A stretch of DNA of 32,000 bases from Candidatus Thorarchaeota archaeon (GTDB taxonomy: Archaea > Asgardarchaeota > Thorarchaeia > Thorarchaeales > Thorarchaeaceae): contig PRDJ01000018.1 of assembly GCA_003345555.1 (NCBI GenBank), positions 1 to 32,000 of the forward strand, in the 5' to 3' direction. This document shows, in pieces, positions 1 to 32,000 of this stretch. How positions within the stretch are numbered: the stretch's first letter is position 1; each line of letters opens with the position of its first letter. The notes beneath the pieces were generated by a model, which was not told where the DNA came from, searched no databases, and was given only the letters and a program-made list of their open reading frames with translations. The position numbers were made by a program, and so were the translations under genes.

Positions 1-78
1 TTCGATTCTGAAATCCACTTCCCTTCTTTTGAGAACCTTGTTTTCTTTCTGCCGAAGAATGTCAATCTTCACGGGCAT
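1..78 (-). CDS. rps24e: 30S ribosomal protein S24e (eS24), N-terminal part, truncated by the window edge
   Basis: Manual translation from ATG at 78 gives MPVKIDILRQKENKVLKRREVDFRIE, matching the eS24 N-terminal ENxxLxRRE motif; lies downstream of spt4 as in the conserved archaeal operon. Confidence 0.88.
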   Translation of the reverse strand, partial: MPVKIDILRQKENKVLKRREVDFRIE

Positions 79-173
79 CACACTCTTGTAATACGCCGTC
101 TGGAGGGCGGGTCAGGCATCCGACTTGAGGTCATCTAATAAAGCTTTCACCATAGACGATGGCTAGAGACCAA

Positions 174-386
174 CTATCGAACCTTGAGGGCATACTTTCC
201 GGGCTTGTCGATGTTCAAGCGTTCAGCAACGTAAGACATTTTCCTAGGGTCGTCGTGTGGATTGCGGCCAGGCAGAATCACGACTATGCCTGTATACGAA
301 CTCGAGAGGTTGGTGCTCTTACAGTTTGGGCACTGATTCTCTGTCGTGAGGTAGTGGCACTGTCGACATGCCTTGAACTTGGTCAA
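174..386 (-). CDS. spt4: Transcription elongation factor Spt4 (RpoE'')
   Basis: KACRQC...CPNC zinc motif, GIVVI and PGKYALKVR C-terminus; follows rpoE1. Confidence 0.93.
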   Translation of the reverse strand: MTKFKACRQCHYLTTENQCPNCKSTNLSSSYTGIVVILPGRNPHDDPRKMSYVAERLNIDKPGKYALKVR

Positions 387-392
387 TCACAA

Positions 393-1007
393 TCACCTTG
401 TCTGCTTTTCCGCTTGCTTCTTCTTCTCTTTCTTTGGCACTTCGCCTCGGGCCGCCTTGACATCTTGGTCGACCCAAGACTGGTCCGGTCCTATCTTTCC
501 AAGGAATGGTTGTCGCATGGTTAGTCCCAGTTTGCCCGACCTGTTACCTGACTCAAAGCTGATGGACGTGATTCGAGCCCTGACCTGATCTCCTTCGGTA
601 AGAATCCTTCCCGATTCCTTGCCCAGAAGGGCGTTTCCCTTCGAGTCTTGCGTTATGAAATCGTCGCATATCTGGCTGACGTGGCAGAGCCCGTCAAGAG
701 GACCCATACGGATGAAGGCTCCGAAGTCCATGAGTTCGACAACGTTGCCCTCCACAAGTTCTCCACGAACCGGCTTGAAGACTAGGACCTTGTAGGTGAC
801 AGAATGGTAGGTAGCGCCATCCCCCGGAATCAAGCGGCCCTGTCCGATTTCGTCGATTTCAATGACTGAGATTATCAGACCTATGTCTCGATCCAATACG
901 TTCTCGTGGTTCTTGCGCAGGTGAACCATAGCCGCCTCTTCAATAGGCTGGCCGAACTGATTTGGAGGGATTCTTACTATATCCTTCACAGTTACAATAC
1001 TATACAC
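393..1007 (-). CDS. rpoE1: DNA-directed RNA polymerase subunit Rpo7 (E')
   Basis: VRIPP..FG, GDGATYH and S1 domain FGAFIRMGPLDGLCHVSQICDD; KLGLTMRQPFLGK. Confidence 0.96.
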   Translation of the reverse strand: MYSIVTVKDIVRIPPNQFGQPIEEAAMVHLRKNHENVLDRDIGLIISVIEIDEIGQGRLIPGDGATYHSVTYKVLVFKPVRGELVEGNVVELMDFGAFIRMGPLDGLCHVSQICDDFITQDSKGNALLGKESGRILTEGDQVRARITSISFESGNRSGKLGLTMRQPFLGKIGPDQSWVDQDVKAARGEVPKKEKKKQAEKQTR

Positions 1008-1136
1008 GTACGGACGCTCCTCGCCTGGCAGGGCAACTCTCAGAACAATCAGCCCATCGGCAAATCACTGATGGTCTAACTCCGACGGCTCAGCGGTGCC
1101 ACTTCTTGGTTACAATAAAAACGTTTTGAACAGGTC

Positions 1137-1541
1137 TCAAACAACACTCCCCTCAAGGGCAAGCCGCTTCTTTCCACGCATCAAGAGCACTGGCAATCCT
1201 CTCTCCCGTGCACGTTCTCTCAGTGTTCTATCGTTCGTTGCTAGGACTCCCTTGATCGATGCTGTATATTCCAGCAACTGGTCGTCCACAGGAAGGTCCG
1301 CGATGCTCGGGCTGACATCAACCGTCTTGCACAGCTTTGCCAAATCGCCGGCTATACGGAACTTGGAATTCCTTGGAGTGCTGCCTGACTTGGGTTTCGT
1401 CTCGATTTCACGGATGACAGATGTTAGCACGACGAACTCTATGTTCTCCTCGAGTATTTCCTTTGACTCTGCGAACACGTCTATGCCGAATTCCGCTGGA
1501 ATCATCAGAAAACTTGTATCGACGACCACGATTGCGACCAT
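1137..1541 (-). CDS. PIN-domain ribonuclease (Fcf1/Utp24-like)
   Basis: VVDTSF, EIE, VDD and LATND acidic PIN motifs; conserved position between eif2g and rpoE1. Confidence 0.88.
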   Translation of the reverse strand: MVAIVVVDTSFLMIPAEFGIDVFAESKEILEENIEFVVLTSVIREIETKPKSGSTPRNSKFRIAGDLAKLCKTVDVSPSIADLPVDDQLLEYTASIKGVLATNDRTLRERARERGLPVLLMRGKKRLALEGSVV

Positions 1542-1565
1542 TTACTCACGTGACCGGATAGTTTT

Positions 1566-2807
1566 CTAAACGACAGCATGACCTATCAGTCGCCACTTAT
1601 TCTCGACCCTTCGACCTATGGCTATGCGCTGGCCTTTCTCTGCACAGACTGGTCTTTTCAACTCGACCTCTATCTGTTCACCATGCAACCTCGTGATTAC
1701 CCCTACAGTGGCCGCGGTTCCTACCACAAGCATCAGCTGTTCATTCAGCTTGAGATTCTCAATTTCTTGCTTGGACTCAGTTCCTACGAGTCTCTGCATC
1801 AGCTGAGGCTGTATCATCATCTTGGATAGTGTCTTGGGCATTTTGCCTGCGTTGCCGACCACGCTGCCCACGAGTCTGTCTGCTCGTGTGAATGCAGGGT
1901 CCAACGAAGTCCTGACTCCTATCAACCCTCCCGGTCGGGCTTCTTGAAGTTCGTTTCCACTGCCAGAATGGAGGCTCACGATTTTTGTTTTTATCGGGTT
2001 GAATCCCTTTTCTGTCTTGTAACCCGGCGCGATTTCTATATCATCACCGACCCTAAGTGCGCCTTCAACTATTGAGCCCCCAACTACTCCGCCCTTGAGG
2101 TCTTGGGGTAACGTTCCGGGCGGGTTCACCTCGAACGATCTGGCCACAAGCATCTTAGGTGGCAGAGAGCCATCCCTGTCTGGCGTCGGGATTACTTGTT
2201 CGATTGTCTGAACAAGAAGATCCATGTTGGCCGCGAACACTGCTGAGACCGGAATAATCGGTGCATTTTCCACCGAGGTGCCCTTGATGAAGTCCTTAAT
2301 CTGCTTGTAGTGCTTTCTGGCCTGTTCAGGTGTAAGGAGCTCAATCTTATTCTGTACAATAACGATGTTCTTGACACCCACGATTTCGAGAGCATGAAGA
2401 TGCTCTGCTGTCTGTGGCATGGGACACGGCTCATTCGCGGCAATGACAAGGATGGCGCCGTCCATCAGACTTGCGCCGCTGAGACACGTTGCCATTAGCG
2501 ATTCGTGACCGGGGCTGTCAACGAACGATATCTCTCTAAGAACCTCGAGCTCTCCTCCACACTTCGGACATCGCCCGTCCTTTGCTAGATGAGCAGTAGT
2601 GTACGCATCGGGCTCAGGACAGCTTGTACACTTCATGGTTACAGTGGCAGCATAGCCGAGTTTGATTGATATTCCTCTCTTTATCTCGTCAGAGTGGCGG
2701 TCTGTCCATTCTCCTGTTAGGCACTGTACTAGCGTTGTCTTACCATGGTCAACGTGGCCAAGTGTGCCGATGTTGACTTCACTCTGACCTTCGTATTTTC
2801 TGGGCAC
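1566..2807 (-). CDS. eif2g: Translation initiation factor aIF2 gamma subunit
   Basis: [18 protein letters not shown], zinc knuckle CTSC/CPKC, DSPGHE, QNKIE; C-terminal WRLIG. Confidence 0.97.
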
Positions 2808-2944
2808 CTGTTATTCACATCCGACTATGCCTTTCTCTTACACAGAGGGGCTTCATCTACTCCTAATATGAAGTCTATGGTCTTGCTCACTGATTGTATC
2901 AAGAAGCCAGAACAAGACTGTCTATCAAGACTTGAAAGACCCGA

Positions 2945-3328
2945 TTAAGCTGTCTTCATCACGAGTTCTTCTAGCGGCTTAGTGCCCTTCTCCTCTACCC
3001 GTACGTTCACTTGGGAGACTGCGGTGCTCAATTCCTTGCCGCGAACAGTCTTGCGTCGGCGGTCGCCCGACCTCTTGGACCTGAAACCGGGTGGTCCGTG
3101 TAACAGCACTCTCTTCCGGCCGCTGCCATGTACGTCTGGGCGTATCGGGAATCCAGCCGCGTCACTGCCGCCCGTTATCTTGAGCTTGTAACCAGGCAGG
3201 CCTAGGGCGTCCCCCTCCACGATATCACCGACCTTCTTGCCAACAAGATAGTTGGTTTTGGTGTCATCAAGTTCGTATTGGATGGCTTTCCCTGTTTCTG
3301 GGGTTGAGATGACAAGTTTGAATGGCAA
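2945..3328 (-). CDS. rps6e: 30S ribosomal protein S6e (eS6)
   Basis: FKLVIS, LKITGGSDAAGFP, RRRKTVRG motifs; start placed at TTG 3328 (LPFKLVIS) because the track's 17-aa extension to 3379 does not resemble eS6. Confidence 0.93.
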   Translation of the reverse strand: MPFKLVISTPETGKAIQYELDDTKTNYLVGKKVGDIVEGDALGLPGYKLKITGGSDAAGFPIRPDVHGSGRKRVLLHGPPGFRSKRSGDRRRKTVRGKELSTAVSQVNVRVEEKGTKPLEELVMKTA

Positions 3329-3536
3329 CTGCAATATCGCCTGCTCGAAGTTATGCTGAGATGCCCACGACATGGGCACCGGCGCATCTCAACTGGTCAC
3401 ACTTTATGAGGGTTTTGGTCGGGCTGAGCATGAGAGAGATACCTCGGCAAGAATGGGACCGTCCTCTTACACAACTGTTATAATAGGCTCCACTTTCCGG
3501 GCCTTCCAGAGCCCGACTGGCGTGCCGTGATGCATC

Positions 3537-4706
3537 ATGGATCCTCTTACAGTCATTGAGATACTGGCCGTTATCTACATCGCAATCTATATTGTTGTTC
3601 AAGCCATAGGGGTTGAGAAGTTCAGTTCCAGGGGCATCGAAGCAGGCGCACCGTTCTTCATAATGATAAAGACCAAGAGGCTAAACGCATTCCTGACGAG
3701 GCTGGGTAAGAAGTTTCCTCGGGCTTTCTTCAACTTGGGTGTCGTCATCGCATTCGGCGGTATGGCGTTTGGTTTCTGGATGTTTGGTGAGAATCTACTA
3801 CGCTTCTTCATTCAGCCCGAAACAGCAGGCGGCGTTGTTCCCGTGATACCAGGCGTGACGGTAACGGGTCTTCCTCTGGTATACATGTTGATTGGACTTG
3901 CTGTGGCACTGATCACCCACGAGTTCGCCCATGGTCTTGCATCAGCCAAGGAGAACATACCACTCAAAAGCTCAGGTCTGATGTTTCTCTTTGTTCTATT
4001 TGGGGCTTTCGTAGAACCTGACGAAGAAATCATGGAAAAGCAATCGACTCCGCAATCTCGAATGCGGCTACTTGCTGCCGGTGCATACTCGAACTTGATT
4101 TTCGCATTCATTGTCCTGCTGTTGATGACCAACTTCTATTCGCTAATGTCAATAGGATTCAATCCTCCGAGCGGAGCATACATCTATGACACAGTCCCGG
4201 GCACTCCAGGCGGCGAGTCCCTGCAAGTTGGCGATGTGATAATCGGTCTGAATGCGACCACGATTGAGAAGTGGTCTGATGTCTCTGTGTTCCTGTACAA
4301 CGCCTCTGCTGGAGCGCTTGTCATAATACACACGCTAAGGGGTCCTGTCGATATCCATTTGGCTGCGAATCCGAGTAACGCATCAAAGGGGTACATAGGG
4401 GTCTATGGAGCTGACTATTGGGAACCCAAACCGGGCTGGAGTTGGATACCCTTCGGTCCAATGTTTGCTTTCCATTCGCAGCAGATTCTACTCTGGTCAT
4501 TCGTTATTCTCTTCTCCGTAGCTCTATTCAATCTGCTTCCTATCCCTGCACTAGACGGAGACAAGCTCCTTTCGAACGCGCTTAGCCTGAAGATAAAGAG
4601 CAAGAGGACGCTTATGGCAATCATGTGGCCCATGAGAATTGCCGCCGTATCAGTCATCGTCCTCAGCATAGTTCTCTCCTTATGGTTCGGCAAAGGTCTG
4701 TTCTAG
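3537..4706 (+). CDS. Site-2 protease family (M50) membrane metalloprotease with PDZ-like domain
   Basis: HEFAH zinc motif, GAFVEPDEE, NLLPIPALDG third ligand, multiple hydrophobic segments, GDVII PDZ-like insert. Confidence 0.93.
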   Translation: MDPLTVIEILAVIYIAIYIVVQAIGVEKFSSRGIEAGAPFFIMIKTKRLNAFLTRLGKKFPRAFFNLGVVIAFGGMAFGFWMFGENLLRFFIQPETAGGVVPVIPGVTVTGLPLVYMLIGLAVALITHEFAHGLASAKENIPLKSSGLMFLFVLFGAFVEPDEEIMEKQSTPQSRMRLLAAGAYSNLIFAFIVLLLMTNFYSLMSIGFNPPSGAYIYDTVPGTPGGESLQVGDVIIGLNATTIEKWSDVSVFLYNASAGALVIIHTLRGPVDIHLAANPSNASKGYIGVYGADYWEPKPGWSWIPFGPMFAFHSQQILLWSFVILFSVALFNLLPIPALDGDKLLSNALSLKIKSKRTLMAIMWPMRIAAVSVIVLSIVLSLWFGKGLF

Positions 4707-4829
4707 TCGGAGCAGGTTCGATTTGCCGGTGACGTGATTCAACAGGCAATGAGCTCAGCTCGCGGGAAATCGCCCGATGACTAATCTTAACTGCTGATGC
4801 TGCCTAGCCCCTCCGCCAGAGTGGTCCAG

Positions 4830-5759
4830 ATGCAGTCCATATGTTCGAAGTGCAACCAGCCCGCCGTGTACCTCAGGCAATACACTTCAGAATCCCTCTG
4901 CAAATCCTGCTTGGTAAAGACCACTGTGGAACGAGTGAGGCGGAACATAAACAAGAGCCAAATGCTGAAAGAAGACGACCGAATTGTTGTTGGTGTATCC
5001 GGGGGCAAGGACAGTGCCACACTTCTAGATACACTCTTCAGAATTGAAAAGGACTTCCCGCAGGCCGAACTGATTCCTGTGCTAATCGATGAGGGCATAG
5101 AAGGTTATAGAGACAAGGGACTCGAAACCGCCCGCCAATTGACATCATCCTTGGGCCTCGAGCTCGAGATTCGTACGTTCAAGGATCTTTATGGTCACAC
5201 GCTGGATGACATCATCCGCCTGCGACCTGCGGATTCTAATGGGGCATGCACATACTGCGGTGTGCTCAGGCGGCGTGCTCTGAACACTGCGGCACTGGAG
5301 CTCGAAGCTGACGTTGTTGCCACGGGCCACAACATGGATGACGAGGCTCAGACAATACTGATGAATGTCATAAGGGGTGACAGTCAGAGGATTGTTCGGA
5401 CAAACAGACCACGCGATCATTCCATCAAAGGATTCGTGCCGAGGGTAAAGCCCCTCAGTGAGCTGTCGACCAGAGACACAGTTGTTTATGCCTATCATGT
5501 TGGACTGCCATACCACGACATTCCTTGTCCGTACGCCAGCGAAGCACTTCGCAACGACCTGAGATTGTTTCTGAACGAGATGGAGCACAAGCGGCCGGGC
5601 ACTCTACTTGCCATTCTGCATTCGGGTGAGACGATGTCAGAAGCAATGGAGCACCAAGAGGGCGTCTCGGACGCCACAGTGTGTGAGAGTTGTGGTGAGC
5701 CTGCTTCTTCCAGATTGTGTAAAGTGTGCGCCATACTTCAGGAAATAGAAGGGTGGTAA
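4830..5759 (+). CDS. TtuA/Ncs6-family tRNA 2-thiolation protein (TIGR00269-like)
   Basis: N-terminal CSKC/CKSC, PP-loop SGGKDS, CTYC, TGHNMDD, CPY, C-terminal CESC/CKVC; start ATG 4830 preferred to 4797. Confidence 0.9.
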   Translation: MQSICSKCNQPAVYLRQYTSESLCKSCLVKTTVERVRRNINKSQMLKEDDRIVVGVSGGKDSATLLDTLFRIEKDFPQAELIPVLIDEGIEGYRDKGLETARQLTSSLGLELEIRTFKDLYGHTLDDIIRLRPADSNGACTYCGVLRRRALNTAALELEADVVATGHNMDDEAQTILMNVIRGDSQRIVRTNRPRDHSIKGFVPRVKPLSELSTRDTVVYAYHVGLPYHDIPCPYASEALRNDLRLFLNEMEHKRPGTLLAILHSGETMSEAMEHQEGVSDATVCESCGEPASSRLCKVCAILQEIEGW

Positions 5760-5762
5760 GGA

Positions 5763-6464
5763 GTGGCCAAGAAACCCGAAATCCTTCATGAGCCAAGGAT
5801 TATCGAGTACGGGACGAATCGCTGGGAACTGCTTGCTGCTTTAAGGTCTAGAGCTCTTGAAACCATGGAAGCGCTTGAGTCTGTGTCTTTGAAGCCCTTT
5901 GCCTACGGATCGATTGCGCGCGGGGATGTGAGTCCCTCATCTGATATTGACGTGGTGATACCATACCCGATATCCAGCTATAAACTTGAAACAGTTCTTC
6001 CGTCACCCATCAGAAGGGAGCTTGCCCAAGCTACTCCGTCAATGGTTCTGAAGGGACATATCTATATTCAAGATGGTGTGTGCGTGAGTTTTCCGATCTT
6101 CAAGATGCGTCAGAGGGAATTTGAGTTCTACAAGTGGGGTGGCCAGGTTGACAGCCAGCAGATACAGAACGAGATTCGGGTCTCGGGTGTTGACAAGAGG
6201 CTGCTCTTGATTGAGCCGACTCCCACTGGTCATAGGGAGAGTGGCGTTGTCGGCCACGAGAGCGAAGTTGCGAAGAAACTGTCCGTAAGTCTAGGCATAG
6301 CACAGGAGAGAGTTCGAGTCCTCACGAGAAGAGACGCTATTGGCAGAACGGGTATCTACAGGACCCACGTCCTTGCCGATACAGAAGGCTTCGAGGAGAC
6401 TGCGAAAACACTGATGGACACAGACCCGGCATTGCGCAGGACAGTCGGAAGACGAGAGAGGTAG
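5763..6464 (+). CDS. Archaeal minimal nucleotidyltransferase-domain protein (COG2413-like)
   Basis: YGSIARGDV..SSDIDVV Pol-beta superfamily motif; GVDKRLLLIEP and ERVRVLTRRD..GRTG segments typical of this archaeal family. Confidence 0.82.
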   Translation: MAKKPEILHEPRIIEYGTNRWELLAALRSRALETMEALESVSLKPFAYGSIARGDVSPSSDIDVVIPYPISSYKLETVLPSPIRRELAQATPSMVLKGHIYIQDGVCVSFPIFKMRQREFEFYKWGGQVDSQQIQNEIRVSGVDKRLLLIEPTPTGHRESGVVGHESEVAKKLSVSLGIAQERVRVLTRRDAIGRTGIYRTHVLADTEGFEETAKTLMDTDPALRRTVGRRER

Positions 6465-7589
6465 GTGCAGCCAATGGCCCGTGCTATCAAGCAGATTGCT
6501 GGGGATTCGCTTCTTGTCGGAAAGCTTCCTATGGGCTGCAGGCTGTGCGCCAAGGGATCAAAGATGGTACTCTTTGTGACTGGCCTGTGTGACAGCACGT
6601 GCTATTACTGTCCTCTATCCATAGAGAAGGCTGGTAAGGATGTCACGTTCGCCGATGAGATCCCTGTTCTCTCTGATAGCGACGTAGTCTCCGAATTAGA
6701 TGCTATTGGCGCTAAAGGATCGGGGTTCAGTGGCGGCGATCCACTCTGTAGAGTTGAACGGACTCTGCATTACCTCAAGCTGCTCAAGTCCGTCCCTACG
6801 CCTGCTTTCCACATTCATTTGTATACCAGCAAATGCAATGTTGACAAAGCAACGCTGAAGAAACTTAGGAACGCCGGCCTAGACGAAATCAGGTTTCACC
6901 CACAAACAGATGACTGGACTGGCGTCGAGAATGCAGTGGCCACTGGAATCAACGTAGGCTTGGAGGTCCCGGCTATCCCTGGCACCGCTGATTGGCTTCA
7001 AGCTCTGGCAATGAGAGCCGAGGAGATTGGCGTATCCTTCATGAATATCAATGAGCTCGAAGCAAGTGAATCCAACTTCCAGCGCATAGCAGCTCTTGGA
7101 ATGAGGCTTGGGAGCATGGACGCATCTAGCGTGGCAGGAAGCAGAGAAACCGCAAAGGAAGTCATGGAGTGGGGAACGCAAAACCTGTCCAAGCTCTCCC
7201 TCCATTACTGTTCCGCCCGGTTTAAAGATGCCATACAAATGCGCAATCGGCTGGAACGGCGATTGAAAAGAACTCGTCGACCTTTCGAGGAACGTGACGA
7301 TTCAGATCCACTGTTGATTCTGGGTGTCGTAAGAGCGCCGCATGGCCAGCGCCTAGACATGCCCGCACTTTCCTCTATACAGGATGCTTTGAGGTCATAC
7401 TTCGACGTTCCGTCCCGTCTCATGAACGTAGACACCAAAAGGATGCGAATTGAGATTGCGCCATGGGTCTTGACAGAAATAGCCGGCGAACTTAGAAGGA
7501 CCGTGAAGCAAGGTTTCGAGATTGAGGTGGGCATCGTGCATGAGTACCCCACGTGGGATAGGCTCCAGACGCTTTTCAGCCCTCTCTGA
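6465..7589 (+). CDS. Uncharacterised archaeal radical SAM protein (COG2108-like)
   Basis: GCRLCAKGSKMVLFVTGLCDSTCYYCP containing CxxxCxxC; SGGDP; DEIRFHP; NINELE. Confidence 0.88.
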   Translation: MQPMARAIKQIAGDSLLVGKLPMGCRLCAKGSKMVLFVTGLCDSTCYYCPLSIEKAGKDVTFADEIPVLSDSDVVSELDAIGAKGSGFSGGDPLCRVERTLHYLKLLKSVPTPAFHIHLYTSKCNVDKATLKKLRNAGLDEIRFHPQTDDWTGVENAVATGINVGLEVPAIPGTADWLQALAMRAEEIGVSFMNINELEASESNFQRIAALGMRLGSMDASSVAGSRETAKEVMEWGTQNLSKLSLHYCSARFKDAIQMRNRLERRLKRTRRPFEERDDSDPLLILGVVRAPHGQRLDMPALSSIQDALRSYFDVPSRLMNVDTKRMRIEIAPWVLTEIAGELRRTVKQGFEIEVGIVHEYPTWDRLQTLFSPL

Positions 7590-8678
7590 TCAATCGCCTA
7601 TTCTGAATCTGAGGATCGCCGCGATTCCTCCGAGGCGCTGCAGCTGATCTCCCGCCGGATGATCTGTCGATACCACATTAAACACGGCGCGAGTTTTCTC
7701 ACTGTCGTGAATCAGCTGGTCGAGCCATCTGCGTTGTTCTTCTGTTCCCTCTCTGAGTCTCTTATCCGTTATGAGCAAGTTCTGAATGGCACCGTACTGG
7801 GCTGCCTTCTCGACTTCCTTTTCTCCGTACGCTGCAAGCCCGTCTCCTTTTGCCACGTGGGCGATGAAATCTTCCACCAGTTTCGTCTCGGTTTCAATCT
7901 TCAATTCGGACAATGCATTTGAAATGACGCCCTTGTAGAGTATCTCCTTTGCACCGGGGATCCCAATGGAATTCGCACTCTCGACCACGATTGGAGGCAT
8001 TCCCTTGAAACCCATGGCAGATAGATACTCACTGAAATGCTCTTTGACAAAGCCCGGTCCTGCTATGACTATCAGACCGATTTTGTTCTGTTCGAGCTGG
8101 GAGCGAAGAGCAGTTGCAACTTCGGAGAAGAACTCAGACATTGTGGTGTCGTAGGCCTTTTGGTCTCCTCGCTTACGAGATATGCTCGTGTATATGCTTA
8201 CAGCCTCTCGTATTCCATAATCGGCGACGAGAATTATGTCTGAAGCACCATCTTCTATTGTAACAACAGCACAGATTGGATGGGCTTGAGCACGTTCTGC
8301 TTCCTCGATTCGCTTAAGCAGGAAGTCTGGCCAATGTGTTTTAACGATGGTCAGTATATCCCCCATCTCGATGTTGAAAGTATGATAGGAACCGATACTT
8401 ACGAGGTCGGCGGGACCTTCGAGAATCTTGCCCTTTATCCTAACTCTGTTTGAAAAAGTATGGAATGCGACGTCCTCGACCGACAGCACAAGGGTCATTG
8501 GCTTGCGAATGCTGTCCTGTTTCCGGTCATCCTCATCGCCGACCTTGACTCGTCGAATGGTCCGTGCGATGACGACATCCCCTGCGGCTACGATATTGTA
8601 CAGATGCCATAGGTCATCCAAGGTTTCGACCTTGAGTTCGATTTTGCCCTCCTTCAAGATCCTCTTGATAACCTTCAA
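7590..8678 (-). CDS. pelA: Pelota/Dom34 mRNA surveillance and ribosome rescue factor
   Basis: ETLDDLWHLYNIV, NRVRIKGKI, GSYHT, AGPGF, LGGIAAILRF. Confidence 0.96.
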   Translation of the reverse strand: MKVIKRILKEGKIELKVETLDDLWHLYNIVAAGDVVIARTIRRVKVGDEDDRKQDSIRKPMTLVLSVEDVAFHTFSNRVRIKGKILEGPADLVSIGSYHTFNIEMGDILTIVKTHWPDFLLKRIEEAERAQAHPICAVVTIEDGASDIILVADYGIREAVSIYTSISRKRGDQKAYDTTMSEFFSEVATALRSQLEQNKIGLIVIAGPGFVKEHFSEYLSAMGFKGMPPIVVESANSIGIPGAKEILYKGVISNALSELKIETETKLVEDFIAHVAKGDGLAAYGEKEVEKAAQYGAIQNLLITDKRLREGTEEQRRWLDQLIHDSEKTRAVFNVVSTDHPAGDQLQRLGGIAAILRFRIGD

Positions 8679-8705
8679 CTTGACATCTAGCGCCTATCAT
8701 TTCTA

Positions 8706-10199
8706 TCACAAGAAATAGCTTCCGAACTCGTCAGCATACCTAGCGCTGTTTGGATGGGCCGTCTGAGTATCGAGCCCTCCAATCCCATCGAAGAGAGATT
8801 CTGCCTGCTTGACGTGTTCGGGCAAGACAAACTCCTCCTGATCACGTACTGCAAGGTCTCCCGCAATTCTGACTAGTCCACCGAGTTCGCGAAGCCTGAG
8901 CGTAAGTGCTCCCCTCTGCCCATCTAACCTGTACGCGAAATCCTCGGAAATTCTGAGGATCGACTCAACCGAGCTGGCTGTCAGATGGGGTATTCTACCA
9001 TCTTGTTCGACGGTTTGTGCGATGAACTGCACTGTTTTACTAACATTCTCTGTTGTCTTAGGCATGAATGTAGAGAGCATGATTTCATACCCGTAGCCTC
9101 TGATTCGTGAGCGCAGCGGCGGGAGTATGCTGGGCAAGTCTTCAGGATTGCAGGATGCAAACAGTAGAAAGTCACAGGGGACATCATCCACCCGTACAGC
9201 TGCGCCAGAACTCTGAGGATTATGTCCTGTTATCGGATATTTGCGGTCTTGCATCGCGGTTAGCAAGTGCTTCTGATGAGACCCCAGCGCAGCAATCTCG
9301 TCTACATACAATAAGCCCTCGTGTGCTTCGTGGATGGCCCCTGGAACCACTCTCCTGTAAGCAGGCACACCTAGGGCGTCTGCGCTGCCATAGGGGTCAT
9401 GTTTCACGTCTCCTAATAGCTCGACTTCATTTGCGCCCGTCACCCTAATGAATCGGGGACTGCCGAGCGAAACAAGGACATGTTCCTCGTTTTCGATGAG
9501 GGCTGCGGCTAAAGGGCTGTTCTTCTCAAGGCCTCTGAATACCTGTATCAAATCATGTCCAGCCCTTCTGTATTCTACCTGATGCATAATGTTGTCGACG
9601 TTCTCGCGGCATGTCACAGACATAAGAGCGCGTTCGCCTACGACGTCGAGAGCACGGAATAGGCCATGATACGAACCATCACCAAGCCAGTCACATCTCT
9701 TGGGACTGCCGCAGTCCACACAGGTACTCTGGCTCGGCGAAGAGAAGCTACCACATTTCGGGCACCTATAGCCCATCTTTGATGCGACTTCGAATGGCAT
9801 CTCCTCGGGCCGGATGTAGGTAGAATCAGGAGGGGCGCTCGCGTTTTCTCGTTGCCCCTGGTCGTCGTCAAGTCTTATGACCACAACACGAGGTCTGTCT
9901 GGACGGGATGGGTCGTGTCGGAGCCTTATCTCCTCTCTGGGTTTGGGAAGAAGAGTATAGGCCGCTTCTGCAAGCAGGGACTTCCCGATTCCGGGTGCTC
10001 CGCATAGAAGAACGTGCCTCCGTTGCATCACAGCTGAACGGACCACGGAAACTGCATGGTCTTGACCGATTATCCGCTCAAATGGATCTTTAGGGACGGT
10101 CACTTCTGCAGTGGTTTCCATTACACCCAAGACAGAAGCCAAGTTCGACGTCCTCGCACCTTTCGGTGCGCTAGTTTCCTTGGAGCAAAGTGATAACAC
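8706..10199 (-). CDS. LonB-type AAA+ ATPase lacking both the protease domain and the transmembrane insert, with a zinc-ribbon insert
   Basis: IIGQDHAV, Walker A GAPGIGKS, LLGDVKHDPY, GAIHEAHEGLLYVDEI (Walker B), PPLRSRI, LRLRELGG; ends about 40 aa after the AAA+ lid; CPKC-x10-CVDC insert; start could instead be ATG 10121. Confidence 0.85.
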   Translation of the reverse strand: MLSLCSKETSAPKGARTSNLASVLGVMETTAEVTVPKDPFERIIGQDHAVSVVRSAVMQRRHVLLCGAPGIGKSLLAEAAYTLLPKPREEIRLRHDPSRPDRPRVVVIRLDDDQGQRENASAPPDSTYIRPEEMPFEVASKMGYRCPKCGSFSSPSQSTCVDCGSPKRCDWLGDGSYHGLFRALDVVGERALMSVTCRENVDNIMHQVEYRRAGHDLIQVFRGLEKNSPLAAALIENEEHVLVSLGSPRFIRVTGANEVELLGDVKHDPYGSADALGVPAYRRVVPGAIHEAHEGLLYVDEIAALGSHQKHLLTAMQDRKYPITGHNPQSSGAAVRVDDVPCDFLLFASCNPEDLPSILPPLRSRIRGYGYEIMLSTFMPKTTENVSKTVQFIAQTVEQDGRIPHLTASSVESILRISEDFAYRLDGQRGALTLRLRELGGLVRIAGDLAVRDQEEFVLPEHVKQAESLFDGIGGLDTQTAHPNSARYADEFGSYFL

Positions 10200-10310
10200 T
10201 GTGTAATACGGGCGGCGAAACTTGGGGCGGACCAGTCTCGGGTCTGTTCGAACTAGTCTGATTCTAGACTGTGAATCCCTAGTGACGCACTCAATGTAGA
10301 GTCCGTGCGC

Positions 10311-10389
10311 GAGAGACGCGAAATATGAAACCGGAGAGACGTCGCTCTCGTGTTTTTCCTGAGAGACGAAATTCGGTCTTCTCTCCGGT
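10311..10389. repeat. Three GAGAGACG direct repeats overlapping a 10-bp inverted repeat
   Basis: GAGAGACG at 10311, 10334 and 10361; ACCGGAGAGA (10330-10339) is complementary to TCTCTCCGGT (10380-10389). Confidence 0.7.
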
Positions 10390-10431
10390 CTTCACTAGCA
10401 ATGTCGGAGTTGACATGAGCGGCTCCGGCAA

Positions 10432-11697
10432 CTAATGTTCGAAGTCACCAAAGGTAGCAATCTGAAGGCTGGCTGGTTTGCTCTCGATGTCTGCGACGGC
10501 TGCGCCGATAATGAGCCGCATCTGCTTTGTGGCGGCCATATCGACCAATCGCTGTGTCACGACACCATCAAACACAACAGCATCGACGCTGCTTTGCGAT
10601 TCTAGCGTTTTCGCGAGGTCTGCAACCCCACATTCCACCAGAACCTCCCTATTCTTGTTGAATAACACAGCTTTGAAAGACTCCTTGATTTGAGGTATCT
10701 TGGCGAGGAAAACTTGGTCGACTTGTGGTACGGCCCGCTGATGTCCTCTGTTTGGCCTCGGAGGCGCTTTCGGCGGTTCTACTTTCTTCTCCTCAGTTCG
10801 ATGCACTTCCTCTTTTCGGCTCTCCTCTTTTCTGGGTGGCCTTGGTGACCTCCTGAAAAATGACCTCTTCTTGGGCGGAGCGGCCGCTTTCGAGTCACTG
10901 ACAAGAGCTAATGCCTGTTCAGCCGGTATCTTAGTCTGCAGAGCCTTCAGGAGTTCTGGGCGCGCGAGTTCCTCCACTTCCTTGCCTTCCGGAGCTCGTG
11001 CGATATAATCCACTTTTGCGACCTGCATTAGTTCTCTGAGTATGAGGTCTCCTCCCCGGTCCCCATCAAGAAAAGCAACAATGGTCTTCCCGGACTTTCT
11101 GGTAAGTTCTGATACGGACTTAGGAACATGAGTTCCCTCAACAGCTACAGTGTTTTCGATACCGCTCTTCATGAGGTTAATGACATCTGCTCTACCCTCG
11201 ACGATGATTATCTCGTCGCTTTCAGTAAGCTCAGGTCCTGCAGGAAGGTTCTCAGGGCCGAACTTGGCTACGGTTTTCTTCTTGCCGGCGGTGACTGCAC
11301 TTGTAATCTCTTCTGTGCCAGGAGCGATTTCTTCTTCCCAACCCTTGAGGATGCTTATTGCTCTGCTAACGACCCTTCTGCGCTTTGCCCCTCTTATGTC
11401 CTCAAGCTTCTCAAGAGTGACTTTCGCAGTGCATGGACCGACTCTGTCTACAGTCTCAAGTGAGGCTGCTAACATCGCAGTAGCTGTCTTGTTCAATGAG
11501 ACCGGTATTACTATCTCTCCTTTGCTCATTCCACCCTCGGACTTGACAGCAATCTGAATTCTTCCTACTCGTCCTGTACGCTGAAGCTCACGAAGGTCGA
11601 GATCCTCGCCCAGAAGCCCCTCTGTCTGACCGAATATCGCTCCTACCACATCCGGCTTGTCAACGACTCCTTCAATCTCTATCTTTGCCCTTATCAC
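10432..11697 (-). CDS. dnaG: Archaeal DnaG (TOPRIM primase-like, exosome-associated)
   Basis: GVVDKPDVVGAIFGQTEGLLG, GRVGRI, IIVEGRADV, FLDGDRGG, C-terminal FDGVVTQRLVD; true start probably upstream (see findings). Confidence 0.95.
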   Translation of the reverse strand: MIRAKIEIEGVVDKPDVVGAIFGQTEGLLGEDLDLRELQRTGRVGRIQIAVKSEGGMSKGEIVIPVSLNKTATAMLAASLETVDRVGPCTAKVTLEKLEDIRGAKRRRVVSRAISILKGWEEEIAPGTEEITSAVTAGKKKTVAKFGPENLPAGPELTESDEIIIVEGRADVINLMKSGIENTVAVEGTHVPKSVSELTRKSGKTIVAFLDGDRGGDLILRELMQVAKVDYIARAPEGKEVEELARPELLKALQTKIPAEQALALVSDSKAAAPPKKRSFFRRSPRPPRKEESRKEEVHRTEEKKVEPPKAPPRPNRGHQRAVPQVDQVFLAKIPQIKESFKAVLFNKNREVLVECGVADLAKTLESQSSVDAVVFDGVVTQRLVDMAATKQMRLIIGAAVADIESKPASLQIATFGDFEH

Positions 11698-11760
11698 GTA
11701 CTTAGCAGTACTTTGGTCAAAATCTGTCCCTATTTCGATACACTTCTCCTATTCTCTACT

Positions 11761-12420
11761 GCCTAGTCCCCTCCTCTGATGAGTCTGGCAGTTCCGGCCA
11801 GCCGATGCCTCATTGACCTGAGATTCTCATTCAAGGTCTGCAGCGTATTGATACTTCAGCAGAGACTCTGAGTCCTGCCTTTACTTCCGTAAAGATGATT
11901 GAGACACAGATTGTGATTGGATGAGTGATAACGGTCGTAAGGCCCATTTGGCGAATTGTTGCCGGCTCAGGCTCCTATCAGAGCCAAGGGCCCACGGCGC
12001 ATATGATGTGATGATTTGATGATATGGAAAGCTGAAGCTAGTTCAGCACTACTTGAAGCAAGTTCCGAATGCATCGTATATGAACGTGTCGCTGGTGGAC
12101 ATGAGAACAGGCGACAAGCCTAATAGCCTTCTAGGCTATTATCTCAATGTTCAGCAGAAGCAACACCGTGGATTCTGTACAGAACCTCGGTTAGCGACTG
12201 TTTGAACAATGACCTGCCAAACACCATATGGACGAGCCACAACGGACCCGTATGATGTGGATGTTCATCCCAAGATGAATTCGGGTCACCTTGGTATCGT
12301 ATATTGGCAGGCGGGTCGATGCCACTCAAGGTCCTTGCACGAGGCAGCTCAGCTGAGCCGGACACACGGTCCGATGCCGTGAGGTTGGGTGTTTGTGTAA
12401 TCAGGGCACAGGCATCGGCC
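11761..12420. ncRNA. Candidate structured non-coding RNA region, family not identified
   Basis: About 750-nt gap with no credible ORF and at least nine stems including nested ones; no canonical RNase P or SRP signature recognised by eye. Confidence 0.3.
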
Positions 12421-12498
12421 ACCTTCTTCCATCTTCAAGTGCAACTCCTGAAACCACAGAACTGTTTAAGACACAGGATTTCGCCGCTACTTTAGTCC

Positions 12499-13416
12499 AT
12501 GACAAGTGTCGATCCACATCCTGACTTCGTTAGGGCCGGTCGCATTGCAGCTAGAGTGCTGTCAGAGGTAGTCGAGAAGGTCAAGCCGGGAGAGAAGATT
12601 CTAACTATATGTAATCTTGCTGAGAAGAAGATACTTGATTACGGCGGCGGGTCGGCAGGCATTGCTTTTCCATGCAACGTTTCACTGAATCAGCAAGCTG
12701 CACACTATACCAGTCCGTACGGAGACACGTCGGTGCTGCCTGAGAAAGGTCTTGTGAAAGTAGACCTAGGTGCTCAAGTCAATGGCCACATCTCAGACAC
12801 GGCAGTCACAGTCGACCTTGACGGTTCTTTCCAGCGGTTTGTGAGCGCGACAGAGGAAGCACTGGATGCTGCTATCGCCGCGATAAGACCTGGAATCAGC
12901 TTGGGTGATGTGGGGGCAATCATAGAGCGAGCGATAAGAAAGCACGGCCTAAGGCCAGTGCATCAGTTGTCAGGTCATCAGCTGAAACCATGGATCCTTC
13001 ATGCTGGCAAGAGCGTACCCAATGTCGGTGTAAGACACAGCGAACGAATCGAGGTGGGCGAGACATACGCTGTAGAGCCATTCTCAACAGATGGTGACGG
13101 CACCGTAAGGAATACCGAAGCTGCTTTCATCTTCTCTAATGTAATGAGCGAGAACCCGAAGGTTGATGGAAAGGCTCGAGAAGTGCTGAACAAGGCTCGT
13201 CAGAGATTCGGCACTCTTCCTTGGGCCTCCCGGTGGCTTCACGAGAGTTCCTTTGACGTTGTTCCAATCATTCGGGCGCTTGTCCGTATTGGAGCCGTTA
13301 GACAGTACCTTGTCCTTGTTGAAGGCAAGAACGGGATGGTTGCACAATCCGAGCACAGTCTATTCGTGAGTGATTATGGCGCCGTAGTAACGACTGCACG
13401 CAACAAACAGGATTGA
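12499..13416 (+). CDS. map: Type II methionine aminopeptidase, paralog 1
   Basis: FPCN..AAHYTSP, KVDLG..GHISDTA, GHQL, YAVEPF, QSEHS; all five metal ligands present. Confidence 0.93.
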   Translation: MTSVDPHPDFVRAGRIAARVLSEVVEKVKPGEKILTICNLAEKKILDYGGGSAGIAFPCNVSLNQQAAHYTSPYGDTSVLPEKGLVKVDLGAQVNGHISDTAVTVDLDGSFQRFVSATEEALDAAIAAIRPGISLGDVGAIIERAIRKHGLRPVHQLSGHQLKPWILHAGKSVPNVGVRHSERIEVGETYAVEPFSTDGDGTVRNTEAAFIFSNVMSENPKVDGKAREVLNKARQRFGTLPWASRWLHESSFDVVPIIRALVRIGAVRQYLVLVEGKNGMVAQSEHSLFVSDYGAVVTTARNKQD

Positions 13417-13520
13417 TGTCGTTTCCTCTTGTATCTTCAGGAATATCATAATGAGCCACCGAAGTTCGCTAATGAAACATCTTAAGAACTGGCGTCGAGG
13501 ACTGGAACGAGGTTATCCCT

Positions 13521-14417
13521 ATGGGTTTGGCTCCTCTGCCGGCTCAGCTTCAGGCGGGAAAGATTGCTTCTCGCGTCCTGAAGGAGACTGTAGATCAAGT
13601 CAAGCCGAGGGCAGGGATACTCAATCTCTGCAGACTTGCTGAAAAGAAGATCATAGAATATGGCGGCAGACCTGCTTTTCCATGCAATATATGTGTCGAC
13701 AATATCGCGGCGCATTACACGTCGCCTCGAGACGATCACTCCGTCATACCAGATTGCGGACTGGTGAAAGTTGACATCGGCGTTCATGTTGACGGGTATA
13801 TCATTGATACTGCAAGAACTATCGATATTGATGGCACTCTTGAGGGATTTGTGTCGGCCACTGATGATGCTCTTGGCGAGGCGATTAGCATGATTGCGCC
13901 CGGAACCCCCCTAAGTGAAGTGGGCGATAGGATTGAGAGGGTAATCAAGACCTATGGCTTAAGACCGGTTAAGGAACTCACGGGGCACAGCATATCGAGA
14001 TACACACTACACGCAGGAAAGACTGTGCCCAATCATAGGACTCACGGAAGCACGCAAGCAGAAGCTGGCGATTGCTATGCAATCGAACCATATGCAACAA
14101 GTGGGTCTGGCATATCAGAAACTAAGAATGCTTTCATCTTCTCAAACACAGGTCTTGACAAGACCCTTGAAGGCATGGCCGAGAAACTCAGACTGCATTT
14201 GAGAGAGAAATACGGGTCTCTTCCCTTTGCTTCCAGATGGGTACAAACCGGGACAAAGGAAATAGATGTATCGGGACTGCTTAGGGTTCTGTTGAGAAAT
14301 AGGGTCATCAGGGCCTACCCTGTCCTAGCAGAGAAGAAGGGACGACCCGTAGCTCAAAGCGAGCATACAATCTTCGTGTCGGAAAAGGGCGCCGTTGTAC
14401 TCAGTCAATCAAACTAG
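13521..14417 (+). CDS. map: Type II methionine aminopeptidase, paralog 2
   Basis: AFPCN..AAHYTSP, KVDIGVHVDGYIIDTA, GHSI, YAIEPY, QSEHT; all five metal ligands present. Confidence 0.93.
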   Translation: MGLAPLPAQLQAGKIASRVLKETVDQVKPRAGILNLCRLAEKKIIEYGGRPAFPCNICVDNIAAHYTSPRDDHSVIPDCGLVKVDIGVHVDGYIIDTARTIDIDGTLEGFVSATDDALGEAISMIAPGTPLSEVGDRIERVIKTYGLRPVKELTGHSISRYTLHAGKTVPNHRTHGSTQAEAGDCYAIEPYATSGSGISETKNAFIFSNTGLDKTLEGMAEKLRLHLREKYGSLPFASRWVQTGTKEIDVSGLLRVLLRNRVIRAYPVLAEKKGRPVAQSEHTIFVSEKGAVVLSQSN

Positions 14418-14788
14418 AAGTTGGACTTGGCTTTCGGTTCTTCCTCTTTGACAATGTAGACGCCCTCTATGGCTGTCAGAGAGCCGCACTTCGGGCACTT
14501 TGTTTCCAGAGGCTTCAGCACGAAATCCCCTTTCTTGAAGTCCCTGATTTCCTTGAAGTCACAAGCCGTGTTGCTGCATCTTATTTCCGTGATCGTGGGC
14601 GGAGGTGGTTTGTGTCCCTTTGGCTGTCCTCTTGCCGTGAGGAGATTGAAGCCGATTGAGATGATGAGAAGTCCGACGAACAACCAAATGAACGACTGAG
14701 GGTCGTTCATTGTCATGAATATGAGTGTTGCTCCCACTACTGAGATGAACAACCCAATTAGCCTAGAGAGTACGCTCATCGTTGACAC
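14414..14788 (-). CDS. Small membrane protein with two transmembrane helices and a C-terminal zinc ribbon
   Basis: Two hydrophobic N-terminal segments, PPPP linker, CSNTAC...FKKGDFVLK...CPKC; stop-start spacing of 1 nt with DUF1512. Confidence 0.75.
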   Translation of the reverse strand: MSTMSVLSRLIGLFISVVGATLIFMTMNDPQSFIWLFVGLLIISIGFNLLTARGQPKGHKPPPPTITEIRCSNTACDFKEIRDFKKGDFVLKPLETKCPKCGSLTAIEGVYIVKEEEPKAKSNF

Positions 14789-14789
14789 C

Positions 14790-15914
14790 TCAGAGACCGA
14801 TTCCCATTGTATTCCCGATTCCCGCGAGCACGATTTTGTCTCCGGGCTTGGTGCGTTTGAGTATAGCCTCCCTGATGCGGTCGATTACATCAGGGATAGC
14901 CTCGAGGACTTTCTTCTGCATTACTCCGACCGCCGCGGCTTCATCCTCCTTGACGACAAAGGCTTCGAGGGCAATGCCATTCTGGGTGGCCGTTTCTTCT
15001 ATCGCGTGTTTCTCTGGACCCGGATCTCCTATCGCCGCTCCAGTGCCCTCCGAGACTCGTCCGAGATCCTCGCCCTCAAGTTTCAAAGCCGCATCTACTG
15101 TGATTATGCGCGTGATTCCCCCGCTATTCTGCTCTACGAGCGTCTTCACGGCGAAACCCGGCTTGCCCACTGTGCCTCCGGGGCCGGTAGCACGCAGAGC
15201 ATACACAGTTCTTCCCTCTACTTGTACGGGGTAGTAGCCGACTTCGCGCCCAATCTCGTTCACGTAGGCGTCAGGGCCCGCTCCGTATTTCCTAGCAAAC
15301 TTGGTTACCACAAGTGGCCCAATGCCGTCACCGATGGGCTTTCCATCGGAGAATGCTTCGACAGAGTCGTAATATGCCTTGGCCATCCTCAATAGATCTG
15401 GCATCTGCATCTGTATCTGCATTATCATAATCTGGCTCCCTGTCTTCTTGCCGAGAAGATAGAAGTGCCTAACAACCCTGAATATCAGTGACAGAACCTG
15501 AGTTACTTCCATGGTGTTCTCCAGGTTCTGGTACGTACTCGTGGTTGCATTGGGGGCCAGCTCTCTCACGAATTCCTGAAACCTGTCTCTTCTATCATCT
15601 AGCAGGTGGTCAAGACGCTTGAGGACTCCTGCTGGATCCAAGTCAACCGGCATGATTGTGAAGAAGTCAAGCCAGCGGTCAATACCTTTGGTGACATCTG
15701 CTTCACTCTTGCCGTATTGCTTGAACGTAGCAATGGCGGAATCTCTGGAATCAATGGACATCTCCTTGAGCTCGATCAGTCCCGACTCAATCTGTTTCAG
15801 CCACTGCCACATTTGGAATTTTGCACCGTAGAGGCTGAATATCAAGATGAAAGCATAGAATGCTATGTTTAGTAGCCAGCTGAACTGGCTAAGATCCACG
15901 CCACCTAGCTGCAT
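14790..15914 (-). CDS. DUF1512 family protein (N-terminal membrane anchor, helical region, C-terminal alpha/beta domain)
   Basis: PVDLDPAGV, VVRHFYLLGKKT, PIGDGIGPLV, GPGGTVG, IITVDAALKLEGE, GAAIGDPGPEK, GIGNTMGI recalled as DUF1512 motifs; map neighbourhood is consistent. Confidence 0.82.
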   Translation of the reverse strand: MQLGGVDLSQFSWLLNIAFYAFILIFSLYGAKFQMWQWLKQIESGLIELKEMSIDSRDSAIATFKQYGKSEADVTKGIDRWLDFFTIMPVDLDPAGVLKRLDHLLDDRRDRFQEFVRELAPNATTSTYQNLENTMEVTQVLSLIFRVVRHFYLLGKKTGSQIMIMQIQMQMPDLLRMAKAYYDSVEAFSDGKPIGDGIGPLVVTKFARKYGAGPDAYVNEIGREVGYYPVQVEGRTVYALRATGPGGTVGKPGFAVKTLVEQNSGGITRIITVDAALKLEGEDLGRVSEGTGAAIGDPGPEKHAIEETATQNGIALEAFVVKEDEAAAVGVMQKKVLEAIPDVIDRIREAILKRTKPGDKIVLAGIGNTMGIGL

Positions 15915-16023
15915 TTACATCACCGGCAAGACCCATGGTAGCTCTTTAATAGTTTCTATCTGTGAAATAATGAAAACATCACCATACGCAACGAGTCGAG
16001 GCACCAAGTCTGTGAAGAGAGAA

Positions 16024-16142
16024 TGTGGCAGCTGATAGGCCTGTCACGGGCTCGCGCACCGCACATGTCCTATCACGATAGTTGGCTTAACTTCGGAGAT
16101 CGGAACGGGATCCGGTGAACCCAGCTATCTGTGGCCGCCATC
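16024..16142 (-). rRNA. rrf: 5S rRNA
   Basis: Minus strand reads GATGGCGGCCACAG...CACCGGATCCCGTTCCGATCTCCGAAGTTAAGCC...GCTGCCAC; helix I TGGCGGC/GCTGCCA; about 119 nt; ends uncertain by 2 nt. Confidence 0.93.
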
Positions 16143-16165
16143 GAGCCGTTTCTCGTTGGTTCTTG

Positions 16166-16172
16166 TTTTAAA
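16166..16172 (-). promoter_or_regulatory. TATA box of the 5S rRNA gene
   Basis: TTTAAAA about 24 nt upstream of the 5S 5' end. Confidence 0.65.
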
Positions 16173-16372
16173 CGTTGCTCTCCGACTGTATGCAAGTCTA
16201 TTAGGCAATAGCAGTAAGCACCAAGAACACAGCACAGAGTCCAGCCGTTGGCCGCCTCACTTCTTGTATCAGCTGACAGGCGACGGCTACTGTTGCTTGG
16301 GATTATGAAAAGGCTCTTCCTATGTGAGCAGTCTCCTTCTCGCTATTGAAGAAGGACCAGAAGTGGTGGAAC

Positions 16373-16512
16373 TGGTGGGGACGCAGGGATTCTCCCGCAG
16401 CCGCGCAATGCGACTACGCTTTGAACCCTGGATCGACGAGTTTCACTTCTTTATGACCCCTTGGTTCATAAGATCTGGAGCCCGTTGCCTTTCCGGTCTG
16501 GGCCACGTCCCC
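16373..16512 (-). tRNA. trnW: tRNA-Trp(CCA) with two introns (33 nt at 37/38, 16442-16474; 30 nt at 59/60, 16390-16419) and encoded CCA
   Basis: Acceptor GGGGACG/CGTCCCC plus ACCA, D arm GCC/GGC, anticodon stem ACGGG/CTCGT with loop CT-CCA-G|A, T stem CAGGG/CCCTG with loop TTCAAA|T; removing both inserts gives a standard 77-nt cloverleaf. Confidence 0.92.
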
Positions 16513-16555
16513 GGGTTTGTTCCATCGTACGGCTCGGAGATTCGTTATTGATTTA

Positions 16556-16571
16556 ATTCTTGCGCAAGAAT
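16556..16571. promoter_or_regulatory. Perfect 16-bp palindrome in the divergent trnW/rnhB promoter region
   Basis: ATTCTTGCGCAAGAAT abutting a TATA-like TTAAAT on the minus strand (16551-16556). Confidence 0.5.
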
Positions 16572-16622
16572 CATCGCTTTCTGTTGGTATATCGTGAATG
16601 AAGGATAGCACGACAGTAATAA

Positions 16623-17333
16623 GTGCCGCAGCCTCAGGATAGAGTCATGAGAGAAACGGGACCAGGTCTCCGGGGCACCGCAGGTATCGATGAGGCAGGC
16701 CGGGGGCCAATGATTGGTCCCCTTGTTGTCTGTGGTGTGCTCGTACAGCCAGAGTCTATAACTGAACTCCAGCGAATTGGCGTTCGAGATTCAAAGACCC
16801 TGACTCCCAAGCGTCGTGTCGAACTTGCAAAGAAGATTCGAGGTATTGCAGACAGAATCAGTCTCAGACGGATCTCCGCAGCCAGAATTGATGATTTGAG
16901 AGCCAAAGGGGTGACGATGAATGAGATCGAGGTTCGGGCATTTGCATCGATTCTTCGTTCTCTTCGACCAGACAAGGCATTCATCGACGCAGCAGACATC
17001 AACGCCCAGAGGTTTGGCGTCCTGATTGGTGAAAAAAGCGGTCTGGTGTCGCTTGGCTGCAGCATAGTTTCAGAGCACTTTGCAGATTCTACTTATCCAG
17101 CTGTCTCTGCGGCATCCATAGTCGCAAAGGTAGATCGTGACAACCGCATCAGAGAGCTACAGAAGAACTATGGGGCATTCGGCTCTGGTTATCCGTCGGA
17201 TTCCAGAACTGTTCAGTTTGTTCGTTCCTTTGTTGTCGACAAGACGCCACTACCTGCAATAGTGCGAAAAAGCTGGAAGTCCGTCGAGAGAATCCTGAGG
17301 GAGAGCAAAGGCGAGCAGATGCGGCTAGGCTAG
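16623..17333 (+). CDS. rnhB: Ribonuclease HII
   Basis: GIDEAGRGPMIGPL, DSKTL, IDAAD, SAASIVAKVDRD, GSGYPSD; ATG 16647 is an alternative start; C-terminal QMRL resembles a reduced PIP box. Confidence 0.95.
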   Translation: MPQPQDRVMRETGPGLRGTAGIDEAGRGPMIGPLVVCGVLVQPESITELQRIGVRDSKTLTPKRRVELAKKIRGIADRISLRRISAARIDDLRAKGVTMNEIEVRAFASILRSLRPDKAFIDAADINAQRFGVLIGEKSGLVSLGCSIVSEHFADSTYPAVSAASIVAKVDRDNRIRELQKNYGAFGSGYPSDSRTVQFVRSFVVDKTPLPAIVRKSWKSVERILRESKGEQMRLG

Positions 17334-17340
17334 GACTAGT

Positions 17341-18303
17341 CTATATTCCTGACCTTTCCTCGATAATCCTCTTTAGTTCACTTGGCTTATCAATCTCGTC
17401 GAGTTCTAGCTGCCTGATAACAGGGAGGTCGGAGACCTGCTCCTCCGCCTTTCCTTCTTCGACTACTATTATCGCGCTCGATTCCGCAACTTTGGAAACG
17501 CTCTTCAGTATCTCCACGCGTTTGTGCAAGTTCAAGCTCTTGAGAGAGCCAATACTGGTCAATAGCGGCGGTCCTTCTTCTTTTGCAGCCACATGGAAAG
17601 GCGCCCTGTCAGTCCAGAGCACTTTCATTCCGAGCCTCTCAAAGAACTCATTCACACGTTTCTCAAGACCCGGGATATCCCTTGGAAGTCTTGACCGATC
17701 AAGATGCTTGCGTCCAACCGGCTTCCTGAGTATGTCTATTGGGATGATGAGGTCGGTCTCAAGCACTTCCTCTAGCCTTGCGGCTACTTCCGAACTAACA
17801 TCCATCTCGTCCTTTTCGTAGGCAAGAATCGCTCTTGTAGAAACCTCCACGCACTCCGCAAGCTGTTCCTTTGTCATTCTGCGTGAATTGCGCGCTTCTC
17901 TTAGTCTGACACCATCGATGGCAACAAACCTTCCTCCTCTCTGAATGAACTCTCGGGGAGCTTGTCCGTCGGTCGTCACGCTATGAAAGCTTGGAGGCGT
18001 CACAGTGAACACGCCATATCTTTTGTAGGCCGTCCCGTCTTCCAGAACGCCCCTGCGCGCTCTCTCGCCCACTACTAAGGCAGTGGCATTGAAGAACAGC
18101 GCTACCTGTTGAAGAGCAACGGCGTCGTCTTTCGTCAGGGCATCGATGTTTGAAAGGACCTTTACAAGGATGAGTTGCTCTCCTTTACGTGCCACCAAAT
18201 CGAAGCAGCTGGGTCTCACGTCACACTGTGATGAGAACTCAAACCCAGCCTCCTCTAGGTTCGCCATGACCTCACGCATCAGCTGGTTTCGAGTGACAGT
18301 CAT
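17341..18303 (-). CDS. Archaeal HTH transcriptional regulator (COG1395-like; central Cro/C1 HTH flanked by PD-(D/E)xK-like domains)
   Basis: PSCFDLVARK..LILVKVLSNID, LREAR..MTKEQLAECVEVSTRAILAYEK, RAPFHVAAK; start ATG 18303 preferred to 18336. Confidence 0.85.
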   Translation of the reverse strand: MTVTRNQLMREVMANLEEAGFEFSSQCDVRPSCFDLVARKGEQLILVKVLSNIDALTKDDAVALQQVALFFNATALVVGERARRGVLEDGTAYKRYGVFTVTPPSFHSVTTDGQAPREFIQRGGRFVAIDGVRLREARNSRRMTKEQLAECVEVSTRAILAYEKDEMDVSSEVAARLEEVLETDLIIPIDILRKPVGRKHLDRSRLPRDIPGLEKRVNEFFERLGMKVLWTDRAPFHVAAKEEGPPLLTSIGSLKSLNLHKRVEILKSVSKVAESSAIIVVEEGKAEEQVSDLPVIRQLELDEIDKPSELKRIIEERSGI

Positions 18304-18385
18304 CGTCAGTGCCTTAGGTAAACTTGCTGCGAGCATATTTCAGGATTGCTAAATATGATACTTCAAGCAGTGAAGGACCGTGGTC

Positions 18386-18832
18386 TCACTCGGTGTCAGG
18401 AGCCAGTGCGAATCCGATGCATGTTGTCGAAGGCATCTTGCGCCGAAGCAATTGCACTTCTGGCCGGGCCAATGTATCGATAGGCTTCCAAGTCTTGATG
18501 GTCGTCCATGGTAGGTCGACATGTCCTACGACCATCCTTCGTATCAGGAAAGACTCGACTCTTCCTCCAGCTATTGTGAATATACCCGGTCCTAGGTCAA
18601 GTCTTCTGAGAATAACTATTGGAAGCCTTAGTTCGCTTTGGTACTCGGCTGGGACTTCCTTTGAAAGCATTTCAATCTCCTCCTTTCGAAAGGAGGAGCT
18701 CTCCCCATTACGTGTGACAAAGGACGGCGAATGGCTTACAATGAGTTCAGAGAGTTTGATGGTTGAGCTTGGCAAATGGTTGTTAGCCTCGTCTATCTCT
18801 CGCTGGATTGTTCTCTCAAGCAGGCCCGTCAC
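18386..18832 (-). CDS. DUF61 (UPF0216) family protein
   Basis: EI..AN.HLP, RNGESSSF..EEIEML, LRLPIVILR motifs; conserved position after fibrillarin. Confidence 0.75.
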   Translation of the reverse strand: MTGLLERTIQREIDEANNHLPSSTIKLSELIVSHSPSFVTRNGESSSFRKEEIEMLSKEVPAEYQSELRLPIVILRRLDLGPGIFTIAGGRVESFLIRRMVVGHVDLPWTTIKTWKPIDTLARPEVQLLRRKMPSTTCIGFALAPDTE

Positions 18833-19527
18833 TTTATGTCCTCCCTAACACGGCACACAGCAAATACATGGTCTCTATCAAAGGGCTCAAGGTCGATTTT
18901 CTCGATGACCTCAAGTCCGAGTCCGTCGAGCTTGGAGATTTCCCTGCTATAGATTTGGTTCACATCCGAAGTCGAATCTATACTGCGCGCTTTGATTGCT
19001 ATCATTGCCCAAGCACCGTATGAGCAGAAGGTCGAAACATTGTCGTGTAAGATTCTGGCCTGATCCGGCTGTGCAATATCCTGGTATGTCACATCAATCT
19101 GGCTCGAGACAATTGGAGCATATCTAGCCGGATGTCTAGCATCGTCTATGATTGGCACAATATTGCTCCGGGAGGCGGCGAGACGAATCAATCCTCTTGC
19201 TATCGTAGGCGAGAACTCGACAGCATAGACAACACCTTGGGGCCCCACAATATCAGACACATGACTGACTGTCGTACCTGAGGACGCTCCCAGATAGAGC
19301 ACCTTAGAGCCGGGCTGAATCGGCATTTCGTTGAGACCGTTCTGCATGGCAGCTGCCAGTTTCGATCTATTCAGAGACCAGACCCTGAAATGGCCCTCTT
19401 CAGTCATGACGATCCTTTCACCGTATACACTCTGGCCCGGGACCAGACTGCGCGTGGCAAGGAGCGTTCGGCCATCCTCGGTGATAGTAAAGACACCTGG
19501 AAATCTGTGAGGTTCTATGCTCACCAA
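18829..19527 (-). CDS. flpA: Fibrillarin-like rRNA/tRNA 2'-O-methyltransferase
   Basis: VYGER, RSKLAAA, VLYLGASSGTTVSHVSD, VEFSP, YQDIAQPDQA. Confidence 0.96.
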   Translation of the reverse strand: MVSIEPHRFPGVFTITEDGRTLLATRSLVPGQSVYGERIVMTEEGHFRVWSLNRSKLAAAMQNGLNEMPIQPGSKVLYLGASSGTTVSHVSDIVGPQGVVYAVEFSPTIARGLIRLAASRSNIVPIIDDARHPARYAPIVSSQIDVTYQDIAQPDQARILHDNVSTFCSYGAWAMIAIKARSIDSTSDVNQIYSREISKLDGLGLEVIEKIDLEPFDRDHVFAVCRVREDIK

Positions 19528-20780
19528 TTGCGTCCTCCGCGTCTCTTCTCCTTCTTGTACTGACCCTGCCCGGAAGGACGCGATCTGGGGGGTCTGCTTT
19601 TCCTCGTTTCCGGCGGTGGTCTTTCGGGCGGCTCGGGATTCTGCTTCCGTATTTCTTCGGTTCTCTTTTCGAATGCTTTTCTCAGTTCTTCTCCAACATC
19701 CCTGCGGGAATAAGCGTCGATCTTGGCTGCAATACTCAGCTTTCCTGCGAGTGCCCTGGCAATCTTACCTCTCTGCCAGTATGGGGCAGAGTAAATCTCG
19801 GGTACTTGGTATATGATGCCGTGTTTTGGCGGGTCGGTTCCGGTCTTCAGACTCCGGAACAAGGCTCTTTCTGCACCGTAGACTTGGACTGTACTAGAGG
19901 GTCTGGAAGCCAAGTCCTTCATTGAACCTGCTAGGCTAATCAGGCGGGCCCCTACCATCGGTCCTACAAGTGCGGTTATGTTGGGGGCCAGAGTGCGCAT
20001 CATAGACCCGACATAGTCTTCAAGCTCTCTCCTTAGTTCGTAGAGGCCTTGGACCCTCTCAGCCAAGCGGCTGATTATTGCCAGGTCTGCTTCCTCAAAG
20101 TCTGCTCCCATATCCTCGTCGAGGTTGCCAATCACTGACTGAATCAAGGAATCCGATAATCCTGCTGACCTGAGCCGTTCTTCGTCAACTTGGTTGCGTC
20201 CCTTGCAGGCTATCACAACACGGATGAATTGTTCTTGGTCTTCGACTAGCTTGCTGAGCGAGCTGTGATGCAAGGAATACCATTCTCTCAGCCGCATGGC
20301 CGCCACATTGATTGATTTGTCGATTTCACCGATAGCATCAATCGCATGCTTGACCAGAAGGTCACGTGCTTCGCTTGCCGCACTTACACTGGATTTCGCA
20401 AGAATGAGTCCAACGGCGCGTTTGAATGCTCCCGCTTTCTCCTCAGACTCAATAGCACCTGAATCCTGAAGATGCTTCTCCATGCCCATTCTAAACCATT
20501 TTGCCGTGGGTGATGACTGTTCAACGCGCACAGGGATTTTGGTCAATGTCGAGACGGCTCGTGCTATTGACGGGCTCTCGACGACAATTTCGTCAGTGTC
20601 AGACCTATCCAGTCCTTTCACGGCTTGCGTGAGACCAGTGGTTGCCTTGCCCTCGTTTGCAGTCGAGACTTCCAAAGCGGAAGCATCCACATCCGGGTAA
20701 GTCATGTATTCAGCAATCACATTTGCGTTCTTGTCGAGCACGAATGTGCCAAAGGCAGTGAGGGCGAAGTAAACTGGCAA
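19521..20780 (-). CDS. nop5: Box C/D RNP scaffold Nop5 (Nop56/58)
   Basis: RLREWYSLH, APNITALVGPMVGARLI, SSTVQVYGAERALF, PPKHGIIYQ, RGKIARALAGK. Confidence 0.96.
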   Translation of the reverse strand: MPVYFALTAFGTFVLDKNANVIAEYMTYPDVDASALEVSTANEGKATTGLTQAVKGLDRSDTDEIVVESPSIARAVSTLTKIPVRVEQSSPTAKWFRMGMEKHLQDSGAIESEEKAGAFKRAVGLILAKSSVSAASEARDLLVKHAIDAIGEIDKSINVAAMRLREWYSLHHSSLSKLVEDQEQFIRVVIACKGRNQVDEERLRSAGLSDSLIQSVIGNLDEDMGADFEEADLAIISRLAERVQGLYELRRELEDYVGSMMRTLAPNITALVGPMVGARLISLAGSMKDLASRPSSTVQVYGAERALFRSLKTGTDPPKHGIIYQVPEIYSAPYWQRGKIARALAGKLSIAAKIDAYSRRDVGEELRKAFEKRTEEIRKQNPEPPERPPPETRKSRPPRSRPSGQGQYKKEKRRGGRNW

Positions 20781-20864
20781 ATCACATCATCCGCTTGCCT
20801 TGGCGCATCGCATCATCATAAGGTTGACTATCAGCCAAAGGTCCTGAAGACACCGCGTGCCATT

Positions 20865-21779
20865 GTGCTTATTACAGCCCCTCAGCTAGTCCCACAAGAT
20901 GAGATTACATTGAAGATTGAAGGATATTGGCTGGCATCCGGAATCCTAGGCGTCACGGGTTCTAGCATGCGTCGAGTAATCAATGCTGGAGCGGACGCAG
21001 TAGTAACCAAGTCAATCGGTCCGCGTCCTAGGAAAGGAAACCCCGGCCCAATCTTGACCGCATCTCATGGTGGCCTATTGAACGCAGTTGGACTGACTAA
21101 CCCGGGCATTGACCAATTCTCGGAAGAGATGGAATTGATGAAGAGCTCTGGCATCCCGGTCGTTCTAAGTATTTTCGGATCCACGATTGATGAGCTGGTA
21201 GATGTGGCCAGAAAAGGCGTGAGTATGGCACCCGCTGCCATCGAGCTGAATCTTTCATGCCCTCACGCTGAGATTGGTCAGATATCGCTCGACCCCTGTC
21301 TAACTTACGATTTTGTTCACGCAGCAAGAGAGGTCGCTGATTGCCCCTTGCTAGCAAAAATCACGCCCAACGCATCAGATATCGTCGCAATAGGACAAGC
21401 TGCAGAACGTGCCGGGGCAGATGCTGTGGTCGCCATTAACACAGTGAGAGCGATGAAGATTGACATCTACCAAAGACGGCCTGTCCTTGCCAACAAGGTC
21501 GGAGGCCTATCAGGGCCGTCGATATTCCCCATAGCGGTCCGATGCATATACGACTTGTACAGCGCCCTGTCGATTCCCATCATTGGTGTCGGAGGAGTGT
21601 CCTCATGGGAGGACGCGATTGAGATGCATATGGCCGGGGCAAGAGCGATTGAGGTGGGAACTGCTGTCCTACAGGGCATCGGCATTTTCAGACAGATTAA
21701 GGAAGGGGTGCAAGTCTATCTCAAAGAGCAAGGGTTCACTGACATTTCTGAAATCGTGGGCATTGCGGGGAGGACATGA
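20865..21779 (+). CDS. pyrD: Dihydroorotate dehydrogenase family 1B, catalytic subunit
   Basis: LASG, VVTKSI, NAVGLTNPG, ELNLSCPHA, KITPN, INTV, GGLSGP, IIGVGG; start placed at GTG 20865 because the track's 20625 start overlaps nop5 on the other strand. Confidence 0.92.
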   Translation: MLITAPQLVPQDEITLKIEGYWLASGILGVTGSSMRRVINAGADAVVTKSIGPRPRKGNPGPILTASHGGLLNAVGLTNPGIDQFSEEMELMKSSGIPVVLSIFGSTIDELVDVARKGVSMAPAAIELNLSCPHAEIGQISLDPCLTYDFVHAAREVADCPLLAKITPNASDIVAIGQAAERAGADAVVAINTVRAMKIDIYQRRPVLANKVGGLSGPSIFPIAVRCIYDLYSALSIPIIGVGGVSSWEDAIEMHMAGARAIEVGTAVLQGIGIFRQIKEGVQVYLKEQGFTDISEIVGIAGRT

Positions 21780-22606
21780 GAATGGACATGTCTCAGCTTG
21801 TTGGGAATCCGCAATCCGTTCGCGTGAGCAAGATCATCAGCGATAATGAACGAGTCCGAACACTAGTCTTTCCTATGCGACTGACAGACAAGGAAATCCA
21901 ACCAGGTCAATTCCTTATGGTCTGGGTTCCCGGAGTGGATGATATCCCAATGAGCGTCTCCATGTGGAATCCTCCCAACGTTGGAATCACAGTCCTTCCG
22001 GTAGGAGAAGCAACCCAGTCGCTCACTGCAACGGCAGAGCGTCAATGGCTAGGAATCAGAGGTCCGTTTGGGAATCACTTTGATCCTCAGTCAGGAAGGG
22101 TGCTTGTTGTTGGCGGTGGAATTGGAATTGCACCGCTTAGGTTTCTTGTTTATCGACTTCGTGAAGTGGGTGCAGATATCACTTTCCTGATGGCTGCACG
22201 AACCGCGAAAAATCTAGTCTTTGTCAACGAATTCAGCAAGCAAGCTGGCAAGAAGATACGCGTGAAGATTGCGACAGATGATGGATCTGCAGGCTTCAAA
22301 GGACTCGCAACCGATGCCGCAGAGGATCTTCTCAGAGGTGCCGATTTTGACATCATGTATACGTGTGGACCTGAGAGGATGATGGCTGGACTCTACAGGA
22401 TAGCCAGTCAACGGAGGATACAATTCCAAGCTTCTCTTGAGCGATTCATGAAGTGCGGGTGCGGGATTTGTGGATCATGCGCATTAGACCCAACTGGCGA
22501 GCTGGTGTGTCTGGATGGCCCCGTGTTCACTGGAGAAAGACTTGCCCAACTCAACGAGTTCGGTAAGTACTGCAGAGATTCCACGGGAGCAAGAAAGGCT
22601 CTATAG
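21776..22606 (+). CDS. pyrK: Dihydroorotate dehydrogenase electron transfer subunit
   Basis: PGQFLMVW, RGPFG, VGGGIGIAP, TDDGSAG, CGPE, ERFMKCGCGICGSC...CLDGPVF [2Fe-2S] motif; overlaps the pyrD stop (ATGA). Confidence 0.94.
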   Translation: MRMDMSQLVGNPQSVRVSKIISDNERVRTLVFPMRLTDKEIQPGQFLMVWVPGVDDIPMSVSMWNPPNVGITVLPVGEATQSLTATAERQWLGIRGPFGNHFDPQSGRVLVVGGGIGIAPLRFLVYRLREVGADITFLMAARTAKNLVFVNEFSKQAGKKIRVKIATDDGSAGFKGLATDAAEDLLRGADFDIMYTCGPERMMAGLYRIASQRRIQFQASLERFMKCGCGICGSCALDPTGELVCLDGPVFTGERLAQLNEFGKYCRDSTGARKAL

Positions 22607-22622
22607 CCAATATGCTACTCAA

Positions 22623-22817
22623 TCATGCCATGCCGCGTCTTCTGGGCGGGTAACTCTGTGCTGTAACACCCACAGTTCGACCGCGAACGAATCGCTTGAC
22701 GTAGTTGTTCTTATTTCTCACTCGCGGGATGGGGGTATGCCGCTCTCGAGCCTGGACCTTTGGAGTCGCCTCTCGGACTTTTCCTGCCTTTGTTAGTGAA
22801 CCATGTGAACCAGGCAT
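22623..22817 (-). CDS. rps30e: 30S ribosomal protein S30e (eS30)
   Basis: SHGSLTKAGKVR..TPK signature followed by PRVRN..Y.KRF. Confidence 0.93.
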   Translation of the reverse strand: MPGSHGSLTKAGKVREATPKVQARERHTPIPRVRNKNNYVKRFVRGRTVGVTAQSYPPRRRGMA

Positions 22818-22967
22818 TTGCAGCTTCCTCTATTCAAGTTTGCATCATAATCTTCGGGCTGCTCATAAAAAGCTATCCAATGAGCACGACCTATTTCGCT
22901 TCGCCCAAGGTCATGGAAAGAGCGTATCGCTTAGTATTAATGTCTACACGGGGCTAGACGTGGGACA

Positions 22968-24572
22968 ATGTCTGCCACAGATGAAGACCTCGGTCTCCGA
23001 AGAGAGATCATAGAAATACTGCTTAGCTCAGAAGGCTCTCTCGACAAACAGGCTGTCAATCGCATCAAGAACTCTGTCTGTGCAAAGTACAAGCGAGCTG
23101 AGATTCCCTCGAATGCAGACATACTTGAGGCTGCTCTGCCCGAAGAACTTGAGGTACTTACACATCTGCTGCAAAAGCGTCCTGTGCGGACAGTGTCAGG
23201 CGTTGCCGTTGTTGCCGTGATGACCAGCCCCTGCCGCTGTCCTCATGGGAAATGCGCGTATTGTCCTGGAGGCCCAGAGAATGGTGTGCCCCAAAGCTAC
23301 ACCGGCTTTGAACCGGCCACAATGAGGGGCTTACAGAATGAATTTGACCCATACAGGCAAGCGGAGAGCAGACTGAACCAACTGAGAGCGACCGGACATT
23401 CTGTCAATAAGACAGAGCTAATTGTCATGGGTGGAGACTGGTGTTCAAAAGAGCAGAGCTATCGAGAGTGTTTCGTCAAGGGCTGCCTTGATGCGATGAA
23501 CGGCGGGATTAGTAGTGACTTCGAAACCGCGAAGGCCCTCAACGAAGTCTCTCAAGTCAGAAACGTCGGCATGACGTTTGAGACACGACCAGACATGATA
23601 ACTCCTCAAGCTGTGGATGACATGCTGAGGCTAGGTGCAACACGGGTTGAGATTGGCGTTCAGAGCCTTTCCGACTCAGTACTCAAACTGGTCGAACGTG
23701 GACATGATGTTGCGGCTACAGTTCGCGCCACAAAACTGCTCAGAGACTCTGGACTCAAGGTCTGTTACCATATCATGCCCGGCCTTCCCAATACCACGCC
23801 TGAAGATGACTTGGCCGGGTTTGAGCAGCTGTTCTCCGACTCCCGATTTCGTCCTGACATGCTGAAAATCTACCCTACACTGGTCATCAAAGGTACGAAG
23901 CTTCATGATTGGTGGGTGCGTGGCGACTATATTCCCTACGAAACAGAATCGACAGTGGACTTGTTGGCCCGGGCCATCAGCAAGATGCCTGAGTATGTTC
24001 GGATTCAGCGTATGCAGAGAGACATACCCCTTCACAAGATTGAAGCGGGCCTGACCAAGGGCAACCTGCGGGAACTCGTACACGAGAGGATGGGGGCTCT
24101 GGGTCTCAGGGATCGTACGATAAGATACAGGGAAATCGGTCATTACGAGATGAGGACGGGGCAGAAGGTCAGTATCAATCATCTACAATTCGTCTGCCGC
24201 GACTATGAAGCCTCAGATGGAACTGAAACGTTTTTGTCATTCGAAGAGCCTGCCTCTGACGTAATTTGCAGCTTCCTTAGACTTCGCAAGCCAAGCAAAG
24301 ATGCGCACCGACCTGAGCTTGCGGGAGGTCGAGCTGCGATTATCCGTGAGCTGCGGGTTTATGGCCCCGTTGTTGATATTGGAAAGAGGAAACCTGGGGC
24401 TTGGCAGCATTTAGGCCTGGGAGAGGAGCTTGTTTCTGCAGCCGAGAGAATAGCCAGAAAGGATTACCACGCAGAACAGCTTCTGGTCAACAGTGGACTT
24501 GGCGTCAAGCAATACTATAGAGACCTTGGTTTCAGAGACACAGGTCCATACTTGGTCAAGGCTCTGCGTTGA
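22968..24572 (+). CDS. elp3: Elp3 tRNA uridine(34) acetyltransferase (radical SAM plus KAT domain)
   Basis: RTVSGVAVVAVM, CPHGKCAYCPGG, PQSYTG, MGGD, ETRPD, KIYPTLVI, RIQR..RDIP, RE..VYG, WQH.GLG, SG.GVKQYYR.LGF. Confidence 0.95.
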   Translation: MSATDEDLGLRREIIEILLSSEGSLDKQAVNRIKNSVCAKYKRAEIPSNADILEAALPEELEVLTHLLQKRPVRTVSGVAVVAVMTSPCRCPHGKCAYCPGGPENGVPQSYTGFEPATMRGLQNEFDPYRQAESRLNQLRATGHSVNKTELIVMGGDWCSKEQSYRECFVKGCLDAMNGGISSDFETAKALNEVSQVRNVGMTFETRPDMITPQAVDDMLRLGATRVEIGVQSLSDSVLKLVERGHDVAATVRATKLLRDSGLKVCYHIMPGLPNTTPEDDLAGFEQLFSDSRFRPDMLKIYPTLVIKGTKLHDWWVRGDYIPYETESTVDLLARAISKMPEYVRIQRMQRDIPLHKIEAGLTKGNLRELVHERMGALGLRDRTIRYREIGHYEMRTGQKVSINHLQFVCRDYEASDGTETFLSFEEPASDVICSFLRLRKPSKDAHRPELAGGRAAIIRELRVYGPVVDIGKRKPGAWQHLGLGEELVSAAERIARKDYHAEQLLVNSGLGVKQYYRDLGFRDTGPYLVKALR

Positions 24573-24598
24573 GTCCGTGAACGTCCAAGGAGGAAGTA

Positions 24599-24716
24599 TG
24601 GCGCCGAGGAGGAGATTGATTCGGCCATGACGGAGTGTCAGGACCTTTGAACTCCTGAGTGCAGAGCACACCGGTTTTCAAGACCGGCGCCTTAATCCGG
24701 GCTTGGCTACCTCGGC
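24599..24716 (-). tRNA. trnS: tRNA-Ser(TGA) with a 30-nt T-loop intron (58/59, 24617-24646) and encoded CCA
   Basis: Acceptor GCCGAGG/CCTCGGC plus GCCA, D arm, anticodon stem CCGGT/ACCGG with loop CT-TGA-AA, long variable arm GTGC-TCT-GCAC, T stem AGGAG/CTCCT; removing the insert gives 88 nt. Confidence 0.92.
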
Positions 24717-24806
24717 CCACCTGCAGGTTTCTTCCTGTAGGACGCCCCCCGTTGGAAACTGCTTTTAAGCTTCTTGGACTGCCCGATAGGGAAGGAGCGA
24801 TTCCGG

Positions 24807-25238
24807 TTGAAGCATGGCTTCAGATACCATGGACATACATCTGATGTCACTATAGAATGCTGGGCTCCCACTCTCGAGAAGGCATTCGAGGAGGCCGCAC
24901 TGGCAACCCTTGAGGTAATGGTCGACACTTCTCATGTGAGAGCCCTCGAGTCAGTGGAGGTCAGCGTCAAAGGAGTCGATTTGAAAGAGCTTCTTCTATC
25001 TTGGATTGGGCGGCTCATCGCTCTTGTGGACATCAACCAGCAGTTCTATTCGAGATTCGAGGTGAAAGGAATCTCGGAAGCCTCTGATGGATTCTTGCTC
25101 AATGGCAATGCGTGGGGAGAGACAATAGATTTCACAAGGCACAAGCCACGAACCGGGGTCAAAGCCATGACCTACGCTGACATGAGAATCGAGCAGTCAA
25201 GGGTAAAGACGGCGCTCTGGTTCACACTCGATTTGTAG
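24807..25238 (+). CDS. Archease (RtcB tRNA ligase cofactor)
   Basis: HTSDV, TLEKAFEEAA, LLLSW, GETID, VKAMTY, FTLDL C-terminus; start placed at TTG 24807 rather than 24774. Confidence 0.92.
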   Translation: MKHGFRYHGHTSDVTIECWAPTLEKAFEEAALATLEVMVDTSHVRALESVEVSVKGVDLKELLLSWIGRLIALVDINQQFYSRFEVKGISEASDGFLLNGNAWGETIDFTRHKPRTGVKAMTYADMRIEQSRVKTALWFTLDL

Positions 25239-25258
25239 GATAGGAGGTTCTGAGACTG

Positions 25259-26113
25259 GTGCTTGTTGTAGCGATTCCGGACACATCACTCGCAGATTGC
25301 TCAGACTTGCGTGAAAAGACATTGAAAGCAGGCATCTTCGCACGCGCTCTTGCGGTCTTCAGAGTTGATAGAGTGATTATCTTCAGTTCTCCACAAGTCC
25401 GTGATAGTCAAAAACGGGATGCCGACCTCCTTCCTAGATTGCTAAAGTACATGGATACGCCCCAATATCTACGCAGGAAGCTGTTCCCGCAGACTCCTTG
25501 GCTGAGGTATGCTGGGCTTTTGCCTCCTCTTAGAACGCGCAGTCACCCGCTTAATGCAAAAATCTCTGGTCTTGTCAAGGGTGAGTTGAGATGGGGTGTC
25601 CCTGTGGGTGCTGGCAAGGTGGACATAGGTATTGAGAGGCCTCTCGAGTATCCTGCTCCTTTGGATGAAGGCAAGCCGGCTCTCTTTCGAATCGCAGAGT
25701 TGCAGCCCCATGTCCGGCTTGAGGTTGTTCAACGAAGTGATGCAGACCTGTACTGGGGTTTTGAGGTACAATCCATCGAGGATCTTGTCCAGTATCTGAA
25801 AGACTCCGCACATGCGACACGCATTGCCTTTTCACGGATGGGTGAGCCCTTTGAGACTCTTCAGGCGGAAATCCAGTCCAGTGTCAACAAGACCCGGAAT
25901 GTTATTGCACTATTTGGCGGGCCCTATCAAGGATTGCGCGAGATTTTCGGTGATAGGCTCAAGTCGCTTGAGACGAATACCGAGTTCTGGGTCAACACCA
26001 TTCCCGGCCAAGGCACTGAAACAGTCCGCTTAGAAGAGGCATTGTTTGCTAGCTTGGCCTTGATCAATAGCTGCGTAGGTTCTCTGATATCAAGACCGGG
26101 TTTTCATGTCTGA
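25259..26113 (+). CDS. SPOUT-family RNA methyltransferase (COG2106; C9orf114/SPOUT1-like)
   Basis: VAIPDTSL, ARALAVFRVD, YMDTPQYLRRKLFP, AGLLPPL, FGGP, NTIPGQGTETVRLEEA; conserved position before rpl3. Confidence 0.9.
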   Translation: MLVVAIPDTSLADCSDLREKTLKAGIFARALAVFRVDRVIIFSSPQVRDSQKRDADLLPRLLKYMDTPQYLRRKLFPQTPWLRYAGLLPPLRTRSHPLNAKISGLVKGELRWGVPVGAGKVDIGIERPLEYPAPLDEGKPALFRIAELQPHVRLEVVQRSDADLYWGFEVQSIEDLVQYLKDSAHATRIAFSRMGEPFETLQAEIQSSVNKTRNVIALFGGPYQGLREIFGDRLKSLETNTEFWVNTIPGQGTETVRLEEALFASLALINSCVGSLISRPGFHV

Positions 26114-26255
26114 GTCATCGATAGGAGCATGAAGTGGCGTGCGACCTTCAGCCGTCACAAGGGAAGGTTAAAAAGCGAACCTCAGGAAGGCGCCCGCCTG
26201 TAGTACGAATAGCCCAGTCAAAAGGCCGTTCGGCAAGGGACAAGTGGTGTTCTAG

Positions 26256-27263
26256 ATGGCTCACAGAAAGAAGCATCAGCCTAAGCGTGGCAGCCTTGCA
26301 TACTTGCCACGAGGTCGGGCTTCCAAATTCGTCCCTAGGATTCTGAACTGGCCTGAGTGGAAGAGCTCGGCTGCAAAACTACTTGGTTTCGCTGGTTACA
26401 AGGCTGGCATGACTCATGCAGTGGTCACAATTGACAACGTGAACAGTCCACTGAAAGGACAAGAAACAGTGGTGCCGATCACAGTCATTGATACGCCACC
26501 TGTGCGCCCATTCTCAATAAGAGGCTATGAAGCCTTGCCAACCGGTCTCAGACTAGTCACAGAGGTGCTCGCAGGGAACCTCTCCGAGGACCTTCGGAAA
26601 GTGATGCCTGTTCCCAAGGAGTATGACCAAGCTGCAAAGATGAAGGAGTTCGAGTCAAAGATTGACTCCCTCGCCGAGATCCGGATGTTAATCCACACTC
26701 AGCCAAGGCTTGCAGGAGTACCTAAGAAGAAGCCCGATGTGATGGAATACAAGGTGGGTGCCCCAAGTGTCAGTGAGGCGTTCAAGTATGCCCAGACTAT
26801 CTTGGGAGCCGACTTGCGTATCGCAGATATCATAACCGAAGGTGCGATGGTGGATACAATCGCCGTAACAAAAGGGCACGGAAATCAGGGCCCGGTACGT
26901 CGATGGGGCGTTGGAATACTTCAGCACAAATCAAGGAAGACGAAGCGTGGAGTAGGAACTCTTGGTCCTTGGAACCCTAGCAGCATCCGATACACAGTTC
27001 CCCGAGCTGGGCAGACAGGCTTTCATTCGCGTACCAGCTTCAATAATCCTGTAATCAAAGTTGGTGAGCGTGGTGAGGAAATCACGCCCTCAGGCGGATT
27101 CGTGAACTATGGGGTCATTCGCGGCGATTATGTCATGCTAATGGGACATGTGCCTGGGACAATCAAGAGACCCATTCGACTGAGGTTCGCTATCCGTCCT
27201 CGAAGGAACTACACTGGAGCACCGATACGGCCCAGCTACATCAGCACATCATCAAAGCAGTAG
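26256..27263 (+). CDS. rpl3: 50S ribosomal protein L3 (uL3)
   Basis: PKRGSLAYLPR, GYKAGMTH, TKGHG.QGPVRRWG, RAGQTGFHSRT. Confidence 0.97.
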   Translation: MAHRKKHQPKRGSLAYLPRGRASKFVPRILNWPEWKSSAAKLLGFAGYKAGMTHAVVTIDNVNSPLKGQETVVPITVIDTPPVRPFSIRGYEALPTGLRLVTEVLAGNLSEDLRKVMPVPKEYDQAAKMKEFESKIDSLAEIRMLIHTQPRLAGVPKKKPDVMEYKVGAPSVSEAFKYAQTILGADLRIADIITEGAMVDTIAVTKGHGNQGPVRRWGVGILQHKSRKTKRGVGTLGPWNPSSIRYTVPRAGQTGFHSRTSFNNPVIKVGERGEEITPSGGFVNYGVIRGDYVMLMGHVPGTIKRPIRLRFAIRPRRNYTGAPIRPSYISTSSKQ

Positions 27264-27279
27264 ACGGAGGGCGTTAACT

Positions 27280-28068
27280 GTGACAAGTGTCAAGACTTAT
27301 TCATTGAAGGGAAAGGCAGGAGCTCCGATCGAATTGCCAGCGCAATTCGCAACTCCATATCGCCCTGATATAATCAAGAGGGCCGTACTAGCCTTACAGT
27401 CGCTCAGATACCAACCGCACGGGGTGGATGAGTTGGCTGGCAAGCGGACGAGCGCTCAGAGCTGGCAGACTGGCCGCGGTAAGGCCAGAATCCCCAGAGT
27501 GAAGGGTGCTGGTAGCCGTGCATCAAGCCAAGGTGCGTTTGCTCCCGGAACTGTGGGTGGTCGCCAAGCTCACCCGCCTGAGACCCGAAAGGTTACTGTA
27601 GAGAGAATCAACATCAGGGAGCGCAGGCTTGCGATTCGTTCAGCAATTGCAGCAACTGCCGACAGTTCGCTGGTGAAGGCTCGCGGACATAGGATTGAAT
27701 CTGTACCACAGCTTCCTCTTGTTGTCAGTGACGAACTAGAGTCACTCAATACGACCAAAGACGTGGAGACGGCGGTGTCTGCCCTCGGTCTTGCAGATGA
27801 TCTGAAGCGTGCGTCGGATGGTCGTTCTGTGAGAGCTGGCAAGGGAAAGATGCGAGGTCGTAAGATGAAGACACCAAAGTCTTTCCTTATTGTCGTCAGT
27901 TCTGACAAGGGTATACGAAAGGCTGCACGTAACCTCCCTGGCGTAGATACAATCGAGGTTCATGGCTTGAATGCAGAACAACTGGCTCCCGGGACTCATG
28001 CTGGCCGTCTTGTAGTTTGGACCCAAGCGGCAATCTCCGAGTTGGAGAAAGGGAACCTGTTCATGTGA
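27280..28068 (+). CDS. rpl4: 50S ribosomal protein L4 (uL4)
   Basis: RPDIIKRAV, SW.TGRGKARIPRV, GGRQAHPP, RAGKGKMRGR, LAPGTHAGRL. Confidence 0.97.
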   Translation: MTSVKTYSLKGKAGAPIELPAQFATPYRPDIIKRAVLALQSLRYQPHGVDELAGKRTSAQSWQTGRGKARIPRVKGAGSRASSQGAFAPGTVGGRQAHPPETRKVTVERINIRERRLAIRSAIAATADSSLVKARGHRIESVPQLPLVVSDELESLNTTKDVETAVSALGLADDLKRASDGRSVRAGKGKMRGRKMKTPKSFLIVVSSDKGIRKAARNLPGVDTIEVHGLNAEQLAPGTHAGRLVVWTQAAISELEKGNLFM

Positions 28069-28080
28069 GGTGGCCGAACG

Positions 28081-28344
28081 ATGATAGATCCAAATGAAAT
28101 CATTATCCGACCTGTCGTGACAGAAGCCAGCCTGGGCGCGGTGGACAGTCAGAACAAGCTGGTGTTCTATGTCGCTCGTTCCGCCAACAAGAATACGATC
28201 AAGTGGGCTGTGGAAACTCTTTACGATGTTGTCGTGGAGAAGGTGAACACGCTCATAATGCCCGACGGAAGGAAGAAGGCGATTCTACGTCTTTCGCCTG
28301 AGTACAGCGCCGCCGATGTTGCAACAAAGCTCGGGATATTCTAA
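28081..28344 (+). CDS. rpl23: 50S ribosomal protein L23 (uL23)
   Basis: IIRPVVTE, NKLVFYV, VEKVNTLI, GRKKA, A.DVATKLGIF. Confidence 0.96.
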   Translation: MIDPNEIIIRPVVTEASLGAVDSQNKLVFYVARSANKNTIKWAVETLYDVVVEKVNTLIMPDGRKKAILRLSPEYSAADVATKLGIF

Positions 28345-28356
28345 GGAGGTGCCTGA

Positions 28357-29076
28357 ATGGGAAAACGCATTCTAGTTCAGCGAAAAGGCAGAGGCGCACA
28401 ACAGTTCACCTCACCTAGCCAGAAGAAGATATCTCCTGCGAGACACCCGAAGTGGGCCCCGGGCAAGACGTACATCGGTGTCATAACTGACCTTCATCAT
28501 GAAGCAGGTAGAGGCGCGCCTCTCGCAAAGGTGCGATTCAATGGCGAGTCTCAGCCTCTCTTCATGGTTGCTCCTGAAGGAGCGTACGTAGGCCAAGAGG
28601 TCGAGTGCGGCGATGACGCAGCTCTTGCAAATGGCAATACGTTGATGCTTGAACACATACCGGAAGGGATGCCCATCTACAACATCGAGGCAAGCCCCGG
28701 CGACGGAGGGAAGTTCGTAAGAGCATCCGGGCTTACAGCGAGCATAATCTCTTCCGACAAGACGCGGACCATAGTTAAGCTGCCGAGCGGGGCACAGAAG
28801 ACTTTCAGTCCTCGCTGCAGAGCTACGATAGGGATAGTAGGAGGAGGTGGGCGACTCGAGAAACCGCTCCTCAAGGCAGGTGCCGCATTTCATCTCGCTA
28901 GCGGAAAGGCACGCAAGTGGCCGACTGTCAGAGGAGATGCAATGAACCCAGTCGCTCATCCTCACGGCGGTGGTTCACACCAGTCACCAAGTCATCCTAC
29001 GACCGTAAGCAGAAACGCACCGCCCGGTGCAAAGGTCGGTCATATCGCTGCACGTAGGACCGGTCGCAAGAGATAG
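28357..29076 (+). CDS. rpl2: 50S ribosomal protein L2 (uL2)
   Basis: MGKRILVQRKG, GRGAPLA, PGDGGKFVRASG, AMNPVAHPHGGG, KVGHIAARRTG. Confidence 0.97.
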   Translation: MGKRILVQRKGRGAQQFTSPSQKKISPARHPKWAPGKTYIGVITDLHHEAGRGAPLAKVRFNGESQPLFMVAPEGAYVGQEVECGDDAALANGNTLMLEHIPEGMPIYNIEASPGDGGKFVRASGLTASIISSDKTRTIVKLPSGAQKTFSPRCRATIGIVGGGGRLEKPLLKAGAAFHLASGKARKWPTVRGDAMNPVAHPHGGGSHQSPSHPTTVSRNAPPGAKVGHIAARRTGRKR

Positions 29077-29205
29077 AGACTGACTGCAACGATGAAGAGA
29101 ACTAGTTCTCTTCATCTGCTTCTTTTACGCAATATCTACAAAATCGGAGACCAGTATTACACGAGTACATATCTTTCTAGTAGGTTGCGTCTTCGAGGAC
29201 TAGGA

Positions 29206-29391
29206 ATGCGTCTCATTGCAGTGCATTTGCCAGAGAAACTGGTGGATGACATACAACGTCTGGTTGACAATGGTCTCTACCCGAACCGGTCGGAAACGAT
29301 TCGAATAGCCATCAGAGACCTGCTCAAAAGAGAACTCTGGGTGCATGGCAATGAACTGCGCGAGCAGCCGGGCGAGGCTTCCGTACAATGA
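29206..29391 (+). CDS. cdrS: Ribbon-helix-helix (CopG/Arc/MetJ) regulator, CdrS-like
   Basis: MRLIAVHLPEKLVDDIQRLVDNGLYPNRSETIRIAIRDLL resembles the CdrS G.xPNRSE.IR.A.R motif; stop overlaps the ftsZ start; ATG 29206 preferred to 29092. Confidence 0.82.
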   Translation: MRLIAVHLPEKLVDDIQRLVDNGLYPNRSETIRIAIRDLLKRELWVHGNELREQPGEASVQ

Positions 29392-30659
29392 AGTCACTGG
29401 TCGACGATGCAAGGGAACACATCCGTGGGGAACTGAGCATGTCCACAGGCCGTGATATGGGCCAAGCTAGGATTGTTGTTGTGGGCTGTGGCGGAGCAGG
29501 CAACAACACCGTCAAACGGCTCATGACCATTGGGGTGCAAGGCGCTGAGTGCATTGCCATAAACACCGACCGACAACACTTGGCTGTCACGACCGCTCAT
29601 CGCAAGCTGCTGATCGGCGAAAGAATCACACGAGGACTTGGCGCTGGCGGTAATCCACATGTGGGTCAAGCTGCGGCTGAGGACTCTATCCAGCAGATTA
29701 CGGATCTGCTTCGGGACGCAGATTTGGTTTTCATCACAGCAGGCATGGGCGGGGGCACGGGTACCGGGAGCGCACCCGTTGTCGCTGAGATTGCTAAGAA
29801 AAACGATGCCATAGTTGTAGGCGTCGTGACAATGCCCTTTGAACTGGAACGAACACGTATTGACAAGGCAAAGGTTGGGCTAGCCCGCCTGCAGGAAAAT
29901 GCTGACACAGTTGTCGTGATCGACAATCAGAAACTTATGGAACTCGTACCCGACTTGCCTCTTGAGGAGGCCTTTGGGGTTGCAGATGAGGTACTTGCAG
30001 GCATGGTGAAAGGCATCACAGAGACCATAACCATGCCCAGCCTAATCAACTTGGACTATGCAGACGTGCGGTCAATAATCTGCAATGGCGGAGTTGCTCT
30101 TGTTGGCTTAGGTGAAGCGACTGGTCAGAATCGCGCCGAGACCGCCATTCAGAATGCACTGAACAGCCCGTTGCTGGAAGTCGACTGGAATGGAGCCACG
30201 GGTGCGCTGATTCACATCACAGGGGGCCCGGATATGTCTCTGGCTGAGGCGAACAATGCTGGAGAGATGATCTCTCGAAAGATGAGTGGAGACGCCAATG
30301 TGATTTGGGGCGCTCGTGTTGACCCTCGGCTGACAGGAATGCTGCGCGTGATGCTGATACTCACTGGTGTCAAGAGTCCGCAGTTGCTTCCTCGTTCTAA
30401 AGAGGAAAAGCCGGTTGTCCCCGGCCGAAGAAAGCTTGTAGACCTAGGCGTACTTCCATCTCAAGCTGGTTCAATAGACCCGCGAAAAATCAAGGACGAG
30501 TTCAGGGCGCTCGGAAAGATTCCTGCATACCCGCGCCAAGGTTCATGGGAAGATCGTCTCAAACCAATTGACAGACTGCAGCACGACCACAGGTCGGAAC
30601 GAGACTCCGCCGAGACAAAGAAGAATCTAGATGAACTCGGCCTGCGAAGACTCCTGTGA
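29388..30659 (+). CDS. ftsZ: Cell division GTPase FtsZ, probably FtsZ2 clade
   Basis: GCGGAGNN, INTD, GLGAGGNP, tubulin signature GMGGGTGTG, PFELER, T7 loop NLDYADV; C-terminal ELGLRRLL resembles the archaeal SepF-binding tail. Confidence 0.96.
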   Translation: MKSLVDDAREHIRGELSMSTGRDMGQARIVVVGCGGAGNNTVKRLMTIGVQGAECIAINTDRQHLAVTTAHRKLLIGERITRGLGAGGNPHVGQAAAEDSIQQITDLLRDADLVFITAGMGGGTGTGSAPVVAEIAKKNDAIVVGVVTMPFELERTRIDKAKVGLARLQENADTVVVIDNQKLMELVPDLPLEEAFGVADEVLAGMVKGITETITMPSLINLDYADVRSIICNGGVALVGLGEATGQNRAETAIQNALNSPLLEVDWNGATGALIHITGGPDMSLAEANNAGEMISRKMSGDANVIWGARVDPRLTGMLRVMLILTGVKSPQLLPRSKEEKPVVPGRRKLVDLGVLPSQAGSIDPRKIKDEFRALGKIPAYPRQGSWEDRLKPIDRLQHDHRSERDSAETKKNLDELGLRRLL

Positions 30660-30774
30660 ACGGTGTCCATTAGCGCAATACATAGTTCTTTTCAGGTGTC
30701 AGAAGCCACATCGTTTCACATTGTCGCGCCTATGCCCCACTAGAGCTACGAGAATGTCAGTCTCGGACTTACTG

Positions 30775-31230
30775 TCACTCCGTCTTGCTTGTCTTGCTCT
30801 CGAGACCGTGCTCTGTCATCCAGTCTTTGGCTATTGCAGCAACACGTTCGTAGAGTGGACCTGAACCATCCACGCCTTCAGGTGTAATGCGTATCTTGTT
30901 CATGACAACAATTACTTGGGTATCTGGAAAGTAGCGAACTCCTCCCGGTGGGAAGCTCGTCTCAAGCTTCTTAGCAAGTCCCTCCAGACTGATTTCCTTC
31001 TCAGCAACAGAAATCGACACAATGCTGCCGCCGTAAATGAAAACCTTGGGTATCCTTTGCTCCTCGCCCTGGACGGCCACGTCCGATAGGACTATGCTTA
31101 GAGTCGTCTGGTCGAATCCTTTCAGAGTGCCAGAATATGTCTTCCCTGCGGTCGTAGTCACATTAATAGTCGAGCCAACCACTGAGGCGATCTCACGGTT
31201 GAAGGCTCTCATTGCTGTGGCATCTGACAT
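30775..31230 (-). CDS. SmAP3-type Lsm protein (Sm fold plus Lsm_C extension)
   Basis: N-terminal Sm fold (GKTYSGTLKGFD...SIVLSD...VFIYGGSIVSI) plus C-terminal domain (FPPGGVRY...VIVVMNKIRIT..GVDGSGPLYERV); SD-like GGTGA upstream. Confidence 0.85.
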   Translation of the reverse strand: MSDATAMRAFNREIASVVGSTINVTTTAGKTYSGTLKGFDQTTLSIVLSDVAVQGEEQRIPKVFIYGGSIVSISVAEKEISLEGLAKKLETSFPPGGVRYFPDTQVIVVMNKIRITPEGVDGSGPLYERVAAIAKDWMTEHGLESKTSKTE

Positions 31231-31278
31231 CTTTAATCACCATTCAAGAACGTAATACTAGAACGAGCCTTCCCCACT

Positions 31279-31450
31279 CTGTTGTCTTAAAAGTGATGCC
31301 GTTGCCCGAAACTTACCCGCCTAGGACAACTTCCCAGACCGTGTTCGGTTCCTGCTTCATCGTGGAGCACCTGCCTTTGTGGCATGCCCCTCCCCACTCT
31401 TACAGGCGTTTTGAGTCTCCGCCCAACTGGCGGCGACTGAAGCCAGATTC
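31279..31450 (-). ncRNA. Predicted TnpB omega/reRNA (scaffold plus about 20-nt guide)
   Basis: Overlaps the tnpB 3' end; contains GAAGCAGGAACCGAAC and GGGTAAGTTTCGGGCAACGG, which I recall at IS607/IS605-type right ends; boundaries inferred. Confidence 0.5.
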
Positions 31451-32000
31451 ATGGCCGCATTAAGGTCGCGGTCCGCCTCGAAACCGCAATTCACGCACTT
31501 GTACATTCTCTCAGAGAGCGACATTTCATCCTTGACGGATCCACAGCTGGAGCATCGTCTCGTGGACGGGAAGAACGAGTCTGCCTCCACGACTGCACCC
31601 CCGTTCCACTTGGCCTTGTATTTCAGCTGCCGGAGAAACTCCCCCAAGCTCGCATCGGCGAGATGCTTTGCCAGATGATGATTCCTAAGGAGTCCGGTCA
31701 CGTTCAGGCTCTCAACACCGATGACTGACTTGGTTCTCGCCAGCATCGTTGTTGCCTTATGGATAGCATCCTTGCGGATGTTGGAAACCTTCAGCTCGTA
31801 CCGGGCCAGTCGTATCACCGTACGGGCCCGGTTGTTGCTTCCTCTCGCCTTCCTCGCAAGAGACCTTTGGATTCGCTTCTTCCTACGTTCAAAACGTGAA
31901 AGAGGTTTTTGATTCGCAATTACGGTTCCGTCACTGATTGTGGCCAGTTTCGAAATGCCAACGTCAACTCCGGCCGTGGGTCCAGTGTTGTTCTGGGCCT
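31299..32000 (-). mobile_element. IS200/IS605- or IS607-like TnpB element, right part
   Basis: tnpB gene plus inferred right end ...GGGCAACGG at 31299; left end and any tnpA lie outside the window. Confidence 0.75.
31357..31998 (-). CDS. tnpB: RNA-guided endonuclease TnpB, C-terminal part, truncated by the window edge
   Basis: Frame is open from the edge (AQNNTGPTAGVDVGISKLATISDG); RuvC-I D (GVDVG), RuvC-II E (IGVESL), CSSC/CVNC zinc finger, RuvC-III D (DRDLNAAMNL). Confidence 0.94.
   Translation of the reverse strand, partial: AQNNTGPTAGVDVGISKLATISDGTVIANQKPLSRFERRKKRIQRSLARKARGSNNRARTVIRLARYELKVSNIRKDAIHKATTMLARTKSVIGVESLNVTGLLRNHHLAKHLADASLGEFLRQLKYKAKWNGGAVVEADSFFPSTRRCSSCGSVKDEMSLSERMYKCVNCGFEADRDLNAAMNLASVAASWAETQNACKSGEGHATKAGAPR

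What the first reader, a model, noticed from the sequence alone, without database searches (positions are those of the whole stretch)
7590..10199. Soluble, protease-less Lon-type AAA+ ATPase with a zinc ribbon encoded 27 nt upstream of pelota
Archaeal LonB normally has a membrane anchor inserted in the AAA+ domain and a C-terminal Ser-Lys protease domain (established). This protein keeps Walker A/B, the Arg-finger region and sensor 2. It carries CPKC-x10-CVDC with no hydrophobic segment where the anchor would be, and stops right after the lid; 27 nt leaves no room for a frameshifted protease domain (seen). It sits between dnaG (exosome RNA-binding partner in archaea) and pelota (stalled-ribosome rescue), all on the minus strand. 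Inference: a cytosolic unfoldase or remodeller coupled to RNA or nascent-chain quality control, possibly acting with a separately encoded protease. Similar protease-less homologs may already exist in methanogens, so the novelty would lie in the context and function.
Basis: partly seen in the sequence, partly recalled or inferred. Interest (0 to 1): 0.7.

Follow-up and report, generated by a model that had tools for sequence, protein, structure and literature searches.

The report
Protease-less Lon motor with proteasome-type tail
This Asgard (Thorarchaeota) gene encodes a soluble copy of the archaeal Lon unfolding motor with no protease and no membrane anchor. It belongs to an old, widespread, unstudied archaeal family usually encoded right after dnaG, and it ends in a conserved tail like those that dock other motors onto the 20S proteasome, though docking is untested.

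Summary
Window 8706-10121 (-) encodes a 471-aa LonB-type AAA+ ATPase with intact motifs. It has a four-cysteine zinc ribbon where LonB has its membrane hairpin. It has no S16 protease domain. Pelota starts 27 nt downstream and dnaG lies upstream.

It is not a local truncation. Hundreds of ~460-510-aa homologues form one clan, separate from canonical LonB. They occur in Asgard, Thermoplasmatota, Altiarchaeota, Micrarchaeota and Korarchaeota.

The protein does not stop at the lid. A disordered ~25-residue tail ends in S-Y-F-L. A penultimate Tyr/Phe is kept in 179 of 196 family members counted, against 5% of this genome's ORFs. That matches the HbYX/Y-Phi motif that docks PAN and Cdc48 on the 20S proteasome. 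This genome has a 20S proteasome, but no Lon protease domain or ClpP was found.

The deeply conserved neighbour is dnaG (63 of 86 non-Thor loci), not pelota (1 of 86). Within the Thor family the whole 16-kb block is syntenic, so the pelota adjacency carries little weight.

Best reading (~0.5): a DnaG-linked unfoldase that feeds the 20S proteasome.

This scan reached the same reading earlier on other genomes. The family is already catalogued as 'LonB like ATP-ase no protease domain'.

The parts
8706..10121 (-). CDS of the protease-less LonB-like AAA+ ATPase ('LonX' here), 471 aa from the ATG at 10121. Alternative starts are the TTG at 10142 and the GTG at 10199.
   Evidence: (100% identical to P0004, 471 aa)
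9978..10001 (-). Walker A, GAPGIGKS (residues 41-48)
   Evidence: G41, P43, G44, G46, K47 and S48 are invariant in 79 sequences from four phyla
9456..9950 (-). Insert of ~165 residues between Walker A and Walker B. It replaces the LonB transmembrane hairpin, is soluble, and has no detectable known fold.
   Evidence: (unaligned to TonLonB)
9711..9764 (-). Zinc ribbon, CPKC-x10-CVDC (C120, C123, C134, C137), followed by the invariant K141
   Evidence: Zn_ribbon_3, E 0.002; all four Cys invariant in 79/79
9387..9401 (-). Pore-loop 1, H-D-P-Y-G (residues 241-245). It aligns with H-D-P-F of T. onnurineus LonB.
   Evidence: Y in 78/79, F in 1/79
9297..9302 (-). Walker B, D274-E275
8709..8780 (-). 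Disordered C-terminal tail (residues 448-471)
   Evidence: pLDDT below 50; column identity 0.42, against 0.76 in the core
8709..8720 (-). C-terminal S-Y-F-L-COOH, an HbYX / Y-Phi type motif
   Evidence: PMC3493965; PMC8907193
8679..8705 (-). 27-nt spacer between the LonX stop and the pelota TTG start
7590..8678 (-). pelota (aPelota/Dom34). It is the downstream neighbour only in the Thor family.
10432..11697 (-). dnaG (archaeal DnaG, a TOPRIM protein and exosome cap subunit). It is the upstream same-strand neighbour, conserved across phyla.

Best explanation
The gene encodes a soluble hexameric LonB-type protein unfoldase. It is an old paralogue of the membrane protease LonB. It carries a zinc-ribbon domain on the substrate-entry face, where LonB has its membrane hairpin. 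Where LonB has its own protease ring, it carries a flexible C-terminal tail ending in an HbYX/Y-Phi-type motif.

Proposed mechanism. ATP-driven pore loops thread a protein substrate. The tails insert into the pockets between alpha subunits of the 20S proteasome, open its gate and hand the unfolded chain to it in trans, as PAN, Cdc48 and AMA do. The zinc-ribbon insert selects substrates or adaptors. The conserved co-transcription with dnaG suggests these lie in the DnaG/RNA-exosome sphere, such as proteins bound to RNA that is being degraded.

Shown: domain make-up, intact motifs, family-wide tail conservation, the dnaG linkage, and a 20S proteasome present in a genome where no Lon_C or ClpP domain was found.

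Inferred: ring formation, protein translocation, 20S docking, and any role with DnaG.
For: (1) LonB-type motor.
- TIGR00764 scores 340 bits. PDB sequence hits to T. onnurineus LonB reach E 2e-83. Foldseek gives probability 1.0 and TM 0.87 to 4zpx.
- Walker A/B, sensor 1, the Arg residues and the pore-loop H-D-P-Y-G are invariant in 79 sequences from four phyla.

(2) No anchor and no protease.
-.
- In LonB the protease ring follows the lid directly, so the tail leaves the ring on the face where a protease would sit. This is reasoning from the 3k1j architecture.

(3) The tail.
- It is disordered and poorly conserved, yet it ends in [D/S/N]-Y-[F/Y]-[F/L] in 120 of 120 Thor-type homologues.
- Other lineages end in L-Y-G (f19), R-Y-G (f7), G/S/Y/L-Y-x or M-F-x (41 of 41 Thermoplasmatota) and G/S-Y-x (12 of 12 Altiarchaeota).
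- Background in this genome: 5.1% of ORFs have a penultimate F/Y, 2.4% fit the HbYX pattern, and Y-[FY]-x occurs once in 1766 ORFs.
- Canonical Asgard LonB: 0 of 12.
- Forouzan et al. define HbYX as [LVIMGAPFYW][FY]x at the C-terminus, and natural Phe variants activate (PMC3493965).
- The human 20S prefers Y at P3 and F/Y at P2, which is exactly the Thor motif (PMC8907193).

(4) Tails of established proteasomal ATPases in the same genomes look alike.
- This genome: PAN ends I-Y-C and Cdc48 ends G-Y-I.
- Methanomethylophilaceae: PAN ends M-F-G and LonX ends M-F-Q.
- Altiarchaeales: Cdc48 ends A-Y-G and LonX ends S-Y-G.

(5) Partner inventory in this genome (93% complete).
- Two alpha and two beta 20S genes are present, with the pocket residues (SP-x-GR, E-Y-A, the Lys of xKI) intact.
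- No Lon_C and no ClpP were found.

(6) dnaG sits directly upstream on the same strand.
- The gap is -4 to about 70 nt in 55-57 of 80 loci from Thermoplasmatota, Altiarchaeota and Micrarchaeota.
- dnaG is within the locus in 63 of 86 non-Thor loci, and in 24 of the 27 Thor-family loci whose flank reaches it.
- In all six LonX genomes checked, the proteasome alpha gene lies beside the exosome Rrp41/42 genes.
Against: - No binding or activity data exist for any member.
- The Thor tail has Phe, not Tyr, in the penultimate position.
- The f7 tail has Arg at the Hb position. The f27 member ends W-N-G.
- All 16 Micrarchaeota members end in (K/S)-E-(V/I)-x or similar with no aromatic residue. Their genomes nevertheless have a 20S proteasome, and the one Micrarchaeota genome checked has a Cdc48 ending M-Y-R.
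- Two to five percent of proteins carry such an end by chance.
- This genome already has PAN and Cdc48 with HbYX tails.
- HbYX-like tails can serve other partners. The L-Y-G end of p97 binds PUB/PUL cofactors (own knowledge).
- The alpha-exosome gene linkage is general in archaea (own knowledge, Koonin et al. 2001), so it is not specific to LonX.
- The insert has no recognisable fold, so substrate choice is unknown.
Confidence: 0.5

Rival explanations
1. LonX is a stand-alone remodeller or chaperone for DnaG or exosome complexes and needs no protease. It unfolds or disassembles DnaG-associated assemblies. The aromatic tail regulates the ring itself or binds a non-proteasomal cofactor.
For: - The dnaG linkage is kept in Micrarchaeota members that lack the aromatic tail, so the DnaG link and the tail are separable.
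- Protease-less AAA+ remodellers are common (own knowledge).
- C-terminal L-Y-G of p97 binds PUB/PUL cofactors (own knowledge).
Against: - The penultimate aromatic residue at the extreme C-terminus is conserved across Asgard, Thermoplasmatota and Altiarchaeota despite a free-drifting linker.
- The tails resemble the PAN and Cdc48 tails of the same genomes.
Confidence: 0.25
2. LonX is a nucleic-acid motor partnered with the DnaG primase. In this view it is a hexameric translocase or helicase whose zinc ribbon supplies the template-binding zinc domain that archaeal DnaG lacks, analogous to DnaB-DnaG or T7 gp4.
For: - The dnaG-lonX operon is conserved.
- The zinc ribbon and the following Lys are invariant.
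- Weaker fold matches include MCM, ComM and RuvB.
Against: - The core is about 50% identical to the LonB protein unfoldase, including the aromatic pore loop H-D-P-Y/F.
- The MCM, ComM and RuvB matches are far weaker (TM 0.2-0.3).
- An HbYX-type tail has no role in a helicase.
- DnaG in archaea is best documented as an RNA-binding exosome subunit (PMC4227792, PMC3672285).
Confidence: 0.1
3. One reading: a pelota-coupled unfoldase that extracts or degrades nascent chains from stalled ribosomes, an archaeal analogue of Cdc48 in ribosome-associated quality control.
For: - The 27-nt spacing and shared orientation with pelota.
- The adjacency is present in all 27 Thor-family loci searched.
- The surrounding genes are translation-related: eIF2-gamma, S6e, MetAP, fibrillarin/Nop5, L3/L4.
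Against: - The whole 16-kb block is syntenic in 12 of 12 Thor genomes, so the adjacency is not specifically preserved.
- Pelota lies near LonX in 1 of 86 loci outside the family.
- Asgard families f7 and f19 have a SAM methyltransferase downstream instead.
Confidence: 0.1
4. Local truncation or pseudogene of a canonical LonB.
For: None beyond the missing domains.
Against: - More than 120 near-full-length homologues of 464-536 aa.
- One clan with support 0.997, apart from canonical LonB.
- All motifs are invariant.
- Only 27 nt separate the stop from the next gene.
Confidence: 0.01

Closest known systems
Archaeal LonB protease (T. onnurineus LonB, PDB 3k1j/4zpx; NCBIfam TIGR00764; MEROPS S16)
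   Same: The AAA+ module is about 50% identical over residues 223-440 and about 45% over residues 3-82. It has the same pore loop (H-D-P-aromatic), the same lid, and the same insertion point between Walker A and Walker B.
   Different: - No transmembrane hairpin; a zinc-ribbon insert of about 165 residues takes its place.
- No Ser-Lys protease domain.
- A flexible aromatic tail is added.
- It forms a separate clan in the tree.
- It coexists with LonB in Thermoplasmatota, Altiarchaeota and Micrarchaeota. It is the only LonB-type gene found in the 37 other Asgard f1, f7 and f19 genomes sampled and in this genome.
HbYX-tailed proteasomal ATPases of archaea: PAN, Cdc48/VAT, AMA (Forouzan et al. 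2012, PMC3493965)
   Same: - A ring unfoldase with an aromatic pore loop.
- A flexible tail ending in small/hydrophobic-[Y/F]-x.
- Several such ATPases occur per genome, which fits the 'network' model.
   Different: - It is of the Lon (HCLR) clade, not the classical AAA clade.
- It has a zinc-ribbon insert instead of an N-terminal coiled-coil/OB or double-psi barrel domain.
- Docking is untested.
- That survey covered classical AAA proteins only.
ClpX and HslU (own knowledge)
   Same: Both are HCLR-clade unfoldases that work with a separately encoded peptidase. ClpX has a C4 zinc-binding domain for adaptors and substrates. The HslU C-terminal tails insert into HslV, a proteasome beta homologue, and activate it.
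   Different: - The zinc domain is internal, not N-terminal.
- There is no IGF loop.
- No ClpP or HslV was found in this genome.
LonC / MtaLonC (PMC3391209; PDB 4fw9)
   Same: It is a Lon relative that has lost one half of the machine. It is the second-best structural match.
   Different: LonC keeps the protease and has a dead ATPase. LonX keeps the ATPase and has no protease.
Catalogued family 'LonB like ATP-ase no protease domain' (automatic cluster names)
   Same: This is the same family. Those clusters are 100% archaeal with Thermoplasmatota the commonest phylum, and their members are about 470-520 aa.
   Different: It is a name only. I found no paper that describes a function, the tail or the dnaG linkage.

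Membership tests
Archaeal LonB protease (TIGR00764 / MEROPS S16) | LonB-type AAA+ module | tested here: met
   TIGR00764 at 340 bits, TonLonB at E 2e-83, Foldseek probability 1.0
Archaeal LonB protease (TIGR00764 / MEROPS S16) | Transmembrane hairpin inserted between Walker A and Walker B | tested here: not met
   maximum KD19 is 1.12, against two windows above 1.6 in each of the six canonical Asgard LonBs scanned
Archaeal LonB protease (TIGR00764 / MEROPS S16) | C-terminal S16 Ser-Lys protease domain (PF05362) | tested here: not met
   no match, and the profile is covered only up to position 390 of 608; only 27 nt to the next gene; no match anywhere in the genome
Archaeal LonB protease (TIGR00764 / MEROPS S16) | Score above the curated equivalog cut-off | tested here: not met
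   339.8 bits, below the 516.6-bit cut-off
HbYX-type proteasomal ATPases (PAN/Cdc48/AMA class, by function) | C-terminal [small/hydrophobic]-[Y/F]-x on a flexible tail | tested here: met
   pattern from PMC3493965
HbYX-type proteasomal ATPases (PAN/Cdc48/AMA class, by function) | AAA+ unfoldase with intact ATPase motifs and an aromatic pore loop | tested here: met
   Ring assembly itself is not testable here
HbYX-type proteasomal ATPases (PAN/Cdc48/AMA class, by function) | Physical binding to the 20S alpha ring and gate opening | not testable with these tools
   No multimer prediction or assay is available. A cognate 20S proteasome with intact pocket residues is present
HbYX-type proteasomal ATPases (PAN/Cdc48/AMA class, by function) | Classical AAA clade (PF00004) ancestry | tested here: not met
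   PF00004 at 17.6 bits, below the 21.2-bit cut-off. The best matches are of the Lon/Mg-chelatase type
Zinc-ribbon protease-less LonB paralogues ('LonB like ATP-ase no protease domain') | Four invariant Cys in the insert, about 460-510 aa, no protease, and one clan apart from LonB | tested here: met
Zinc-ribbon protease-less LonB paralogues ('LonB like ATP-ase no protease domain') | dnaG immediately upstream on the same strand | tested here: met
   In this window the gap is 232-310 nt, wider than the -4 to 70 nt seen in other phyla
   the whole 16-kb block is syntenic in Thor, and pelota lies near LonX in 1 of 86 other loci

The most novel reading that the evidence does not exclude
LonX is a fourth class of archaeal proteasome-activating ATPase, of Lon rather than classical AAA descent. 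It physically bridges DnaG and the RNA exosome to the 20S proteasome, so that the protein and RNA parts of ribonucleoprotein substrates are degraded together. This would give a molecular basis to the long-noted exosome-proteasome gene linkage in archaea. In Thorarchaeota it would also be co-expressed with pelota for stalled-ribosome clearance.
Probability: 0.25. Interest if true: 0.85.

Novelty: new variant of a known kind. Interest (0 to 1): 0.7.

Why it matters
Archaeal proteasomes are thought to be served by PAN, Cdc48 and AMA, which are all classical AAA proteins. A Lon-derived motor that traded its own protease for a proteasome-docking tail would add a new regulator class.

It would also show how an ATP-dependent protease can be converted into an activator of another protease. 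And it would tie protein degradation to DnaG, whose role in archaea is still debated between primase and exosome subunit.

The family occurs in cultured organisms (Aciduliprofundum boonei, Cuniculiplasma) and in Ferroplasma, Methanoplasma and Methanomassiliicoccales MAGs. The idea can therefore be tested directly with recombinant proteins.

For Asgard archaea, it is the only Lon-type gene found in three families, this genome's among them.

Tried and rejected
- **Local truncation or frameshifted protease.** Rejected.
- **LonX as a derived form nested within Asgard LonB.** Rejected. All zinc-ribbon forms make one clan (FastTree SH-like support 0.997), apart from an Asgard LonB clade (0.988). LonX also coexists with LonB outside Asgard. 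The IQ-TREE run timed out, so only FastTree support is available.
- **Phyletic test 'no aromatic tail means no 20S'.** Failed. Micrarchaeota genomes have a 20S proteasome, and the one checked has a Cdc48 with HbYX.
- **Fold of the insert alone.** Foldseek found nothing with E below 0.28. VIA-align against 48,161 chains gave a best Z of 3.8 (PAS-like and SlyD rows, tied). No fold could be assigned; this is inconclusive and does not show a new fold.
- **Stand-alone Lon protease domain or ClpP in this genome.** Not found; the genome is 93% complete.
- **Weak Lon_C matches in ORFs of about 800 aa in 5 of 26 Thor genomes.** These are a different protein and not LonB. Not followed up.
- **Literature.** No paper in the library combines LonB with HbYX or 'no protease domain', and the Asgard + HbYX, LonB + Asgard + proteasome and 'Lon lacking the protease domain' searches returned only unrelated papers. 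The dnaG context paper (PMC2643942) does not mention a Lon-like neighbour.
Contexts were obtained with the search for related loci and the fetch from genomes instead.
Full report
**Observation**

The minus strand of the window carries three genes in a row:
- dnaG at 10432-11697 (NF003108, 475 bits);
- a LonB-like AAA+ gene whose longest ORF is 8706-10199;
- pelota at 7590-8678 (TIGR00111, 288 bits).

The Lon-like stop (TGA, 8706-8708) and the pelota start (TTG, 8676-8678) are 27 nt apart.

Homologues begin at the position of the ATG at 10121 or a few codons upstream, so the protein is 471 aa (identical to database entry P0004) or 478 aa.

It matches the LonB equivalog TIGR00764 at 340 bits, below the 517-bit cut-off. 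The match covers only profile positions 5-86 and 173-390 of 608. There is no Lon_C match.

CPKC-x10-CVDC lies at residues 120-137. No stretch is hydrophobic enough for a membrane helix (maximum KD19 of 1.12). Each of the six canonical Asgard LonBs scanned has two such helices at the equivalent place.

**Anatomy**

An AlphaFold2 model built on 52 homologues is confident (mean pLDDT 84). The exceptions are two loops and residues 448-471, which fall below 50.

Its best structural and sequence matches are the T. onnurineus LonB structures 3k1j and 4zpx:
- Foldseek probability 1.0, with TM 0.87 normalised to 4zpx;
- phmmer E 2e-83, with about 50% identity over residues 223-440.

About 140 residues between Walker A and Walker B do not align to LonB. 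They are homologous across the whole family, and the four Cys and the following Lys are invariant.

Folded alone, this insert (pLDDT 78) has no significant PDB match. Foldseek E values are all above 0.28 and the best VIA Z is 3.8.

The following are invariant or nearly so in 79 sequences from four phyla:
- Walker A and Walker B;
- N325;
- R337, R339, R409 and R411;
- the pore loop H-D-P-Y-G, which aligns with H-D-P-F of TonLonB.

This looks like an active protein-threading motor.

**Family**

It is not a truncation. A word-indexed search returned 7352 hits. The top 120 are all 464-536 aa, are 55-82% identical, and come from Thor-, Hermod- and Loki-labelled MAGs.

A sample of 151 genomes of the phylum gave the following:
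- Full-length matches occur in family f1 (26 of 26), f7 (4 of 5), f19 (6 of 6) and one f27 genome.
- Canonical LonB of about 650 aa, with transmembrane helices and Lon_C, occurs in other families.
- Only the f27 genome has both forms.

An exhaustive search of 50%-identity representatives, plus a scan of GTDB species genomes seeded with the Aciduliprofundum member, showed the family is much wider. The scan found 379 related stretches. The best 80 are from Thermoplasmatota (DHVE2, Ferroplasma, Cuniculiplasma, E-plasma, Methanomassiliicoccales), Altiarchaeota and Micrarchaeota. There is also a Korarchaeota member.

All have the two CxxC pairs and no protease.

In a FastTree LG+gamma tree of the shared core, every zinc-ribbon form falls in one clan (support 0.997). 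That clan is separate from canonical LonB, and the Asgard LonBs form their own clade within canonical LonB (0.988).

Outside Asgard, LonX coexists with a canonical LonB. LonX is therefore an old paralogue. In this genome (2.28 Mb, 93% complete) it is the only Lon-type gene, and no Lon_C domain was found anywhere.

Automatic cluster names in the ESM Atlas read 'LonB like ATP-ase no protease domain'. The family is catalogued, but I found no paper on it.

**The tail**

The last three or four residues are the most telling feature.

| Group | C-terminal end | Count |
|---|---|---|
| Thor-type homologues | [D/S/N]-Y-[F/Y]-[F/L] (YFF 104, YFL 7, YYL 5, YYF 4) | 120 of 120 |
| Asgard f19 | L-Y-G | 3 of 3 |
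| Asgard f7 | R-Y-G | 3 of 3 |
| Thermoplasmatota | G/S/Y/L-Y-x or M-F-x | 41 of 41 |
| Altiarchaeota | G/S-Y-x | 12 of 12 |
| Korarchaeota member | Y-F-A | 1 |

The preceding linker varies in sequence, and the tail as a whole in length (column identity 0.42 against 0.76 in the core; 31-52 residues after the lid).

In this genome only 5.1% of ORFs have a penultimate F/Y, 2.4% fit the HbYX pattern, and Y-[FY]-x occurs once, in this gene. Twelve canonical Asgard LonBs have none.

Forouzan et al. define the proteasome-docking HbYX motif as [LVIMGAPFYW][FY]x at the C-terminus. They show that natural Phe variants activate, and they put the background at about 4% (PMC3493965).

Opoku-Nsiah et al. 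show that the human 20S requires Tyr at P3 and prefers Phe or Tyr at P2 (PMC8907193). That is the Thor motif.

Established proteasomal ATPases of the same genomes carry similar ends:
- this genome: PAN I-Y-C and Cdc48 G-Y-I;
- Methanomethylophilaceae: PAN M-F-G, LonX M-F-Q;
- Altiarchaeales: Cdc48 A-Y-G, LonX S-Y-G.

In LonB the protease ring follows the lid directly. The LonX tail therefore leaves the ring on the face where a protease would sit (inference from the 3k1j architecture).

This genome has two alpha and two beta proteasome genes with intact pocket residues. No ClpP was found.

**Counter-evidence**

- All 16 Micrarchaeota members lack an aromatic end and typically finish (K/S)-E-(V/I)-x. 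Their genomes nevertheless have a 20S proteasome, and the one checked has a Cdc48 ending M-Y-R.
- The f27 member, the only Asgard one that coexists with LonB, ends W-N-G.
- The f7 tail has Arg at the Hb position.
- No member has been studied.

**Gene context**

Pelota follows LonX at about 25-35 nt in all 27 Thor-family loci searched. I then fetched 18 kb from 12 Thor genomes of different genera. The whole block is syntenic in all of them: eIF2-gamma, S6e, M50, TtuA, NTase, radical-SAM, pelota, LonX, DnaG, two MetAPs and DUF1512. The adjacency therefore says little by itself.

Outside this family, pelota lies within 7 kb of LonX in 1 of 86 loci. Asgard f7 and f19 instead have a SAM methyltransferase downstream, and f19 has a tRNA-splicing endonuclease upstream.

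I clustered all neighbours without bias. One partner stood out: a protein of about 440 aa directly upstream on the same strand, in 57 of the 80 non-Asgard loci, with a gap of -4 to about 70 nt. It is DnaG (NF003108, 529 bits). By tblastn it is present in 63 of 86 non-Thor loci. It is also present in 24 of the 27 Thor-family loci whose flank reaches it, although there the gap is wider, at roughly 120-1450 nt.

The dnaG-lonX pair is therefore conserved across four phyla, including Micrarchaeota members without the aromatic tail. The DnaG link and the tail seem to be separable features.

Archaeal DnaG is an RNA-binding cap subunit of the exosome (PMC4227792, PMC3672285). In this genome and in five other LonX genomes, the proteasome alpha gene lies beside the exosome Rrp41/42 genes. 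That is the classical exosome-proteasome superoperon (own knowledge, Koonin et al. 2001).

**Mechanism proposed**

LonX is a soluble hexameric unfoldase. Its zinc-ribbon insert, on the entry face where LonB has its anchor, selects substrates or adaptors. Its tails dock in the alpha-ring pockets of the 20S proteasome, which degrades the threaded chain.

The substrates are probably connected with DnaG and the exosome.

My estimates for each step:
- about 0.9 that it is an active, soluble, protease-less LonB-type motor;
- about 0.5 that it docks on the 20S proteasome;
- about 0.6 that it has some functional tie to DnaG;
- about 0.1 that it is tied to pelota.

The rivals, listed separately, are a protease-independent remodeller of DnaG complexes, a nucleic-acid motor paired with the DnaG primase, and the pelota-coupled reading.

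**Novelty and earlier notes**

The library holds no paper that describes a LonB-type ATPase with an HbYX tail in archaea (LonB + HbYX and LonB + 'no protease domain' returned none; the other searches returned only unrelated papers). The 2008 dnaG context study does not mention this neighbour.

This scan has met the same family in at least eight other genomes. Follow-up agents there reached the same reading: a protease-less LonB paralogue, dnaG-linked, with a proteasome-type tail that is untested. One of them also judged the ribosome-rescue link unsupported. I reached my reading before reading those notes and re-derived each point here.

- the block-synteny control for pelota;
- the same-genome comparison of PAN, Cdc48 and LonX tails;
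- the observation that the alpha gene lies beside the exosome genes in every LonX genome checked.

**Limits**

- IQ-TREE timed out.
- No multimer prediction is available.
- The genome samples are samples, so 'not found' does not mean absent.

Noticed in passing
window 1566-15914 and loci L140-L151: A 16-kb block is kept in the same order and orientation in 12 of 12 Thorarchaeota genomes of different genera. It runs eIF2-gamma, S6e, M50 peptidase, TtuA-like, nucleotidyltransferase, radical-SAM, pelota, LonX, DnaG, two MetAPs, DUF1512. LonX is the least conserved protein in it (51-67% identity, against 74-91% for eIF2-gamma).
   Followed up: yes
L099-L139 (Micrarchaeota loci): Micrarchaeota LonX proteins end in (K/S)-E-(V/I)-(A/R/S/G) or H-I-F instead of an aromatic HbYX-type end. 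They often still have dnaG upstream. The Cdc48 of one such genome ends M-Y-R. This may be a lineage-specific alternative tail of unknown meaning.
   Followed up: partly
L054 (G123:C5) and L042 (G123:C59): This is the one sampled Asgard genome with both a canonical LonB (650 aa) and a LonX. Its LonX ends L-W-N-G, with no penultimate aromatic residue, and it still has dnaG upstream.
   Followed up: partly
L055, L056, L058 (Asgard families f7, f19): Here LonX is followed by one or two class I SAM methyltransferase genes, overlapping by 4 nt in f7. In f19 it is preceded by a tRNA-splicing endonuclease, and a LigT-type 2'-5' RNA ligase lies nearby. The context is RNA processing, but without dnaG or pelota.
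   Followed up: partly
genomes G087, G131, G134, G137, G143 and family f12: ORFs of about 800 aa give weak Lon_C matches (E about 1e-9, profile positions 108-200 only) in 5 of 26 Thor genomes and in most f12 genomes. They are not LonB, and their identity is unknown.
   Followed up: no
G000 contigs C63:3-962 and C32:2-202: The PAN gene of this genome is split across two contig ends. This is an assembly break, not a gene break. Its C-terminus reads I-Y-C.
   Followed up: partly
L060-L098 (Thermoplasmatota LonX tails): A second aromatic-rich patch lies about 8-12 residues before the C-terminus, for example Y-N-Y-W-N-E, Y-Y-F-E-N-E or H-N-Y-Y. In Thor the counterpart is [Y/F]-G-x just before Y-F-F. 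This may be a two-part docking element.
   Followed up: no
window 10200-10431: The 232-310-nt gap between dnaG and lonX is much wider than the -4 to 70 nt seen in other phyla. In other Thor genomes it reaches about 1.4 kb. lonX-pelota may therefore have its own promoter here.
   Followed up: no
window 12499-13416 and 13521-14417: Two tandem, diverged M24 methionine-aminopeptidase-like genes are conserved as a pair in 10 of the 12 Thor genomes compared (a single copy in one and none within reach in another).
   Followed up: partly
proteins P0146, P0151, P0154, P0160, P0170, P0181, P0187, P0195, P0241: Other short LonB-like ATPases (399-469 aa) have no zinc ribbon and no protease. They include one from the bacterium Polycladomyces and one from Micrarchaeota. 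They fall among canonical LonBs in the tree, so the protease domain seems to have been lost more than once.
   Followed up: partly

Follow-up and report, generated by a model that had tools for sequence, protein, structure and literature searches.

A tRNA-Trp(CCA) gene with two probable introns, one in the T-loop, in a Thorarchaeota-like archaeon

The locus at 16373-16512 is most probably (probability of about 0.88) the only gene for tRNA-Trp(CCA) in a Thorarchaeota-like archaeon, giving a minus-strand precursor of about 140 nt with two protein-spliced introns of the bulge-helix-bulge (BHB) type. The window, i.e., the whole 32,000-nt stretch of DNA that was analyzed, contains the gene in the following parts:

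16373..16512, minus strand: whole tRNA-Trp(CCA) gene, 140 nt, with the 3' CCA encoded at 16375-16373; recognized by Rfam (RF00005), by ARAGORN (spliced form) and by orthologues.
16475..16512, minus strand: exon 1, tRNA positions 1-37 (acceptor 5' strand, D arm, anticodon stem 5' strand, C32 U33 C34 C35 A36 G37).
16442..16474, minus strand: intron 1, 33 nt, at the canonical 37/38 site, relaxed BHB; an intron occupies the same site in every orthologue.
16420..16441, minus strand: exon 2, positions 38-59 (A38, anticodon stem 3' strand, variable loop CGAUC, T stem 5' strand CAGGG, U54-A59).
16390..16419, minus strand: intron 2, 30 nt, in the T-loop at 59/60, BHB; exactly absent from ten orthologues with an intact T-loop.
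16373..16389, minus strand: exon 3 (U60, T stem 3' strand CCCUG, acceptor 3' strand CGUCCCC, discriminator A73, CCA).

The interval 16376-16512 (minus strand) matches the Rfam tRNA family (RF00005) with 33 bits, compared to a gathering score of 29, and the alignment accommodates inserts of 37 nt in the anticodon loop and 31 nt in the T-loop. ARAGORN returned nothing for the unspliced locus, with or without its intron mode. The warning in the original prediction that default annotation could miss such a gene is borne out by both programs, Rfam being barely above its threshold here and a multi-locus Rfam scan having missed all eight of the T-loop-intron orthologues scanned. Once 16474..16442 and 16419..16390 are excised, the resulting 77-nt sequence is called tRNA-Trp(cca) by ARAGORN and a complete cloverleaf is restored. 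The two-intron gene proposed beforehand agrees with our analysis in coordinates, strand, intron lengths and sequences. The spliced molecule has a perfect acceptor stem of 7 bp with G1-C72, A73, the encoded CCA, G18G19, an anticodon loop CUCCAGA, a variable loop CGAUC and a T arm CAGGG-UUCAAAU-CCCUG; the only flaw in the cloverleaf is a mismatch, C13.A22, where relatives have U13-A22. A BLAST search of the mature form gave 100% identity over mature positions 1-39, and this match overruns exon 1 by two bases because intron 1 starts alike (AU vs AC, with A38 shared). A DNA contig from a second run spans 15900-17400 and carries the tRNA-Trp sequence unchanged, and the inserts are therefore genomic. 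A 5S rRNA gene (16023-16142, minus strand) lies 230 nt downstream on the same strand. A 5S gene also neighbors tRNA-Trp at 10 of 17 related loci that were scanned, as well as at loci L001 and L004, and in view of this recurrence the two genes may be co-transcribed.

The T-loop intron fits BHB geometry exactly at 59/60. Its outer helix is the T stem (5 bp), its central helix, UUCA (U54-A57)/GGAG, is paired at three of four positions (U.G, U-A, C-G, A.G), and its bulges are A58 A59|G and A A|U60; the central pairing and the bulges AA|G and AA|U were thus found as had been claimed. The intron helix comprises 9 bp, including two U.G pairs, and is closed by the loop AUUGC. The helix that the original prediction had labeled outer is present, but with 9 bp, one above the 8 assigned to it. 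Minus-strand folding of the intron-bearing T arm yields -24.4 kcal/mol (z = -5.2), compared to -14.8 kcal/mol (z = -2.3) for the plus strand. Only 7 of 100,000 shuffles of the intron attained at least three central pairs plus a helix of at least nine pairs at the exact boundaries.

The intron at 37/38 has the right BHB geometry and good outer and intron helices, the latter being UCUUAUGA/UCAUA(A)AGA with one bulged A. It was placed in the relaxed BHB class because only two of four positions are paired in its central helix CUCC/AGUG, which is how it had been described beforehand. An intron is present here in all orthologues, with lengths of 30-82 nt. A 5' AUCU together with a GGGGUCA element (or CGGGUCA/UGGGUCA) is kept in 20 genomes of the family; the UCA of this element has its partner upstream in short introns and downstream in long ones, and the GGGG is complementary to C32-C35. 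The element could, for example, pair with C32-C35 and thereby guide folding or modification. However, we consider it unlikely that the AUCU...GGGGUCA element has a role beyond splicing and that the tRNA-Trp locus offers a finely graded series by which gains and losses of introns could be dated.

The euryarchaeal guide-bearing intron of tRNA-Trp contains C, D', C' and D boxes, and its guides, about 12 nt in length, are complementary to positions 34 and 39; this intron, whose box C/D guide directs Cm34 and Um39, was reportedly described by Clouet d'Orval et al. in 2001. The intron studied here resides in the same tRNA at the same 37/38 site, but it is only 33 nt long. No C/D-box family of Rfam reached E ≤ 1, whether at the window locus or at 17 orthologous loci, and inspection of the 33 nt by eye revealed no convincing C and D boxes. 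The longer orthologous introns (56-62 nt) show no consistent C/D layout either; their CUGA motifs lie at inconsistent distances from the conserved GGGG. A C/D guide in the anticodon intron was rejected on these grounds (no Rfam match and no consistent box spacing among orthologous introns), in line with the earlier expectation that this intron holds none.

Orthologues were collected by a DNA search of 40 related genomes, and their introns were delimited by spliced alignment to the mature sequence. The tRNA-Trp gene was recovered in 21 of these genomes, and the state of the T-loop was recorded as follows:

Uninterrupted T-loop (ten genomes): G005, G006, G007, G008, G015, G016, G020, G021, G022, G023.
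T-loop insert of 29-31 nt: G003, G001, G002 (genus of the window); G013, G010, G018, G014 (same family); G035 (another family).

The ten uninterrupted orthologues fix the boundaries of the insert in the window. Six of the insert-bearing orthologues (G003, G001, G002, G013, G010 and G035) have the same 59/60 geometry, five of them with all four central pairs, and the inserts of G018 and G014 fit other registers. In an alignment of nine intron-bearing T arms (A2), 84% of the cells are paired, compared to 35-53% when the partners are slid. Ten pairs are changed on both sides, including seven of the nine intron-helix pairs, and no shuffle matched the observed covariation score. Compensatory changes among the relatives have preserved the structure of the T-loop intron.

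Both tRNA-Trp introns are present throughout the genus (four genomes), the total being two in the window's genome and G003 and three in G001 and G002. The third insert (31 nt; L024:900-1071, plus strand, in G001 and L025:1438-1609, plus strand, in G002) is located at 31/32 or 32/33, five or six bases from the 37/38 intron, and no well-scoring BHB placement that preserves the mature sequence was found for it. Within the family, the T-loop intron has a patchy distribution, although its sequence is partly similar from one genus to another. In a quick ELP3 tree, the window's genome (G000), G003 and G001 group as a genus, with the family backbone unresolved, and the nearest neighbors of this genus are G015 and G016, both of which are without the T-loop intron. 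The ELP3 gene of the sister genome G003 (L062 and L071; contig C18, 25506-27108) appears as two overlapping pieces covering query residues 1-321 and 319-534, which points to a frameshift or to faulty assembly.

The host, a Thorarchaeota-like Asgard archaeon, is represented by a 93%-complete MAG of 2.28 Mb in 82 contigs. Its nearest fibrillarin loci belong to Thorarchaeota and Promethearchaeota MAGs, the closest being CAVSBO010000018.1 (84% identity). The original prediction had named an intact tRNA-Trp elsewhere, if it were the only expressed copy, as an observation that would speak against it; no second tRNA-Trp was found in this 93%-complete genome by ARAGORN, BLAST or a hairpin scan, the candidates from the latter two being rejected for want of tRNA-like flanks, and a DNA search found no second copy in any of the four genomes of the genus.

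A scan anchored on CCA and run over the entire host genome identified inserts of 29-31 nt in the T-loops of at least seven tRNA genes:

T-loop-insert tRNA genes of the host: Trp, Ser-UGA, Gln, Arg, Tyr, Lys, and a 142-nt two-intron gene on contig C10.

At least five of these genes lie outside the window (contigs C10, C34, C42 and C63), their inserts being located at sites from 56/57 to 59/60, and insert length is strikingly uniform across the tRNA genes of the host. The tRNA-Ser(UGA) gene is in the window (24599-24716, minus strand) and combines a long variable arm with a T-loop insert of 30 nt, for which the best fit is a shifted BHB with central helix GUUC/GAAU and a cut at 58/59; its Rfam score is low (21.9 bits) because only the 5' part was aligned. 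A likeness between the Trp and Lys T-loop introns (common GCGTAG) was set aside, as it was estimated to be at chance level for seven 30-nt introns. The window also includes an adjacent tandem pair of M24 metallopeptidase paralogues (12499-13416 and 13521-14417, both on the plus strand).

The original prediction held that a gene of this kind needs a broad-specificity splicing endonuclease, and it had proposed classifying the EndA architecture of the genome. Matches to PF01974 and PF02778 revealed two EndA paralogue genes in the host, both of which encode an N-terminal and a C-terminal domain. The catalytic residues Tyr, His and Lys are all present in the 188-aa protein, which among proteins of solved structure is closest to the catalytic subunit of Aeropyrum pernix EndA (3P1Z_B, E = 1e-45). 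Its lysine-bearing CSL/L1 stretch, GIRKPKSAEFDKP, aligns without gaps to DVEKPRGADFEGP of the A. pernix subunit, and the match to M. jannaschii EndA (1A79) starts only past this stretch. The 232-aa paralogue is without the catalytic His and looks like a structural subunit. Judged from these sequences, the host EndA is a predicted (alpha-beta)2 enzyme, built from two paralogues and bearing the crenarchaeal L1/CSL loop, as would suit the broad specificity that had been called for. An RtcB ligase is also encoded in the host genome. According to the mechanism proposed here, the predicted heterotetrameric (alpha-beta)2 endonuclease would cut the 3-nt bulges at 37/38 and 59/60, the L1/CSL loop of its catalytic subunit may confer the broad substrate range, and RtcB would ligate the three exons, with the CCA end presumably needing no addition as it is already encoded in the gene. 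We infer the removal of both introns in the cell, as well as its order. The contigs of a wetland metatranscriptome run (X7) covered a portion of the 5S rRNA gene as well as the RNase HII end of the stretch, and none of them covered 16155-17072, where the tRNA-Trp gene lies.

It might be argued that the locus is a decaying pseudogene that retains one or both inserts, with Trp being decoded by a copy missing from the assembly. The incompleteness of the assembly (93%, 82 contigs), the relaxed central BHB helices (three and two of four pairs) and the finding of no X7 contig over the gene would be compatible with decay, but the exons are undamaged and, unlike the diverging introns, conserved in 21 relatives, the intron helix covaries, the same two introns occur in all four genomes of the genus with no second copy by DNA search, and other essential tRNAs of the host are interrupted likewise. 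A pseudogene is therefore very improbable, and a functional gene with two BHB introns is the preferred reading.

Within this preferred reading, the T-loop intron might instead be cut at 57/58 or 58/59, in a shifted register as in tRNA-Ser. Because of the run of A residues (an AAA...AA repeat), cuts at 57/58, 58/59 and 59/60 yield an identical mature RNA, and only BHB geometry singles out 59/60 among these product-equivalent sites. The minimum-energy fold of the T arm (-24.4 kcal/mol) adopts the UUC/GAA register, the BHB register (-19.9 kcal/mol) being 4.5 kcal/mol costlier, and both tRNA-Ser(UGA) and the G018 orthologue fit a GUUC-based register with a cut at 58/59. It is only at 59/60, however, that two 3-nt bulges stand four positions apart with both flanking helices intact, and the fully paired helix UUCA/UGAA in G003, G001 and G002 constrains the boundary to this site. 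A shifted cut thus appears improbable, and 59/60 is retained as the site of the T-loop intron.

The original prediction had set multi-intron genes with non-canonical sites mainly in the Thermoproteales. The kind of gene was recognized correctly, but the context was not, since the host belongs to the Asgard archaea, in which such genes have already been published. Non-canonical and multiple tRNA introns of Thermoproteales were described by Marck and Grosjean (2003) and Sugahara et al. (2008), both as cited in PMC11291895. The present gene resembles them in its short hairpin introns outside 37/38, in its relaxed BHB motifs and in probably relying on a heteromeric EndA that has the crenarchaeal-specific loop; unlike them, it is found in a host of another phylum and in a mesophilic wetland setting, and no sign of introns being copied from gene to gene was noticed.

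In Asgard archaea, EndA types and disrupted tRNA genes were mapped by Kaneta et al. (2018; PMC5829648), including a Thorarchaeota genome, and the same study reported (alpha-beta)2 EndA with the L1 loop. In Atabeyarchaeia and Freyarchaeia, 92-95% of tRNA genes are interrupted, often at non-canonical sites (Valentin-Alvarado 2024, PMC11291895). A preprint by Goswami et al. (2026; 10.64898/2026.10.13.758758) described T-arm introns at canonical BHB motifs with repeated gains, and found the two-paralogue EndA to be widespread in Asgard. Our case is similar to the published ones in having several BHB introns per gene, including T-arm sites, together with a predicted (alpha-beta)2 EndA with the L1 loop, in the patchy, lineage-specific presence of introns and in genes missed by standard tools. 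It differs from the heavily interrupted Asgard cases (Atabeyarchaeia, Jordiarchaeia/Freyrarchaeaceae) in its Thorarchaeota-like host and more moderate intron load. The accessible parts of these accounts (PMC5829648, PMC11291895, 10.64898/2026.10.13.758758) do not name the tRNA-Trp locus of the window.

Interrupted tRNA genes and the L1-loop (alpha-beta)2 EndA are already known in Asgard, and the gene in the window is one more example of them; the tRNA-Trp finding raises no new question. It corrects the annotation, in that a genome seemingly without tRNA-Trp has one, and the same holds for several other tRNAs there. A well-documented Thorarchaeota case, with covariation, joins the published Asgard pairing of many non-canonical introns with an L1-loop (alpha-beta)2 endonuclease.

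Follow-up and report, generated by a model that had tools for sequence, protein, structure and literature searches.

The minus strand of positions 24599-24716 of the window, by which we mean the whole 32,000-nt stretch of Thorarchaeota DNA that was analysed, encodes a tRNA-Ser(UGA) gene of 118 nt, made up of tRNA positions 1-73, an intron and an encoded CCA end. The gene has the layout of a class II tRNA, with a 7-bp acceptor stem, a D arm, an anticodon arm carrying the anticodon UGA (24678-24680, minus strand) and a long variable arm. The T-stem strand AGGAG is followed by 37 nt where a 7-nt T-loop is expected, and then by CUCCU; every feature other than this T-loop insert is intact, and the discriminator base is G. 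Exon 1 (24647-24716, minus strand) covers tRNA positions 1-58 and ends in ...AGGAGUUCAA, while the 30-nt intron (24617-24646, minus strand) was placed in the T-loop, between positions 58 and 59, by a strict scan for BHB motifs. Exon 2 (24599-24616, minus strand) supplies A59, U60, the 3' strands of the T stem and of the acceptor stem, G73 and CCA. Upon deletion of the intron, the sequence is recognized by ARAGORN as tRNA-Ser(tga), with a score of 118.3 and a length of 88 nt including CCA, in agreement with a preliminary description of this DNA that had read the segment as a tRNA-Ser(TGA) whose T-loop holds an intron of 30 nt with a BHB motif. That description left the strand of the gene, here seen to be the minus strand, unstated.

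With the insert in place, ARAGORN under default settings makes no tRNA call over the whole window, and the Rfam tRNA model remains below its gathering score for tRNA-Ser(UGA), aligning to the 5' two thirds only at 21.9 bits; orthologs that lack the intron and whose T arm is identical reach 53.7-57.5 bits over the full Rfam model. The host genome (2.28 Mb in 82 contigs, 51% G+C) contains a single match to tRNA-Ser(UGA), to be read with its completeness of 93%, as a second, intronless gene may lie outside the assembled part. The window belongs to contig C18 of this genome, whose ribosomal protein L3 shares 97% identity with that of a MAG labelled Candidatus Thorarchaeota; the next relatives, at 73-74% identity, bear this label in most cases, and the organism is accordingly an Asgard archaeon. 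Three DNA runs from two wetland studies, among which the source sample may figure, contain contigs that cover the whole stretch holding the gene without a mismatch, and no intronless joint was present in the contigs of the four DNA runs examined. The sequencing runs listed for positions 24300-25300 include none of RNA. Other kinds of interrupted gene were discarded: the two exons follow one another in the regular order over a span of 118 nt, unlike those of a split or permuted tRNA gene, the size of 30 nt rules out a group I or group II intron, and a C/D-box guide RNA within the intron was rejected on the grounds that the intron is too short and that CUGA, read by eye, is not kept among orthologs. 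The gene lies between two plus-strand neighbors, a divergently oriented Archease gene (24774-25238; Pfam PF01951, E = 2.6e-34) and, on its other flank, an Elp3 gene (22968-24572). Archease is a cofactor of the tRNA ligase RtcB, and Elp3 belongs to a family of enzymes that modify the wobble uridine of tRNAs.

A strict 3-4-3 BHB scan of a 201-nt region returned a single motif of less than 80 nt, located at 58/59, which can be written as GGA-GUUC-AA/A-GGUC...GGCC-GAAU-CA/A-UCU, the slashes within the bulges denoting the cuts. The central helix is formed by the exon strand GUUC, spanning G53 to C56 (24649-24652, minus strand), and the intron strand GAAU (24619-24622, minus strand), with G53 in a wobble pair with U. 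It is bordered by the 5' bulge AA/A, with the cut after A58 (24646-24648, minus strand), and by the 3' bulge CA/A, with the cut before A59 (24616-24618, minus strand). On the intron side, the motif continues into a hairpin, the h' helix (24623-24645, minus strand), that reads GGUC-C-UGAC, loop ACUCC and GUCA-U-GGCC, so that its inner helix consists of 4+4 bp; RNAfold assigns this hairpin a free energy of -8.6 kcal/mol and also recovers it in the minimum free energy (MFE) structure of the precursor. On the exon side, the strand GGA (24653-24655, minus strand) pairs with UCU (24613-24615, minus strand) in a helix of just 3 bp that lies one register away from the pairing of the mature T stem. Hence, the motif has helices on both sides, as in the hBHBh' arrangement, the exon-side helix being weak. 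The MFE structure of the precursor (-46.5 kcal/mol) retains the T stem as well as the intron hairpin, with GUUC and GAAU unpaired, and the BHB conformer, at -41.5 kcal/mol, is 5 kcal/mol less stable. When the intron was shuffled 200,000 times with its composition preserved, 55 of the shuffled sequences had a 4-bp central helix together with an inner helix of at least 4 bp at this site. The helices GUUC/GAAU, GGUC/GGCC and UGAC/GUCA and both bulges are thus all present as first proposed, with two adjustments. The pairs GGUC/GGCC and UGAC/GUCA exist but form the intron-internal h' helix and not an outer helix, and the description of the motif as clean holds for its strict 3-4-3 geometry but not for its short, slipped exon helix, nor for a conformer that lies 5 kcal/mol above the MFE.

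We searched all 87 Thorarchaeia genomes, in addition to an earlier search of 41 relatives, and obtained 71 readable copies of tRNA-Ser(UGA) from 16 Thorarchaeia genera. Inserts of 28-30 nt occupy the same T-loop site in 28 of these copies, with 28 different sequences, and the remaining 43 are uninterrupted, their loops being TTCAAAT (31 copies) or TTCGAAT (12 copies), precisely what splicing is predicted to leave. The 58/59 intron is found in 10 of the 16 genera and is variably present within four of them. The central helix is paired at all four positions in every one of the 28 interrupted orthologs (112 of 112 cells), its intron strand being GAAU, GAAC, GGAC or GAGC and always matching the exon, and the two inner pairs that adjoin the bulges are formed in 25 and 28 of the 28 sequences, respectively, as GC, AU, CG or GU. 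Taken together, 165 of 168 anchored cells are paired; once the 3' strand is displaced by 1-3 nt against its partner, the number falls to 26-81. The interior of the intron folds into a hairpin in each ortholog, with a stem sequence that differs between genera, and the exon-side helix comprises 2 bp in most of them. The 5' bulge reads AAG, AAA, GAA, AAT or GAT, and the 3' bulge AAA, ACA, ATA, CAA or AGA. From these alignments, the BHB structure appears to be maintained by selection through compensatory changes.

The order Elp3, tRNA-Ser and Archease is conserved in 19 of the 20 loci that were fetched with flanking sequence, irrespective of the presence of the intron, and the intron-bearing and intronless copies are therefore positional orthologs. 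Some genomes (G068, G015) carry two copies of tRNA-Ser(UGA). The ortholog of a congeneric genome (L003) contains an additional insert of 25 nt in the D-loop region besides its T-loop intron, and in the same genome (G003) the match to Elp3 is split in two at residue 320, perhaps by a frameshift.

The position of the cut deserves separate consideration, given that deletions of 30 nt after position 57, 58 or 59 all produce AGGAGTTCAAATCTCCT, with the loop TTCAAAT (AGGAG-UUCAAAU-CUCCU). A genuine intron cut at 59/60 or 57/58 would consequently leave the same mature tRNA as one cut at 58/59. Elsewhere in the genome, T-loop introns are indeed located at 59/60, in the genes for Lys UUU, Gln CUG and Val CAC, as well as at 56/57, and a 59/60 cut could rely on the native T stem for its outer helix, in the manner of tRNA-Trp. 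The strict 3-4-3 geometry, however, exists at 58/59 only, all 28 interrupted orthologs keep the four central pairs in the 58/59 register, and a slide of a single nucleotide reduces the paired cells from 165 to 52-81 of 168. The decisive evidence comes from eight orthologs without all-A bulges (L005, L006, L012, L033, L041, L043, L048 and L068), in which the last nucleotide of the 5' bulge is G or T and the middle one of the 3' bulge is C or T. In these eight, a cut at 58/59 alone yields the TTCAAAT or TTCGAAT loop of the 43 uninterrupted copies, whereas a cut at 59/60 or 57/58 would generate loops such as TTCAAGT or TTCACAT, which none of those 43 copies has. Bulge combinations such as AAG/ACA or AAT/ATA fit the observed loop by way of 58/59 only, and the cut is accordingly assigned to 58/59, where it had been placed from the single sequence; we consider it very improbable that the intron is cut at either neighboring site. 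This comparative argument for the cut is what the present sequence analysis adds, along with a survey of which copies of a syntenic locus have the intron and which lack it.

The ortholog data also bear on whether the insert is removed at all. If it were retained, the gene would be a pseudogene or would specify a tRNA with an enlarged T-loop, a reading that draws on the failure of default ARAGORN and of Rfam, at its gathering score, to call a gene. This is hardly credible for what is the sole tRNA-Ser(UGA) gene found in the genome, with the rest of the tRNA intact and at a locus that is syntenic with intronless, functional-looking orthologs. Moreover, the BHB motif is kept by compensatory changes in 28 sequences of 10 genera, which is not the behavior of a decaying or unspliced insert.

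The second tRNA gene of the window, tRNA-Trp(CCA) (16373-16512, minus strand), contains two introns, one of 33 nt at 37/38 and one of 30 nt in the T-loop. It obtains 33 bits with the Rfam model, with inserts of 37 and 31 nt, and 113.6 with ARAGORN -i once 30 nt have been deleted; its T-loop cut, read by hand, falls at 59/60 and retains three of the four pairs of the central helix. A 5S rRNA gene (16023-16142, minus strand; Rfam, 60 bits) is located 230 nt downstream of it. The statement that both tRNA genes of the window have T-loop introns of 30 nt is hence borne out, and so is the absence of relatedness between the two, the similarity of the Ser and Trp introns amounting to z = 1.07.

Beyond the window, introns were sought across the genome by scoring exhaustive single deletions with ARAGORN, as the strict BHB scan missed many relaxed motifs; a pattern scan for T-loop inserts gave 246 mostly false hits in its first version and, in a stricter one, 21 hits, 8 of which are tRNA genes. 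At least nine of the approximately 41 tRNA genes carry an insert in the T arm, at four positions: 53/54 (Gly CCC), 56/57 (Ala GGC, Tyr GUA and Arg GCG), 58/59 (Ser UGA, the only T-arm intron at this site) and 59/60 (Lys UUU, Gln CUG and Val CAC). The ninth is Trp CCA, with a T-loop intron that falls at 59/60 on hand reading. Many other genes possess D-arm or anticodon-arm inserts of about 30-48 nt. Three genes of 107-137 nt, at C63:10064-10200 (Met CAU), C63:4191-4301 (Val UAC) and C10:62723-62829, did not yield to deletions made one at a time and are likely to contain at least two introns each; such multi-intron genes are incompletely parsed, and the genome-wide counts are therefore lower bounds. 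The 3' CCA is encoded in nearly all tRNA genes of this genome.

The abundance of T-arm introns raises the alternative that the Ser intron arrived recently as a copy of another tRNA intron of the same genome. Such transposition finds some backing in the three 30-nt introns at 56/57, in the genes for Ala GGC (C10:88970-89075), Tyr GUA (C63:28786-28892) and Arg GCG (C42:13239-13346), which are mutually similar (z of 4.3-5.6 against shuffled sequences). Their likeness implies some copying or a common constraint in this genome, and may reflect common descent, copying or only a shared pairing requirement. The Ser intron, on the contrary, shows no resemblance to any of the eight remaining T-arm introns (z of at most 2.0), and clearly related versions of it occupy the same site in the two other gene-bearing genomes of the genus and in nine further genera, so that a recent origin by transposition is scarcely tenable. 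The proposal that T-loop introns are widespread in this lineage, and are not the outcome of one recent transposition, had called for a re-scan of the tRNAs of the genome and its relatives; a re-scan of the genome, and of its relatives for tRNA-Ser(UGA), located further T-loop introns in the lineage and upholds the proposal, with at least nine genes and four positions in the genome and, for tRNA-Ser(UGA), 28 of 71 copies and 10 of 16 genera.

In view of the above, we are confident that 24599-24716 represents a functional tRNA-Ser(UGA) gene with a 30-nt, protein-spliced intron at 58/59 that is old within the Thorarchaeia and variably present among them. That the intron is spliced we infer from sequence comparison, and the genome encodes suitable candidates for the enzymes. 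It contains two paralogs of the tRNA-intron endonuclease EndA (PF01974). One, of 188 aa (C57:106124-106690, plus strand), finds its best match in the catalytic chain of the Aeropyrum pernix enzyme (3p1z_B, E = 1.2e-45) and aligns ungapped across the Crenarchaea-specific loop, its K43 being aligned with A. pernix K44. The other, of 232 aa (C63:16708-17406, minus strand), is divergent and, as read by eye from the sequence, lacks the catalytic histidine. As judged from these alignments, the 232-aa protein would fit a structural beta subunit and the 188-aa protein the catalytic alpha subunit of an (alpha-beta)2 enzyme. The A. pernix lysine in question, K44, is the conserved residue of the loop associated with broad substrate specificity, and both this L1 loop and the (alpha-beta)2 architecture of EndA have been reported for Asgard archaea (PMC5829648). 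The ligase RtcB is also encoded (C77:64086-65396; 592.7 bits).

The following course of events may be envisaged for the precursor. G53-U54-U55-C56 would pair with the GAAU near the 3' end of the intron to form the 4-bp central helix, leaving the splice sites in 3-nt bulges on opposite strands, AA/A and CA/A, and the motif would be flanked by the intron hairpin on one side and by the short exon-exon helix on the other. The latter helix would form only if the T stem slipped by one register, and the precursor would presumably adopt the BHB conformer on the enzyme. A heterotetrameric (alpha-beta)2 EndA with the broad-specificity loop on its catalytic subunit would then cut both bulges, and RtcB, aided by Archease, would join A58 to A59, after which the T stem would refold around the canonical loop UUCAAAU.

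The history of the intron was addressed with a tree of Archease and Elp3 for 20 syntenic loci, in which 9 of 17 inner branches are unresolved. The best tree implies seven changes in intron presence, only one of which is forced by well-supported branches, and intron labels do not cluster on it any better than in shuffles (333 of 500 were as low). The poor resolution of this two-protein tree means that the number or direction of gains and losses is not derivable from it. The coexistence of occupied and precisely empty 58/59 sites could be taken to indicate that BHB introns are still being gained or lost by an active process, a view that we regard as rather unlikely. Three processes come into question: introns might move by reverse splicing, spliced copies might bring about gene conversion, or variant tRNA-Ser genes might recombine with one another.

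Inserts of a second kind are relevant to the last of these processes. Many orthologs (L012, L016, L018, L044 and others) harbor an insert of 32-33 nt at or near 37/38, for which a strict BHB motif was found in L012 alone. The first part of the 37/38 inserts nearly repeats the opening of the 3' exon, comprising the 3' strand of the anticodon stem and a variable arm. In type, this repeated variable arm corresponds to the genuine one of L013 and L019, both of which are devoid of the insert. To judge by their sequences, the 37/38 inserts look like the result of partial duplication or of recombination between two tRNA-Ser variants, and their beginning as a near-copy of the downstream exon gives a hint of the latter.

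Introns comparable to this one are known from several sources. Non-canonical tRNA introns of the Thermoproteales and other TACK archaea are reportedly the subject of work by Marck & Grosjean in 2003 and by Sugahara et al. in 2008. The Ser intron shares with them the hBHBh' logic, the heterotetrameric EndA with a Crenarchaea-specific loop and the use of T-loop sites, but it is found in a different phylum, among Asgard tRNA genes of moderate G+C content that come from wetland metagenomes and not from hyperthermophiles. With the other T-arm introns of its own genome it has in common a length of about 30 nt, a BHB motif built on the T-loop and the same host enzymes, and it differs from them in its location at 58/59, in its unrelated sequence and in an outer helix that depends on a one-register slip of the T stem. 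The non-canonical introns published for Asgard archaea are likewise short, protein-spliced, located outside 37/38 and endowed with a BHB motif, those introns often being several per gene.

Within the Asgard archaea, disrupted tRNA genes were predicted in four genomes and linked to the L1-loop EndA by Kaneta et al. (2018), whose survey included one Thorarchaeota genome as a summary bar only (PMC5829648). Valentin-Alvarado et al. (2024) reported introns, often non-canonical, in 92-95% of the tRNA genes of Atabeyarchaeia and Freyarchaeia (PMC11291895). More recently, a preprint by Goswami et al. (2026) has catalogued intervening sequences in 90 Asgard genomes, finding that inserts in the T arm have the strongest canonical BHB motifs and leaving open the route by which introns arrive (bioRxiv 10.64898/2026.10.13.758758). 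Its focus is on Freyrarchaeaceae, Jordiarchaeaceae and Atabeyarchaeaceae, and the string 'Thorarchae-' is absent from its main text (10.64898/2026.10.13.758758). In the parts of these three sources that were consulted (PMC5829648, PMC11291895 and 10.64898/2026.10.13.758758), the tRNA-Ser(UGA) intron, the 58/59 site and the distribution over 71 copies are not described. Since abundant non-canonical introns and the corresponding type of EndA have already been published for Asgard archaea, the Ser intron constitutes a further example, and its reading as an intron, while correct, is not new for this group.

In practical terms, the genome would seem to lack a tRNA reading UCA if its genes were called without regard to introns. 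The Ser intron adds a well-documented case to the interrupted tRNA genes published for the Asgard archaea and leaves the general picture unchanged. Its splice position is unambiguous, its covariation is strong, and the copies of its syntenic locus divide clearly into those with and those without it; the set of orthologs could be used for the study of intron gain and loss. Should such gain and loss prove to be active, the locus would offer a tractable case for establishing how archaeal tRNA introns arrive.
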